DNA of 59,798 bases, the filler included. It is 4 parts of 4 records of this genome, joined end to end, with 100 filler letters (N's around TTAATTAATTAA, not from the genome) between each part and the next. Parts side by side here need not be neighbours in the genome. Positions count along the whole stretch, not along the records: positions 19,503 to 31,639 come from DRR723986_11690; 3 more parts are not named here. One strand, given 5' to 3'. The notes beneath the pieces are model-generated. The model made no database searches, was not told the origin of the DNA, and was given only the letters and a program-made list of their open reading frames with translations. The position numbers and the translations under genes are program-made. Positions within the stretch are counted from its first letter, which is position 1; the number at the start of each line of letters is the position of its first letter. This document shows, in pieces, positions 1 through 59,798 of this stretch.

Positions 1-681
1 AGCCATGCCGCCCATGCCGGTGGAATGGAAGACAGCAACTTCGTACCCCCGGTCTTCGAGTGCCGGTTTCAGAAGCTTCATATAGGACAGGCAACTTGAG
101 CCAAGCGATGTCATTCCGACCAGCGGCTTTGAGCGATCCGGCATCTGCGCGGCCCTGGCGGCACCCAGCACGGCGCCCGCGGCCTGCGCCAGCGACGACT
201 TGCAGATTTCGTTGAGGCCATAAAGGCCACCGGCCCACAGGATCATCTGGATATCGGGCGCCAGCCGTTCCGGCGGGATCAGAGACGAGAAGCTGACCGT
301 GGACACGATGAATTTCGGTACGCCCATCGGCAGCGCCTGGGCACAATCAAGTGCCAGGTCCGTCCCCATGGTTCCGCCAAGCGCGATCATGCCATCGATA
401 CGGCCTTGCGCATAAAGGTCGGCGACAAGCTTTGCCGCACCCTGCGCCATCACCTGAAAAGCCTTGTTCTCGTCGCCTTGCGCGATCACGTCCTCAATGG
501 ACATGCCGCCCGCCCTGGCGACCTCATGCTTGGAAATGCCGGTCGGCCTGGCTGGATCGCCCAGCACGCTGACATCCATCGTCAGCACCTCGCCGCCCTG
601 GGCGCGTATGGTCTGCTCTATGAATTCCAGTTCGGCATTCTTGGTGTCGTAGGTCCCGATGGACAGGATTGTCTTGGTCAT
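1..681 (-). CDS. Tm-1-like ATP-binding domain protein (UPF0261), 3'-truncated at window edge
   Basis: Not in the ORF track. Manual translation from ATG at 681 gives MTKTILSIGTYDTKNAELEFI...GMIALGGTMGTDLAL...LPMGVPKFIVST...VGMTSLG...EVAVFHSTGMGGMA. The GTxDTK, GGTMGT, LPxGVPK and FHxTGxGG motifs are typical of UPF0261. Confidence 0.88.
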   Translation of the reverse strand, partial: MTKTILSIGTYDTKNAELEFIEQTIRAQGGEVLTMDVSVLGDPARPTGISKHEVARAGGMSIEDVIAQGDENKAFQVMAQGAAKLVADLYAQGRIDGMIALGGTMGTDLALDCAQALPMGVPKFIVSTVSFSSLIPPERLAPDIQMILWAGGLYGLNEICKSSLAQAAGAVLGAARAAQMPDRSKPLVGMTSLGSSCLSYMKLLKPALEDRGYEVAVFHSTGMGGMA

Positions 682-689
682 GGATATCC

Positions 690-2177
690 TCAGAGCTGGA
701 TCCAGGCTGTCTTCAGGTCGACATACTTGTCAAGCGCGTGCAGCGACTTGTCGTGGCCGTTGCCGGACTGCTTCATCCCCCCGAGCGGGACGGTCATGTC
801 CGAGCCGCCGTAGGTGTTCACATGGATGACACCGGAGCGGACACCGGAAATCATCCGGTGCGCCCGGCCGAGGTCAGACGTCCAGATACCGGCGGCGAGA
901 CCATATTCGGTGCCGTTGGCGATCCGGATGGCCTCTTCCTCGTCCTTGAAGGCGGTTACGGCCAGTACGGGCCCGAACACTTCCTTCCGGGCAATCGTAT
1001 CGCCCGGCTTGACACCGCTCATGACTGTCGGAGCCATGTAGTAGCCGCCGGTCTCGGTCAGGATCCGCTCACCGCCGGTGCGGCGCTCGGCACCTTCGGC
1101 TTCCGCGGTCTCCACGAATTTCAGGTCGGCCTCCAGCTGGGCCATCGAATGCACCGCGCCGATCTGGCTGGAAAGATCCAGCGGATCGCCCACCTTGAAA
1201 GCTTCCGCTTCCCGGCAGATCGCGGCAACGAAATCGTCGTGAATGTCCTCCTGCACCAGGAGGCGCGAACCGGCGACACAGACCTGGCCGGAATTGCGGA
1301 AGATCCCCGCCGCCGACACCTTGGCAGCTTTCGCCAGATCAGCCGCATCATTGAAGACGATGTTGGGGGATTTGCCGCCCAGCTCCAGATAACAGCGCTT
1401 CAGGTTGGATCTGGCGGAATATTCAAGAAGCCGCCGCCCTGTCGCACCGGAACCGGTGAAGACCAGGATGTCGACGTCCATGGAGAGGGCCAGGGCTTCG
1501 CCGACCACGGCGCCGGGACCGGTCACGACGTTGAAGACACCGTCCGGAACTCCTGCCTCGGACGCCAGTTCGGCAATCCTGAGCAGGCTGAGCGAGGCTG
1601 ATTCCGCCGGTTTCAGCACGATGGAGTTCCCCATGGCGAGCGCGGGAGCAATCTTCCAGGCGCCGATCATCAGCGGGAAGTTCCAGGGAACGATGGCCCC
1701 CACGACACCGACCGGTGCCCGGTGGACAAGCCCCAGCACATTGTCTGCCGTCGGCGCGATCTCGCCATAGATCTTGTCGAGTGCTTCGGCGTAGTACCGG
1801 AAGGTCCCGGCCGCCGACAAAGCCTCGGCCTTGAAGGCCATGTTGATCTCGGTGCCGTTGTCGCGCACGCCGAGAACCGCAAGCTCAAGCGCTTTCGCCT
1901 CGATCAGATCCGCCAGCTTCAACAATACCTTCTTGCGGTGGGCCGGGGCGGCTTTCGACCAGCGGCCATCCTCGAACGCCCTGCGCGCGCCTTCAACCGC
2001 AACTCCCACATCGGCAGCCGTTCCGCTTGCGATCCTTGTCAGCGGTTTTCCGTCGATGGGGGAAAGCACCTCCAGCGTCGCCCCCTCTCGGGACGCGGCA
2101 AAGGCGCCGTTTACAAAATGCCCCTGCTCGGCAACGGGCTGGTTGCGCAAAACGTCGATTGCGGCCTGGTCAAGCAT
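690..2177 (-). CDS. NAD-dependent aldehyde dehydrogenase (PuuC-like)
   Basis: IVPWNFP, LKPAE, FTGSG, LELGGKSP (catalytic Glu), GQVCVAG (catalytic Cys) and EVFGPV motifs. Confidence 0.95.
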   Translation of the reverse strand: MLDQAAIDVLRNQPVAEQGHFVNGAFAASREGATLEVLSPIDGKPLTRIASGTAADVGVAVEGARRAFEDGRWSKAAPAHRKKVLLKLADLIEAKALELAVLGVRDNGTEINMAFKAEALSAAGTFRYYAEALDKIYGEIAPTADNVLGLVHRAPVGVVGAIVPWNFPLMIGAWKIAPALAMGNSIVLKPAESASLSLLRIAELASEAGVPDGVFNVVTGPGAVVGEALALSMDVDILVFTGSGATGRRLLEYSARSNLKRCYLELGGKSPNIVFNDAADLAKAAKVSAAGIFRNSGQVCVAGSRLLVQEDIHDDFVAAICREAEAFKVGDPLDLSSQIGAVHSMAQLEADLKFVETAEAEGAERRTGGERILTETGGYYMAPTVMSGVKPGDTIARKEVFGPVLAVTAFKDEEEAIRIANGTEYGLAAGIWTSDLGRAHRMISGVRSGVIHVNTYGGSDMTVPLGGMKQSGNGHDKSLHALDKYVDLKTAWIQL

Positions 2178-2185
2178 CTTGGTTC

Positions 2186-3706
2186 CTACCCTTGCTGGGT
2201 TGAGGTTTCGGAAGTTTCCTCTTCCCGATCCCGTCGCGCCTTTTGCTCGCGAATGACCGTACGTACGTGCAGGACGAGAATGAGAATGATCGCTGTGAAG
2301 AGGATTGCGGCGATCGGCCTGTCGATGAAATCGAGCGGGGAATTCACCCGCGCCATGGCGCTGCGAAGCTTCACCTCCATGATCCCGCCAAGCACCATGC
2401 CGAGGATGATCGGCACAATGGGCAGGTTGAGACGCTTCAGCACCAGGCCGAAGACGCCGAAGCCCGCGGCAATCGCGCAGTCGGTCACCGAGTTGCGCAG
2501 CGAGAACACGCCGACAAAGGACAGCGTCATGATCATCACGCCCAGGAAACGCGTCGGGATCTGAATGATCTTGAGCAGCAGCCCCGTGGAGGACAGGAGG
2601 AAGATCAGGACGATGATATTCAGGAGGATCAGCGCCAGATAGAGCGCGACCACAAAGTCGAGTTGCCCCTGGAACAGCTGAGGCCCCGGGATGACGTTAT
2701 GAACATAGAACACAGACAGCATCATTGCCGTCAGCGCTTCTCCCGGAATGCCGAGAGCAAGCAAAGGGATCATCGCCGCACCTGGAACCGCATTGTTGGC
2801 AGCTTCTGAAGCGATCAGCCCTTCCGGTGATCCCTTGCCGAAAAGGTCCGGGTCCTTCGAGGATTTCTGCGCATAGGTGTAGGACAGGAACTGGGCGGTG
2901 AATTCACCCACGCCGGGGATCATGCCCATGAGAACACCGAAGCCGGAAGAAACGGTCGCCACCCGTTTGAACGCGAACAGCTCCTTGAGCCCGGCAAAGA
3001 GGTTGCCCTCGACCTTGGCCAATCCGGGGTGATGTTCCTTGTCGACCAGCAGCAGCAACGCTTGCGAGATCGCAAAGAGACCGAGCACCACCACGATGAG
3101 ATCGACACCGGAGGTGAGCCAGCTCTGGTCGAAGGTGAAGCGCTTGGTGTATTTGGCAGGCTCCAGGCCGATGGTGCTCAGGAAGATGCCGAAACAGGCC
3201 AGCATGCCGGCGGCAAAAACCTGTCCGCGGTGCGCAACCACAACCAGGATGATGCCCATCAACGCGGCAAGGAAGATCTCGCGGCTGCCGAAATGCGGTG
3301 CGATCATCGCCAGCACCGGCGAGAGGACGATCAGGCACAGGATCGAGAACATGCCACCGAAGAAAGAAGCCGAATAGGCGAGCGACAGCGCCCGATGCCC
3401 CTGCCCCTTCTTGGTCATGGGGTAGCCGTCATAGGTGGTCAGCGCATTGACCGCCGTACCCGGTGTGTTGATCAGCACCGCCGGAATGGCACCGCCATAC
3501 ATGGATGAGCCATAGACGCCGAGCAGCAGCGTCAAGCCGACGATAGGCTCGAAGGAAAAGGTTGCCGGCAGCAGGATTGCGATGGCGACGGCAGCTCCGA
3601 CACCAGGAATTGCGCCGATGATGACACCACCGATGGAGCCGATCACCAGGGCCGCAAGAACGTCCCATTGGGCAAGCATGCACAGGCTGGAGAGGATCAG
3701 TTCCAT
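2186..3706 (-). CDS. tctA: Tripartite tricarboxylate transporter large permease, TctA family
   Basis: Highly hydrophobic 506 aa; GAIPG, NTPGT, TTYDGYPM, EAANNA and LGIPG signatures. Confidence 0.93.
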   Translation of the reverse strand: MELILSSLCMLAQWDVLAALVIGSIGGVIIGAIPGVGAAVAIAILLPATFSFEPIVGLTLLLGVYGSSMYGGAIPAVLINTPGTAVNALTTYDGYPMTKKGQGHRALSLAYSASFFGGMFSILCLIVLSPVLAMIAPHFGSREIFLAALMGIILVVVAHRGQVFAAGMLACFGIFLSTIGLEPAKYTKRFTFDQSWLTSGVDLIVVVLGLFAISQALLLLVDKEHHPGLAKVEGNLFAGLKELFAFKRVATVSSGFGVLMGMIPGVGEFTAQFLSYTYAQKSSKDPDLFGKGSPEGLIASEAANNAVPGAAMIPLLALGIPGEALTAMMLSVFYVHNVIPGPQLFQGQLDFVVALYLALILLNIIVLIFLLSSTGLLLKIIQIPTRFLGVMIMTLSFVGVFSLRNSVTDCAIAAGFGVFGLVLKRLNLPIVPIILGMVLGGIMEVKLRSAMARVNSPLDFIDRPIAAILFTAIILILVLHVRTVIREQKARRDREEETSETSTQQG

Positions 3707-3713
3707 TCTCGCC

Positions 3714-4253
3714 TCACAGATAGGTCAGGGCAAAGGCGCGGATGCCGTCAGGCAGCGCCTCGTAGATGTGGCCGGCGGGAACCTTGACCTGCAAAAACGC
3801 GCGGAAGATCACAACCACAGAAATGCTGAAGGCAACCGCGGCACCCAGGTTGAGAGGCGTTGCCTCGCCAATCCGGACACACAGAAACAAGGTGAAGGCG
3901 AGTGTTGCCGGCAGATAGCCGAGTTGCGGTACCAGGAGCACGTAGATCAGGAAATAGGCCACGAACTCGAACGACTTCAGCCAGAAGCCGACCTCGCGCC
4001 ATCGACCCGGAATGCGCTTGGAGCAAAGCGAGCCTATGAAATGCAGGCTGGCGAACAGCACCATGCCGCCGATAGCGACTGTGGGCCAGAACCTTGGCTG
4101 TGCGAACCACTTGGTCCGCTTGGCCCAGACCGTCTCACCCGGGATCTGCGACAGAAGAAATAGGGAAAATGCCAGGAACAGGATTGCAAACACGATGTCG
4201 CCGGGCCGGCGATAGCGTTTGAACAGTTCCTGCAGCGTCTTGATGCGCGCCAA
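3714..4253 (-). CDS. tctB: Tripartite tricarboxylate transporter small permease, TctB family
   Basis: 179 aa with about 4-5 TM helices, PRFWP and LGY motifs, C-terminal LQVKVPAG; lies between tctC and tctA. TTG start after an AGGAGG RBS. Confidence 0.85.
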   Translation of the reverse strand: MARIKTLQELFKRYRRPGDIVFAILFLAFSLFLLSQIPGETVWAKRTKWFAQPRFWPTVAIGGMVLFASLHFIGSLCSKRIPGRWREVGFWLKSFEFVAYFLIYVLLVPQLGYLPATLAFTLFLCVRIGEATPLNLGAAVAFSISVVVIFRAFLQVKVPAGHIYEALPDGIRAFALTYL

Positions 4254-4283
4254 GCCGAACCCTCCTTGGAACCCGAAAGCAAC

Positions 4284-4308
4284 CGGCCGGCGCGAGATGC
4301 GCCGGCCG
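4284..4308 (-). terminator. GC-rich stem-loop between tctC and tctB (partial terminator or mRNA stabiliser)
   Basis: CGGCCGGCGC-N5-GCGCCGGCCG inverted repeat directly after the binding-protein gene. Confidence 0.55.
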
Positions 4309-4319
4309 AAATAGTCGCC

Positions 4320-5255
4320 TTATTGTTCGATCAGCTCGGAGATTTTCTGAAGCGCCGCCGCATCAGCCTCGATCTGCTGTTCGGACTGAACCGGGTCCTG
4401 CCAGTAGATCAGAACGCCGGTCTGGCCGATCAGCTCGAGCGCCTGCGGCGACTTGAGCGCAGCTTGCGCAGCTTCGGAAATCTTGATCCGCGCATCTTCG
4501 GGAACGTCCTTGTGAACGAACAGCCCGTTCCACAGCGCAACCGACAGATCCGGGTTGATTTCCTGCATGGTCTGCACGTTCGGCGTCAGGGACGTCCGTT
4601 CCTTGCCGATGCTGGCCAGGATCTTGACCTCACCGAGGCACGGCTGGATCTGCTGCAGTGTCGTGTTGATGACGTCGACATCGCCGGAGGCCAGCGTGTT
4701 GCAGTTCAACTCGTCAAAAGCCGCTTCGCTGGCAAAGTCGAAGCCGGAGGTCTTGGCGGCAGCGAAGGTGATCTGGGTGGGCGGCAGGAACGAGCCGAAA
4801 TGGCCGAGAGCGATCTCGTTTTCCTTGGCGTAATCAGCCAGCTCCGCCCACGTGGCGTAGGGCGCGTCTGCACCTGCGGCAATCACGAACGGATAGGTCA
4901 TGAAAATGCCGATCGGCTCGAACGGGTTCGGCGAAAGTTCGGGAATTCCGATCTGCGGACCACCAATCGGCACGTCGGTCACGAAAGAGCCGACCGTATA
5001 ACCGTCGGCAGGCGCCGTTGCGACTTCCACTGCACCAGGGAACGGACCACCGCCGCCACCCGGCTTGTTCACGACCGCTGCCGGCACGCCGTACATTTCC
5101 TGGAACTTGTCCGCGATCAGCCGGGTCAGCACGTCTTCCAGGTCTCCCGGAGGCCACGGAACGATGAACGATACAGGCTTTTCCGGATATTCAGCCAGAG
5201 CGGCCGTTGCCGACATCAATGTCGCGGCCGTCAGGGCGATCACTTGCTTCTTCAT
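4320..5255 (-). CDS. tctC: Tripartite tricarboxylate transporter substrate-binding protein (TctC/Bug family)
   Basis: Signal peptide MKKQVIALTAATLMSATAALA, followed by YPEKPVSFIVPWPPG, VVNKPGGGG and PADGYT. Start moved to the ATG at 5255. Confidence 0.92.
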   Translation of the reverse strand: MKKQVIALTAATLMSATAALAEYPEKPVSFIVPWPPGDLEDVLTRLIADKFQEMYGVPAAVVNKPGGGGGPFPGAVEVATAPADGYTVGSFVTDVPIGGPQIGIPELSPNPFEPIGIFMTYPFVIAAGADAPYATWAELADYAKENEIALGHFGSFLPPTQITFAAAKTSGFDFASEAAFDELNCNTLASGDVDVINTTLQQIQPCLGEVKILASIGKERTSLTPNVQTMQEINPDLSVALWNGLFVHKDVPEDARIKISEAAQAALKSPQALELIGQTGVLIYWQDPVQSEQQIEADAAALQKISELIEQ

Positions 5256-5439
5256 TTCAACAGTCCCTTTTCTGGTCAGGTGACAGCCGGACTTTGCGCC
5301 GGTCTTGGTCATTTTTTATTTGCTTTGTTAATTATTGTGATCTTAAATAACAAGATGTCAACCTTCAATCGAAGCGCTGACGCTTTTGTTTACCTCGCAA
5401 AACGGTTCAAATAACAAACCATCGGTTTAAAAATATATT

Positions 5440-5453
5440 GTTTCAAATGAAAC
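5440..5453. promoter_or_regulatory. Candidate IclR operator palindrome GTTTCA-AA-TGAAAC
   Basis: Perfect 6-bp inverted repeat in the AT-rich divergent promoter region between tctC and the iclR-family gene. Confidence 0.5.
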
Positions 5454-5524
5454 TACATGTCAACATCGTCCCGTCGAATGCCGGAGCTTCAATCCGGCAC
5501 CTGCGGGAAAGGAACTGCTGAAGC

Positions 5525-6310
5525 ATGGGCACGATCACAAAAGCGCTGAGCCTGCTGAACCACTTTTCCGCCAGCCGTTCGGAAATCGGCCTGACCGAGT
5601 TCCGCAACCTTTCGGGCCAGGACAAGGCAACGGTTCACCGGCATCTGACCGAACTCACAGCCAACGGTTTTCTTGAGCAGAACCCGGGCACCAAGGGCTA
5701 TCGCCTCGGCCCCGCCATCCTGCGTCTTGCGGCAGTCCGCGAACGCCTGTTCCCGGCAAGAAGGCTTGTCGCTCCACTGGTGGAACAGTTGGCTGGAGAA
5801 CTCGGGGAGCTGGTTCATGTCTCCTTGCGGGAAGGCAATCACCTGTCACCGCTCTATCATCATGACGCACTCATTCACGGCACGCGGGTCTATTTCGACG
5901 AAGCTGAATTGCTGCCGCTGCACGCAACTGCCTCCGGTCTCGCCATGCTGGCCTTCGGTCCGATCGATCTGCTGCCGAAGCTTCTGAAGACGAAGCTCAA
6001 ACCCTCCACCGGCTACACGATCACCGATACCGAGCTATTGAAACAGACAGTCGAACAGGTTCGAAACGACGGTATTGCCTTTATCGACCAGGGTTTTGAA
6101 GAGCACGTCTCTTCCTTTGCCTCGCCGATCTTCGGCGACTTGCCAGAGGCAGTCGGCACCATAGCCGTTGCCGCCCCCACCGTTCGTATGACCGATGAGT
6201 TGAAAGCAAAAATCCGAATTTCCCTGCCGATCGCGGCGACGGAAGTCACTGAAAAACTCGGCGGCGTTGTCCCGGTCGATTTGAGAAGGATCTGGCGCGA
6301 TGCCGCATGA
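5525..6310 (+). CDS. IclR-family transcriptional regulator
   Basis: N-terminal wHTH (KATVHRHLTEL...YRLGP) and effector-domain motifs PLHATASG and FASPIF. Confidence 0.95.
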   Translation: MGTITKALSLLNHFSASRSEIGLTEFRNLSGQDKATVHRHLTELTANGFLEQNPGTKGYRLGPAILRLAAVRERLFPARRLVAPLVEQLAGELGELVHVSLREGNHLSPLYHHDALIHGTRVYFDEAELLPLHATASGLAMLAFGPIDLLPKLLKTKLKPSTGYTITDTELLKQTVEQVRNDGIAFIDQGFEEHVSSFASPIFGDLPEAVGTIAVAAPTVRMTDELKAKIRISLPIAATEVTEKLGGVVPVDLRRIWRDAA

Positions 6311-6980
6311 TACGAAGGCTCTGGTACTCGATTTCGGCGGGGTTGTCACTCGCACGATGTTCGAGACCCACGACCTGACCGAACAGGCTCTCGGGCTCGC
6401 CCCCGGCACCCTGACGTGGCGCGGCCCGTTTGATCCGGCAACCGACAGTCTTTGGCAGGCAATGCAGCGGGACGAAATTTCCGAACGCGACTACTGGCAC
6501 CGGCGCACGCAGGAAATTGCCGAATTGACCGGCAACGAGTGGACGGAAATGGCCCAGTTCGTGAAGGCTGCGCGCGGCGCTGATCCCGATGCCGTCATGC
6601 GGCCGGAAGCCCTGGCCGCAATCGACATTGCCCGGCAGGCAGGCTGCAAGCTTGCGGTCCTGTCCAACGAGCTGGACCTATTCTATGGTGCGGACTTCAG
6701 GAAAAAGCTCGCTTTTCTGGATGATTTCGACGTCATCGTCGATGCCACCTACACCAGGATCCTGAAGCCGGATCCGCGTGCATATCAGCTGTGCCTGGAC
6801 GAACTCGGCCTGCCCGCATCCGCCTGCGTCTTTGTCGACGATCAGCTGCGCAACATTCGCGGCGCGGAGACGGCCGGTCTGCAGACGGTTCACTTCGACG
6901 TTCTTTCCCCCCGATCTTCCTATGACCAGGCACTTTCGTTGCTCGGCCTGCCAAGTTTACTCCAAGGAGACATGACATGA
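6300..6980 (+). CDS. HAD-superfamily hydrolase, subfamily IA variant (DxGG motif I)
   Basis: Motif I LDFGGV, motif II LSN, motif III KPDPRAY and motif IV FVDD. Overlaps both flanking genes. Confidence 0.88.
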   Translation: MPHDTKALVLDFGGVVTRTMFETHDLTEQALGLAPGTLTWRGPFDPATDSLWQAMQRDEISERDYWHRRTQEIAELTGNEWTEMAQFVKAARGADPDAVMRPEALAAIDIARQAGCKLAVLSNELDLFYGADFRKKLAFLDDFDVIVDATYTRILKPDPRAYQLCLDELGLPASACVFVDDQLRNIRGAETAGLQTVHFDVLSPRSSYDQALSLLGLPSLLQGDMT

Positions 6981-8332
6981 AGGATTCCAACTTCCTGAAG
7001 GAAAACAACGCCCGCCATGTCTGGCATCCGATGGCTCATCCGGCCGACAGCCAGACCAATCTGCCGACGATCCTGACAGGTGGCCGCGATGTTTTCATTA
7101 CCGACGTCGACGGGCACGAAGTTCTTGATGCCGTCGGCGGGCTGTGGAACGTCAACCTCGGCTACTCCTGCGAACCGGTGAAACAGGCAATCTCCGACCA
7201 GTTGAACGCCCTGCCCTACTACTCCATCTTTCGCGGCACATCGAACGACAAGGTGATCGAGCTTTCCTACGAACTGGCCGATTTCTTCGCCCCGGACGGG
7301 CTGACGCGCGCCTTCTTCACCTCCGGCGGCTCGGATTCGGTCGAAGTCGCCCTCAAGCTCGCCCGCCAGTATCACCGCATTCGCGGCGAAGCTGGCCGCA
7401 CCAAGTTTCTCAGCCTCAAGAAAGGCTATCACGGCACCCATTTCGGCGGCGCCAGCGTCAACGGCAACGGCAAGTTCCGCAACGCTTACGAGCCTCTGCT
7501 GCCGGGCTGCTTCCACATTCCGGCTCCCTACACCTACCGCAATCCGTTCAACGAGAGCGATCCGGCGAAACTTGCCCAGCTCTGCGCAGCCGCCCTCGAA
7601 GACGAGATCGCCTTCCAGGGAGCCGGCACCATTGCCGCCTTCATCATGGAGCCCGTCCTCGGCGCCGGTGGTGTCATGCCTCCCCATCCGAGCTTCATGC
7701 CGATGGTGCGCGAGATCTGTGACCGCAACGGCATCCTGCTGATCTCCGACGAAGTCATCACCGCCTTCGGTCGCACCGGCAGCGAGAGCGGTGCGCGCCA
7801 CTGGGGCGTACAGCCGGACTTCATGTGCACGGCAAAAGCCATCACAAACGGCTATTTCCCGTTCGGCGCGGTGATGATCGCCGGGCATGTGGCCGAAGTC
7901 TTTGAAAAGGACACCAGCGGCATCGCGTCCATCGATACCGGTTACACCTATTCCGGCCACCCTGTCGGCGCCGCAGCCGCTCTGGCTGCCCTCGCAGAGA
8001 TCCGACGTTTGAAGGTCCATGAAAACGCCGCCGCACGCGGCAAGGAACTTCTTGGTGGCCTGAAAGGGCTCCAGGAACGTTTCGAGGTGATCGGCGACGT
8101 GCGCGGCGAAGGACTGATGTGCGCCATCGAACTCGTCTCCGACCGCGCCAGCAAGAAACCTTCGGCAAAGGATGTCCCGCTGAAGCTGCAGCAGGCCGCC
8201 TATGAGGACGGCGTCATGATCCGGGTTTCCGGAAACAATGCCATCTTCTCGCCGCCGCTGATCGTGACATCGGACAACGTCACGAAAATCCTGTCGGCAG
8301 TCGAGACCGGACTGAAAGCCGTTTCCGGCTAA
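6977..8332 (+). CDS. Class III PLP-dependent (omega-amino acid/amine) aminotransferase
   Basis: GGLWNVNLGY, GGSDSVE, GYHG, EPVLGAGG, DEVITAFGRTG, AKAIT (PLP Lys) and GYTYSGHP motifs. Confidence 0.95.
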   Translation: MKDSNFLKENNARHVWHPMAHPADSQTNLPTILTGGRDVFITDVDGHEVLDAVGGLWNVNLGYSCEPVKQAISDQLNALPYYSIFRGTSNDKVIELSYELADFFAPDGLTRAFFTSGGSDSVEVALKLARQYHRIRGEAGRTKFLSLKKGYHGTHFGGASVNGNGKFRNAYEPLLPGCFHIPAPYTYRNPFNESDPAKLAQLCAAALEDEIAFQGAGTIAAFIMEPVLGAGGVMPPHPSFMPMVREICDRNGILLISDEVITAFGRTGSESGARHWGVQPDFMCTAKAITNGYFPFGAVMIAGHVAEVFEKDTSGIASIDTGYTYSGHPVGAAAALAALAEIRRLKVHENAAARGKELLGGLKGLQERFEVIGDVRGEGLMCAIELVSDRASKKPSAKDVPLKLQQAAYEDGVMIRVSGNNAIFSPPLIVTSDNVTKILSAVETGLKAVSG

Positions 8333-9047
8333 TCCCTCGGAAGCATCTCCGTAACGCGCAAGCCTCAAAGGCCGGCCCCGTCAACTTGCTCTGAAGCCCT
8401 CACAAGACCTTGAGGGCTTCGGATCCCCTGCAGGCCAATTGCCATCAGAAAACCAGCACTCGGCGCGCAAAGAGCCAACTGGATTTGCGCGCCCAGACTC
8501 TTCTGTTCGCCGCACCAGCAAGCCGCCGCCCCTATTTCAGGTCGAATTTCTCTAATACTTTCAACCACTGCGCGACATATCTGGTCGCCGCGTATCAAGT
8601 TTCGAAAAATTCGATCACAAATCCGGGAAGGCAAAACGCCCAATTCCTGAGCCTGAACTCAAATTAGCCAAGTCCGCCTAATTTGTCGGCAATCTGAATA
8701 GTTAAATCAAACAAGACAAAATTTTATCTCAAACAGATTTCACCGGGCATTTCGCGAAATCGCCTCGGGACATTTCGTCGCAAACAGTAGAAATCGAAAA
8801 ACACGACAAATGCTGCAGCGCAGCAATACACGCATGCACACCACCTCCACTTGCATTTATCAAATTCAACGAAAACCATCTCGTGATTACAACTCGATGA
8901 TCTTAATGTATTCATCGATATATCTCATTTAATACTGAAGCATATTCTACAATTTTCTTAGAGTTATAAATTAACCAAGACTACAGTTGATTTAAAATTG
9001 ATGCAATTGCACTAGAGCAACGGCATGAAGTTTCCGGTATAAAAGGT

Positions 9048-9063
9048 TTAATAATTTATTAAC
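9048..9063. promoter_or_regulatory. Full CtrA-type binding box TTAA-N7-TTAAC
   Basis: TTAA TAATTTA TTAAC, about 110 nt upstream of the LuxR-type gene that heads the cellulose operon. Exact match to the alphaproteobacterial CtrA consensus. Confidence 0.55.
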
Positions 9064-9174
9064 CCCCTAAGAAACCAATCGATCGATTTAGATAAATCCA
9101 ATTTTTGAAAATGAACCGAGCCAGAACTTAGATCATCGCCACGAATAAAATCCATTTCTACCTGGGAGCAAAAA

Positions 9175-10317
9175 ATGTATTTTGCAGGAAGGGACTTTAA
9201 CGAAAGTGTTTTATACGGTGGCCAGACAAAAGAACGCCGCAACCGAAGCAATTTAGACTTTCCTTATGCACTGGCAAAACGCTTTGAATTTCTTCTCTTC
9301 AGCATCTTTGTTCTGGATGCAAGAAGGAAGAAGATCGAGATTTGCTATACAATTGATGACAATCGTCAAGCCTGGGAAGCTGAACATCTTCTTGGGAACG
9401 AAATAGACACGTTCTCCCAAGTAAAAGCCAACTCCTGCACCCCCGTTACACACGACACCGAGATCCTGCATTGCACCGCAACAACACCCGATGGTTTGTC
9501 GCGCGATACAACCCTTGAAACCAACCGTGCGGCTGTTCTCATGGTCGAATTGGGAATGGGTTTGCAGCTCTATCTTGCCGCCCACGTTCCAGTCGGCTTT
9601 TCAGACAGTCTTTTCCAAGGTGTTGTTGCTTATGCGGATGACATCTTCGGCGGCTTCGAGGCCTATGCCGAGGATCTCGTTTACGGGCGAAACCGCACCG
9701 AACTGACAAGCGCGCAATACTGGATCAAACACATCAAGTCGCCAGCGCTTGTGTTCTTCGGCAATGGCTCAGTCCTTGTCAAAAACCCGGCGATGGAAAA
9801 GGTCCTGCAGAAAGGCGGCGAGCTTCGCCTCATCGACGGCAGGATCCAGGCACCGTTGAGCCTGGCACCGTTCTTTGCCCGCCACTCTCGCGACTTGCCC
9901 GTCGATGCCCCGGCAAACACCGGATCAACTCGGCAGGACCAGGCACGGGTCATGAGCATTGCCGGTGGCCCCCGCTACTTCGTGGAGGCCATCCCGTCCC
10001 AGGTGTCCGACGAGGAAACCCGGGATCCCGTCAGATCCTATTTCCGCAAGAAGGTCCTGATCACCGCGGACACCACCTCCAACGAGGTAAGCGCCGAGAC
10101 GATCAAAGCCGCCACCGGGGTCACGCATCAGCAGGCGCGCATCATCAAGAAAATAATAGACGGCAAAACCGTAAGACAAGCCGCCGAGGAAATCGGGATC
10201 AGCTACAACACCGCAAGAAATCACCTTGCGATGGCACAGCAAAGAACCGCAACAAGCTCACAAATAGAGCTCGTCAACTCGGTGACGAAAGCAATTCAAA
10301 TAGCACCAGACCAATAA
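9175..10317 (+). CDS. LuxR/CsgD-type HTH transcriptional regulator with an unrecognised sensory (PAS/GAF-like) region
   Basis: C-terminal VTHQQARIIKKIIDGKTVRQAAEEIGISYNTARNHL...SSQIELV fits a LuxR HTH. The central PALVFFGNGSVLVKNPAMEKVL segment is PAS-like. Start uncertain. Confidence 0.75.
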   Translation: MYFAGRDFNESVLYGGQTKERRNRSNLDFPYALAKRFEFLLFSIFVLDARRKKIEICYTIDDNRQAWEAEHLLGNEIDTFSQVKANSCTPVTHDTEILHCTATTPDGLSRDTTLETNRAAVLMVELGMGLQLYLAAHVPVGFSDSLFQGVVAYADDIFGGFEAYAEDLVYGRNRTELTSAQYWIKHIKSPALVFFGNGSVLVKNPAMEKVLQKGGELRLIDGRIQAPLSLAPFFARHSRDLPVDAPANTGSTRQDQARVMSIAGGPRYFVEAIPSQVSDEETRDPVRSYFRKKVLITADTTSNEVSAETIKAATGVTHQQARIIKKIIDGKTVRQAAEEIGISYNTARNHLAMAQQRTATSSQIELVNSVTKAIQIAPDQ

Positions 10318-10342
10318 CGTACAAAGTACAGGAACTTAGGCT

Positions 10343-12598
10343 ATGCTGAACTTACTTTTATACGTATTCGCGACGATAGCGACCATCGCTACATTTTTCA
10401 TCGTCACGCTGCCGCTTTCGGTTGAAGTTCAACTCTTTCTCGGCCTCTTCGTTCTGGTTGCCATGCAATTCACGAAGGTCTTGCCGGGCACTCTGGGACG
10501 CGTCACGTTTCTGACGCTCGGAGGGGTGCTGGTCGGCCGTTACGTTTACTGGCGCGTGACACAAACGGTTCCGCCGATCGAGAATTTTTACGACTTCGTT
10601 CCCGGCGTCCTGCTGCTTGTTGCAGAGCTCTTCTGCATCTTGATGTTCTTCCTGTCGGCGCTCATCGTCTCCGACCGCTATGAGCGTCCCCGCAAGGTGC
10701 AGAACTCCGACGCCGATGCTCCGACCGTCGACGTGTTCATTCCCAGCTACAACGAGGATCCAGGCCTCGTCGCCTGCACCATCGCCGCTGCCAAGAACAT
10801 GGACTATCCGAAGGACAAGTTCCGTGTGTTCCTTCTGGACGATGGCGCAACGCTTCAGAAGCTGAATTCCACGGACCAGAAGGCCGCCCTCGCCGCTTAT
10901 GAGCGCAGCCAGGAATTCAAGCGGATCTGCGAAGATCTCGGTGCGACATATCTTGCTCGTGAACGCAACGAACACGCCAAGGCCGGAAACCTCAACTACG
11001 GCCTGTCTCGGTCGGAAGGTGATCTCGTGGTGGTCTTCGACGCCGATCACGCACCGGCACGGGAGTTCCTGCGCGAAACCGTCGCCTACTTCAAGGACCC
11101 CGAACTGTTCCTGGTTCAGACACCGCACTTCTTCCTCAATCCGGATCCGATCGAGCGCAATCTGCGCACCTACAACATCATGCCCTCGGAGAACGACATG
11201 TTCTACGGCATGATCCAGAAGGGTCTCGACAAATGGGACGCCACCTTCTTCTGCGGCTCCGGCGCCGTCCTGCGGCGTGCAGCCCTCAATGAAGTCGGCG
11301 GTTTTTCGGGCGTCTCGATCACGGAAGACTGCGAAACCGCTCTCGAGCTGCATTCGCGCGGCTGGAAGAGCGCCTATGTCGATCGTCCGATGATCGCCGG
11401 CCTGCAGCCTGACACCCTCGCCTCGTTCATCGGCCAGCGGTCCCGCTGGTGCCGGGGCATGCTGCAGATCCTGATGCTCAAGAACCCGATGTTCAAGCCG
11501 GGCCTGAGCTTCATGCAGCGCGTCGCCTACATGTCCAGCGCCATGTTCTGGCTGTTCCCGTTCCCGCGGCTGGTGTTCCTGCTGGCGCCGTTGATGTTCA
11601 TCCTCTTCAACATGAAGATCTACATCGCCTCGCCGCAGGAATTCCTGGCCTACACGATGACCTACATCCTTGCGGTGGTGACGATCCAGTCCGGCCTCTA
11701 TGGCAAGCTCAGGTGGCCCTGGATCTCCGAACTCTACGAGTACATCCAGTCAATCTACCTGTTCCCGGCGATCTTCTCCGTGCTGATGAACCCGCGTGCG
11801 CCGAAGTTCAACGTCACGACCAAGGGTGAAACACTCGAAGAAGAACAGCTGTCGGTCATCGCATGGCCCTACATCATCGTCTTCGCGGTCATGCTCCTCA
11901 CGACCGGCGTGCTGGCCTGGCGGCTGCAGAACGACACCGGCCAGACTGCCCTGCTTGGTGTTGTCGGCATCTGGCATGTCTTCAACCTGATCATTGCCGG
12001 TGCAGCCCTCGGCGCCATCCTGGAACGGAAGGAAGTCAGAACCGCACCGCGTATCCGGGTCCATCGCAAGGCGACGCTCCGCCTTCGTGACGAGACCATC
12101 CCCGTCAATCTGATGGAATCCAACACCAACGGCCTGCTCCTTCAGCTTGAAAGAGCACCAGCGTGGGGGAACGTGCTCGGCGACAACGGCCACCTGACAT
12201 TCCATCCCCGTCAATCTCTGGACCGGTCAGCCGATGCGACGCCGGAACCTGACGCCGCGCTTGCCGAAACAGGCATCAACATTCGTGTCGCCTCCCAGCG
12301 GGCCGGCTCGAAGGGAATTCTGATCGGCGCCGCCTATCTCGATACCGTCGCTACGCGAGCGATCGTTTCCAGCGACGTGATGTTTGCCGACCTGACAATA
12401 CCGAGAGCCCTGCACAACAGGAAGCTGACGGGATCCTCGGTGGTCGCGGGCATGATGCGCCTGACCAGATGGGCACTTTACTACGGCATTCGCGTCCCGG
12501 TCCTCGGCCTCATGACAGCCCTGCGGTCCGGCCTGAAACGCAAGCCGGCACCTGTCGAGCAGGACCTGCCTGAATCCGTCCTCGCACCTGCAGAATGA
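10343..12598 (+). CDS. bcsA: Cellulose synthase catalytic subunit (UDP-forming)
   Basis: PSYNE, DDG, HAKAGN, DADH, QTPH, FFCGS, TED, QRSRW and FNVTTK motifs, plus the PilZ RxxxR motif (RTAPR). Confidence 0.97.
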   Translation: MLNLLLYVFATIATIATFFIVTLPLSVEVQLFLGLFVLVAMQFTKVLPGTLGRVTFLTLGGVLVGRYVYWRVTQTVPPIENFYDFVPGVLLLVAELFCILMFFLSALIVSDRYERPRKVQNSDADAPTVDVFIPSYNEDPGLVACTIAAAKNMDYPKDKFRVFLLDDGATLQKLNSTDQKAALAAYERSQEFKRICEDLGATYLARERNEHAKAGNLNYGLSRSEGDLVVVFDADHAPAREFLRETVAYFKDPELFLVQTPHFFLNPDPIERNLRTYNIMPSENDMFYGMIQKGLDKWDATFFCGSGAVLRRAALNEVGGFSGVSITEDCETALELHSRGWKSAYVDRPMIAGLQPDTLASFIGQRSRWCRGMLQILMLKNPMFKPGLSFMQRVAYMSSAMFWLFPFPRLVFLLAPLMFILFNMKIYIASPQEFLAYTMTYILAVVTIQSGLYGKLRWPWISELYEYIQSIYLFPAIFSVLMNPRAPKFNVTTKGETLEEEQLSVIAWPYIIVFAVMLLTTGVLAWRLQNDTGQTALLGVVGIWHVFNLIIAGAALGAILERKEVRTAPRIRVHRKATLRLRDETIPVNLMESNTNGLLLQLERAPAWGNVLGDNGHLTFHPRQSLDRSADATPEPDAALAETGINIRVASQRAGSKGILIGAAYLDTVATRAIVSSDVMFADLTIPRALHNRKLTGSSVVAGMMRLTRWALYYGIRVPVLGLMTALRSGLKRKPAPVEQDLPESVLAPAE

Positions 12599-14892
12599 GG
12601 ATTGAAGCAATGAAAACTCTGTATGACCTCAAAGCCGCAACCTGCCTCAAGGCAGCGCTTGTCGCCTCAACCTTGATTGCTCTGCCTGTTTCGGCAGTTG
12701 CCCAGCAGCTCGACGTATCGGTGCTCGACACCAAGACCGAAGACCGCAGCACCATCCGCCGCCTGACGGCAACCGCCGACCAGCTCCGGATGGAAGGCGA
12801 ACAGGCAGAAATCCGGCTGGCCGTCTACGCTCCCCGGGACGAGGTCCTTCTCTATCGCAAGCTTCAGGTGGACTACCTGACCGCGGTCTCGACCGCCCCG
12901 GAACATTCCAGCATGAGCATCATGGTCAACGGTCAGCCCGTTGGCGACATCGAACTCAACGCAGGCGCTCAAAGCTCCATGCGAAGCTTCGATCTCCCTC
13001 CCGGTCTGATGGTCGAGGGGTTCAACGAAATCCGGTTCGTCGCCAAACACAAGCACCGCGTGGACTGCACGATCCCCGCCACCTATGAACTGTGGACGGT
13101 GCTGAACCCGGCAAACACGGGTATCGTGTTCGATCCGGGCCCGGACAACTCACCGAAGGTGTCGGCCAGCCTTGAACTGCTGCGCGCGGTCCCGAACGAC
13201 AAGAGCGGCGCCACCAACATGCGCTTGCTGCAACTTGGTACGGCGAGCGCCGGAAATCTGGACCGGGCCCTGGCAGTTGCACAGACCGTCGCCGCTTTCG
13301 GGAAATACCATAACCCGGACATCCAGATCAGGAACGAACCTGGCAACGATGCCGGCCTGGATATCATTGTCGGCACTCGGGCCGAGCTTTCGCACGCAGG
13401 CTTTGCCGTTGGCGACACCGGCTCGGAAATCCCCGGCCTTGCTATCGTCCACCGGCCGGATACGGGCAGGGTTTCCCTGTTTCTCGCAGCAGAGAACCGC
13501 CCGGCTCTGGACAAGTCCATCGAGGCCTTCAAACAGGCCCTGCAGGCCAAGCCGATGCTGGGAAGCCGCCGGGGTATTGCCGCCTTCGAAAACAAGTTCG
13601 GCTACGAGATCGAACCCGGCGAAACGGTTTCCCTGGCAAAGATCGGCGTCAGCAGCAAACGCTTCGACGGCCGGCTTCTCCGGCAGGACTTCTCGATCCG
13701 CCTGCCGGACGACTATTTCGTCGGAGACTATGGCAAGGCCAAGCTCAGCCTGAACATCGATGCGCTGGCAAACCTGTCCAATGCCAACCGGCTGCAGGTC
13801 TTCGCCAATGGTGCAGCACTTGCGTCTGCGGAACTGACGCGTGACGGCATTTCTTCCCGCAATCCACTCGATATCCCGCTTGGCGGCTTCTCGCCCGGCT
13901 TCAACGACCTGCGCATCGAAGTGTCTTCCCTGACAGAAGATGATGCCACCTGCGATGTCGCGACCGGCCTCAACGGCGACCGGTTGTCGCTTGATGCGGA
14001 CACTTCGACGATCGAGTTCGATGCACTTGCCAGAATGCGCGTGACACCGAGCCTGTCTCCTTCCGACCTTCTGCCGAAAAATCCAGCAGAAAACCGGCCG
14101 ACTACTATTCAGGTGCTTGCCGACGACCCGAAAAGCCTGGAAGCCGCTGCGCAGCTTGCCGTGGCAACGGCAGCAATCACACAGCAGGTCCGGCCGATCG
14201 CCATCACGACGGCCTCCGCCTCGGTCGGCAATCAGCCGGGGCTGATTGTTGCCCCGGTCAATCGCCTGTCGGGCATGGCCAAGGAAGCCTATCTGGACAC
14301 GCTCGACCCGGAAAGAACTCAAGGCTCGCGCAGTCAGGTGGGCCGCTTTTTCGGGCTGAAGTCTGTTGACGAAAACGACACCAGCCTGATGGCAAGCATC
14401 CAGCGATACGCCGGATCCGTCTGGCGCAGCGTCGGCTTCAAGCTCAATTCCGAAGTTCCGTCCGACCGCAGCTTCGCGCTGCAGGGCAACAGCATCCTGA
14501 TCGCGCAGCGCACCAAGACGCTGACATCCAAGGAAAGCTGGGTTGCCTTCATGGGAGCCCCGGTCAAGCAGGACACCTGGACTGTCGTGACCGGACTGAC
14601 GAGTGACGACATCAAGGCCAGCACGGAAACGATGCTGCGCGAAGGCAGGCTTGCCTGGCTCACCGGCGACACGTCGCTCTATAACGCGACCACCAACCGG
14701 TTTGCGTCCGAACGCCTGTCCGATCCGAACTACTTTGCCTCGCTGGCAAACCCGTCCGAGTTCAGGAACAGCCGGCTCGTCGTGGCGGGATTGGTCTCGC
14801 ACAACATGCTCGACTTCGTCGTGTTCATGCTGGCGTTCTGCCTGATCCTCGGCTTCAGCTACTACGTCTCCCTCAAACGGTCCGGACGCTGA
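12595..14892 (+). CDS. bcsB: Cellulose synthase periplasmic subunit BcsB/CelB
   Basis: Signal peptide, HRVDC...YELWT motif and a single C-terminal TM helix; ATGA overlap with bcsA. Confidence 0.9.
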   Translation: MRIEAMKTLYDLKAATCLKAALVASTLIALPVSAVAQQLDVSVLDTKTEDRSTIRRLTATADQLRMEGEQAEIRLAVYAPRDEVLLYRKLQVDYLTAVSTAPEHSSMSIMVNGQPVGDIELNAGAQSSMRSFDLPPGLMVEGFNEIRFVAKHKHRVDCTIPATYELWTVLNPANTGIVFDPGPDNSPKVSASLELLRAVPNDKSGATNMRLLQLGTASAGNLDRALAVAQTVAAFGKYHNPDIQIRNEPGNDAGLDIIVGTRAELSHAGFAVGDTGSEIPGLAIVHRPDTGRVSLFLAAENRPALDKSIEAFKQALQAKPMLGSRRGIAAFENKFGYEIEPGETVSLAKIGVSSKRFDGRLLRQDFSIRLPDDYFVGDYGKAKLSLNIDALANLSNANRLQVFANGAALASAELTRDGISSRNPLDIPLGGFSPGFNDLRIEVSSLTEDDATCDVATGLNGDRLSLDADTSTIEFDALARMRVTPSLSPSDLLPKNPAENRPTTIQVLADDPKSLEAAAQLAVATAAITQQVRPIAITTASASVGNQPGLIVAPVNRLSGMAKEAYLDTLDPERTQGSRSQVGRFFGLKSVDENDTSLMASIQRYAGSVWRSVGFKLNSEVPSDRSFALQGNSILIAQRTKTLTSKESWVAFMGAPVKQDTWTVVTGLTSDDIKASTETMLREGRLAWLTGDTSLYNATTNRFASERLSDPNYFASLANPSEFRNSRLVVAGLVSHNMLDFVVFMLAFCLILGFSYYVSLKRSGR

Positions 14893-14893
14893 C

Positions 14894-15991
14894 ATGCTGA
14901 GGCTTTGCATGACAACCGGCATGGCACTTTTCCTGTCGCTTGCTCCCGCTCACGCCGAACCGGTGTTCGGCGCCAGCGCCCGCAGCAAGGAAGCCGTGTC
15001 GCTCTGGCTGGGGTCGGCGTGGCGGGACTATACGAGCCGCCACATGTCCCCGGAAGGAGCCGTCATCGACGATGCCAATGAAGGCATCAGTCACAGCGAA
15101 GGCCAGGGTTACGGCATGGTTCTGGCCGTCGCGGTGGATGACCGCGAGACCTTCAAGCTGATCCGCGACTACACCTACGAGAACCTGCAGGTGCGCAAGG
15201 ATCACCTGTTTGCCTGGAAGGTGCTGCACACGCCGGAAGGTCCCAATGTCGCCGACACCAACAACGCGACGGACGGGGACCTGCTGATCGCCTGGGCGCT
15301 GATCGAGGCCTACAAGAGCTGGGGAGATCCTGAAGACCTTGCCTCGGCAAAGGTCGTTCTGGCGGATATCGCCGCAACGCTTCTTCAGCAAACCGCCCTC
15401 GGACCGGTTCTTGTTCCCGGCAGTGAAGGGTTCGTCTCCGGCGATCATCAGACCGTCACGGTCAACCCGTCCTACTGGGTCTATCCGGCCCTCGAAACCA
15501 TCGCAGAGTTCGATACGTCCGCGAACTGGGGCGAAGTTGCGGTTGTCGGAGAGGACGTCCTGGACCTTTCCCAGAGGGCTCCAAGCTACCTGCCACCGGA
15601 TTGGGTCGATATCGGCGGCCTCAAGCTGGTGCCTTCCGATAAGTTCACACCTGAATTCGGCTACAATGCCATCCGGGTTCCGCTCTATCTCGCGCTCTCC
15701 AGAAATGCCCTGCGCGTGAAAAAGGCGGCGGATTTTTCAACGCTACGCGGCTTTGCCGATCCCCGCGGCCCATCGGTTACGCAGATCGTCACGGGCGAGC
15801 CGAAGAGTGTCATGGGTGGTATCGGTTTTCGCGCAATTGCCGCCCTGACCAGATGTATGGACAAGGCCGAGCCATTCCCGTCCGAACTGCTGCAGATCGG
15901 CACAGACGACTATTACTCCACAACACTTCAGATCTTCACGATTCTCGCAATTGCAGAGAGGTATCCGCAATGTCTTTCACCAGAATGGTAA
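14894..15991 (+). CDS. bcsZ: Endo-1,4-beta-glucanase, glycoside hydrolase family 8 (BcsZ/CelC)
   Basis: SHSEGQGYGM, NNATDGDLLIAWAL, NPSYW, PPDW, FGYNAIRVPLY and YYS motifs; signal peptide. Confidence 0.93.
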   Translation: MLRLCMTTGMALFLSLAPAHAEPVFGASARSKEAVSLWLGSAWRDYTSRHMSPEGAVIDDANEGISHSEGQGYGMVLAVAVDDRETFKLIRDYTYENLQVRKDHLFAWKVLHTPEGPNVADTNNATDGDLLIAWALIEAYKSWGDPEDLASAKVVLADIAATLLQQTALGPVLVPGSEGFVSGDHQTVTVNPSYWVYPALETIAEFDTSANWGEVAVVGEDVLDLSQRAPSYLPPDWVDIGGLKLVPSDKFTPEFGYNAIRVPLYLALSRNALRVKKAADFSTLRGFADPRGPSVTQIVTGEPKSVMGGIGFRAIAALTRCMDKAEPFPSELLQIGTDDYYSTTLQIFTILAIAERYPQCLSPEW

Positions 15992-17763
15992 TTGCCTCCT
16001 TCGCGCTGGCGTTTGCGACCAACGGTTCCCTGGCACAGTCCGCTCCGTGGGAAGCCGCGCCGCAACAACAACTGCCCGGCGGCTCTCCGTTTGTCCTGCA
16101 GGCACCTGAAACCGGTGTTTTGCCGGTCCAGCAGGCCAATGTTTCGCCTTTCGCGCTTTCGGTCACCCAGCCAGGGGCCGCACAGTCCGCAGCCCCGGCG
16201 GCCCCCGCGGCTGCCAAGGTCGATGAAACGGCCCTGCGCTACTACGCACAGAACGGTGAGATCGGCCGCGTGTCTGCGGAAATCAAGCGGCTGAAGTCTC
16301 TTCATCCGGACTGGCAACCGCCGGAAAACATCTACGACCGCAACCGGATCGAGGTGAACGAACAGCCGCTCTGGGATCTCTTCGCCACCGGCCGGACCCA
16401 GGAGCTCTACGCCAAGATCCGGGAATACATAAATCTCTACCCGGGTTATGAGCCTTCAGCCGAATTGCGCCGACAGATCATCAATGCCGAAGCGCGAAAG
16501 ACCCTCATTCAGGCGTCCGAACTGGGCAACGCCCAGGAGGTCATCAAGATCGCGGTGAAGAACTCCGATCTTCTGACCTGCCAGGAAATCGACATTATCT
16601 GGCGGACAGCCAGAGCTCTCAACGAGACCGGTCAGGACGTCAAGGCGCTCGAAGCCTACAAGTACATCCTTGCCAACTGCGCCAATGAGGACGAGCGCAA
16701 GGCCACCGTGCAAAAGGCTGCCGAAGTACTGCCGCGCAACGCGGTGGAGCAGCTTGTCGCCTACGGCAGAACCGGATTGGACGGTCGCTCGGAATTCAAC
16801 GAAATCTACCTGGACCTGTTGCGTGGTGAAGTTGGCGAGGGCGCCACCGATCCCGCCATGCTGGTCGACAAATCGGATCTGGACGCACTCGCCAATTCGG
16901 CTGCAAAACTCCAGAACCCGAACGATGCCGAACTTCTTGGCTGGTATTACTATTCCCGCGAAGAGTTCAAGACCGCCACCAAATGGTTCCAGACAGCCTA
17001 CAAGCTTCGCCCCTCGCCAAAGGCCATCGAAGGCATGGTCGTCTCCATGAAGGAAGATGGCGAATACGAGGAAGCCGAGGAACTTGCCTACAAGAACCGG
17101 CGCAAGGATCCGCTCATCCTCAAGGCATATCTGGAAGTCGTTTCGATCCAGCTTCTGGAAGGCTATGGCACCGAGATGGATTTCAAGCGCCTGTCGAGAT
17201 TTGCGAACGTCGTCCAGGATGCGCAATCGCCGATTGCCGCCCAGGTGTTCGGCTGGCACTTCTACAACATGCTTGAACTCGATGAAGCTGAAATCTGGTT
17301 TGCCAAGTCGATGGAGTTCCAGCCGAACGAATCCGCGGCCGTCGGCCAGATCGTGGTTGCTCAGCGCAAAAAGCAGAAAGCCCGCGAACGACAGTTGATC
17401 GCGCAATGGTCAACCAAATTCCCGGCGATCAAGACCCTCGGCGGCGCACAGCTTGCGTCCGCTTCCGAAGAACGCAGCCGCTCCTCTGGCGGATCGCGCT
17501 CCTCCGGGTCTTCCTACCTGCGCTCTGCCGAACAGGAGATCAGCACCGGAGATTATGCAGGCGCTCTGCCGTACCTTGAAAGAAACGCAATGAGCGGGCG
17601 CGAAAGCCGCAAGGCAAAACTGCTTCGGGCCTGGGCGCTGTATCACACGGGCCGGTCGAAAGAGGCGCACAAGCTCTTCGCGGAAGCCGACAAGGCGGGA
17701 TCCACGACCGAAACCCGCCAGGGCAAGTGGTTCTCTGAAAAGAAGATGTACCGCTACAACTAA
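15970..17763 (+). CDS. TPR-rich cellulose biosynthesis protein (CelG/BcsK/BcsC-like, no beta-barrel)
   Basis: Signal peptide from the ATG at 15970 (MSFTRMVIASFALAFA), DETALRYYA motif and helical TPR-like repeats (LGWYYY, FGWHFY). Last gene of a celABCG-like order. Confidence 0.78.
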   Translation: MSFTRMVIASFALAFATNGSLAQSAPWEAAPQQQLPGGSPFVLQAPETGVLPVQQANVSPFALSVTQPGAAQSAAPAAPAAAKVDETALRYYAQNGEIGRVSAEIKRLKSLHPDWQPPENIYDRNRIEVNEQPLWDLFATGRTQELYAKIREYINLYPGYEPSAELRRQIINAEARKTLIQASELGNAQEVIKIAVKNSDLLTCQEIDIIWRTARALNETGQDVKALEAYKYILANCANEDERKATVQKAAEVLPRNAVEQLVAYGRTGLDGRSEFNEIYLDLLRGEVGEGATDPAMLVDKSDLDALANSAAKLQNPNDAELLGWYYYSREEFKTATKWFQTAYKLRPSPKAIEGMVVSMKEDGEYEEAEELAYKNRRKDPLILKAYLEVVSIQLLEGYGTEMDFKRLSRFANVVQDAQSPIAAQVFGWHFYNMLELDEAEIWFAKSMEFQPNESAAVGQIVVAQRKKQKARERQLIAQWSTKFPAIKTLGGAQLASASEERSRSSGGSRSSGSSYLRSAEQEISTGDYAGALPYLERNAMSGRESRKAKLLRAWALYHTGRSKEAHKLFAEADKAGSTTETRQGKWFSEKKMYRYN

Positions 17764-17768
17764 AACAA

Positions 17769-17840
17769 CTGGTCTCTTCCCGCACGAGACCAGAAGCCCG
17801 GGCTCCTTTCCGGCTACGCAAGCTGAAGGGAGCCCGGGCC
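17769..17840. terminator. Two tandem stem-loops between the convergent bcs operon and hpaR
   Basis: CTGGTCTC...GAGACCAG and GCCCGGGCTCC...GGAGCCCGGGC inverted repeats. Confidence 0.6.
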
Positions 17841-17938
17841 GTTTCCGGCCCATAGTCGGCATCCGGTGCCGGGCCTTCAGCGCGAATACCGGCCTCGATC
17901 AGAAATCCGGCCCAGCCCCAGGCTCAGTCCCTAGCCTC

Positions 17939-18391
17939 TTACAGCTTCTGGAAATCCTCCAGAATGTCGAGCAGCTGTGTCAGTTTCTCCTTGCCGATGA
18001 CCTCTTCTATGCGCGCCGCGATTGCCTTGGCGTCATCGAGCTTATCCTCGATGATTGCCTGTCCGGCCGGCGTAATCGCCACCGTTTGCTTGCGCCGGTC
18101 CTTCTCGTCCGCCTGACGGGTCACCAGCCCCTTTTCCAGAAGCGTCTGAACGATCCTGGTCTGGCTGGGGAGCAACAGACAGGCCCGCTCTGCCAGGGTC
18201 GAGGCATCCTGTGGACCGAATTCTTCCAGCACCCGCAGGATGCGCCACTGCTGTTCGGTGATGCCGCAGTCGGAGAGCATCTCGCGGATCGGGCCCATGA
18301 CCTTCTCGCGCGCCCGGATCAGCGCAATCGGGATGGAGCGTCTTGTGGACGGCAGCGCCGGGCCGTCAGCGGGTTCAGTGTCGTCGATCAT
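17939..18391 (-). CDS. hpaR: Homoprotocatechuate degradation operon repressor HpaR (MarR family)
   Basis: RSIPIALIRAREKVM, ITEQQWRILRVL, LLLPSQTRI and DRRK motifs; divergent from hpaF-hpaE. Confidence 0.92.
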   Translation of the reverse strand: MIDDTEPADGPALPSTRRSIPIALIRAREKVMGPIREMLSDCGITEQQWRILRVLEEFGPQDASTLAERACLLLPSQTRIVQTLLEKGLVTRQADEKDRRKQTVAITPAGQAIIEDKLDDAKAIAARIEEVIGKEKLTQLLDILEDFQKL

Positions 18392-18434
18392 GCAAGGTCC
18401 ATAGCGAATTGGCAGATTATTAGACACAAAAAGT

Positions 18435-18473
18435 TTGACAGTTTCGATCTCATATATTTAACATAGCAAATAT
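18435..18473 (+). promoter_or_regulatory. Sigma70 promoter (TTGACA-N18-TAACAT) overlapped by a candidate HpaR operator ATATTT-AACATAGC-AAATAT
   Basis: TTGACA at 18435-18440, TAACAT at 18459-18464 and a palindrome at 18454-18473, upstream of hpaF. Confidence 0.6.
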
Positions 18474-18493
18474 TGCACTGTTAAGGAAATCCC

Positions 18494-18880
18494 ATGCCGC
18501 ACATATCGCTGGAATATTCCGCCAACCTGGAACAGCGGGCCGACATAAAGGCCCTGTGCGAGCATCTGCGTGCGCAAGCCGCGACCATCGATGCCCTTCC
18601 CATGCCCGGTCTGCGGGTGCGGGCCATACGATGCGACCACTATGCAATCGCCGACGGCGACCCGAAACATGCCTTCATCGACATTTCCGTACGCCTTCGC
18701 GCCGGACGGCCGGACGACGTCAAGCGCGACGCAGCGGAGCGTCTGTTCAAGGCCGCAAAGGCTTTCCTGGAACCGGTCCTGGTCACCAGTTCGCTCGCGC
18801 TATCGCTTGAGATGCGCGACATCGACCCGGACCTTTCGCCCAAGACGGGCACCATTCGCGACCATTTGGGGACTGTCTGA
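18494..18880 (+). CDS. hpaF: 5-carboxymethyl-2-hydroxymuconate delta-isomerase
   Basis: N-terminal catalytic Pro (MPHISLEYSANL), GLRVRA and RAGR motifs; tautomerase-family size; hpa context. Confidence 0.92.
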   Translation: MPHISLEYSANLEQRADIKALCEHLRAQAATIDALPMPGLRVRAIRCDHYAIADGDPKHAFIDISVRLRAGRPDDVKRDAAERLFKAAKAFLEPVLVTSSLALSLEMRDIDPDLSPKTGTIRDHLGTV

Positions 18881-18883
18881 CCC

Positions 18884-19402
18884 ATGTCTGACCTTCAGAA
18901 CAACATCGAAAAACTTGAGACCTACCTCGCAAGGTTCCGGGAGACCGGCGTGCTGAACCAGATCGGCGGCAAGGCCTGCCCCGCAGCCTCCGGTGCGACA
19001 TTCGAAACCACCTCCCCGGTGGACGACAGCCTGATCTGCAAGGTTGCCAGGGGGGATGCTGCCGATATCGATGCTGCAGCCAGGGCCGCCAAGGAGGCCT
19101 TTCCGGCATGGCGCGATTTGGCCGCGACGGAGCGCAAGAAAATCCTTCACAAGATTGCCGACGGCATTGTCGCCCGCGCCGAAGAAATCGCCTTTTGCGA
19201 ATGCTGGGATACCGGTCAGGCCTTGCGTTTCATGTCGAAGGCCGCCCTGCGCGGCGCCGAGAACTTCCGCTTCTTCGCTGACAAGGCGCCAGGTGCCCGC
19301 GACGGTCAGGCCCTGCCATCATCGACCCTCATGAACGTCACGACGCGTCTTCCGATCGGACCGGTCGGTGTGATCACGCCCTGGAACACGCCTTTCATGC
19401 TG
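18884..19402 (+). CDS. hpaE: 5-carboxymethyl-2-hydroxymuconate semialdehyde dehydrogenase, truncated by contig end
   Basis: ECWDTGQ, RGAENFRFFAD and GVITPWNTPFML motifs. Confidence 0.9.
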
Positions 19403-19502
19403 NNNNNNNNNNNNNNNNNNNNNNNNNNNNNNNNNNNNNNNNNNNNTTAATTAATTAANNNNNNNNNNNNNNNNNNNNNNNNNNNNNNNNNNNNNNNNNN
19501 NN
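19403..19502. other. Artificial contig spacer
   Basis: 100 nt: Ns flanking TTAATTAATTAA, which gives stops in all six frames. Confidence 0.99.
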
Positions 19503-19521
19503 CCCCGCCGATAAGGTGGGG
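19503..19521 (-). terminator. Probable terminator hairpin after the methyltransferase
   Basis: Imperfect CCCCGCC-GATAA-GGTGGGG inverted repeat about 22 nt past the stop. Any U-tract would lie beyond the contig edge. Confidence 0.4.
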
Positions 19522-19543
19522 TGTTGTCTTGCGGGCAATCGCA

Positions 19544-20326
19544 TCAGCCGGGTTTGCGCCCGCGCAGGTGATGAGGGCAATGTTCCCCGGTTTGCAGCAC
19601 CTCGATCATGGCGGTCCATGTCAGGATCTGACCGGCAATGAACTCCACCCCGTGGGCCGCCTCCAGCCGCGGGCGATCCGACCCAGAAAGAAACGCCAGT
19701 TCAGTGACGGCGACATCGCGATACCACGGGTTACGGTTGCGCAACCCAACCTCGGCGAACCCGGCAACATCCAGCGCACGACGGTAGCGATTGGGCGATG
19801 CCATGGCAAAATCCAGATCCTCGGCCTTGAGATAGGCGGTCATCTCGGCAGAGGGCGTACCATCATGCGAGATAAGCCAATCCGAAGCTGCGAACCATCC
19901 GCCGGGGCCAAGCACGCGAAACACGTCTGCGGCAAGCGCCTCCTTGTCGGGGATATGCAGGATCGAGTCCTTGGAATAGACGATGTCGAACCTGCCGGGG
20001 TCAAACGGCAGGGGCCCCGGCGTTACCAGACAGATGTCAATCCGGTCGGTCAGCCCCGCAGCATCGACCCGGCGACGCGCGGCGGCACAGACCTGGTCTT
20101 CCACGTCGATGCCCGTGACCGAGGCTGCCCCCATGTCGCGCACCAGCATCACGGCGATGGCACCGGACCCACAGCCGATATCAAGCACGTGTTTTCCGGC
20201 AACGTCGATCCCATCGAGCACTCTGGCCGCTTCCTCGGCACCGCCGGGCGAAAGAAAGCCGTCGCCCCAGATATCCTCCAGAAAGGCAATGTGCTGATCG
20301 TCGTAGAGAAGGTCACTTTCACTCAT
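19544..20326 (-). CDS. Class I SAM-dependent methyltransferase, phosphoethanolamine N-methyltransferase-like
   Basis: LEDIWGDGFLSPGG, VLDIGCGSG, FDIVYSKDSILHIPDK and LGPGG...SDW motifs; translationally coupled to the upstream Rieske gene. Confidence 0.85.
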   Translation of the reverse strand: MSESDLLYDDQHIAFLEDIWGDGFLSPGGAEEAARVLDGIDVAGKHVLDIGCGSGAIAVMLVRDMGAASVTGIDVEDQVCAAARRRVDAAGLTDRIDICLVTPGPLPFDPGRFDIVYSKDSILHIPDKEALAADVFRVLGPGGWFAASDWLISHDGTPSAEMTAYLKAEDLDFAMASPNRYRRALDVAGFAEVGLRNRNPWYRDVAVTELAFLSGSDRPRLEAAHGVEFIAGQILTWTAMIEVLQTGEHCPHHLRGRKPG

Positions 20327-21573
20327 TCACGGGTCTCCGCGTCAAGGCCAGCTTGCAGGCGCGCGGCGTAGAGATCCAGAAACCTGCGGGTATAGGCCTC
20401 CATGCCGGCAAGTTGCCCGGGTTGATAATAGCGTGACCGCACGCCTTGCTGGTTCTTTTCGATGATCAGCTTGTCCGCGAGCGTCGTGATGTCCCACAAC
20501 CAGATCAACTGTGCGAGGTCAAAGTCTCTGCCCTCAACCGCATCGTCGCGCACCAGCCAGATGATTTCCTGAATCGAGTTGTCCTTGTCGACGGGCACGA
20601 AGCGATAGATGACCATGTGGTCGCAGTAGACCAGCATCGGGTTGAAAATCCCGACATAAAGATCGCACGCCCCCCCGTCATAACCCTTGAGAGATCCCAG
20701 AAGCGGGGCAACCGGCTGCCCTGACTGGCTGCCGGTCACGTAGCCATCATGAAGCGAATGGCGGCTGGCGGTATAATCCACCGAGCCTGGCGGGCAGTCC
20801 TTTCCGACGCGGTCCACGCAATCGGTTGGAATGCCCAATTCCCGGGCGCGCGGATGCATCGCGTCGTTGAATGGCTTTACCCGGTCGGCGTCCATATGGG
20901 TGGGGTGGGTGCGCGCGAATTCGGGGTGGGCCGGAGCGCAATGGTAGCATTCGTTGTAGTTTTCGACCAACAGCTTCCAATTCGCCGCCACCGGGTAGCT
21001 GGCGCGATGCGCGATCCGGGTTTTTTCCAGCCCGAACGGGGCCAGAAGCGGCGTCAGTTCGGCGCGCATCCGGTCGAAGGCGCTTGGCTGTTCGGCGAAG
21101 GATACGAAGATCATCCCGGCGAACACCTCGACCGGTACCGGCGTCAGCCCATTGGTTGCCTTGTCGAAATCCGCCCCCATCATCCGGGCTGAAAACAGGC
21201 TGCCATCGAGATTGTAGGTCCACGCATGATAGGGGCAGGTAAAGCGCCGCGCCTTGCCGCTGTGGTCCAGGCACACGCGCGAGCCGCGATGCCGGCAGAC
21301 ATTGGCCAGCGCCCGCACCTTGCCCGCGTCGTCACGGCACAGGATCACGGATTCATCCAGCACCTCGAACAGGAAATAATCGCCAGGTTCAGGGATCTGC
21401 GTGATGTGCCCGGCGAAATGCCAGTCCGGCATGAACACATCGCGCATGTCGCGGGCGAACATTTCTTCCGAATGATAGAAATCCTGTTCCAGCGCGTGAT
21501 CCGCGCGGCGGCGGGACAGCATTGCCTGTACGTCTGGCAGCGGGCGAAGGGCGGATGTTGCAGGCCGGGTCAT
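20323..21573 (-). CDS. Rieske non-heme iron oxygenase alpha subunit (GbcA/Stc2/choline monooxygenase-like)
   Basis: Rieske CRHRGS...CPYHAW; mononuclear Fe site NYNECYHCAPAHPE; distal Asp in DKLIIEKNQQG. Alternative TTG start at 21579. Confidence 0.92.
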   Translation of the reverse strand: MTRPATSALRPLPDVQAMLSRRRADHALEQDFYHSEEMFARDMRDVFMPDWHFAGHITQIPEPGDYFLFEVLDESVILCRDDAGKVRALANVCRHRGSRVCLDHSGKARRFTCPYHAWTYNLDGSLFSARMMGADFDKATNGLTPVPVEVFAGMIFVSFAEQPSAFDRMRAELTPLLAPFGLEKTRIAHRASYPVAANWKLLVENYNECYHCAPAHPEFARTHPTHMDADRVKPFNDAMHPRARELGIPTDCVDRVGKDCPPGSVDYTASRHSLHDGYVTGSQSGQPVAPLLGSLKGYDGGACDLYVGIFNPMLVYCDHMVIYRFVPVDKDNSIQEIIWLVRDDAVEGRDFDLAQLIWLWDITTLADKLIIEKNQQGVRSRYYQPGQLAGMEAYTRRFLDLYAARLQAGLDAETRE

Positions 21574-21588
21574 GGGCAATTGGTCCTC

Positions 21589-22692
21589 TTACTCGAACAG
21601 GATGATCGAGTCAGCGCCCCAGCCAACCGACATCCTGCTGCCTGCCGGGGCGATCTGGCGTCCGGCTGTGTTGCGCATCGAGATTGTCACGGTGGTCTCT
21701 GCCCCTGCCAACTTGACCCCGTAATAGGTCATGTCCCCGTAATAGGAGGAGGACACGACCTCTGCATCGGTGCGACGTTCGGAATGGTCGTCTCCCTCGA
21801 AAAGCAGGGTGAACATCTCGGGGCGCACCCCCACATTCGTCACTTGGGCATCGGTCAGGGTGGCGGGCACATTGTCCAACGGCACCTCGCACGGGCCAAG
21901 CGCAGCGATGTCCAGCGACAGATGGGTCGCGCTGCGTCCGGTCACTTTGGCATCAAGGAAGTTCATGACGCCGATGAACGACGCGACCCGGCGGTTTCCC
22001 GGGCGCCGGTAAAGTTCCTGCGGGCTGGCCAGCTGCGCGATTTCACCGTCGAACATCACGGCGATGCGGTCGGACATGATCATCGCTTCTTCCTGATCAT
22101 GGGTAATCAGCACGAAGGTGATGCCAATCGACTGCTGCAACTCTCTCAGTTCGACCTGCATCTGTTCACGCAGTTTCTTGTCGAGCGCCGACAAGGGTTC
22201 GTCGAGCAGGATCACCTTGGGGCGCAGAACCAGGGCTCGTGCCAGGGCCACACGCTGGCGTTGTCCGCCGGACAACTCATGCGCCGCACGCCCGCCATAC
22301 CCGGCCAGATCAACCATCGCCAGGGCCTTGTCGACCTCGGTTTTTATCTGGTCTTTGGGCATCTTGCGGGCTTTCAGACCGTAGCCGACATTGTCGAAGA
22401 CGCTCAGATGCGGAAAGATCGCGTAGTTCTGGAACACCATGTTGGTGGGCCTGCGATTGGCCGGGATGCCCGCCATCGGCTTGCCGTCGATCTCTATCGA
22501 CCCCGAGCTTGGATCGTCAAAGCCAGAGATCAGGCGCAAAAGCGTTGTCTTGCCACATCCTGACGGACCAAGGATCGAAAAGAACTCGCCCTCGTTCACC
22601 GCCATGTCGATTCCGCGCAAGGCCTCTACCGCGCCGAAGGATTTCCTGACGCTGGTCAGCGTAATGATGGGTTTTTGTCGCGTGCTCGTCAT
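21589..22692 (-). CDS. ABC transporter ATP-binding protein, PotA family
   Basis: GPSGCGKTT, VFQNYAIFPHL, LSGGQRQRVALARAL, LLDEPLSALD and a C-terminal TOBE domain. Start moved to the ATG at 22692. Confidence 0.93.
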   Translation of the reverse strand: MTSTRQKPIITLTSVRKSFGAVEALRGIDMAVNEGEFFSILGPSGCGKTTLLRLISGFDDPSSGSIEIDGKPMAGIPANRRPTNMVFQNYAIFPHLSVFDNVGYGLKARKMPKDQIKTEVDKALAMVDLAGYGGRAAHELSGGQRQRVALARALVLRPKVILLDEPLSALDKKLREQMQVELRELQQSIGITFVLITHDQEEAMIMSDRIAVMFDGEIAQLASPQELYRRPGNRRVASFIGVMNFLDAKVTGRSATHLSLDIAALGPCEVPLDNVPATLTDAQVTNVGVRPEMFTLLFEGDDHSERRTDAEVVSSSYYGDMTYYGVKLAGAETTVTISMRNTAGRQIAPAGSRMSVGWGADSIILFE

Positions 22693-22694
22693 GC

Positions 22695-23528
22695 TCAGAT
22701 CAGGCCCCCGGCGGATGCGTCGTTCAATCCGCGTTTCGTTGCAGCGCGCCGCCGCACCCATTCCCCAAGCACCAGCATCAGGATCGAGAGCGACAGAAGG
22801 ATCGTCCCGAGCGCCATGATCGAGGGCAACTTGGCCGGGAAGCGCAGTTGGCTCCAGATATAGACGGGCAGGGTGACATCCGTGCCGGTCAGAAAGAACG
22901 CGATGATGAATTCGTCGAGCGAGATGGTAAAGCAGATCAGCATGCTCGAAATCATGCCCGGCAGAACCAGCGGCAGGGTGACCCGGCGAAACGTGCCCCA
23001 CCGGCTTTCGCCGAGATCGTAGGACGCCTCTTCAAGGGTGCGGTCCAGCCCGCTGTAGGCGGAATTCAGGATGGCGATAGAGAATGGCACGCAGATCAGC
23101 ACATGCCCGGCCACAACCGTCCAAAGCGACAGGGAAAGGCCCAGTTGCATCAGCATCACCAGCAATGCCACCGCTACGATGATTTCCGGCAACACCAGCG
23201 GCAGCATGATGAAACCGACAATCCCGCCTTTCGCCGGAAAGCGGTATCGCGCAATGGCCCGCGCAGCGCACGCCCCCAGGATGGTGCTCATCACCGCGGT
23301 GGTGAAGCTGACGAACAGGCTGTTGCGCACGGCACTGTGCAGCGCCTCGGTTTCCCACAGCACCGTGAACCAGTTGGTGGTAAAGCCCGAAAGGGGAAAG
23401 GCGATGATTGTCGCATCGTTGAAGGCAAACATTGGCAGCAGCACGACGGGGGCATAGAGGAAGATGATGAACCCGACAGCGTAGACAGTCAGCCAGTTTC
23501 CAGAGAGAGCACGAGACAGCCTGATCAT
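22695..23528 (-). CDS. ABC transporter permease, PotC family
   Basis: FLYAP, PLSGFTTNWF, LEEASYDLG (EAA motif), SLDEF and TLPVYIWS. Confidence 0.92.
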   Translation of the reverse strand: MIRLSRALSGNWLTVYAVGFIIFLYAPVVLLPMFAFNDATIIAFPLSGFTTNWFTVLWETEALHSAVRNSLFVSFTTAVMSTILGACAARAIARYRFPAKGGIVGFIMLPLVLPEIIVAVALLVMLMQLGLSLSLWTVVAGHVLICVPFSIAILNSAYSGLDRTLEEASYDLGESRWGTFRRVTLPLVLPGMISSMLICFTISLDEFIIAFFLTGTDVTLPVYIWSQLRFPAKLPSIMALGTILLSLSILMLVLGEWVRRRAATKRGLNDASAGGLI

Positions 23529-24385
23529 TCGACCCGCCCCCCGAATTTGCGCCCGGCCAGATAGACGCACACGGCGATCACGCTGACCACCACCATCGAA
23601 ATGATGGCAAGCGCCGCCCCAAGCGGCGCATTGTTGGCCCGGCCCATCTGAACCTGGATCATGTTGGCGATCATCAACCCGTCCGTACCGCCGACCAGCT
23701 TGGGGGTGATGAAATCCCCAACCGTCGGGATCAGGACAATGATTGTCGCCGCGACAACGCCCGGCATCACCAGCGGCAGGGTGACCCGAAAGAACCGGCG
23801 CACCGGTCCATCCCCAAGGTCTTCCGCCGCTTCCAGCAAGGATCTGTCGATCTTTTCCATCGCGACGAAGATGGGCAGGATCGCAAAAGGCGCCCAGGCA
23901 TGAGCCAGGGTAATGACCACCGCATTGGCGTTGTACAGAATGAATGTCAGTGGTTCGTCAATCAGGCCGACCCCCTGCAAAGCCGAATTCAACACCCCGT
24001 TATAGCCAAGGATCACCTTCCACAGAAACACGCGCAGCAGGTAACTGGTCCAGAACGGAACGGTGATCAGGAACAGCCACAGCGTCTTGCGGCGCTTGAC
24101 CTTGAAGGACAGGAAGTAGGCCATCGGAAAGGCCAGCAGGACCGTTACAGCCGTGACCACCAACGAGATCACAAGCGATCTCAGCATGAGCACCCGGTAG
24201 ATCGGCTGGCCAAAGGCCTCGCGGTAGTTTTCGAGCGTCAGGGTGGTGTCGATATCCAGATAGTCCTGGGTCCAGAAACTGAAGGTGATCACCATTGCCA
24301 GCGGTGCCGCCAGCATGATGAGGGCGTAAACCAGGGGAGGGCCGATCAGGGTCAGTCCCTGCCTTGTTTCGCCGCCAGACCTCAT
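23525..24385 (-). CDS. ABC transporter permease, PotB family
   Basis: PFWTSYLLR, NGVLN, LLEAAEDLG and GDFITPKLVGG. Confidence 0.92.
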   Translation of the reverse strand: MRSGGETRQGLTLIGPPLVYALIMLAAPLAMVITFSFWTQDYLDIDTTLTLENYREAFGQPIYRVLMLRSLVISLVVTAVTVLLAFPMAYFLSFKVKRRKTLWLFLITVPFWTSYLLRVFLWKVILGYNGVLNSALQGVGLIDEPLTFILYNANAVVITLAHAWAPFAILPIFVAMEKIDRSLLEAAEDLGDGPVRRFFRVTLPLVMPGVVAATIIVLIPTVGDFITPKLVGGTDGLMIANMIQVQMGRANNAPLGAALAIISMVVVSVIAVCVYLAGRKFGGRVE

Positions 24386-24437
24386 GGCTCAACCCAGGTG
24401 AATGCGATTTCGGCGTGGCTGACGTTTTGGCGCATCG

Positions 24438-25637
24438 TCACGTACCGTCGCCGATCAGCTCGGCATTTCGATGCCGCAGGACACCGGGCGCCGGTTCGTC
24501 CTCGTTGAGTACGGGGAACAGGCGGCGCAGCTCGTCATGATAGCTGCGCACTCCGTTTTCCAGGTCCGACAGGATGACCCCGTCGAAGCCGCTGGAAAAT
24601 GCCGCTTCCCAACACCATTCGATCAGCTGTTCATCCTCTTTCGTGGTAATGCGGTCGATCCGGCCGCTCAGATAGCGCGCGACACGCATCTGACGATCTT
24701 CGTCAGGTCGTTTGTAACACGCCCCGCGCTGGATAGTGTGGCCATTTTCGATCGGGAACTCGTGATAGTAGATCACTGAATCCGGGTAGAGCCCGAACAC
24801 CAGGTTCGGGAACACCCCGATATAGAGCCAGGCCCGCTTGTGATTGTCATCCATGCGAGGAACGTCGGGTAGCAGCTTCTTGTAGTTGCGCACGCTCCAC
24901 AGGCGGCTATCGGCCTCGCGGAACGTCGAAAAGGACCGGCTGGTGCCGCTGTCGAATGGTTCGTCGAAATAGTTGCTGCCGAACAGGTCATGCAGGCCGG
25001 GATGGGCCATAGGAACGTGATAGCCTTCGTTGTCCACATCCCGGACGCATTTCCAGTTGGCCTTCACATCCTCGATCCAGATGCCGTTCCCGTCGGGCTC
25101 CAGCGCGGCAAGATCGTACTGCGCGATCTCATTATCGAACTTCGCCAGCACCTGTGACAGGGGCGGCTGCGGACCGGGCTTGAACCGCACGAAAACAAAG
25201 CCGTTCCAGATGTCCATTTCGATCGGTTTCAGACCCCACTTTACCGGGTCGAGATCGGGCAGGGTGGCGGGCATGGCCGCGCCGCGCAAGGTGCCGTCGA
25301 GATTGTAGGCCCACCCGTGAAACGGGCAGATGATTGCCGACCGGCAATGGCCCTTGTCATCTGCGACCACGCGCGATCCACGGTGGCGACACAGGTTGTG
25401 AAAGGCGCGCACCACCCCATCCTGACCACGCAAGACAAGCGCCCGTTCTCCGACCATGTCCAGGGCGATGTAGTCGCCCGGCTCGGGCAGGTCGTTCTCG
25501 TGGCAGACCAATTGCCAGTGCCGCCGAAAGAGCTGCTCTTTCTCTTCTTCCAGCATCTCCTTGCTGAAATAGCTCCAGGCTGGCAGGCCGCCGCGATCCC
25601 AGTCGTTCCCAGTTACGTCGGTGTTGCCATCTGCCAT
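24438..25637 (-). CDS. Second Rieske non-heme iron oxygenase alpha subunit (quaternary-amine oxygenase group)
   Basis: CRHRGS...CPFHGW, ANWKCVRDVDNEGYHVPMAHPGL and EDEQL. Start moved to the ATG at 25637. Confidence 0.9.
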   Translation of the reverse strand: MADGNTDVTGNDWDRGGLPAWSYFSKEMLEEEKEQLFRRHWQLVCHENDLPEPGDYIALDMVGERALVLRGQDGVVRAFHNLCRHRGSRVVADDKGHCRSAIICPFHGWAYNLDGTLRGAAMPATLPDLDPVKWGLKPIEMDIWNGFVFVRFKPGPQPPLSQVLAKFDNEIAQYDLAALEPDGNGIWIEDVKANWKCVRDVDNEGYHVPMAHPGLHDLFGSNYFDEPFDSGTSRSFSTFREADSRLWSVRNYKKLLPDVPRMDDNHKRAWLYIGVFPNLVFGLYPDSVIYYHEFPIENGHTIQRGACYKRPDEDRQMRVARYLSGRIDRITTKEDEQLIEWCWEAAFSSGFDGVILSDLENGVRSYHDELRRLFPVLNEDEPAPGVLRHRNAELIGDGT

Positions 25638-25682
25638 CTTGCGCCGTCCTTCTGCTGTCCGTGGAAGCGTAGCAAGAAATAT

Positions 25683-25694
25683 TTGAGCGCTCAA
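25683..25694. promoter_or_regulatory. Perfect palindrome TTGAGCGCTCAA; candidate BetI/TetR-type operator
   Basis: 12-bp perfect palindrome in a short AT-rich patch about 46 nt upstream of the Rieske ATG. Confidence 0.55.
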
Positions 25695-25857
25695 TTAAAT
25701 TTTACGAAGCCGGTTTCGGGCCTTGGGTCAGCTAACTCTGCCTGGACCGGACATGGGCAGGGGTAAGCTTGGAGGTTTCAGGGGGGTGTCAGTCCGATAT
25801 GTGCAGGTCTGCGTCTTCGGATCCTGGTACTTCTCCAGTCCGATCGGACATCCGCGA

Positions 25858-26544
25858 TCAGCCGCCTCCCAGGGCGAAGGGCGCGGACCGGTGTGCAAGG
25901 GCCGCGAGGATGGCCGATGCAACAGGATGGGGCCCCGGTCGGTCAAAGCGCACCTCGCTGCGCAGCGTCTGCCCCGGCATCACGAAGCGCGCCGCAATGC
26001 GGTGCGGCCCTTCCGCTTCCGTGGACCGGATCGTGACCTTGGTGGCGGCGATCCCCGGACCGCACAAGGCCGCTGCCATGGCCGTATTCAGGTGATCTGG
26101 AAACCGTGCTGCGGCGTCGGCCAGAGGGCCACGGAAAACCACCCCGGGCCGATCCGCCAACCCCGGTGCGGATTGCCGGATGAAGAGTTGCGCGGGCAGG
26201 CCGGGCGGGCAGATTGTCGGGCCAGAAATCCAGCCTGTGAACAGATGCATCCGATTGCCGGTGCTGCGCATCAACGCCAGCAGATCGTCGCGCAGGGCTG
26301 GGTCGATCAGGGCAGCAGCACCAACGGTCCACAAGGCACCATGACAAAGCGCGCGGGCCCCAAAGCGGCGCAATGCCTGCGGGCCAGCGGTGTCAATGGT
26401 GATGTCAGCGGCAGGCAGATTGCGTGCATCCCGTCCAAGCACGTCGAGCAGCTGATAGCCGGGCAGGCCGCGCAATCCCTCTGCGACGCAAGACCCGATC
26501 CGGCCCCGTCCGATGAGCGTGATGGTTGTGGGGGCGCACTGCAT
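25858..26544 (-). CDS. Aspartate dehydrogenase-like (NadX/DUF108) Rossmann protein, divergent
   Basis: N-terminal ITLIGRGRIG, IDTAGPQAL and C-terminal VVFRGPLADAAARFPDHLNTAMAAALCGPG...PHRI resemble DUF108. Confidence 0.65.
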   Translation of the reverse strand: MQCAPTTITLIGRGRIGSCVAEGLRGLPGYQLLDVLGRDARNLPAADITIDTAGPQALRRFGARALCHGALWTVGAAALIDPALRDDLLALMRSTGNRMHLFTGWISGPTICPPGLPAQLFIRQSAPGLADRPGVVFRGPLADAAARFPDHLNTAMAAALCGPGIAATKVTIRSTEAEGPHRIAARFVMPGQTLRSEVRFDRPGPHPVASAILAALAHRSAPFALGGG

Positions 26545-26559
26545 GGTCAGCGTGCAGAC

Positions 26560-26589
26560 GCCCCGCCCCAGATGACATGGGGGCGGGGC
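26560..26589 (-). terminator. Stem-loop after the substrate-binding protein gene
   Basis: GCCCCGCCCC-N10-GGGGCGGGGC inverted repeat. Confidence 0.55.
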
Positions 26590-26597
26590 AAGCAGGG

Positions 26598-27857
26598 TTA
26601 CTGGATGGACATCATGAAGCCCGACACTTCCTCCAGCGAGATGTAGCGCTGCTCGGTCATGCCGCTGTCATCGAAGACCCAGGACACGGCCGGGGCCGAC
26701 ACGTTGCCGTTGGGGTCGAAGGTCACCGCGCCGGTTGCGCCTTGATAGGACACCGACCCGCCTTCGGACAGAACCGCCATTGCGCGGGCAAAGCCTTCGA
26801 CCGTGGCGGGGATCGCCTCGCCATCGGGGTCGGTGACACGCGGCACCTGCGCGGCGATATCCGCGCCGGTCGCATCACGGCCTGCCGCGTGATAGGCCAG
26901 CAGAGCAATGGCTGCCGCGTCAAAGCTGTTCGACAGGCCCGGGCCACTGGGGGCGGACCCGAAATGCGCGGCATAGGCATCGACGAAGGCCTCGGCGCTC
27001 GGAACGCGGGGGCTGGACGTGTCGGTGCCGACGAAGTCACCCAGATTGTCCAGACCAACAGCGGTGCGGAAGTCATCCGACCGCAGCGAATTGGCGCCGA
27101 TCATGACCGAGGTGCCACCAAGGCCAATCCATTCCCGCACGAAGGAAATCCCCTCGGTCGGGTAGAGCGCGAGGTAAAGCGCACCGGGCTGATCGCGCAA
27201 CGCTTGCGTGGCCTCTGCGCGATAGCTTGGCTGCGCGTCGTTAAGCGCGATCGAGGCATGAACCTCGATCCCCACAGCTTCGAACGCGGCGACAGCCATG
27301 CGACCGATATCCTGCCCCCAGTCATCGTTCTTGTAGACGACGGTGATGCTTTCGATCCCGGCATCGCGCGCCAGCATGGCGGCAACCGCCGCCTGCACGT
27401 CCGCCGTTGCGAAGGTGCGGAACCACAGCCCGCGTGCTTCGCCCGACGCGGCGATTTCCGTCAGACGGGTCGAGGACGAGCAGCACGACATCTGCATGAC
27501 GCCCGCAGGCGCGGTGACCGAGGTCAGGATCGGAATGGTGATGCCCGAGGACACGGTGCCGATCAGCAATTGCACCTGGTCGATATCGACAAGCGCGCGC
27601 GCCGCATCGACGCCGACGCGGCCATCATTCTGATCGTCACGCAGGATCATGTTGACGTCGCAGCCGTCAACTCCGCCTGCTTCGTTGATCATTTCACCGA
27701 CCCAGAGAGCCGTCTCTGCAATCGGGCGGCCCCAGTCCACCGAGGTCGGGTACAGCGTGCCGACATTGACACTACAATCTTGCGCGAGCGCGGTGCCCGC
27801 CTGAAGGCCGATCGCCAGGGCCGAGGCTCCGGCGAGTCCGAGAATATACCGTTTCAT
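26598..27857 (-). CDS. ABC transporter substrate-binding protein, branched-chain amino acid (Liv/HAAT) family
   Basis: Signal peptide, INEAGGVDG, FRT...D, NDDWG and YQGATGAVTFDPNGN. Confidence 0.9.
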   Translation of the reverse strand: MKRYILGLAGASALAIGLQAGTALAQDCSVNVGTLYPTSVDWGRPIAETALWVGEMINEAGGVDGCDVNMILRDDQNDGRVGVDAARALVDIDQVQLLIGTVSSGITIPILTSVTAPAGVMQMSCCSSSTRLTEIAASGEARGLWFRTFATADVQAAVAAMLARDAGIESITVVYKNDDWGQDIGRMAVAAFEAVGIEVHASIALNDAQPSYRAEATQALRDQPGALYLALYPTEGISFVREWIGLGGTSVMIGANSLRSDDFRTAVGLDNLGDFVGTDTSSPRVPSAEAFVDAYAAHFGSAPSGPGLSNSFDAAAIALLAYHAAGRDATGADIAAQVPRVTDPDGEAIPATVEGFARAMAVLSEGGSVSYQGATGAVTFDPNGNVSAPAVSWVFDDSGMTEQRYISLEEVSGFMMSIQ

Positions 27858-27864
27858 GGTCAGA

Positions 27865-28842
27865 TCACTCCTTGTTGGATGTAGGTGCAGCCTTGTCGGC
27901 CGTCGTGGTTCGGTTGGTGGAAATTCTTTCTGGCAGCAGACCTTCCGGCCGCCAGAGCAGCATTGTTACAATCAGCGTCCCGATCAGGATATACTGGATC
28001 GAGCCCGCGTCGAGTTGCATCGAGGCTGGAACAAGCCGGGTCAGGGCGAAGCCGCTCATCGTCCACGCGCCCCAGATCAGCACCGCCCCAAGGACGGCGC
28101 CGCGATTGTTGCCCGCGCCACCGACGATCAGCATCGCCCATATCTGGAAGGTCAGGATCGGCAACATGTCCTGCGGGCTGACGAAAGCGGTGTAGGACAC
28201 GTAAAGCCCGCCGCCTGCACCCATGATCGCCGCACCGATGACCAGCGACCACAGCCGCAGGCGCGCCGGGCTTTTGCCAAGCGCCCGGGCGGCAGTTTCG
28301 TCTTCTCTGATGGCGCGCAGGGCGCGGCCAAAGGGGGAATGGACCAGCCGTTCGATCCCCCACCAGACCAGGGCGAGTGCTACAAGAACCATCGCCAGAA
28401 ACACGACGCCATAGAGGAAATTGTTGTCCACATAGGCTTCCAGCGGCCGGGGGAAGCCACGCAGGCCGCGCGCGCCCCCGGTCAGCCATTGGGAATTGCG
28501 CGCCAGCGATTCCAGCGCGACGGCGACGCCAAAGGTCGAGATGGCCAGATAGTCGTGCCTCAACCTCAGCGTCAGCAGCCCCACCACCCAGGCCAGCGCC
28601 GCCGCCAGCAGGATACCCCCGCCAAGTGCGACCAGATAGGGCAGCTCGAAGCCCCCGAACTGGCCCGGCTCGGGACGGCCGCCCAACATCATCGTGCCGT
28701 AGGCTCCGGCTCCGAAGAAGGCGACGACACCGCCGTTGAATAGCCCGGTGTAGCCCCATTGCAGGTTCAACCCCAGGGTGATGATGGCCATGATTCCGGC
28801 CATGGTCAGGAAGAAGGTCAGGTAGGAAATGACTCCGATCAT
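27865..28842 (-). CDS. Branched-chain amino acid ABC permease (LivM-like)
   Basis: GLNLQWGYTGLFN, LRLRHDYLAIST, SPFGRALRAIREDE and GGAGNN. Confidence 0.92.
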   Translation of the reverse strand: MIGVISYLTFFLTMAGIMAIITLGLNLQWGYTGLFNGGVVAFFGAGAYGTMMLGGRPEPGQFGGFELPYLVALGGGILLAAALAWVVGLLTLRLRHDYLAISTFGVAVALESLARNSQWLTGGARGLRGFPRPLEAYVDNNFLYGVVFLAMVLVALALVWWGIERLVHSPFGRALRAIREDETAARALGKSPARLRLWSLVIGAAIMGAGGGLYVSYTAFVSPQDMLPILTFQIWAMLIVGGAGNNRGAVLGAVLIWGAWTMSGFALTRLVPASMQLDAGSIQYILIGTLIVTMLLWRPEGLLPERISTNRTTTADKAAPTSNKE

Positions 28843-29753
28843 CGCTGGTCCTCACCAAACAGGCCCTGTGGGCGCAGCATCAGGACAGCCAGAATGATCA
28901 GGAACGGCATCGCCGGGGCGTATCCTGCCGGCAGGATCATCAACGCCAGCCCCGAGGCAATTCCGACGATGAACCCGCCGAGAACCGCGCCATAAACGCT
29001 GCCGATGCCACCGACGATGGTGGCCGCGAAGACCGGTAACAGGAACACCGGCCCGATCATCGGGTTCAACTGGTTCGTAAGTGCATAGAGCGTGCCTGCC
29101 GCCGCCGAGAGTCCGCCTGCGATGATCCAGACCGCTGCGATCACGCTCGACAGCCGGACGCCCGCAACCTGTGCAAGGGCCGGGTTTTCGGCCACGGCGC
29201 GCAGGGCAAAGCCGAAGGTGGTGCGGGTCAGGATCAGGTGCAGGACCAGCATCAGCACCAGGGCCAGGACCAGCACGAAGACCTGATCGGGTTTGATCAG
29301 GATCAGCGGGTCGAAGCTGAGGATGCGGGCGCGTGCGATCTCTTGTGAATAAAGCTGCGCGTGGTGGCCGAAGATCAGAACGATCACGTTGCGGATGATC
29401 AGCGCCACGCCGAAACTCGCAAAGACCATCGACAGCGGGTCGGCCTTCTGCCGGATGCGGCGGAACACCAGCCAGTCGATCACAACCGCCGACAGGCCGG
29501 TCAGCACCATGGCGATGATCATCGACAGCACCAATGCACCGGTAAGGGTCAGCGGCGCAAAGGCCTGATCCAGCACCGGCACCAACGACGAAAAAAGCCG
29601 GTCGAACACCAGGGCCGCATAGGCGCCGATGGCCAGCAGTTCCGAATAGGCGAAATTGGCGAAGCGCAGCATGTGCATGATCAGCGTCAGCCCGATTGCG
29701 CCGAGCGAGATGATTGCCCCCGTCAGAATGCCGTCAAGAACGCTCTGGATCAT
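28839..29753 (-). CDS. Branched-chain amino acid ABC permease (LivH-like)
   Basis: GAIGLTL...FANFA, FGFALRAVAEN, GGIGSVYGA and RPQGLFG. Confidence 0.92.
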   Translation of the reverse strand: MIQSVLDGILTGAIISLGAIGLTLIMHMLRFANFAYSELLAIGAYAALVFDRLFSSLVPVLDQAFAPLTLTGALVLSMIIAMVLTGLSAVVIDWLVFRRIRQKADPLSMVFASFGVALIIRNVIVLIFGHHAQLYSQEIARARILSFDPLILIKPDQVFVLVLALVLMLVLHLILTRTTFGFALRAVAENPALAQVAGVRLSSVIAAVWIIAGGLSAAAGTLYALTNQLNPMIGPVFLLPVFAATIVGGIGSVYGAVLGGFIVGIASGLALMILPAGYAPAMPFLIILAVLMLRPQGLFGEDQR

Positions 29754-30472
29754 GACGCCTCCATCCGTTTGCCGCCGAGATAGATTTCACCGACCACCGG
29801 ATCGGATGCAATCTGCGCGGCGGGGCCGTCGATCTGGTTGCGCCCTTCGGCCAGAATATAGCAGTGATCGGCGACGCGAAGGGCCTGTTTCACGTTCTGC
29901 TCGACCAGCAAGACGGTCACGTCCTGATCCGTCAGACTTCTGGCGAGGTCGAGCACTTCGCCCGCGATCTTGGGCGACAATCCGGCAGAGGGTTCGTCCA
30001 GCAGAATGACCGAAGGCTGATTGGCCAAGGCCATTGCGACCGCAAGCATCTGGCGCTGGCCGCCCGATAGCGCATTGGCGCGCTCGGCCCGCTTGTCGCG
30101 AAGTGCCGGGAACAGATCGAACAGTTCCTCCAGCCGTTTGCCGCCATCGGGCGCACGGCGCAGGACCAGCATCAGGTTTTCGCGGATCGTCAGGTGGCGG
30201 AAGATATTGTCGGTCTGCGGCACATAGGCCAGCCCATGCGCGCCCATCAGGTCCGGGCGCAGGCCGGTGATGTCTCGGTCACCCAGCATCACGCGCCCGC
30301 CGCTGACCGGGACCAGACCTGCAATCGCCTTTATCAAGGTCGACTTTCCGGCCCCGTTCGGCCCGATGATGACCGTCAGTTTCGCGTGTTCGGCTGTCAG
30401 GGTCACGTTGCGCAGGATCGGCAAGTCGCGGACATACCCGGCCTCTAGCGTCTCTATCTTCAGGGCGGTCAT
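29750..30472 (-). CDS. Branched-chain amino acid ABC ATP-binding protein (LivF-like)
   Basis: GPNGAGKST, LSGGQRQMLA, LDEPSAGLSP and VEQN. Confidence 0.93.
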   Translation of the reverse strand: MTALKIETLEAGYVRDLPILRNVTLTAEHAKLTVIIGPNGAGKSTLIKAIAGLVPVSGGRVMLGDRDITGLRPDLMGAHGLAYVPQTDNIFRHLTIRENLMLVLRRAPDGGKRLEELFDLFPALRDKRAERANALSGGQRQMLAVAMALANQPSVILLDEPSAGLSPKIAGEVLDLARSLTDQDVTVLLVEQNVKQALRVADHCYILAEGRNQIDGPAAQIASDPVVGEIYLGGKRMEAS

Positions 30473-31236
30473 GCGGGCGCACCCAGATAGGCATCCAGCA
30501 GATCCGGGTTCACCCGTGCCTCGTCGGCAGTGCCCTGGAACATGACCTTACCCTCGGCGAGGGCAATCACCGGGTCGCAATGGCGCATGACAAAATCCAT
30601 GTCGTGTTCGATCACAACGAAGGTCACGCCACGCCGGTTCAACTGTTCGATCCGGTCGATCAGGATATTGGTCAGGGTCGGGTTCACCCCCGCTGCCGGT
30701 TCATCCAGCAAGATCACGGAAGGGTCGCCCATCAACGCGCGCCCCAGTTCCAGCAGTTTCATCTGCCCGCCCGAGATCTTTCCGGCCGGATGCTCGGCAA
30801 GGTGAGAAAGGGTGACAAAGTCAAGGATGTCCTCCGCCTTCTTGCGCAGCGCGCGTTCCTGCTCGGCCATGCGACGACGACGGAAGAGCGCGCCGGACAC
30901 GGTTTCCCCGACCTGTGCGGGCGGGGCCAGCATCAGGTTGTCCATGACGCTCATCCGGCGAAAGGGACGAGGGATTTGAAACGTGCGCGCAAGCCCGAGC
31001 GCGAAAAGCGCCTCGGGCTGCTTGCCGGTGATGTCTTTCCCGTTCAGCGCAACGGTGCCGCCCGAGGGTTTCAGGCTGCCCGCCACCATGTTGAACAGGG
31101 TCGTCTTGCCGGCGCCGTTGGGGCCGATCAACCCGGTGATGCTGCCTTTGCGGATGTCCAACGTTACCCCGTCCACCGCCCGGAAGGGCCCGAAGTCGCG
31201 GGTCAAGCCGCTTAGGGACAGGGCTGCGTCGGTCAT
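30469..31236 (-). CDS. Branched-chain amino acid ABC ATP-binding protein (LivG-like)
   Basis: GPNGAGKTT, ARTFQ, LDEPAAGVNP, IEHDM and AYLG. Start moved to the ATG at 31236. Confidence 0.93.
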   Translation of the reverse strand: MTDAALSLSGLTRDFGPFRAVDGVTLDIRKGSITGLIGPNGAGKTTLFNMVAGSLKPSGGTVALNGKDITGKQPEALFALGLARTFQIPRPFRRMSVMDNLMLAPPAQVGETVSGALFRRRRMAEQERALRKKAEDILDFVTLSHLAEHPAGKISGGQMKLLELGRALMGDPSVILLDEPAAGVNPTLTNILIDRIEQLNRRGVTFVVIEHDMDFVMRHCDPVIALAEGKVMFQGTADEARVNPDLLDAYLGAPA

Positions 31237-31639
31237 GATCCGTGAACCTTGTCGGCAGGGTTGGTGTTCAGGTTGTATTTCATGATCCGGCCATGGCGGC
31301 TGCCGCGGTCGCCTTCCAGCCCATAGACCGGGCCGTTTGGCCCGCCCGCCTGCGCGAGGATCGCGTCGATCCGCGCCCGGTCCTCGGGGTCGAGCACAAC
31401 GTTGAACACTTCCAGCGTCTTGGGCAGATGGCGGGCATAGCGCGCGCCGACAATGGCAGCGGCGACCTGCGGCTGGTCCAGCACCCAACGTGTCGCAACC
31501 GAGGACAGCGCCACGCCATGCTTGTCGCCAATCGCTTGCAGGGTCTGCAACAATGCCTGAAACAGATCCCACGGCCCGAACTCGTCGATGATCAGCCGGT
31601 ATTTCACAAGACTGCGATTTTCAAAATCAAAACCGGGGT
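31233..31639 (-). CDS. Aldo/keto reductase, C-terminal part (5'-truncated by contig end)
   Basis: SLVKYRLIIDEFG...IGDKHGVALSSVATRWVLDQPQVAAAIVGAR...LDPEDRARID resembles the AKR NADPH-binding end. Confidence 0.8.
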
Positions 31640-31739
31640 NNNNNNNNNNNNNNNNNNNNNNNNNNNNNNNNNNNNNNNNNNNNTTAATTAATTAANNNNN
31701 NNNNNNNNNNNNNNNNNNNNNNNNNNNNNNNNNNNNNNN
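31640..31739. other. Artificial contig spacer
   Basis: Ns flanking TTAATTAATTAA. Confidence 0.99.
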
Positions 31740-31856
31740 CCCGCCTCTGTCAAAGACTTAATCGACTTTCTACCGGGCCTTTCGCCCGGAATAGGGGTAT
31801 TTTACGATATCAGCCCGAAAGAACCCCCATATCCAACCGACCGGACCTGAAACCCT

Positions 31857-32450
31857 ATGCTTCCTCCCAAGCTGCTATTGGCCTCTTCCTCACCCTACCG
31901 AAAGCAATTGCTGGCCCGGCTCGACCTTGCGTTCGACACTGCCAGCCCCGACATCGACGAAACACCCACTCCAGGAGAAGCAGCCGAAGCCCTGGCCGTC
32001 CGACTTGCAGAAAGCAAAGCAAAAGCTCTCGCCCCGCGCTTTCAGGACCATATCATCATCGGCTCTGACCAGGTGGCGGCATTACCGGATGGCAGCCTGC
32101 TGAGCAAACCCGGCCACTACGACACAGCAAAACAGCAATTGATGCGAAGCAGTGGCAACCGGGTGCGCTTTCTCACCGGTCTGGCCGTTCTGGATACCCG
32201 AAGCGGCAACCTTCAAACTCACTGCGAACCGTTTGAGGTGCAGTTCAGGGACTTACAGGAAGAGGAAATTGAAGGCTACCTGCAGAAAGAGCAGCCTTAC
32301 GACTGCGCGGGCAGCTTCAAGATGGAAGGTCTTGGCATCGCCCTGTTCAGCCGCCTTCAGGGCGACGATCCCAACAGCCTGATCGGCCTGCCGCTGATTG
32401 CGCTCACCCGTATACTGAGAGAGCTGGGCATCAATCCATTGCTGGACTGA
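31857..32450 (+). CDS. Maf-family nucleotide pyrophosphatase (YceF-like)
   Basis: LLLASSSPYR, IGSDQV, SKPG, CAGSFKMEGLG and LIGLPL; conserved position near rluC-rne. Confidence 0.92.
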   Translation: MLPPKLLLASSSPYRKQLLARLDLAFDTASPDIDETPTPGEAAEALAVRLAESKAKALAPRFQDHIIIGSDQVAALPDGSLLSKPGHYDTAKQQLMRSSGNRVRFLTGLAVLDTRSGNLQTHCEPFEVQFRDLQEEEIEGYLQKEQPYDCAGSFKMEGLGIALFSRLQGDDPNSLIGLPLIALTRILRELGINPLLD

Positions 32451-32463
32451 TGCCCGAGGCAAC

Positions 32464-33513
32464 TTATCGGAGCTCCAGTCGTGACTCCATCAACCGGGTT
32501 GCGACACCTTCACCAACGGCGACCCCCAGCTGATCCACAAACTTCTGAAAAGGAGAGCGGCTGCGACTGTAATCGACAAGCTCCTCTTCGCCCACCAACT
32601 GGCGCGCGACCCAGGATGAACTGCCCAGACCATCTACAAGCCCCAGCTCTACCGCCTGCACACCACTCCAGACCAGACCACTGAACAGCCGGGGATCATC
32701 CGCAAGGCGATCGCCCCGCCCCTGCCTGACCGCTTCAATGAACTGCTTATGGGTGTTTTCAAGCACGCCTTGCCAGAACGCAACCTCTTCCTCCTGCTCC
32801 GGCGAGAACGGGTCCAGGAAAGCCTTGTTGTCACCTGCGGTATAAAGACGACGATCCACGCCAATCTTTTCCATCGCCTCAGTGAAGCCAAAACCACCGG
32901 CCACTACACCAATCGATCCGACCAGACTGGCCCGGTTGGCGTATATCTCATCGGCTGCTGCGGCAATGTAATAAGCGCCCGATGCACCAATATCAGAAAT
33001 CACCGCGTAGATCTTCTTGTCGGGATATTCCTCCCTCAACCGCTTGATCTCATCATAGACATAGCCGGACTGCACCGGACTGCCACCCGGACTGTTAATC
33101 CGCAGCACAACCGCCTTCGAGCTCTCGGCCTCAAACGCGGCACGCAATGCCCCGACCAGGTTATCTGCACTGGCCAGCTCATCAGCAGCAATCGGGCCAT
33201 TCACCTCTACCAGCGCGGTATGGCTTCCCACTGTGGCCCCGACGCCTTCTCCGAAGGGCGCACGAATCATGAACAGCAGCGCAAACAGATATCCGAACGT
33301 GAGCAGCTTGAAGAAAATACCCCAACGACGACTGCGCCGCTGCTCCGCCTGCAAGGACATCACCAGCTTTTCAATCAGACGCCAATCACGCCCCGTCTCC
33401 GGCGGCATCGACGGCTTCCTGCTGCCAAACAAGCCACCTCGGGCGCCCCGGGCTTCTGACTCAACGGGCTTGTCGCCCCACTCCGACTGCTTATCCGAAT
33501 CCCACTCGCTCAT
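32464..33513 (-). CDS. S49-family signal peptide peptidase (SppA-type)
   Basis: INSPGGSP, ASGAYYIA, GSIGV and K in AGDNKA; N-terminal TM helix. Confidence 0.92.
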   Translation of the reverse strand: MSEWDSDKQSEWGDKPVESEARGARGGLFGSRKPSMPPETGRDWRLIEKLVMSLQAEQRRSRRWGIFFKLLTFGYLFALLFMIRAPFGEGVGATVGSHTALVEVNGPIAADELASADNLVGALRAAFEAESSKAVVLRINSPGGSPVQSGYVYDEIKRLREEYPDKKIYAVISDIGASGAYYIAAAADEIYANRASLVGSIGVVAGGFGFTEAMEKIGVDRRLYTAGDNKAFLDPFSPEQEEEVAFWQGVLENTHKQFIEAVRQGRGDRLADDPRLFSGLVWSGVQAVELGLVDGLGSSSWVARQLVGEEELVDYSRSRSPFQKFVDQLGVAVGEGVATRLMESRLELR

Positions 33514-33542
33514 TCGTATTCCTTACTTGCAACGTCCTGCTG

Positions 33543-34193
33543 TTAGCGCAGACCCAACACCTTCCGGAGGTCCGCCACTGAATTCACCACTGCATGAGGA
33601 TCATAGGTCTCAAGCACATCACGCTTGTGCACCCCCCACTCCACACCGATGGAGGGCATACCAACACGCTGAGCCATCTCCAGATCGTAACGGGTATCGC
33701 CAATCATCACAGCCTCTTCCGGTTCATAGCCGTAGAACGCCAGGATTTCCTCCAGCATCAACGGATGCGGCTTGGACCGGGTTTCATCCGCACAGCGCGT
33801 GATATCAAAATGCGACCCCAGACCACTGGAGGTCAACGCCAATTCAAGACCCCGCCGACTCTTGCCAGTCGCCACCGAACACCCACGCCCGGAACCCCGG
33901 AGATCGGCAACCACATCTGCCATGCCGTCGAACACATTCTGGGGCGTGGTCACCTTCTTGAAGAAGTAACCGGCATAACCTTCACGGATACGAACCATCT
34001 CCTCACGACTCAGCCCCGGATACAGCTTCTCCAGCGCCTCAATCATGCCCAGACCAATAATGTCGCGATAGGCCTCTCGCTCCAGCTCTGGATACCCCAG
34101 CTCCGTTGCCGCCTGGTGCAGGCTGTCAGCGATATGGTCCACTGAATCAATCAGCGTTCCGTCCCAGTCAAAAATAACGACTTTTACCTTCAT
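33543..34193 (-). CDS. HAD-IA hydrolase (phosphoglycolate phosphatase-like)
   Basis: FDWDGTL, ATGK, SKPHP and IGDT motifs. Confidence 0.9.
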   Translation of the reverse strand: MKVKVVIFDWDGTLIDSVDHIADSLHQAATELGYPELEREAYRDIIGLGMIEALEKLYPGLSREEMVRIREGYAGYFFKKVTTPQNVFDGMADVVADLRGSGRGCSVATGKSRRGLELALTSSGLGSHFDITRCADETRSKPHPLMLEEILAFYGYEPEEAVMIGDTRYDLEMAQRVGMPSIGVEWGVHKRDVLETYDPHAVVNSVADLRKVLGLR

Positions 34194-35260
34194 CAAGACC
34201 GCTTCCCGCTTCGCTTGGTCAATTCTTCGAGCACCCCGGAAAAGGGCCCGTCGTATACTGCTTCCAGCCGCATGGGCTCACCCGAACCCGGAAGCGAAAA
34301 CTCAAGAGCCCTGGCGTGCAACATCAAGCGCTGCCCACCAATGGCCCGGAAAGCTTTCAGGCTCGCATCATCCATATACTTGTCATCGCCCGCAATCGGA
34401 TGACCCGCCCAGGCACTGTGTACTCGAATCTGGTGAGTCCTGCCGGTCACCGGCGATGCCTCAACAAGACTATACCCCTGAAATCGCTGCAAACAGGTAA
34501 ACAAAGTCAGGGAACTCTTGCCCTCCTCACTGACCCGAACCCGACGCTCGCCATTAGGCATCTCAAAACGCAACAGCGGCTCAGCAACACGATCAACATA
34601 TTCCGGCCAACTGCCGACCACCAGAGCGTGGTAATACTTGCGAATCCGCTTCTGCCGCAGCTCATCCTGCAAAAACCGCAACGCGGAACGCTTTTTAGCC
34701 ACCATTACCAGACCAGACGTATCGCGATCCAGACGATGAACCAGCTCCAGGAACCTGGCTTCCGGCCGGGCCGACCGCAACACTTCAATCAAACCGAAAC
34801 TCAGTCCGCTTCCGCCATGAACCGCTATACCGGAGGGCTTGTTCACCACCAGCATTTCATCGTTTTCGAAAACGACCGCAGCCTCCATAACCCCCTGCAC
34901 CCGACTGCCGGGCTTGGGCTGCTCCGCCCTGGCCTGCTGTACCAGCGGCGGAATTCTGACCACATCCCCCGGATTAAGACGGGTATCAGGCTTTACACGC
35001 CCCTTGTTTACCCGCACCTCACCCTTTCTGACAATGCGGTAGACAATGCTTTTGGGCACCCCCCGCAATCGTGCAAGCAGGAAATTATCCACCCGCTGCC
35101 CTGCCATATCCTCATCAACGGTAATCCACTGAACCTCTGTCGCCACCTTTCCCTGAACACGATCAGAACCCGCCTTCACAGCAGCCTTTCCGACTTCACG
35201 GACCTTCCCACTGGCAGGGCGACGACCCTTTGTCTTACGGGAATCGGGGGAGCGCGACAT
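34193..35260 (-). CDS. rluC: 23S rRNA pseudouridine(955/2504/2580) synthase
   Basis: S4 domain GQRVDNFL, KPSGIAVHGGSG, HRLDRDTSG and TGRTHQIRVH; divergent from rne. Confidence 0.95.
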   Translation of the reverse strand: MSRSPDSRKTKGRRPASGKVREVGKAAVKAGSDRVQGKVATEVQWITVDEDMAGQRVDNFLLARLRGVPKSIVYRIVRKGEVRVNKGRVKPDTRLNPGDVVRIPPLVQQARAEQPKPGSRVQGVMEAAVVFENDEMLVVNKPSGIAVHGGSGLSFGLIEVLRSARPEARFLELVHRLDRDTSGLVMVAKKRSALRFLQDELRQKRIRKYYHALVVGSWPEYVDRVAEPLLRFEMPNGERRVRVSEEGKSSLTLFTCLQRFQGYSLVEASPVTGRTHQIRVHSAWAGHPIAGDDKYMDDASLKAFRAIGGQRLMLHARALEFSLPGSGEPMRLEAVYDGPFSGVLEELTKRSGKRS

Positions 35261-35890
35261 GTAAACCCTTGCGTTGGTAAATTGCGGCACCGTATGGCCG
35301 CCCCTGCATACCGGGACGGACGCAACTGAGGAGTTGCCTGCCCACGCCGTACCTGTTATATTCCGGCGTGCTCTGCCGTTTGTCTACGGCCTGACGAACT
35401 CTGGTCAGAAGCCGGAGCGGCAGCAGTATACCGATACTGATTAAGAGTTTGAACGCTGCAAAACCAATCATTAACGGATGCAGCGGGAAACAGACTCCCG
35501 GAATCACAGGCCAGACCGAGAAAGGCTGTTACCTGCTCCGGGAGAGGAAAACCGACTGGAAAACCGTCGGGCGACATCGCGAAGAATCATTGCCACGCAA
35601 ACCCGGGCCGTCCAGCAAACCAATACGACGTGAGACCCAGGGGCTTGTGTGAACCTGAAACGGATATTATGCGTCAACAGACTCTCACCCTATTCGACCT
35701 CGACCTGCCCACCGGCAGGCGGGATGTCGGCGGTGGTCTCAGACACCCAGGATTGCACCCCATAAGGGTATGATCCGTCTGGCCGCCGGCCTGCCTGCTG
35801 TAAAGGGCCCGCGGCACGCACATCCTGCTTCGCCGATGCGAATCCCCCCGGTTTTCTGTCACCAACAAACGACAGGAACCCTTTCTTTCC
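35261..35890 (+). promoter_or_regulatory. Long rluC-rne intergenic region, probably including the structured rne 5' leader
   Basis: 630 nt with no convincing CDS. Long autoregulatory 5' UTRs are established for rne in Gammaproteobacteria. Confidence 0.5.
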
Positions 35891-38800
35891 ATGAAAAGAA
35901 TGCTGATCAATGCAACTCATCCCGAAGAGTTGCGCGTCGCGCTGGTTGACGGCCAACGGCTGTTCGACCTTGATATCGAATCCAGTACCCGCGAACAGAA
36001 AAAGGCCAACATCTACAAGGGCCGCATTACCCGGGTAGAACCCAGCCTTGAAGCGGCTTTCGTTGACTTTGGCGCAGAGCGCCACGGCTTCCTGCCCCTG
36101 AAGGAAATCTCCAAAGAGTATTTCAAGAAGTCGCCCGGGCAGATTGAGGGCAAAATCAACATCAAGGATGTTGTCTCCGAAGGCCAGGAAGTCATTGTTC
36201 AGGTCGACAAGGAAGAGCGTGGCAACAAGGGCGCTGCCCTGACCACCTTTATTTCCCTGGCTGGCCGCTACCTGGTGCTGATGCCCAACAACCCCCGCGC
36301 CGGTGGTATTTCGCGCCGCATTGAAGGCGAAGAACGGACCCAGCTGAAAGAAGCGATGAACGGCGTTCAGGTGCCGAAGTCCATGGGCATTATTGTGCGT
36401 ACGGCCGGCATTGGCCGCACCACCGAAGAGCTCCAGTGGGACCTCGACTACCTGGTACAGTTCTGGGAAGCCATCACCCAGGCGGCCGGCGAGCGCAAGG
36501 CTCCTTTCCTGATCCATCAGGAAAGTAATGTGATCATCCGCGCCGTGCGCGATTACCTCCGCCAGGACATCGGCGAAGTCCTGATCGACGCCGAAAGCGT
36601 GTACGAAGACGTTCTGAGCTTCGTTCGTGCGGTCATGCCCACCTTCGAAAACAAGATCAAGCTGTACAAAGACGAGATCCCCCTGTTCAGCCGTTATCAG
36701 ATCGAAGGCCAGATCGAAACGGCGTTCCAGCGCGAAGTGAAACTGCCCTCCGGCGGCTCGATTGTCATCGACCCAACCGAAGCCCTGGTGTCCATTGACA
36801 TCAACTCATCACGGGCCACCAAAGGCCAGGACATTGAAGAAACGGCCCTGCAGACCAACCTTGAAGCGGCCGAAGAAATCGCGCGCCAACTGCGCCTGCG
36901 GGATATGGGCGGCCTGATCGTTATCGACTTCATCGACATGACGCCAGCCAAACACCAGCGGGAAGTCGAGCAGAAGATGCGTGAAGCGCTGGAACTCGAC
37001 AGGGCCCGCGTTCAGGTTGGCAAGATCTCTCGTTTCGGCCTGCTGGAAATGTCACGTCAGCGTCTGCGCCCCTCACTGGGCGAGACCCGCAGCGAGGTTT
37101 GCCCGCGCTGTGAAGGCCAGGGCACCATCCGGGGTATCGAATCTCTGGCGCTGAGCATCATGCGCCTGATCTACGAAGAATCCTCCAAGGAGAAGACCGC
37201 AGAAGTACGAGCCATGGTGCCGGTTTCTGTGGCCACCTTCCTGTTGAACGAAAAACGCAAGCAGCTGGCCGACATTGAAGCCCGCCAGGGCGTAGCGGTT
37301 GTGGTCGCACCTGTGCCCAACATGGAAACGCCGCACTTCGAGATTCTGCGCCTGCGTCAGGACGAAACCTCTCCAGAGCATGTCTCCAGCCATCAGGTAG
37401 CTCAACAGTACAGCGAGCGCGAGGAAGAGGCAGCCGTAGAAGTTGCAAGTGCCGAGAAACCGGTGCGCGAACAGGCCGCCGTGAAAGCCATCCGTCCCTC
37501 TGCGCCAGCCCCAGCACCGACAGCCGCTGCGCCAACGGCTGCTGAGCAGGAAGAAGGCCTGTTCCGCAAACTGGGCAAGAAGATCGCGTGCTTCTTCCGG
37601 GGTGAAGAACCGGAGCAGGAAGCCAACCGCGACACTAACCGGAACCGGAGTGAAGAGCGTCGCAACCAGGCCCGCCAGGATCGCCGCAAATCCCGCGTTG
37701 CCCGCGATGACCAACGCACCGGCGGCAACCGCAGCGGCAATGATCGCCGTCAGGGTAGCCAGCAGAACCGTGGCGATGACAACCGGGGCCGCAATCGTGG
37801 TGGCCGTGGTGACGATCAGAATCGCGGTGAACGTGGTGGCCAGAACCGTTCCAACCGGGACGACCGCTCTGGCGACAGCAAGGGCAATGACAACCGCCGG
37901 GACAACCGCAAGGACTCCCAGGGCCGCGGCCAGAACCGGAACCGTCCCCAGCGCGACCAGAAAGGCCCGCAGGACAACCGGGAACAGCAGGAATCCCAGA
38001 AGGGACCTTCCAACGACAAGCAGGGCGGTGACGACAAGCAACGCAAACCACGCCGACAACGTAACCGGGACGGCTCGCCCGCCGAGACTCCGGCATCAAC
38101 GCCAGCAGAACGCAAAGCGGAACGCAGCGAGAAGCACCAGAAAGATACCCAGCCGGAAAAAGCGGCTGACAAGACAGCTCCTGTGGACGCTAAAGCCAGT
38201 GAGTCGCGCGTAGATAAAGCCGAGCAACCGGCCGCAACAACGCCGGAAACCAAAACTGCGCCAGAGAGCCGCAAGCCTGAACAACAGGAAATGGCCGAGA
38301 AGCCGGAGACCAAAACCGAACAGGCCGAGCAGAAAGAGGCTCCCTCAGCAGAAGACAAGCCTGAAGCAAAGGATGAGAGCAGCCGCAAAGAGAAGTCTGA
38401 CGGCCGCAGAGGCCGCAGCTCAGGCCGCCAGCGCAAGCCTCGCTCTGCGGATAGCGCTGAAAAATCCGGTGCTGCCGAAGACAAGGGTGACAAGGAGAGC
38501 TTGCCGGCAGAAGCCGAGCAGAAACAGGCCGCCAAGCCTCAGCGTACCGAGCAGGTCACCGCAACAGAAGCCGAGCAGCCTGCAGAAAAGGCCAGCGCCG
38601 AGCCTGCCAAAGCCGAAGACAAAGAACCGGTCAAGGCAGAGGCCAAGGCACCCCGGCAAGCCAAGGCTGACTCACCGAAGGCGTCTGAGCCGGAAACCGG
38701 CGCGGCTTCTGATCAGAAGGCTGCCGAGGACAAAGCCGACAAGGCGCCGGAACAGAAAGCCGAGGCCGCTAAAACCGAGCCTGAAGTAGATACGGCGCCG

Positions 38801-39058
38801 GAGAAGCAGGCCGGATCCAGCAGCGAAAAACCCGCTGACAAACCGGAGCAGCCTGCAGAGCCCGTAAAAGCCGAGCCAGCTCCGGCCAGCGAAAAGCCAG
38901 CGGAGCAGAAAGAAGAGACTCAGGAAGCCAGTGCATCGGAAGCTATCCCGGTGACTCCGGGCCGGGCCTATAATGACCCAAGAGAGGTCCGCAAGCGCCA
39001 ACGCGCGGCCGAAGAAGCCAAAAAGGCAGAAGAGGCCAAGCAGGCCGGGAGCAACTGA
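35891..39058 (+). CDS. rne: Ribonuclease E
   Basis: [10 protein letters not shown]1 domain, [13 protein letters not shown] and Zn-link CPRCEGQG. The C-terminal half has an amphipathic membrane-targeting helix ([14 protein letters not shown]), an Arg-rich disordered region and a terminal RAYNDPRE motif. Confidence 0.98.
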
Positions 39059-39060
39059 TC

Positions 39061-39603
39061 ATGCTGAGCAACTCGGACATCGAAGCGCTGGAAGACATTC
39101 TGTTCGCAGAACCCTGGGGAGATCATGCCCTGGACTTTTTCGGGTTCCATGGCGTGGTGTGTGCCAGCGTGATCGGGCCGGTCAGCCTGAAGGCGGAAGA
39201 CCTCTTCCGCCTTGCCACAGGCACAGATCAGTTGCCGGATACCGGCATTCCCGACACGTTTACCCATTGTGTAAATGAGCTTGCACGGGATATGGCCCAC
39301 GCCCTGGATATGGGCCAGCCACTGGAGCTGCCGGAGCCAGAAGACGGCGACCCGATGAATGCTCTGGAAAACTGGTGTGCGGGCTTCGTCGATACCTTCC
39401 TCGAGCATGAGGAGGCTTGGCTGCAAGCTGCGGATGAGGATGAAGTAGCTGACCTCATGGTGCCGATGCTGACACTGTCTGGCCTGTTTGAGGACGAGGA
39501 CTTCCAGAAAGTCCGGAATGACGAGAAGCTGTCAGCCAAGATGGCAGAGGCCATCCCGGACTCGCTGACCGACCTCTACCTGTTGTTCCACGCGCCGGAT
39601 TGA
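39061..39603 (+). CDS. YecA/UPF0149-family protein
   Basis: Acidic protein with GFHGVVCASVIGP, ENWCAGF and L.VPMLTLSG motifs. Confidence 0.75.
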   Translation: MLSNSDIEALEDILFAEPWGDHALDFFGFHGVVCASVIGPVSLKAEDLFRLATGTDQLPDTGIPDTFTHCVNELARDMAHALDMGQPLELPEPEDGDPMNALENWCAGFVDTFLEHEEAWLQAADEDEVADLMVPMLTLSGLFEDEDFQKVRNDEKLSAKMAEAIPDSLTDLYLLFHAPD

Positions 39604-39607
39604 AGCC

Positions 39608-40480
39608 TCAGGCTTCAATCGGCTGCCGAAAATGATGCCAGACGGGCTCCAGCCCCTCTGGCATTTTCATTATGCGCCCCAGCTCACACCAGGGAGCTCC
39701 CGGGAAGTGAAAATCACTGCCCTGAGAGGCCCAGAGTTTTTCCCGCCGCGCCAGCTCGGCCACAAAACCCAGATCGCCACTGGATTGGCCCGACACTGAC
39801 ACCTCAATGCCCTGCCCTCCGGCACTGCCGAAATCCGCAGTTAATGCCCGTAAACGGGTTGCTGTGAGACGATATTTCCTGGGATGCGCCAGCACAGCAA
39901 TCCCGCCGGCCGCCACGATCCATTGCACCACCTCCGGCAACTCCGGCCAACACGCCTTTACATCTCCTGGCTTGCCAGTTCCCAGATACCGTTTAAACGC
40001 GTGCGCCACCTTGGGTACAACACCGTCTTCCACCAGGACTTCGGCAAAATGCGGGCGCCCGGGCACGTCCCCTCCGGCCACTTTCGTCGCCCGCTCAAGA
40101 AGCTGGTCGACGTTCAGGCGGCTTAGCCTGTCGGCGATCATACGCGCCCGCTGCCAGCGGTTCTCGTTCTGGCGCTCAAGTGCGGCGAGAAACGCGGGAT
40201 CACGTTCGTCAAAATCGAGCCCAACCACATGAATGGTATGACTGCGCCAGACACAGGAAAGCTCCACACCGTTAATCAGGGAGAGGCCGGAACCTGATGC
40301 CGCACTTCTCGCCACTTCAAGGCCAGCGATGGTGTCGTGATCGGTCAATGCCAGATGGCTAACCCCTTGCTCAACAGCTCTGGCTACCAGAGCCTCGGGA
40401 GACAGCGCGCCATCGGATGCCGTGCTATGGCAATGCAGATCAATGCACGTTCTGGAGTCTTGGGGTATAGTCACGAACAT
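39608..40480 (-). CDS. PHP-domain phosphoesterase (YciV/TrpH-like)
   Basis: DLHCHSTASDG, LTDHDT, GVELS, GRPHFA, LAHP and GSDFH. Confidence 0.92.
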   Translation of the reverse strand: MFVTIPQDSRTCIDLHCHSTASDGALSPEALVARAVEQGVSHLALTDHDTIAGLEVARSAASGSGLSLINGVELSCVWRSHTIHVVGLDFDERDPAFLAALERQNENRWQRARMIADRLSRLNVDQLLERATKVAGGDVPGRPHFAEVLVEDGVVPKVAHAFKRYLGTGKPGDVKACWPELPEVVQWIVAAGGIAVLAHPRKYRLTATRLRALTADFGSAGGQGIEVSVSGQSSGDLGFVAELARREKLWASQGSDFHFPGAPWCELGRIMKMPEGLEPVWHHFRQPIEA

Positions 40481-40561
40481 TCCTGATTAACGAAACGGGC
40501 ACCAGTGTAGCAGCCTTCAGGCAGTGCCCCTAACCTCAGCTGATCACCGATCGGAGAACTC

Positions 40562-40861
40562 ATGTATTACGCCATCATCAGCGAAGACATTGCCAATAGC
40601 CTGCCCTTGCGCAAAGAAGCCCGACCCGCGCACCTGGCCCGGCTGGAACAGCTCAAGGCCGAAGGTCGGTTACTGGTAGCCGGCCCCCATCCGGCCATTG
40701 ATTCGCCCGATCCTGGAGAAGCAGGCTTCAGTGGTAGCCTGGTCATCGCCGAGTTTGAATCGCTGGAGAAGGCTCAGGCCTGGGCCGATGCAGATCCCTA
40801 CGTCGATGCCGGCGTGTATGAAAAGGTAATCGTCAAACCCTACAAGGTGGTGCTGCCCTGA
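40562..40861 (+). CDS. yciI: YciI-family protein
   Basis: [24 protein letters not shown] and DPY. Confidence 0.92.
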
Positions 40862-40978
40862 ACGCACCAGCCGCCAGCATGAGCGGATTGTAACGCTGAG
40901 GTGCTTGAATAGCGGCCACCTTGTGACAGAATTGCGGGTTTAAATCATCAGTAATAACACTATCAGGGAACGTACTCC

Positions 40979-41647
40979 GTGACACCGCTCCGCCTCCTTT
41001 TCAGCCTTGTGCTTATTGTCAGCTCCGTTTCCGTTGCGCAGGCGCGCACCGTCTGGGTCGATGATCAGCTTTACCTGCCTGTGCGCTCGGGCGCTGGCAG
41101 CCAGTATCGGATCATCGAAAACGCGGTTCCCAGCGGAACGCCACTGGAAGTTCTCGAGACCGGTGAGAGCTATACCCGCGTACGCACCCCGAAAGGCACC
41201 GAAGGCTGGGTATCGAGCCAATACCTGAGCAATGAACCCATCGCCGCAGACCAACTACGAAGAATCAGCCAGCAGTTGGATGCGGCACGGGCCGAGCTGA
41301 CCGAAACACGGCAGCAACTGGCAACCGTTACCGAAGAACGAAATTCTCTGCAGAATGCCGAGAATAATCTTTCCAATCGGGCTGAAGACCTGCAAACTGA
41401 ACTACAACGCATCAAGAATATTGCCGCTGACTCCATCAATCTTGAGCGTCGTAACCGTGAATTGCGCGAAGAAAACCAGAAACTGCGGAATGATCTGGAA
41501 GTACTGACAGCGGAAAACGAGCGTCTTGAAGCCAGCAAGGAATCTGATTTCATGCTTCTGGGCGCGGGCCTCGTGTTTGGCGGCGTACTGCTGGCCCTGA
41601 TCATTCCCATGCTCAAACCGACAAGAAAAACCGACAACTGGGCGTAA
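40979..41647 (+). CDS. SH3 domain protein (YgiM/TIGR04211 type)
   Basis: Signal peptide, VRSGAGSQYRII, GTEGWV, a coiled coil and a C-terminal TM helix. Confidence 0.88.
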   Translation: MTPLRLLFSLVLIVSSVSVAQARTVWVDDQLYLPVRSGAGSQYRIIENAVPSGTPLEVLETGESYTRVRTPKGTEGWVSSQYLSNEPIAADQLRRISQQLDAARAELTETRQQLATVTEERNSLQNAENNLSNRAEDLQTELQRIKNIAADSINLERRNRELREENQKLRNDLEVLTAENERLEASKESDFMLLGAGLVFGGVLLALIIPMLKPTRKTDNWA

Positions 41648-41652
41648 AGGTG

Positions 41653-41943
41653 ATGAAAGATTACTCTGAGAAGCGCGACTTCCATCGTATGCAGGTGAAC
41701 AGCACCATCACGATTATCGGCAACGATGGAGAAACCCACACCGGTACCTGCCGGGATCTCAGTGCCGCCGGTATGCAAGTAGCAGTGGAACGACCGTTCA
41801 GGATTGGCGAAGAGCTGAGGACCCGAATGGAGTCCGCTGGGGATCAGTTCCCGCCCCTGGAGACGCTCGGTGAGGTGGTGCGTTGCGAGCCGGATGGTGA
41901 TGGTTATCTGCTCGGAATCAACATCATAGAAGTGACCCAATAA
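41653..41943 (+). CDS. Stand-alone PilZ-domain (c-di-GMP-binding) protein
   Basis: RDFHR (RxxxR) and DLSAAG (DxSxxG) motifs. Confidence 0.9.
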   Translation: MKDYSEKRDFHRMQVNSTITIIGNDGETHTGTCRDLSAAGMQVAVERPFRIGEELRTRMESAGDQFPPLETLGEVVRCEPDGDGYLLGINIIEVTQ

Positions 41944-41972
41944 AAAACGGCGGCCCAAAGGCCGCCGTTTTT
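41942..41972. terminator. Bidirectional rho-independent terminator
   Basis: AAAAAACGGCGGCC-CAAA-GGCCGCCGTTTTT between the convergent PilZ gene and rraA. Confidence 0.9.
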
Positions 41973-41992
41973 GTCTGTGCCGAGGCCGCGGC

Positions 41993-42472
41993 TTAAACCA
42001 GCGGCTTCTCGGAGACGATGATGCCGTTGTTATCGGCATACACATACTGCCCGGGCTTGAACGTCACACCGTGGAATGTCACCGGGATATTCAGATCACC
42101 GATACCACGCTTTTCGGTCTTGCGCGGTACGGTACCCAGGGCCTGAACGCCCAGAGTAGTCTGTCCAATCTCATCTACATCACGGATGCAGCCATAGATG
42201 ATCAGGCCAGCCCAGCCGTTTTCCGCGGCTTTCTCGGCCAGCATATCCCCCAGCAGTGCATTGCGCTTGGACGCGCCACCGTCAACCACCATCACGCGGC
42301 CGTTACCGGGCAGCCCAACCTGCTCTTTAACCACTGAGTTGTCTTCAAAGCACTTCACGGTCACGATCTCACCGCCGAACTGGCGCACGCCACCGTAATT
42401 GTTGAAGCCAGGTTCGACCACCTGCACTTCCGGAAATTCGTCACACAGATCCGGAGTAATAATCTTGCTCAC
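41993..42472 (-). CDS. rraA: Regulator of RNase E activity RraA / HMG aldolase-like
   Basis: [31 protein letters not shown] and YADNNG. Confidence 0.95.
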
Positions 42473-42510
42473 GTTGTCGCTCTCCTTTTCCCATTCCCAA
42501 GTGTTGGTGA

Positions 42511-44883
42511 TCAGTCGATCTTCTCGTCGGCCAGGAAGAACCAGGTATCGAGTACCGAATCCGGGTTCAGAGACACAGTATCAATGCCCTCATCCATCAG
42601 CCACTTGGCCAGATCCGGATGATCTGACGGGCCCTGACCACAGATGCCGATATACTTACCGGTTTTCTTGCAGGCCTGGATAGCGTTGGACAAGAGCGCC
42701 TTCACCGCATCGTTACGCTCATCGAACAGGTGGGCAATGATACCGGAATCCCGGTCAAGACCGAGCGTCAGCTGAGTCAGATCGTTGGAACCGATGGAGA
42801 AGCCATCAAAGTGCTCCAGGAACTGCTCCGCCAGAATGGCATTGGCCGGCAGTTCACACATCATGATGACCCGCAGGCCGTTCTCACCGCGCTTCAGGCC
42901 GTTTTCCGCCAGCAGGTTCACCACCTGTTCGGCTTCGCCGACAGTCCGTACAAACGGCACCATCACTTCAACGTTGGTCAGGCCCATTTCATTACGGACC
43001 TTCTTCAGAGCCCGACACTCAAGCTCGAAACAGTCGCGGAAGGTATCGGAGATATAGCGCGATGCACCACGGAAGCCCAGCATCGGGTTTTCTTCGTCCG
43101 GCTCGTACAGGGTGCCACCAATCAGATTGGCGTACTCATTGGATTTGAAGTCGGACAAACGCACAATCACTTTCTTCGGAGCGAACGCCGCTGCCAGGGT
43201 GGAAATACCTTCCACCAGCTTGTCCACGTAGAAATCCACCGGTGAGGCATAGCCGGAAATGCGCTTTTCCACGGTCTGTTTGATGTCACGGGGCAGGCCA
43301 TCGAAGTTCAACAGCGCTTTCGGGTGCACGCCGATCATCCGGTTAATGATGAACTCAAGGCGGGCCAGACCCACACCTTCATTGGGCAGCGCCTGGAAGT
43401 CAAAGGCGCGGTCCGGGTTACCCACGTTCATCATGATCTTGAACGGAATGTTGGGCATGGAGTCCACGGTATTCTCACGCAGCTCGAAGTCCAGAGCACC
43501 CTCGTAGATCATACCGGTGTCACCTTCGGCGCAGGAGACGGTCACGTCCTGACCATCCTTGAGCACCTCGGTGGCATCGCCACAGCCCACAACCGCCGGA
43601 ATACCCAACTCCCGGGCAATAATGGCGGCGTGGCAGGTACGGCCGCCACGGTCGGTAACAATGGCCGAAGCCCGCTTCATCACCGGCTCCCAGTCCGGGT
43701 CGGTCATATCGGTGACGAGCACGTCGCCGGCCTGTACCCGGTCCATTTCGTTAATGCTGGTGATGATCTTCACCGGGCCACTGCCGATCTTGTGGCCGAT
43801 ACTGCGACCTTCCACCAGTACTTTGCCGGTTTCCTTCAGCAGGTAACGTTCCATCACATTGGCAGCTGCACGACTCTTGACCGTTTCCGGCCGGGCCTGA
43901 ACGATGTAGATCTTGCCGTCATCACCATCTTTGGCCCACTCAATGTCCATCGGGCGCTGGTAATGCTTTTCAATAATCATGGCCTGCTTGGCCAGTTCTT
44001 CCACTTCCGCATCGGTGATGGAAAAACGATTACGGTCTTCCTGCTCTACCTTCACGGTTTCAACAAACTTACCTTCACCCGGTTCGGAATGGTAAACCAT
44101 CTTGATGGCCTTGCTGCCGAGGTTACGGCGCAATACCGACGGACGTCCGGCTTCCAGGGTCGGCTTGTGTACGTAGAATTCGTCAGGGTTCACGGCACCC
44201 TGCACCACGGTTTCACCGAGGCCGTATGAGGAGGTAATAAACACGACATCGCGGAAACCGGACTCGGTATCCAGGGTGAACATAACACCGCTGGAAGCGG
44301 TTTCACTGCGAACCATCTTCTGGATACCGGCAGACAACGCTACCAGCTTGTGATCAAAACCATGGTGCACGCGATAGGAGATCGCCCGGTCATTGAACAG
44401 CGAGGCAAACACCTCTTTCACCGAGGTACGAACCTGCTCCAGGCCCACCACGTTCAGGAAGGTTTCCTGCTGGCCGGCGAAAGAGGCATCAGGAAGGTCC
44501 TCCGCGGTGGCGGAGGAACGCACCGCGACAGCCATCTGGTCATTACCGGCCTGAAGCTTGGCATAGGCTTCTTTCAAGGCGTTATCCAGCACTTCCGGAA
44601 ACGCGGTGTCGATTACCCACTGGCGAATCTGGGAGCCAACCCGCGCCAGTTCGTTAACGTCGTTGACATCCAGGGCATCCAGGGCTTCGTCAATGCGGTC
44701 TTTCAGGCCGTCGGTGGCCAGGAATTCACGGTAAGCATGAGCAGTGGTAGCGAAACCGCCAGGGACGGTAACACCAGCATTGGCGAGATTACTGATCATT
44801 TCACCGAGGGAAGCATTCTTGCCTCCAACCCGGTCTACGTCGGACATTCCCAGGTGGTCAAACCAGATAATGTAATCTTCCAA
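42511..44883 (-). CDS. ppsA: Phosphoenolpyruvate synthase
   Basis: [42 protein letters not shown] (phospho-His) and GSNDLTQL. Confidence 0.98.
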
Positions 44884-45015
44884 AGCGTGTCTCCCTTGAG
44901 TCTGTGTAGCGCGGAGTCTCGAATCTGGCGTGTATGATACTGTAAGCTGCGGAAATTACCTAGGGAGGCAACCAAAGACTCCCGGGAACAAGTTCAAACC
45001 AGACCGGATACGACC

Positions 45016-45831
45016 ATGAAAAGAACGGCGTTTTTTATCTCTGATGGCACTGGCCTTACGGCAGAAGCGCTCGGCCATGCCCTTTTGGCGCAGTTTGAAA
45101 AAATCGAGTTTGAGCGGGTTACCGTGCCCTATATCGACGATGAGGAGAAGGCCCGGGATCTTGTCAGCCGCATCAACAAAGCGTCGGAAATCGATGGGGA
45201 ACGGCCGCTGGTATTCGACACCATCGTTAATGGCGGCATCAGGGAAATTATCAGCCGGGCAGACGGCTTTATGGTAGATATCTTCGGAACCTTCCTGAAC
45301 CCTCTGGAGCAGGAACTCAACTCGTCGTCCTCCTACTCCGTAGGCAAATCCCACTCCATCAATAACGCGGGCAGCTACGAGCGCCGGATCCACGCAGTCA
45401 ACTTCGCGCTGGACAATGACGACGGTGCCCGCACCCGGCATTACGATGAGGCCGACCTGATTCTGATCGGGGCATCCCGGAGCGGTAAAACGCCCACCTG
45501 CCTGTACCTGGCCCTGCAGTACGGCATCAAGGCCGCCAACTATCCGATTACCGAAGAAGATCTGGACGACCAGAAGATGCCCGCCGCGCTCCGGCCCCAT
45601 AAGGAAAAACTGTTTGGCCTGACCATCGAACCGGAACGCCTTGCCACCATTCGTAATGAGCGCCGACCGAACTCCCGCTACTCATCGCTGCAGCAATGCA
45701 TGCATGAGATTGAAGAAATCGAATTAATGTACAAGCGGGAGCGGATTCCCTATCTGAATACTACGGCGTATTCCGTTGAGGAAATCTCGACCAGAATCAT
45801 GGTGACAACGGGCCTGAAGCGGCACCGCTGA
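45016..45831 (+). CDS. ppsR: PEP synthase regulatory protein (kinase/pyrophosphorylase)
   Basis: [23 protein letters not shown] and SVEEI; divergent from ppsA. Confidence 0.95.
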
Positions 45832-45841
45832 GGCAGGAAAC

Positions 45842-45870
45842 CCGGCAGAGAGCCAATGGCCCTCTGCCGG
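45842..45870. terminator. Stem-loop between convergent ppsR and the M16 peptidase gene
   Basis: CCGGCAGAG...CTCTGCCGG inverted repeat. Confidence 0.55.
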
Positions 45871-45875
45871 TCAGA

Positions 45876-48800
45876 TCAAAGTTCCTGAATGTCCATGCCA
45901 AGCCCTTCCACAACCGCACGGTTGTCGGGGCTTGTCACGACGGCCACATTGGCCTTTTCAGGCGCAAGCCAGGTCTTGGCCACGCGCTGAAGCTCGTCCA
46001 GAGTGACACCAAGAACCCTCTCACGGAAACGTGCGCGCTGCTCCGGCGTACGCCCGAACAGCCTGTTGTGGTAAGCATGGCGAGCCGCTCCGGCTGGCGA
46101 GCGGGGGCGGTCGAGTTGGCCGATCACACCCAGGATAGCCTCTTCCAGAGCCTGGTGCTCATGCGCTTCGCTGTATAACCAGTTCAGCGCTGCATCGAAG
46201 TCATCCAGGGTTTCCGCAAGGCGGGGATCGCGATAGGAGAAGAACCGGAAAACACCATTCACGCTGTCCTGGCCGGCGCCACCACCGTAGGCCCCGCCTT
46301 TTTCACGGATGGCCCGGTGCAGATAACCGTTCCGGAGAAAGCCTCCCAGTACCGTCAGCGCAGCCGCATCGGGATGATCCACCGCAACCGTCGGGTAGGC
46401 TTTGGCACAGAAATTGACCTGGGTAGATGTCAGCCAGGCCTCCCGGGTGTTGTAACTGACCGGCTCCATGGACCAGTTACCCTCACCCTCTGCAGACACT
46501 CCGCTCCAGCAAGTGCCCAACTCATCCAGCATGGGCGACAACTGGTCGTCCTCACCAATCAGCAGGAACTGGCGGTTCTGGCTGCGAATACGGTTGTGCA
46601 GCGCGGCCAGCTTGCCACAGAAATCGGCCAGGCCGGCTTCATCTTTGAGCTGCTGATCAAGCTCCTTGGTACCACGAATTCCAGCCAGACCACCCAGACG
46701 GTACGACAACCAGGCACCGGAACTGACGCCCTGAGCCGCTGCGCCCATGGCCAGGGCATGCCCGCTGCCCGTCACCGCCTGCTCACGGCGAGCCCGGATC
46801 TGGGCAATGATCTCACGAACACGCTCTTTTTCGTCAAAACGGGCCCCGGTGTAGACATCCTTCAGCAGGCGGGTCAGCGCTTTGCTGTTGCGGCTCAGCG
46901 CCTTGCCACTGAAAATCAGATAGCCGGTCATAGCCTGAACATCATCAATCTGCCCCTTGGCAGTAAAAGAAGCGCCGATGCCGCCAGATTCCGCAGAAAT
47001 ACGATCCTGCATTTGCAAGTAATCCAGCTCTCCACACCCCACTTCGGAAATCAGAGTGGTGTAATAAGGCAACAGCAACAATTCGTCTTTGCTCAGAGCC
47101 GGCAGCGGTAGCACCACCTGCTGATACACCAGGCCATTAGTGCCTCGGGAATAAACGGTCGCACCGGTTTCGGCATCGTACCGTCCCTCCGGCTCCGGCA
47201 TCTGCAGCGGCACATCATCCAGCCCAACCTTGGGCAGTATGGAATCATCATCCTTGCGCATCTGGCGCTCTTCCAGTGCCTGAGCACGCTGCACAATATG
47301 GCTGATATCATCGTCGGACAGCTCCGCCTTGCGCCGGGCAAGGGCTTCCTTGATGGCCTGCTGACGACGGCCTTCGAGTTTTTCATCCGGGCGCAAGGTC
47401 AGGGTTACCCGGTGCGGGTTCTCCAGCAACTTGCGCCGGATCAGCCCGGGCACATACTCGGGATCCTTGATCTTTTCCCTCAATGTGGCCAATACCGGCT
47501 CGAGATCCAGCAGTTCCACCGGATCACCACCATGAACCATGGGGGCAATCGCGCTCATGATCAGTTGCAAGCCGTAGGGGAACTGGTCTCCGGCAATCTC
47601 CCGCTGGTGCAGTTCCAACTGATGCAGGATGGCCTCGAGGCGCTCCTGGCTGACACCGTCATCCACCACCTTCTGCAGCGTAGACTCAATCAGCTGTTCC
47701 AGATCCGCCCTGCGCTCCGGCTCGCTGCCCTCAATACCGCAAACGAAGGTCATTTCCCGGTTGGAATCCTCCAGCCCGCACATGGGAGACGGCGCATGGC
47801 CCAGGTCTGTGGTTTCCAGCGCCCGCATCAACGGCGATGCGCTATTTTCCAGCAAGACGGCAGACAATAACTGGCCTTCAAGATTTTCCTGCAGGTCGAA
47901 GCTGTGGCCCAGCAACCACCCCATCACAATGTGGGTCTTGTTGTCGGTGCTCTCACCTTCATTTACCGCATAGCCCTGCTCTACCCGGACCGGCGCGAAC
48001 ATGCGCTTCTCGTCTTTCACCGGCAGTTCAATATCCAGCCGATCGAACCGTTTCAGCGCCAGCTCTTCAAACTTCTCGTGGTGTTCCCGGGCCGGGATAT
48101 TGCCGTAGGTCGCAAAAATCGCATTGCTCGGGTGGTAGTGGTGGCGATAGAACTTCACCAGGTCGTCATAACTCAGATCGACAATATGGTCCGGCTCGCC
48201 GCCGCTGTTGTAGTGATAAGTCGTGGTCGGGAACAGATGGCTGGTCAGGTTCTGCCAGAGCTGGGAGGTAGGTGCACTCATCGCCCCTTTCATCTCGTTG
48301 TAGACCACACCCCGGTAGACCAGGTCGCTGGATGGGTCATCCGGCTTGTCAAATTCCAGGCGATGACCTTCCTGTGCAAAATCCAGCGGGTCCAGCTTGG
48401 AGAAGAACACGGAATCCAGGTACACCGACAGCAGATTATCGAAGTCCTTGCGGTTCATGCTGGCAAAGGGATAAGCAGTCCAGTCGCTGCTGGTGAACGC
48501 GTTCATGAAAGTGTTCAGGGAGCGGCGAATCATCATGAAGAACGGATCACGCACCGGGTAACGCTCACTGCCGCACAGGGCGGTATGCTCCAGGATGTGG
48601 GCGACACCGGTCGAATCCATCGGGAACGTTCGCAAAGCAACGAAGAATACGTTCTCGTCGTTATCCGCCGCCAGGTGAAGATGGCGTGCACCGGTCTTTT
48701 TATGGCGATACTCCTCAACCTCAAGGTTCAGGGTGCCGATCCGGTGACTGCGAAGTTTCTCAAAAGCCGGATGGATTGCGTTGTCAGTCACTGCAGCCAT
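45876..48800 (-). CDS. Insulinase-family (M16C, presequence-protease-like) zinc metallopeptidase
   Basis: Inverted Zn motif HILEH, RSLNTFMNAFT, GVVYNEMKG, IREKGGAYG and SYRDP. Start moved to the ATG at 48800. Confidence 0.93.
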   Translation of the reverse strand: MAAVTDNAIHPAFEKLRSHRIGTLNLEVEEYRHKKTGARHLHLAADNDENVFFVALRTFPMDSTGVAHILEHTALCGSERYPVRDPFFMMIRRSLNTFMNAFTSSDWTAYPFASMNRKDFDNLLSVYLDSVFFSKLDPLDFAQEGHRLEFDKPDDPSSDLVYRGVVYNEMKGAMSAPTSQLWQNLTSHLFPTTTYHYNSGGEPDHIVDLSYDDLVKFYRHHYHPSNAIFATYGNIPAREHHEKFEELALKRFDRLDIELPVKDEKRMFAPVRVEQGYAVNEGESTDNKTHIVMGWLLGHSFDLQENLEGQLLSAVLLENSASPLMRALETTDLGHAPSPMCGLEDSNREMTFVCGIEGSEPERRADLEQLIESTLQKVVDDGVSQERLEAILHQLELHQREIAGDQFPYGLQLIMSAIAPMVHGGDPVELLDLEPVLATLREKIKDPEYVPGLIRRKLLENPHRVTLTLRPDEKLEGRRQQAIKEALARRKAELSDDDISHIVQRAQALEERQMRKDDDSILPKVGLDDVPLQMPEPEGRYDAETGATVYSRGTNGLVYQQVVLPLPALSKDELLLLPYYTTLISEVGCGELDYLQMQDRISAESGGIGASFTAKGQIDDVQAMTGYLIFSGKALSRNSKALTRLLKDVYTGARFDEKERVREIIAQIRARREQAVTGSGHALAMGAAAQGVSSGAWLSYRLGGLAGIRGTKELDQQLKDEAGLADFCGKLAALHNRIRSQNRQFLLIGEDDQLSPMLDELGTCWSGVSAEGEGNWSMEPVSYNTREAWLTSTQVNFCAKAYPTVAVDHPDAAALTVLGGFLRNGYLHRAIREKGGAYGGGAGQDSVNGVFRFFSYRDPRLAETLDDFDAALNWLYSEAHEHQALEEAILGVIGQLDRPRSPAGAARHAYHNRLFGRTPEQRARFRERVLGVTLDELQRVAKTWLAPEKANVAVVTSPDNRAVVEGLGMDIQEL

Positions 48801-48899
48801 TAAAAAATCCTGTGTATAGAACAATTGGAGAATTACAGGGTAACACGTAGTATCGGATATCATGCACGGAACGGACTCAACAAGGTAGCCTGCCAATCC

Positions 48900-49361
48900 A
48901 TGACAGACCGCAGCCCAGACAAATCCCACATCGACGCCCCTGAAGTTGCCGCCTGGTGGGCCGAACGACGCCAGTATCTCGAGCGAATCCGCAAAGTTCC
49001 CGAGATTCGACAGCGATTCTGGCGGGAAGTTGCTATCTACCTGTTACGGCGTGTGCTGTGGTCTTACGGCTTCTTCCCCATCTTCATTGCCTTCTGGCTG
49101 CCCTTTGTCCTGGCCAGCTTCAACCCGGTAGTCATGGCCGGTGACCTGATCCCGATGCTGCAGGAGTTCGTCAACTCGAATCCGGAGGAACAGGCCACGA
49201 CCATCAGCACCCTGACGATCGCCTGGCTGTCGATCGGCTCCTTTTTCCTGATATTCGATTTTGTTCTGACCCCGTTCCGGTCTCCCTATCAATATGAAGC
49301 CGATGTTTACATGAAGTCCTGGGAGCAACTTAACCATGATCGGCTTCCGGACAAAATGTGA
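48900..49361 (+). CDS. Hypothetical membrane protein (2 TM helices)
   Basis: 153-aa ORF with hydrophobic segments VLWSYGFFPIFIAFWLPFVL and LTIAWLSIGSFFLIFDFVL. Confidence 0.7.
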   Translation: MTDRSPDKSHIDAPEVAAWWAERRQYLERIRKVPEIRQRFWREVAIYLLRRVLWSYGFFPIFIAFWLPFVLASFNPVVMAGDLIPMLQEFVNSNPEEQATTISTLTIAWLSIGSFFLIFDFVLTPFRSPYQYEADVYMKSWEQLNHDRLPDKM

Positions 49362-49475
49362 TACGACCGGCATTCTGATCAAGTTCAGACACTTTCTGTT
49401 ACATAACGTTGCAGACAGTGGTTAAGATGAACCCATAACAAAGCATCCGGAACACTTGGATCAAGAGGTTTTGTC

Positions 49476-50861
49476 ATGGTCGATTTCAGGCCGCTGCTGT
49501 TCATCAATGCACTTGCGCTCATGCTTCTGGTTACTGCCGGATTCGCATCGGTTCGCAAGGATCTGGATACCACCGACACCACAGCTCCGGCTCTGGCGCA
49601 AACCGTGGAGCATGCCACCGCGCCGGAAACCTCAGCCGCGAAAACACCCACAACCCGGATTGAAGCCGAAACACCCGCACCTGTGGCTGAAGAGCCGCTG
49701 TTTGCTGATACCCGCGAGACACCATTGGCAGACACTCCGGAGACGCCGCAGCCCGTCGACAACGCGCTTCCGGCCACCGGCGAACAGACCGAAACAGCAG
49801 CAAACAGCGAACCGTTCACCGTTGAACCAATGCCCGAAAACCCGGAAATGCTGGCCATGGCCGAACCAGTTTCGGCTATGCGTTCCCAACGCGACGTGCC
49901 GGAGACGAAACCCGCGCCCGAGCCTCCGAAAACCGGCACCCTGGTGTTACGCTCCAACGTGGTGGGCGATCAGGTTACGATCAACGGTAAATCCTATGGC
50001 GCCACCCGCCTGGACCTGGAGCTGGACCCCGGCCTCTATGACATCACCATCGAAAAGCCCGGATACCAGTCCTGGAGCAATTCAGTGGCACTGGAAGCCG
50101 GCGACGAACTCACGCTGGTCGGCAAACTGGAAGCCTTCACCACCGTAAACTACAGGAATGGTGAATGGCGCGGCGGCATCACCACTGGTGATGGCACCTG
50201 GGAAGATAGCTCCGGCCTGCGTTATGAAGGCCACTTCGTGGACGCCGAGTTTGATGGTTCCGGTACCGCCTGGTACGCCGATGGAAGCCGCTACGAGGGC
50301 GACTGGAAACAGGGCGAACGGCACGGTGAGGGGCGCTGGCGCTCCGCAGACGGCACGACTTATACCGGCCAGTTCCAGAACGATCAGTTCCACGGCAAGG
50401 GCACGCTTACCCTGGCCAACGGCGACATATTGACCGGAAACTGGGAGCAGGGCCGTATGAATGGCCATGGTTCCCTGACCACCGCCGATGGCATGCTGTA
50501 CGTTGGCGGCTTTCGGAATGATGAATTCCACGGCCAGGGCGCCCTCACCTACCCGGACGGACGCTCCTACGAAGGCGAATTCTCCAACGGCGAATTTCAT
50601 GGCAAGGGCTCGGAAGTCTTTGCTGACGGAAAGAAATACGATGGCCAGTACATGGAAGGCAAGTTCCACGGCAAAGGCCTGCTGCGCAACCCTAACGGCA
50701 GCTCCATCGAGGCCACTTTCCGCCATGGTGAACCCTATGGACAGGTTCGGCTGACAACCGCGGCCGGCGAAGTGTTTACCGCCCGCACCACGGAACCCGG
50801 TGTCTGTTATCGGGAAAAGAGTTATCGGGCAACCCAGTGCCCGCAACTGGAAGGCTGGTAA
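49476..50861 (+). CDS. Membrane-anchored PEGA-domain / MORN-repeat protein
   Basis: N-terminal TM helix, P/T/E-rich linker, PEGA domain (GTLVLRSN...LDPGLYDITIEKPGY) and about 8 MORN repeats (YEGxWxxGxxHGxG). Confidence 0.88.
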   Translation: MVDFRPLLFINALALMLLVTAGFASVRKDLDTTDTTAPALAQTVEHATAPETSAAKTPTTRIEAETPAPVAEEPLFADTRETPLADTPETPQPVDNALPATGEQTETAANSEPFTVEPMPENPEMLAMAEPVSAMRSQRDVPETKPAPEPPKTGTLVLRSNVVGDQVTINGKSYGATRLDLELDPGLYDITIEKPGYQSWSNSVALEAGDELTLVGKLEAFTTVNYRNGEWRGGITTGDGTWEDSSGLRYEGHFVDAEFDGSGTAWYADGSRYEGDWKQGERHGEGRWRSADGTTYTGQFQNDQFHGKGTLTLANGDILTGNWEQGRMNGHGSLTTADGMLYVGGFRNDEFHGQGALTYPDGRSYEGEFSNGEFHGKGSEVFADGKKYDGQYMEGKFHGKGLLRNPNGSSIEATFRHGEPYGQVRLTTAAGEVFTARTTEPGVCYREKSYRATQCPQLEGW

Positions 50862-50912
50862 TCACCCGGTCGCAGCACCCACGCGTTTGCAGTAACAGGT
50901 TGAGGTAGTGAC

Positions 50913-52010
50913 ATGGCAATCAAAAATGCTCTGCTGGTGGACGACTCCAAAGTTGCCAGGTTTGCGCTAAGCAAACTGCTCGAGAGTCGGGACATGGAAG
51001 TGAACATGGCGGGATCAGCAGAAGAAGCGCTGGATTTCCTGAAGAGCCACGACCGGCCAGACGTGATCTTTATGGATCACCTGATGCCCGGCATGAATGG
51101 CGTGGAAGCCACCAAGGCCATCAAGAACAACCCGGAAACGGCCGGCATTCCGATCATCATGTGTACCTCCAAGAAATCCTCTTCCTTTATGGAGGAAGCG
51201 CGCAACTTTGGTGTCTACAACATCCTTACCAAGCCGCCTCACAACGAAGGTCTCAACCTGATGCTGGAGCAGTTGGCCAGTGACGTCGAGCAGGGGAACG
51301 TGCCAGAAGCACCTGTTGAAATGAACGGCCATGACCTGCGCGAGTCAGATGACGAACCCATGGACTTTCCGGAGGATGCCTCTGTGCAACTGTCGCCAAA
51401 AGCAGAAAGCGGCCTGAACGGCCAAAGCGCCCCGAATGTGGTGCCTCTGACCAGCGACCTGATTGAGCAGATTGCCCGCTCGGCGGTCAAGACTCATATC
51501 AACAACCGGCTGCATGAACTGCTCAGCTCCCTTTTCGATGAACAGTTCGATCACCTCAAGCGTGCGCTGGACGAAACCCGCAGCAGGCAGGAAGCCACTA
51601 TCGAGGAGCGCCTGGAGTCACTCAGCAAGATGCTGGATGAACGCACCCGCAACCTGCGCGACGAAGTGGCGGCCGAAGTTAACCTGAATCTGGGTCGCGA
51701 GCTTACTTCCCTGAAAAAAGAACTCTCCAAAAACGCCGGATTCACCTCCGAGCATATGGCAGAGCTGAAGGACCACATCACCAGCGTACAGACCATCGAC
51801 ACCGAGTTCTGGCAAACCCTGCAGTCGGAAGCCATTCAGCAGGCCCACGAGATTTCCCGGGAGACCGCCGAGGACATTGCCCAGCGCACCATCGATCTGT
51901 ACGTGTCTCAGCAGCGCTCGGCCAACTCGCGCATCTATACCGTTGGCTTGGCCATCAGTCTGGGTATTTTCAGCGTAGGAATCGCCTGGTTATCCGGCCT
52001 GTTCGGCTAA
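50913..52010 (+). CDS. Response regulator receiver domain with coiled coil and C-terminal TM helix
   Basis: [18 protein letters not shown] and LTKP motifs; heptad-rich C-terminal half; terminal [25 protein letters not shown]. Confidence 0.88.
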
Positions 52011-52610
52011 TTGCCCACGGACCTGCTGCCAGTCCTGAGGGGTGTCAACGTCCTGTTGCACCCCTGCTATTTCAACCGGACGGGTTCCGGCCCGGTTCAG
52101 AACCACCCCCGCCCCCGCATCGCCCTTAAGCAATAACAGATCTCCCCAGAGCGATTTCGGAATCCAGGCTGGCACGCCTACCCGCTTGCCATAACTGGCT
52201 GCCCAGGGCACCTCTGGCTTCCGCCGGGCGTTTGCGGACAGCCGTCTGAGCCCTTCGGTATCCAGTAAGGGCTGGTCTGCCAACAGCACAAACACACCCA
52301 AAGCAGCGGGAGAAAGCGCCTGCAGGCCGGCAATCAACGACGTCGACAAGCCCTCCCGCCAACGCTCGTTAACCACCCAGTGCGCCGGTTGCCGATTGCA
52401 GCGAAAGCGCACCAGAGGGTAGCCTGCGCCCGCAACCACCCACGTCTGCGCCGATAGCTGTCGCACCTGACTAATGGCGTGCCCCAGCAATGAATCGCCA
52501 CCTGGCAGTTTCAAGGCCTGCTTGTAACACCCCATTCGTCTCGCCTGGCCGGCTGCCAGCACCAATGCCGGAAACTGCGGATCCTTGATGCTATGATTCG
52601 CGTTTATGAT
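51990..52610 (-). CDS. Nucleotidyltransferase family protein (MocA/MobA-like); start uncertain
   Basis: [30 protein letters not shown] and DVDTPQD. The track ORF's extension to 53552 is the antisense shadow of the QueD-like gene. Confidence 0.85.
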
Positions 52611-52688
52611 GCGCCCCCTGAAACTGCTGAATGCAGCGATTTTTGCTAGAATTCCGCCATCATGCAACCTGACCACGCCGGACCCTCC

Positions 52689-53543
52689 ATGAACCATCTC
52701 TTTGTCGACAACCTCACTGTGATTGATTTCGCCTATCTGGATCCCGCTCGAGGCCTGGTTGGCGAAAGCTGGATTGCCGATGTGGTGCTGGGAGGAGAAC
52801 TGGACGAACAGGGTATGGTCTTTGACTTCAGCAACGTCAAGCGCACCATCAAAAGGGTGATTGACGAACGCGTTGACCACCGGTTGGTGATTCCCCGCGG
52901 ATACGAAGGCCTGCAATGGAGCGAGGACGCGCCCAACACTTTCTGCTGGGCACTCTCTGGCGGCGGTCACATCGAGCACAGCTCGCCGGACGAAGCCGTT
53001 GTCTGGCTGTCCTCGGACCGGGTCGTCCCGTCTGCTGTGGCCGCCCTGCTGGAAAAAGAGCTTAAAGCCGTTCTGCCCGGCAATGTCACCTCCGTCGACA
53101 TCAACCTGCGCGAAGAAGTCATCGAAGGCGCTTACTACCACTATGTTCACGGCCTGAAAAAGCACCTGGGCAACTGCCAGCGCATTGCCCATGGGCATCG
53201 CTCCCCGATACGCATTGACCGCAACGGACACCGGGCCTATGACCTGGAAGAACGCTGGGCGAAGCTCTGGCAGGATATCTATGTGGGCACGGAAGAAGAC
53301 GTGGCTCGCCGGTTCGTGGGCGAGGATGGCATTGGCTATATCACCTTCGAGTATGAAGCCAACCAGGGAGAGTTTGCCCTGACACTGCCTGAGCACCGGG
53401 TATACATGCTGGAAACGGACACAACCGTAGAGCTGATTGCCGCCCACATTGCGGACAAACTGAAAGCGGAGTTCTCCGGAGAGGAAATTCGGGTAAAAGC
53501 CTACGAGGGAGTGGGCAAAGGCGCTATTGCCATACGAGCCTGA
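52689..53543 (+). CDS. Tandem T-fold 6-pyruvoyl/6-carboxy-tetrahydropterin synthase-like protein
   Basis: First domain GMVFDFS...VDH; second domain HGLKKHLGNCQRIAHGHRS, DTTVELIA and AYEGVGKGA. Confidence 0.8.
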   Translation: MNHLFVDNLTVIDFAYLDPARGLVGESWIADVVLGGELDEQGMVFDFSNVKRTIKRVIDERVDHRLVIPRGYEGLQWSEDAPNTFCWALSGGGHIEHSSPDEAVVWLSSDRVVPSAVAALLEKELKAVLPGNVTSVDINLREEVIEGAYYHYVHGLKKHLGNCQRIAHGHRSPIRIDRNGHRAYDLEERWAKLWQDIYVGTEEDVARRFVGEDGIGYITFEYEANQGEFALTLPEHRVYMLETDTTVELIAAHIADKLKAEFSGEEIRVKAYEGVGKGAIAIRA

Positions 53544-53605
53544 ACCGGCCATCCGGGATTGGCGCCCTAAACGGCGCGAATCCCGCAGCTCATTCGTTCA
53601 GACAC

Positions 53606-53633
53606 AAAAAAACCGCCCGAAGGCGGTTTTTTT
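53606..53633. terminator. Bidirectional rho-independent terminator
   Basis: A7-CCGCC-CGAA-GGCGG-T7. Confidence 0.9.
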
Positions 53634-53669
53634 GATGGCTATCCGGTGGACTAAACCGTCAAGCCTAAT

Positions 53670-53696
53670 TGGCGTCCCCTAGGGGGTTCGAACCCC
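53670..53696 (-). tRNA. tRNA-Glu, 3' fragment (T-arm, acceptor strand and CCA) cut by contig end
   Basis: The reverse complement GGGGTTCGAACCCCCTAGGGGACGCCA matches the 3' end of gammaproteobacterial tRNA-Glu. The anticodon is not visible. Confidence 0.8.
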
Positions 53697-53796
53697 NNNN
53701 NNNNNNNNNNNNNNNNNNNNNNNNNNNNNNNNNNNNNNNNTTAATTAATTAANNNNNNNNNNNNNNNNNNNNNNNNNNNNNNNNNNNNNNNNNNNN
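53697..53796. other. Artificial contig spacer
   Basis: Ns flanking TTAATTAATTAA. Confidence 0.99.
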
Positions 53797-55350
53797 CCCG
53801 CCCCGGGCGCCGCCGCGACCACCCCTCTGGCCCGGCTGGCGGCCCTGCGCGCGCAGGGTCTGCCCAGCCCGGCGGCACCCGCCGTCGGCGCCCCGGCCGC
53901 CGCCGGGGTCCTGCCTGCGGACGGGCACCGCTTCGCCGCGCCGAAACAGGCCGCCCGGACCCTGACCTCCAGCGCCGACGAGCGTGAGCGCATGACCGTC
54001 TTCGGTGCGCGCAACAACGACCGGATCGGCGGCAAGCCGCGCTTCCTCGGGTTGATGCTGACAGCCGCTCTGCTGATCTTCCTCGCCGGGGTCGCCGCAT
54101 GGGCCTCCGTCTTCCTCGACGAGGGGCTCGCGCGCTTGTTCCGCAGCCCGGAACCCGAGACACAGGTCGCCAGCCTGCCCGCCGAGGTCGATCCCGAGCC
54201 GGAAACCGCGACGCCGCCGGACACGCCGCCTCAGGCCGCCTCGTCCGAGGATCTGCAGCTCGCCGCCCTCGACCCGTCGACGGAGACCCCCGAGCGCGAA
54301 GCCACCTTCGACGTCGTTCCCGCGCCGGAACCCGCCACCGAGGCGCTGTCGCAGCCGGTCGTGCCCCGCGCCCTGTCGCCCGAGGAAGCGGCCGCGACCT
54401 ATGCCGCCACCGGCATCTGGCAGCGCGCCCCGGCGCCGCCGCTGACCCCGCCGGACGAGGGGGTCGAGGACGTCTACGTGGCCTCCATCGACCCGGACGT
54501 CGAAAGCTCGGACGCGATCGCCCTGCCCGCCGCGCTGTCGCCTACCGATGAGCCGGTGCTCGAGGAACCGGGGCTTCCGCCGCCCGCCGGGATGACCTTC
54601 GACATAGACGACCGGGGCCTTGTGCGCGCCACGCCAGAAGGCGCCCTGACGCCGGACGGGCTGCGCATCTTCGCGGGCCTGCCGCCCGCGGTGCCGCCGC
54701 TGCGCAGCCCGCCCGAGGCAGAACCGGACTCCGAGGCGCCCGAGGCGGAGCCGCCGGTCGTCGACCGGCTCGAGCAGTTCCGCGACCTGCGTCCGCGCGC
54801 CCGCCCCTCTGACGTGATCGAACAGCGCGAGCGGGCGACCCTTCAGGGCATCTCGCGCAGCGAACTGGCCGCGTTCCGCCCGGTCTCGCGGCCGGTCTCG
54901 GTGCAGGAAGAGGCCGCCGCCGCCGAAGAGCCGGAGACCCCCGCCACGGCGCAGGCGGTGCTTGCCTCTCCGGCCCCGGTCCTGCGCCCGGGCAACTTCG
55001 CCGCCATCGTCCAGCGCGCCGAACGCACGCCCCAGCCCGAGGCCGAGGCGGCCCCGGTGCAGACCGCCGCCGTGGCGCCGCGCACCGTGTCTCCGGCGGT
55101 GCCCTCCAGCGCCAGCGTCGCGAAATCGGCCACCGTGCGCAATGCCATCAACCTCGGCAAGATCAACCTGATCGGCGTCTACGGCACCCCGAACAACCGC
55201 CGCGCGCTAGTGCGGCTGTCCAACGGCAAGTATCAGAAGGTCAAGGTCGGCGACCGCCTCGACGGCGGGCGCGTCTCTGCCATCGGCGATGCGGATCTGC
55301 GCTACACCAAGGGCAACCGCAATCTGACCCTGCAGATGCCCAGCGGCTGA
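53797..55350 (+). CDS. Pro/Ala/Glu-rich bitopic membrane protein with a C-terminal PilP/GspC-HR-like domain; 5'-truncated
   Basis: Frame is open from the contig start. TM helix LGLMLTAALLIFLAGVAAWASVFL; C-terminal NLIGVYGTPNNRRALVRLSNGKYQKVKVGDRLDGGRVSAI. Confidence 0.7.
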   Translation, partial: PAPGAAATTPLARLAALRAQGLPSPAAPAVGAPAAAGVLPADGHRFAAPKQAARTLTSSADERERMTVFGARNNDRIGGKPRFLGLMLTAALLIFLAGVAAWASVFLDEGLARLFRSPEPETQVASLPAEVDPEPETATPPDTPPQAASSEDLQLAALDPSTETPEREATFDVVPAPEPATEALSQPVVPRALSPEEAAATYAATGIWQRAPAPPLTPPDEGVEDVYVASIDPDVESSDAIALPAALSPTDEPVLEEPGLPPPAGMTFDIDDRGLVRATPEGALTPDGLRIFAGLPPAVPPLRSPPEAEPDSEAPEAEPPVVDRLEQFRDLRPRARPSDVIEQRERATLQGISRSELAAFRPVSRPVSVQEEAAAAEEPETPATAQAVLASPAPVLRPGNFAAIVQRAERTPQPEAEAAPVQTAAVAPRTVSPAVPSSASVAKSATVRNAINLGKINLIGVYGTPNNRRALVRLSNGKYQKVKVGDRLDGGRVSAIGDADLRYTKGNRNLTLQMPSG

Positions 55351-55674
55351 GGCCGAAGCCCCGGCCCGATCCCTCCTTCGACCGAAAGCGCACCCTCGCG
55401 CCGCCAGAGGCGCTTGCGCCGCGTGATGCCTGACCGGGCGCCGTGCGGCCCCGTCCGCTTTGCGCCCGTCCCGCCCCCGCCGCCGGTATCCTCGGCGACG
55501 GACGCAGGGGGCGGATATCCGCCAGACATCGCCGACGATCCGCCACCGACGGCGCCCCGCCCCCGCATCCCGGCGCGGCCAAAGAGTTTGCAAGCTGCGC
55601 CGGATGGGTGCAGGCTTCCCCGGCGTAATTCCGGTTCGAGCCGGGCGAAAAATTTGATCTCGAAAGGATAGACA

Positions 55675-57762
55675 ATGGCCACCCTTCAGGGCGACAGCCT
55701 CAGCTTCGTGGAAACCCTCTTCGACGATGGCGGTGTCACCGTCACGTTGAACTCCGTCTACAGCGTCGCCGCCGCGACCATCGGCAGCACGACCTACGTC
55801 TACGCGGGCAGCTCCTCTTCCGGAGGGGTTCAGATCATGACCCTGTCGGAGGACGGCAGCTTGACCCCGGTCACCCGCATCACCGACACCGGACTGACGG
55901 CCCTTGCCGGGACGCGGGAACTGAAGGTCTTCGAAGTCGACGGCAACCCGTTCCTCGCCGTCAACGGCCACGCGGATCAAGGCATCACGATCCTGTCCCT
56001 GACCGATGGCGCGCCCTATGCCACGCCCGTGGATGCGGTGTTCCAGTCGGAAGACGTGAACTACAACCTGGGAAGCCTTGGCGATCTGGAAATCCTGAAC
56101 CTCTCGGGCGGCACGTTCCTTTATGCAGCCGGCGAATCCAGCGATGGCCTCAGCGTCTTTTCGGTGTCCAGCTCGGGTGTTCTGACCTCTGTCCAGAATG
56201 TGGACGACGACGACACCACCGTTCTTAACGGGTCCTGGGCCCTGACCTCGTTCCAAAGGGGCTCGACGCCCTACATCGCGGCCGCTTCCTTTGCAGACGA
56301 CAGCGTCACGGTGTTTTCGGTCAACCCGTCCACCGGCTTGCTCACCCGCATCGCGGATCTGGGCGGGGCGAGCAATGGCATCCTCGACGGGGCCGCGCAA
56401 TCCGACGCGCTGGTGATCGATGGCACCGCGTACATATACGTGCCGGAGCAGTCGGGGCATGCGATCACGGTCCTCGCCTTCGACGGCACCACGTTGATCG
56501 ATGTCCAGCGGCTTCAGTCGACCAGTTTCATCGGCGGTGCGCGCGACGCCGAAATCGTGACGCTGGGCGACAAGTCCTACCTCGTCGTCACCGCACAGAG
56601 CGACGGTGTGCTGTTCTTCGAAATCGACACCGCGCCCCTCAGCCCCACGGCGGGCGAACTGACCCTCGTCGAGACCATCGAGGACAACAACGGCGAAGGA
56701 GCACTCGCCTTCATGGGCCACAGCGCCAACGTCACGATCGGCGACCGCACCTTCGTGTTGGCCCCCGCACGCAGTGACCATGCGCTCAACGTCTACGAGA
56801 TCGGCGCGGGCGACGACCTTGTCGAGGGCACCAACGCGGCCGACGATCTCAGCGGCGGGGGCGGCGACGACACCCTGACCGGCTTCGGCGGCAACGACGA
56901 GATGTCAGGCGGCGACGGCGGCGACGAGATGGACGGCGGCTCGGGCAACGACACGATGTTCGGCGGCGCGGATGACGACGACCTCTTTGGCGGCTCCGGC
57001 GACGACAGCATGGAGGGTGGCGCGGGCGCGGACATGCTGCGCGGCGAGGGCGGCGGAGACCTCTTGCGCGGCGATGCCGGGTCCGACTGGATGGACGGCG
57101 GCTCTGGCTCGGACACGCTGTCGGGCAACGACGGAGAGGACACGCTGCGCGGCGGCGACGACAACGACGCGATCTACGGTGGCAACGACGGGGACGCCAT
57201 CGCGGGCAACCTCGGCGCCGATTTCCTGCGCGGCAACAACGGTGACGACGCTGTCTATGGCGGTGCGGGCAACGACGACCTCGGCGGCGACGCGGGGAAC
57301 GACACCGTGGACGGGGGCCTTGGCGACGACCTGCTGCGCGGCGGCAACGACGACGACCTGCTGCTGGGTGGACGCGGAGCGGACACGCTTGCGGGCAACT
57401 CGGGCGACGACACGCTGCGCGGCGGGGCCGACGCCGACCTGATCATCGGCGGCACCGGCACCGACCTGATGTACGGCGACAGCGGCGCGGATGTCTTCGT
57501 CTTCGACAACGTCAACCAGAGCATCCACGGCTCTGCCCGCGACACCATCGCCGATTTCGCGGTGGGCGTGGACAAGATCGACCTGTCGGGCTTCGCCGGC
57601 ACCCTGACCTTCGTCGCCAGCTACACCGGCGCGGGCAACGAGGTGCGCTACAGCCAGCCGACCGGGCGGCTTTACCTCGACGTGGACGGCGACGGGGCGA
57701 GCGATTTCTCGGTCGACGTGACCGGCAATCCGGCGCTCACGGCGAGCGATCTGATCCTGTAA
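55675..57762 (+). CDS. Secreted beta-propeller plus RTX Ca2+-binding repeat protein (T1SS substrate-like), paralogue 1
   Basis: No Sec signal. Propeller-like blades (TYVYAG, TFLYAAG..SDGLSVF), 26 GGxGxDxLx nonapeptides and a serralysin-like C-terminus DTIADF..GVDKIDLS. Confidence 0.88.
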   Translation: MATLQGDSLSFVETLFDDGGVTVTLNSVYSVAAATIGSTTYVYAGSSSSGGVQIMTLSEDGSLTPVTRITDTGLTALAGTRELKVFEVDGNPFLAVNGHADQGITILSLTDGAPYATPVDAVFQSEDVNYNLGSLGDLEILNLSGGTFLYAAGESSDGLSVFSVSSSGVLTSVQNVDDDDTTVLNGSWALTSFQRGSTPYIAAASFADDSVTVFSVNPSTGLLTRIADLGGASNGILDGAAQSDALVIDGTAYIYVPEQSGHAITVLAFDGTTLIDVQRLQSTSFIGGARDAEIVTLGDKSYLVVTAQSDGVLFFEIDTAPLSPTAGELTLVETIEDNNGEGALAFMGHSANVTIGDRTFVLAPARSDHALNVYEIGAGDDLVEGTNAADDLSGGGGDDTLTGFGGNDEMSGGDGGDEMDGGSGNDTMFGGADDDDLFGGSGDDSMEGGAGADMLRGEGGGDLLRGDAGSDWMDGGSGSDTLSGNDGEDTLRGGDDNDAIYGGNDGDAIAGNLGADFLRGNNGDDAVYGGAGNDDLGGDAGNDTVDGGLGDDLLRGGNDDDLLLGGRGADTLAGNSGDDTLRGGADADLIIGGTGTDLMYGDSGADVFVFDNVNQSIHGSARDTIADFAVGVDKIDLSGFAGTLTFVASYTGAGNEVRYSQPTGRLYLDVDGDGASDFSVDVTGNPALTASDLIL
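56800..57501 (+). repeat. 26 tandem RTX nonapeptide repeats (27-nt period)
   Basis: Counted by hand from IGAGDDLVE to GDSGADVFV. Confidence 0.9.
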
Positions 57763-57770
57763 CGACGCAA

Positions 57771-57801
57771 CGGCGGCGCGGGCCCGCTTGCCGCGCCGCC
57801 G
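57771..57801 (+). terminator. Stem-loop between the two RTX genes
   Basis: CGGCGGCGCGG-N9-CCGCGCCGCCG inverted repeat. Confidence 0.6.
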
Positions 57802-57875
57802 GTTCTGGACAACAGTGCGCACGGGGACGCAGAACCCCTGATTTTTTCTGGTTCGAGCAGTACAAGGAATAAGAC

Positions 57876-59798
57876 ATGGCCATTTTGACGGGCACCAGCC
57901 TCGCATTGACCGACACGGTGTTCGACGATCCGGGACGGCTGCTTGCGCAGACCTATGCGACCGCCTCGATGACGATCGGCGGAACGACCTTCGTCTACGC
58001 AACCTCCTCCATCGACGGCGGAATCCAGATCGCCACCCTTTCGGCGCACGGACAGCTGACCCCGGTCGGGACCCTGCCCGACACCGTCGGCTCGGGCCTC
58101 GCGGGCACATGGGGCATCGAGGCCTTCGAGGTGGGCGGCGCGCCCTTCCTCGCGGTCGCCGGGCTGAACAGCAACGCCGTCTCGGTCTTTGCCCTGACGG
58201 GAACGGCACCCTACCTGACCGCCACGGACACCGTCTTTCAAAGCGACGACCCCGCCCTCCGGATATCCGACCCCATCGACATCCAGACCCTGACCCTGTC
58301 CGGCGGTACGTTCCTCTATGTCAGCGGATACGCCTCGAACGGGATCAGCGTCTTTCGGGTCGACGGCGGCGGCCAGTTGACCAATGTGCAGAACGTCACC
58401 GACAGCGGCACGTTGGAACTGAACGCCCCGCGCACGGTCAAGGGGTTCCTGCACGACGGCACGCAGTACCTGTTCGCCACCGGAGAGGTGGACGACGGCG
58501 TTTCCGTCTTCGCGGCGGACGGGACGAGCGGCGCCCTGTCGGAGGTCGCAAGCCTGAACGGCGCCGCGACCGGGATCCTCGACGGAGCCTATCTGGGCGA
58601 TGCGGCCACCATTGGCGGCACCACCTATCTCTACGTCCCCGAGACGCAGGGCGACGCCATCACCGTGCTGGCCTTCGACGGCAGCACGGTCTCGCTGGTG
58701 CAGCGGATCACCGACCCCGCCCTTCTGAACTTCGCGATTCAGGCCTCGGTGATCGTGGCGGGCGACCGGCTGCTGCTTTCGGTGGCGTCCTTCGCCTCCA
58801 GCACGGTCAGCCTGTACGAGATCGACACCGACGCGGCCAGCGCCGACAGCGGAAAGCTGACCGCCCTTCAGGTGCTCGAGGACGACACCGGCGCGGGCGC
58901 GTTGCTCAACCCGGTGGGCATGACGACGGTGAGCGTGGGCGGCACGCAATTCCTGCTGGTCAACAGCGGCGGCGACGGCGCGGTCAACGTGTACGAGATC
59001 GGCGGCGGCAACGACCTGATCGAGGGCACCGCGGCAGCGGATGTCATTTCGGGTGGCAGCGGGCTGGACACGATCCACGGCAATCAGGGCACCGACATCA
59101 TCCGCGGCGAGGGCGGCGCGGACTGGATCGACGGCGGATCGGAGTCGGACACCATCGCGGGCAATGACGGCGCGGACACCCTGCGCGGCGGCAGCGGCAA
59201 CGACGCGATCTACGGCGGCAACGGCGCGGATACCATCGCGGGCAACGGCGGCGCCGATTACCTGCGCGGCGGCAATGGCAACGACGCGCTCTACGGCGGG
59301 GCGGACCACGACGACATCGGCGGCGACGCCGGCGCGGATACCGTCGACGGCGGTCTCGGCAACGATCTGCTGCGCGGCGGAGAGGGCGGAGACCTACTGC
59401 TGGGGGCCAGCGGACAGGACACGCTGGCCGGGAACGCCGGGAACGACACGCTGCGAGGCGGCGCCGACAACGACCGCCTCATCGGCGGCAGCGGCACGGA
59501 TGTGCTTTACGGCGAGGGCGGCGCGGACGTTTTCGTGTTTCAGAACGCCGGACAAAGCCCGCACGGCGCGGCCCGCGACACCATCGCCGATTTCACCGCG
59601 GGGGTGGACAAGATCGACCTCTCCGGCTTCGACGGCACCCTGACCTTCACCGGCGCCACCTACACCGGCGCGGGCAACGAGGTCCGGTACAGCCAGCCCA
59701 CCGGGCGGCTTTATGTCGACATCGACGGCGACATGGCCTCGGACTTCTCGGTCGATCTGACCGGCAACCCGGCGCTGACGGCGGGCGACCTGATCCTC
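57876..59798 (+). CDS. Secreted beta-propeller plus RTX repeat protein, paralogue 2 (stop codon not in window)
   Basis: Absent from the ORF track. AAGGA RBS, then ATG 57876: MAILTGTSLALTDTVFDD...GNPALTAGDLIL, 641 codons, colinear with paralogue 1. Confidence 0.88.
   Translation, partial: MAILTGTSLALTDTVFDDPGRLLAQTYATASMTIGGTTFVYATSSIDGGIQIATLSAHGQLTPVGTLPDTVGSGLAGTWGIEAFEVGGAPFLAVAGLNSNAVSVFALTGTAPYLTATDTVFQSDDPALRISDPIDIQTLTLSGGTFLYVSGYASNGISVFRVDGGGQLTNVQNVTDSGTLELNAPRTVKGFLHDGTQYLFATGEVDDGVSVFAADGTSGALSEVASLNGAATGILDGAYLGDAATIGGTTYLYVPETQGDAITVLAFDGSTVSLVQRITDPALLNFAIQASVIVAGDRLLLSVASFASSTVSLYEIDTDAASADSGKLTALQVLEDDTGAGALLNPVGMTTVSVGGTQFLLVNSGGDGAVNVYEIGGGNDLIEGTAAADVISGGSGLDTIHGNQGTDIIRGEGGADWIDGGSESDTIAGNDGADTLRGGSGNDAIYGGNGADTIAGNGGADYLRGGNGNDALYGGADHDDIGGDAGADTVDGGLGNDLLRGGEGGDLLLGASGQDTLAGNAGNDTLRGGADNDRLIGGSGTDVLYGEGGADVFVFQNAGQSPHGAARDTIADFTAGVDKIDLSGFDGTLTFTGATYTGAGNEVRYSQPTGRLYVDIDGDMASDFSVDLTGNPALTAGDLIL
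58998..59537 (+). repeat. 20 tandem RTX nonapeptide repeats
   Basis: Counted by hand from IGGGNDLIE to GEGGADVFV. Confidence 0.9.

Follow-up and report, generated by a model that had tools for sequence, protein, structure and literature searches.

A conserved operon encoding two group V Rieske oxygenases, a PMT-like methyltransferase and a Pot-type importer in a candidate amine catabolic regulon

Organization of the six-gene unit

The window, by which we mean the whole 59,798-nucleotide stretch of DNA that was analysed, is made up of four contigs joined by artificial linkers of the form N44-TTAATTAATTAA-N44 (19403-19502, 31640-31739, and 53697-53796) and is not a single molecule. The contig at positions 19503-31639 carries six genes on the minus strand in the order RO2, potB, potC, potA, RO1, and MT. 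These genes and the features that flank them are as follows.

25683..25694, no strand: 12-bp perfect palindrome TTGAGCGCTCAA
24438..25637, minus strand: RO2, group V-like Rieske monooxygenase alpha subunit, 399 aa (Pfam Rieske and Ring_hydroxyl_A)
24438-25694, minus strand: maximal ORF of RO2
23525..24385, minus strand: potB, PotB-like ABC permease (BPD_transp_1)
22695..23528 (maximal ORF to 23570), minus strand: potC, PotC-like ABC permease (BPD_transp_1)
21589..22692, minus strand: potA, PotA-like ABC ATPase with a TOBE domain (ABC_tran and TOBE_2)
20323..21573 (maximal ORF to 21579), minus strand: RO1, group V Rieske monooxygenase alpha subunit (Pfam)
19544..20326, minus strand: MT, single-domain SAM-dependent methyltransferase (Methyltransf_25/11)
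19403..19502, no strand: linker closing the contig 41 bp past the MT stop codon

Stop and start codons overlap as ATGA at RO1/MT and at potB/potC, where the potC ATG at 23528 forms the overlap with the potB stop, and the other junctions are gaps of 2 nt (potC-potA), 9-15 nt (potA-RO1), and 52 nt (RO2-potB). The six genes thus form one tightly coupled unit, in the order given in an earlier note on this DNA, which begins at a conserved palindrome that is the probable operator. That note had placed the unit at 19544..25694, and all six genes do lie within this span, but the most probable start codon of RO2 is the ATG at 25637, giving a protein of 399 aa. An AAGGA sequence is present upstream of this codon, RO2 relatives are 399-403 aa long, and the TTG at 25694 falls within the palindrome itself.

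The TTGAGCGCTCAA sequence is found in 46 exact copies in 1.41 Mb of DNA from 80 related loci, as against about 0.08 expected. When copies with at most one mismatch were counted between -250 and +30 of gene 5' ends, the palindrome was seen at the 5' end of RO2 (20/33), TetR (30/47), SBP6 (16/35), and a CrtI-like gene (29/54), and never at that of MT (0/78), potA (0/45), AT3 (0/52), or RO1 (0/18). In relatives, the same palindrome is also found ahead of the remaining operons in the cluster to which these genes belong. TTGAGCGCTCAA is therefore probably the operator of the cluster's BetI-like TetR repressor, a regulator for which the best model is BetI (99 bits, cut-off 201).

The MT stop codon lies 41 bp from the end of its contig, so that the window's copy of the cluster is cut by the contig end; contigs of two public runs (X1 and X3) extend 3346 and 1879 bases beyond this point. 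The window encodes neither a PotD-type binding protein nor an FNR-type reductase, and the binding protein, the regulator, and the downstream cluster genes are absent from this copy, probably because the contig ends there.

Conservation of the block and of the wider cluster

At least 583 stretches of species-representative genomes encode an MT relative (583 of the 600 candidates listed). Our locus survey covered the best 80 loci, 54 of which extend 8 kb or more to either side of MT. The partners seen at these 54 well-flanked loci are AT3 (39), GcvT (35), a CrtI-like gene (35), TetR (35), potA (33), RO2 (26), RO1 (13), and PhyH (7). The remaining observation from these loci is that 13 have no partner at all, and MT may therefore have a more general role. 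Among 201 genomes sampled from one family, MT is present in 29, RO2 in 39, and both in 24, with the two genes lying within 10 kb of each other in 18 of the 24; the corresponding odds ratio for co-occurrence is 50, a value uncorrected for kinship.

In related genomes, a cluster of 17-20 kb opens with the six-gene block as its first operon. The further genes of this cluster encode a PotD-like binding protein, an omega-transaminase, a GcvT-like aminomethyltransferase, two CrtI-family flavoproteins, and the BetI-like TetR regulator. The closest relative, a Nioella MAG, shares 81% DNA identity over window positions 19503-25702 and carries SBP6, AT3, GcvT, two CrtI-like genes, and TetR beyond MT. 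The same core is present on an Ensifer adhaerens plasmid and on a Fuscovulum plasmid, and gene order is conserved across families and phyla. The block is thus conserved and the cluster widespread, and the six genes, which the earlier note had presented as a candidate pathway, are not self-contained: in relatives they are one operon of a larger TetR-controlled cluster. The note's view that the combination is not a described pathway still stands, in that we found no published description of it in the literature. Moreover, none of the six genes reaches a curated ortholog threshold when model scores are compared with cut-offs. Since MT is also conserved in the neighbourhood, the outcome that the note had set against its own idea, namely orthology to stc, gbc, or cnt systems with an unconserved methyltransferase, is not what we find.

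The window copy has no binding protein, regulator, or reductase, and RNA runs gave only short conserved ABC-ATPase fragments, as might be expected if the genes were mere neighbours without shared function or a non-functional remnant in this organism. The contig end, however, accounts for the missing genes, and each of the six reading frames is uninterrupted and keeps its metal or SAM motifs intact. Given also the tight coupling, the order kept across families and phyla, the shared palindrome, and the genome-wide co-occurrence, we consider this explanation very improbable.

The cluster presents the same succession of enzyme types as the glycine betaine cascade (GbcAB, DgcAB, and sarcosine oxidase under BetI control), namely a Rieske oxygenase for the quaternary amine, a flavoprotein (OYE/TMADH-like or DMGDH-like), a GcvT module that binds THF, and a repressor of the BetI type. 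It differs from that cascade in having other orthologs throughout, with CrtI-family flavoproteins in place of sarcosine oxidase; its omega-transaminase, polyamine-type importer, and SAM methyltransferase are additions.

The oxygenases and the methyltransferase

RO1 and RO2 are clearly divergent, as had been noted previously: they share 37% identity over their N-terminal 197 residues only, and nothing is detectable in the catalytic half. In RO1, the Rieske ligands are C95-H97...C115-H118 and the iron ligands H213/H218; in RO2, they are C83-H85...C104-H107 (motif CxH..CxxH at 83-107) and H207/H212 (iron motif at 202-212). The carboxylate ligand of RO2 aligns with Asp323 of CntA, and RO1 has an Asp in the corresponding segment. 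Both proteins therefore retain intact Rieske and 2-His-1-carboxylate centres together with the bridging Glu of group V. The ECYH (RO1 residues 210-213) and EGYH (RO2) motifs, which the earlier note had placed at the inter-subunit bridge, do match Glu205-x-Tyr-His208 of CntA in alignments, as well as the corresponding motif of Stc2, the bridging role of CntA Glu205 and the other group V features being taken from PMC7948474 and PMC10952381.

At the position of the substrate-binding Tyr203 of CntA, RO1 has Tyr and RO2 has Asp, so that the Tyr/Phe feature of group Va (CntA, choline monooxygenase, and OxyBAC), which serves the cation-pi contact, is present in RO1 and absent from RO2, and the Asn that is the signature of group Vb is found in neither protein. 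These motifs are strongly conserved: DVDNEGYHV, with its Asp at the CntA-203 position, is seen in 24/24 locus orthologs of RO2 and in 120/120 database matches, and ENY[NM]ECYHC, with its Tyr and Cys pair, in 16/16 orthologs of RO1. A Cys-x-x-Cys pair by the iron site, which is common but not universal in group V, is present in RO1 (ECYHC) and missing from RO2 (EGYHV). That the bridging Glu places both enzymes in the group V lineage is supported; its reading as the mark of a quaternary-amine enzyme, however, is too simple for RO2, which has neither the Tyr/Phe nor the Asn signature.

The best solved relative of RO2 is CntA (E 6e-34), and those of RO1 are 3n0q, 4qup, and 3vca (E about 1e-66, full-length alignment); with the GbcA model NF058607, RO1 scores 305.7 bits and RO2 133.6 bits (cut-off 670). 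As judged from these comparisons, neither oxygenase is an ortholog of any characterised enzyme. The cluster shares with group Va CntA/CntB (YeaW/YeaX) the homotrimer-type, alpha-only fold, the bridging Glu, and the E-x-Y-H-x4-H iron motif, and Tyr203 and the Cys206/Cys209 pair of CntA are common to RO1, although RO1 aligns with CntA over its N-terminal half only. RO2 differs from CntA in having Asp at 203 and Gly/Val for the Cys pair in all of the locus orthologs and database matches counted above. RO1 resembles the group Vb enzymes Stc2 and GbcA/BmoA in its full-length alignment to Stc2-type structures and its GbcA model score, but it falls below the GbcA cut-off and has Tyr instead of the group Vb-defining Asn. 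On the basis of these alignments, RO1 is Stc2/GbcA-like overall yet carries the CntA-type Tyr and Cys-x-x-Cys pair. No CntB/GbcB-type reductase gene is present in the window or among the recurrent neighbour families, and the cluster thereby differs from CntA/CntB; in one genome carrying the cluster (G062), the sole NAD_binding_1 gene lies 1.9 Mb away from it. In some relatives, RO1 adjoins an OYE/TMADH-like flavoprotein, an arrangement that can be likened to the flavin-dependent multi-enzyme system within which Stc2 works (PMC11759058).

MT is similar to AtPMT1 in sequence (E 8e-26), and Foldseek comparison of its AF2 model (pLDDT 89.8) gives PMT structures for all of ranks 1-17 (TM 0.87-0.90 over 255-263 columns). 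MT is therefore predicted to have the full phosphoethanolamine N-methyltransferase fold, substrate lid included, which bears out its earlier description as PMT-like. It resembles PfPMT, AtPMT1/2, and nematode PMT-2 along its whole length and, like PfPMT, has the size of a single domain. When aligned to AtPMT1 and HcPMT2, MT keeps Y8, D120-x3-H124, and W150, as well as the aromatic residue at 165, with Tyr8 and His124 matching the catalytic Tyr/His pair of these enzymes; phmmer ranges also put MT residue 8 opposite PfPMT chain residue 19, and the catalytic dyad of PfPMT is Tyr19/His132 (PMC6705855). In the same alignment, Y165-x3-E169-x-L171 of MT faces the PMT motif Y-x3-R-x-Y. Tyr175, Arg179, and Tyr181 are the phosphobase ligands of PfPMT (PMC6705855), and, of the phosphate-binding residues Arg179, Tyr181, and Lys247, the first two appear to be replaced in MT by Glu169 and Leu171, a mapping made by motif spacing via AtPMT1. 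Glu169 and Leu171 are invariant in 120/120 close homologs, and 117/120 also have a C-terminal GEHCPHH motif that is extra to the PMTs, from which MT further differs in being bacterial and in lying within a catabolic-looking cluster. Judged by sequence, MT is not an ortholog of any characterised enzyme either.

The PMT fold of MT would suit a plant-like synthesis or interconversion of a betaine-type osmolyte, in which MT turns an amine or amino alcohol taken up by the cell into a quaternary amine resembling choline, the choline-monooxygenase-like RO1 oxidises this product towards a betaine, and BetI-like control balances accumulation against breakdown. Plant glycine betaine synthesis pairs PEAMT with a group Va choline monooxygenase (PMC7948474, PMC6356786, and PMC12473159), and BetI is the best model for the regulator, albeit at half of the cut-off. 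We nevertheless regard this reading as rather improbable, given that MT lacks the PMT Arg, that betaine aldehyde dehydrogenase is absent from the conserved cluster, and that curated betaine-synthesis models are not reached (58.8 bits for sarcosine/dimethylglycine N-methyltransferase, cut-off 550). In addition, an ABC importer, an omega-transaminase, and genes for THF-dependent demethylation are typical of catabolism.

The ATGA overlap of RO1 and MT, and the Tyr and Cys pair conserved in every RO1 ortholog, would fit a route in which exhaustive methylation by MT gives an amine, be it primary, secondary, or tertiary, a trimethylammonium group as an activating tag. RO1 would then hold this tag by a cation-pi contact of its Tyr, in the manner of CntA, hydroxylate the adjacent carbon, and release trimethylamine and an aldehyde. 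The significance of the group Va Tyr is taken from PMC7948474, and PMTs are known to perform three N-methylations in succession. On the other hand, MT occurs without RO1 at 41 of the 54 well-flanked loci, and TMAO demethylase, which is needed to use the freed trimethylamine, shows no association with MT (7/29 MT-positive versus 50/172 MT-negative genomes); both findings weigh against an obligatory cleavage to trimethylamine. The cost of three SAM per amine and the presence of GcvT-like, DMGDH-like, and TMADH-like genes, which indicate stepwise demethylation rather than loss of whole trimethylamine, also make this route unlikely.

Transport and proposed function

The importer is of the Pot (polyamine) type. 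The ATPase, both permeases, and the binding protein of relatives all match Pot models best, although every score lies under the equivalog cut-off that would mark a PotABCD or PotFGHI importer: 206.8 bits for potB (PotB, cut-off 348), 181.9 bits for potC (PotC, cut-off 326), and, for potA, 368 with PotA (cut-off 482), 354.8 bits with TIGR01187 (cut-off 355.6), and 339.6 bits with PhnT2. The binding proteins of relatives match PotD/PotF models, likewise below cut-offs. As in SpuC-type transamination, putrescine and polyamine:pyruvate transaminases are among the solved relatives of AT3. Unlike the polyamine pathway used for comparison, the cluster showed no genes for gamma-glutamylation, and the polyamine transporter assigned by experiment in Ruegeria pomeroyi lies at another locus, SPO3466-3469 (PMC10130141).

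The PhnT2 score of potA, being close to its PotA score, raises the question of whether 2-aminoethylphosphonate and its N-methylated forms are taken up and processed instead. A PhyH-family dioxygenase occupies the place of RO2 at 7/54 loci, and PhnY* is presumably a member of that family; moreover, a DAO neighbour matches a "putative aminophosphonate oxidoreductase" model (151 bits), and AT3 matches PbfA (217 bits). These scores are all far under curated cut-offs, however, and none of the neighbourhoods scanned shows a phosphonatase, PhnA, or an HD-domain oxygenase. The matches of the binding proteins are to PotD/PotF and not to a phosphonate binder, and in MT a Glu stands where one would look for a ligand of phosphate or phosphonate. 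Aminophosphonate metabolism is, as a result, quite an improbable function.

We propose that a widespread catabolic regulon under a BetI-like TetR repressor has the six genes as its first operon and that its substrate is an N-methylated amine, small and cationic, of either the polyamine or the omega-aminoalkyl-ammonium type; we judge the chances of this proposal to be about even. PotABC would import the amine together with a PotD-like binding protein, the gene for which would lie immediately beyond the end of the contig. RO2 and RO1 would then hydroxylate the carbon adjacent to nitrogen, leading to N-demethylation or C-N cleavage, the probable electron donor being either the OYE/TMADH-like flavoprotein of the cluster or a reductase encoded far from it. 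Remaining N-methyl groups would be passed to tetrahydrofolate by the CrtI-family flavoprotein pair and the GcvT-like protein, and the primary amine so formed would be deaminated by the SpuC-like omega-transaminase. MT may N-methylate the substrate, or a phosphate-free intermediate, at a free amino group, its likeliest purpose being to convert mixed methylation states into the one form that oxygenases and repressor alike recognise. That the substrate bears a second positive charge is suggested by three independent hints: the Pot family of the transporter, Glu169 of MT in place of the PMT Arg, and the Asp of RO2 in place of the cation-pi Tyr of CntA.

Several features of the cluster sit less easily with this catabolic proposal. 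SAM-consuming methylation within a demethylating catabolic cluster lacks an explanation, and there is no dedicated reductase. The flavoproteins are CrtI-like, with phytoene dehydrogenase as their best solved relative (E 4e-21), and are not proven amine oxidases. The Tyr and Cys pair of RO1 are typical of enzymes acting on trimethylammonium compounds that bear a carboxylate or hydroxyl, such as carnitine and choline, and fit betaines as well as polyamines; the BetI-like regulator, in turn, suggests a choline- or betaine-like inducer.

A bolder form of the catabolic proposal, which has only a small chance of being correct, makes SAM-dependent N-methylation an obligatory activating step. MT would convert the terminus of a di- or polyamine to a quaternary ammonium handle, which RO2, as a new Asp-type group V oxygenase, and RO1, as a hybrid Tyr-type one, would recognise and oxidise, and the methyl groups would be recovered via GcvT and tetrahydrofolate. 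If true, this would amount to a catalytic methyl cycle with a logic comparable to that of the acetylate-then-oxidise breakdown of polyamines in animals. Diatoms are a source of N-methylated polyamines, and the cluster might then represent a marine bacterial route for using these compounds.

Gene order and contig context

The minus strand of a 12.1 kb contig (19503-31639) carries six open frames in tandem, which encode two Rieske oxygenases (RO1 and RO2), the parts of a Pot-type transporter and a methyltransferase (MT). The features are as follows.

19544-25694, minus strand: the six open frames
RO2 (first gene) and RO1 (fifth gene), minus strand: Pfam Rieske and Ring_hydroxyl_A domains
potB (second gene) and potC (third gene), minus strand: Pfam BPD_transp_1
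potA (fourth gene), minus strand: Pfam ABC_tran and TOBE_2
MT (last gene), minus strand: Pfam class I methyltransferase domains
25683-25694: perfect palindrome TTGAGCGCTCAA, 46 bases upstream of the RO2 ATG

ATGA overlaps join potB to potC and RO1 to MT, and the remaining spacers measure 2 nt (potC-potA), 9-15 nt (potA-RO1) and 52 nt (RO2-potB); judged from the DNA, these are the junctions of one translationally coupled unit. RO1 and RO2 share 37% identity across their first 197 residues, and similarity between their catalytic halves is undetectable. The junctions, the ECYH and EGYH motifs and this restriction of identity to the N-terminal part therefore bear out the gene order, tight coupling, motifs and divergence of the two oxygenases that the earlier note had described. 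RNA runs X14 and X16 compared with 19503-26600 gave only 20-50-base pieces on conserved ABC-ATPase stretches and are uninformative on transcription, and a consensus scan for promoters and terminators returned counts close to those for shuffled sequence.

Artificial linkers (44 N, TTAATTAATTAA, 44 N) are present at 19403-19502, 31640-31739 and 53697-53796, and the window is therefore four concatenated contigs in which features that seem to cross or abut the linkers are assembly ends. We considered whether the operon had been inserted into a homoprotocatechuate cluster, as a truncated hpaE-like ORF (18884-19450) might suggest. This reading was rejected because the break is a linker and because the nearest genome compared, G001, matches the first contig (1-19402) at 98% identity right up to 19402; the aldehyde dehydrogenase fragment to the left of the linker is thus a contig end and no disrupted gene. 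Between the stop codon of MT and the end of its own contig there are 41 bp. Near-identical contigs of two public runs, which differ at 2 and 1 letters in the parts compared, extend 3346 and 1879 bases past the 19503 end, so that the DNA continues beyond MT in nature. G001 gave no match to the contig carrying the operon. For the adjoining Liv-type binding protein, the genus of G001 contains a 62% relative. On the third contig (31740-53696) the RNase E catalytic half reaches only 46-51% identity with its counterparts in G001 and four other genomes, and the PEP synthase, with its regulatory kinase, was not found in the five genomes tested. The four contigs may belong to different organisms, perhaps from a mixed bin or culture. 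Other features of the window are listed here.

10343-17763, first contig: cellulose synthase set (BcsA-like, BcsB, BcsZ, TPR protein)
17939-19402, first contig: start of a homoprotocatechuate cluster (HpaR, CHMI, HpaE N-terminus)
25858-26544, minus strand: 228-aa ORF upstream of RO2, with partial matches only, to aspartate dehydrogenase domains
26598-31572: Liv/Urt-type ABC transporter, after the 228-aa ORF
55675-57762, plus strand, fourth contig: 695-aa protein with RTX calcium-binding repeats; local G+C raised, 0.67-0.72

Neither the 228-aa ORF nor the Liv/Urt-type transporter is conserved beside the cluster in other genomes.

The oxygenases and the methyltransferase

Rieske ligands and iron motifs are complete in both oxygenases, and in the alignments Glu205 of CntA and its equivalent in Stc2 fall opposite a Glu that each of the two has two residues ahead of its first iron His. 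Passages in two studies of group V Rieske oxygenases (PMC7948474, PMC10952381) describe quaternary ammonium compounds as substrates, with the ammonium held by a cation-pi interaction with residue 203 (Tyr or Phe) in group Va (CntA, choline monooxygenase, OxyBAC), whereas group Vb (GbcA, BmoA, Stc2) has Asn at this position and demethylates substrates with an iron-bound carboxylate; a Cys-x-x-Cys pair near the iron is described there as common among group V members. Alignment of RO1 with Stc2-type structures spans the entire protein (E about 1e-66), yet RO1 carries the motif ENYNECYHC, with the Va-type Tyr in 16/16 orthologs from related loci, where the Stc2 structures have ENNRECYHC. The nearest solved relative of RO2 is CntA (E 6e-34). 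Its motif, DVDNEGYHV, places Asp at 203, lacks the Cys pair and is retained in 24/24 locus orthologs and 120/120 database hits at 67-90% identity; clustering of RO2 at 90% identity gave up to 882 metagenome sequences in one cluster. Against the curated GbcA model (cut-off 670 bits) RO1 scores 305.7 bits and RO2 133.6 bits. By these alignments, RO1 and RO2 have no ortholog among characterised enzymes, and RO2, on its motif, is outside both described subgroups. The possibility that each gene is orthologous to a characterised stc, gbc or cnt system, raised in the earlier note, does not hold for RO1 and RO2 since both fall below the GbcA cut-off and their motifs differ.

Judged by sequence, MT has its best solved relatives among the phosphoethanolamine N-methyltransferases (PMTs) of plants and nematodes (E 8e-26 to 6e-18). 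A Foldseek search with an AlphaFold2 model built from 15 family members (pLDDT 89.8) returned only PMT structures at ranks 1-17, with TM 0.87-0.90 along the entire model, the next folds scoring 0.73-0.75. Sequence and modelled fold thus agree that the methyltransferase is PMT-like, as proposed previously. Residue-level alignment with AtPMT1 and HcPMT2 shows Tyr8, Asp120-x3-His124 and the aromatic residues at 150 and 165 to be conserved, but sets Y165-x3-E169-x-L171 of MT against the Y-x3-R-x-Y of these PMTs. In PfPMT, as a passage in PMC6705855 describes, Tyr19 and His132 form the catalytic dyad, and the phosphobase is bound by Tyr175, Arg179, Tyr181 and Lys247. Because the motif spacing in the aligned AtPMT1 and HcPMT2 is identical, we infer that Glu169 of MT occupies the position of Arg179. 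Both Glu169 and Leu171 are found in 120/120 close homologs, and 117/120 have a C-terminal GEHCPHH motif (residues 247-253; 19544-19585) that PMTs lack and that might bind a metal. Of 78 full-length representatives of the wider superfamily (32-55% identity), 15 have Glu169, and HCPHH is nowhere the majority, so Glu169 and GEHCPHH define the close MT family only. MT most likely uses the PMT mechanism to N-methylate an amine, and its acceptor is probably something other than a phosphobase. Searching the ESM Atlas with MT gave generic methyltransferase cluster names only.

Conservation and regulation of the cluster

The MT family comprises 2189 proteins at E<=1e-20 among 7710 candidates, and MT relatives were confirmed at no fewer than 583 of 600 candidate stretches in species-representative genomes. 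Among the matches listed, carriers are mostly marine Rhodobacteraceae, together with Arenicellales, Ilumatobacter, Geminicoccus, Hwanghaeella and others; culturable carriers include Roseovarius mucosus DSM 17069, Roseovarius sp. 217, Ruegeria arenilitoris, an Octadecabacter sp. and Shimia sediminis. MT is nearly missing from the genus of G001, with one partial match (35% identity) among 37 genomes. The best 80 loci were mapped with the window proteins and representatives of recurrent neighbour families; 26 with short flanks were left out and 54 with at least 8 kb on either side were kept. Neighbours were counted by tblastn with representative proteins, greedy ORF calls having given antisense artefacts (families f13, f15, f18, f21 and 'potC(as?)').

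Neighbours of MT at the 54 retained loci
Class III omega-transaminase (AT3): 39/54
GcvT-like protein: 35/54
CrtI-like protein: 35/54
TetR: 35/54
potA: 33/54
RO2: 26/54
RO1: 13/54
PhyH dioxygenase: 7/54, never with RO2
None of these: 13/54

The canonical arrangement consists of RO2, potB, potC, potA, sometimes RO1, and MT on the same strand, followed after MT by a PotD-like binding protein (SBP), sometimes an OYE/TMADH-like flavoprotein, a class III transaminase, a GcvT-like aminomethyltransferase, two CrtI-family FAD proteins and a BetI-like TetR gene. It is complete in the closest relative, a Nioella MAG with 81% DNA identity over exactly 19503-25702, where the SBP gene ends 87 bp past MT. 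The cluster is also present on rhizobial plasmids; an Ensifer adhaerens plasmid has the same core, and a Fuscovulum plasmid has the core in another order. When 201 genomes were drawn evenly from the family of one carrier, MT was found in 29, RO2 in 39 and both in 24, and in 18/24 of the latter the two genes lie within 10 kb of each other (odds ratio 50, uncorrected for kinship). From the locus counts and this co-occurrence, MT is therefore kept in the neighbourhood of its partner genes, contrary to the lack of conservation that the earlier note had named as evidence against its proposal.

Several loci depart from this arrangement. In seven (L013, L020, L025, L029, L032, L044 and L045) a PhyH-family 2-oxoglutarate dioxygenase directly follows MT and RO2 is absent; this non-Rieske enzyme may take over the same hydroxylation. 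In four single-cell Rhodobacteraceae genomes (L047, L070, L072 and L079) MT is followed by class I/II aminotransferase, ornithine cyclodeaminase-family and PALP-family genes, a set that we take to resemble diaminopropionate-forming SbnA/SbnB pairs and that points to another amine acceptor as a possibility. In the Fuscovulum ytuae plasmid locus (L086, 9522-11973) a 'DMSP lyase family' gene and an amidohydrolase separate the permeases from MT, and the transaminase is absent.

The 80 loci, 1.41 Mb in all, contain 46 exact copies of TTGAGCGCTCAA, against about 0.08 expected. With up to one mismatch, the palindrome stands just upstream of RO2 (20/33), TetR (30/47), the SBP gene (16/35) and the first CrtI-like gene (29/54), but not upstream of MT (0/78), potA (0/45), AT3 (0/52) or RO1 (0/18). 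Its presence before RO2 and never before potA, RO1 or MT marks RO2 to MT as one predicted transcription unit, and its recurrence at several operon starts would place this unit and the other operons under one regulator. The protein that we infer to bind it is most plausibly the BetI-like TetR of the cluster, which scores 99 bits against the BetI model (cut-off 201).

Proposed substrate class and significance

Pot models fit the importer parts best, all under equivalog cut-offs, and the SBPs of relatives match PotD or PotF. Solved relatives of AT3 include putrescine, polyamine:pyruvate and GABA transaminases. The GcvT-like protein is similar to the region of TMAO demethylase and GcvT that binds THF, the flavoproteins are CrtI-like and not proven amine oxidases, and the cluster contains no dedicated reductase. 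The series of a Rieske oxygenase, an OYE/TMADH-like or DMGDH-like flavoprotein and a THF module parallels, by analogy, stepwise glycine betaine demethylation, and a passage in PMC11759058 describes demethylation of N-methylproline by an OYE of this type. Together, the transporter and SBPs, the AT3 relatives, the THF part and this parallel lead us to propose that a cationic N-methylated amine would be imported, that its N-alkyl groups would be removed oxidatively and that the resulting primary amine would be transaminated.

An obligatory route in which MT methylates an amine that is then cleaved to trimethylamine was weighed against this proposal. TMAO demethylase shows a weak trend toward genomes with RO2 (16/39 versus 41/162 without it), but is unenriched with MT (7/29 MT-positive versus 50/172 MT-negative genomes), and MT occurs without RO1 in 41/54 loci; both latter observations argue against this route, and the lack of enrichment alongside MT led us to reject a link to trimethylamine oxidation. 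Plant-like betaine synthesis is likewise disfavoured because betaine aldehyde dehydrogenase is missing from the conserved cluster and the window proteins reach none of the betaine-synthesis models. No phosphonate-cleaving enzyme was seen in the neighbourhoods scanned. The carnitine transporter cntTUVW of Ruegeria pomeroyi was rejected as an ortholog, the supplement listing it as a peptide/nickel/opine-family ABC system, and cobalamin-dependent glycine betaine demethylation by MtgBCD (PMC12478193) involves an unrelated enzyme type.

In the import, dealkylation and transamination that we propose, three independent features, the Pot-type transporter, Glu169 of MT and the Asp of RO2, suggest that the substrate carries a second positive charge, and a polyamine-like compound is preferred because of them. 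Belief that the substrate class of the regulon is a cationic N-methylated, polyamine-like amine stands, in our judgement, at an even balance, and any single named compound would deserve far less confidence. The role of MT is the least secure part of the proposal.

In kind, the system belongs to group V Rieske-based methylated-amine metabolism; what appears new is the signature of the RO2 oxygenase class, the hybrid oxygenase RO1, and a phosphate-independent PMT-fold methyltransferase, all of them under a defined operator. Names given to MT- and RO2-family proteins in the databases searched are generic or automatic, none being functional. A search of the open full-text literature, with subscription-only papers outside its range, found no paper describing this gene combination, in keeping with the earlier view that it is not a described pathway.

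Methylated amines, including glycine betaine, choline, carnitine, TMAO and polyamines, rank among the main forms in which phytoplankton and marine bacteria, and likewise plants and rhizobia, exchange carbon and nitrogen, and the substrate, once identified, would be an added metabolite in the marine exchange network. The conserved operator and the TetR repressor of the cluster offer a direct route to the inducer. With the answer, group V Rieske oxygenases would gain a third signature class, marked by Asp at the cation-binding position, and the role of a phosphate-independent PMT-fold methyltransferase in bacteria would be explained.
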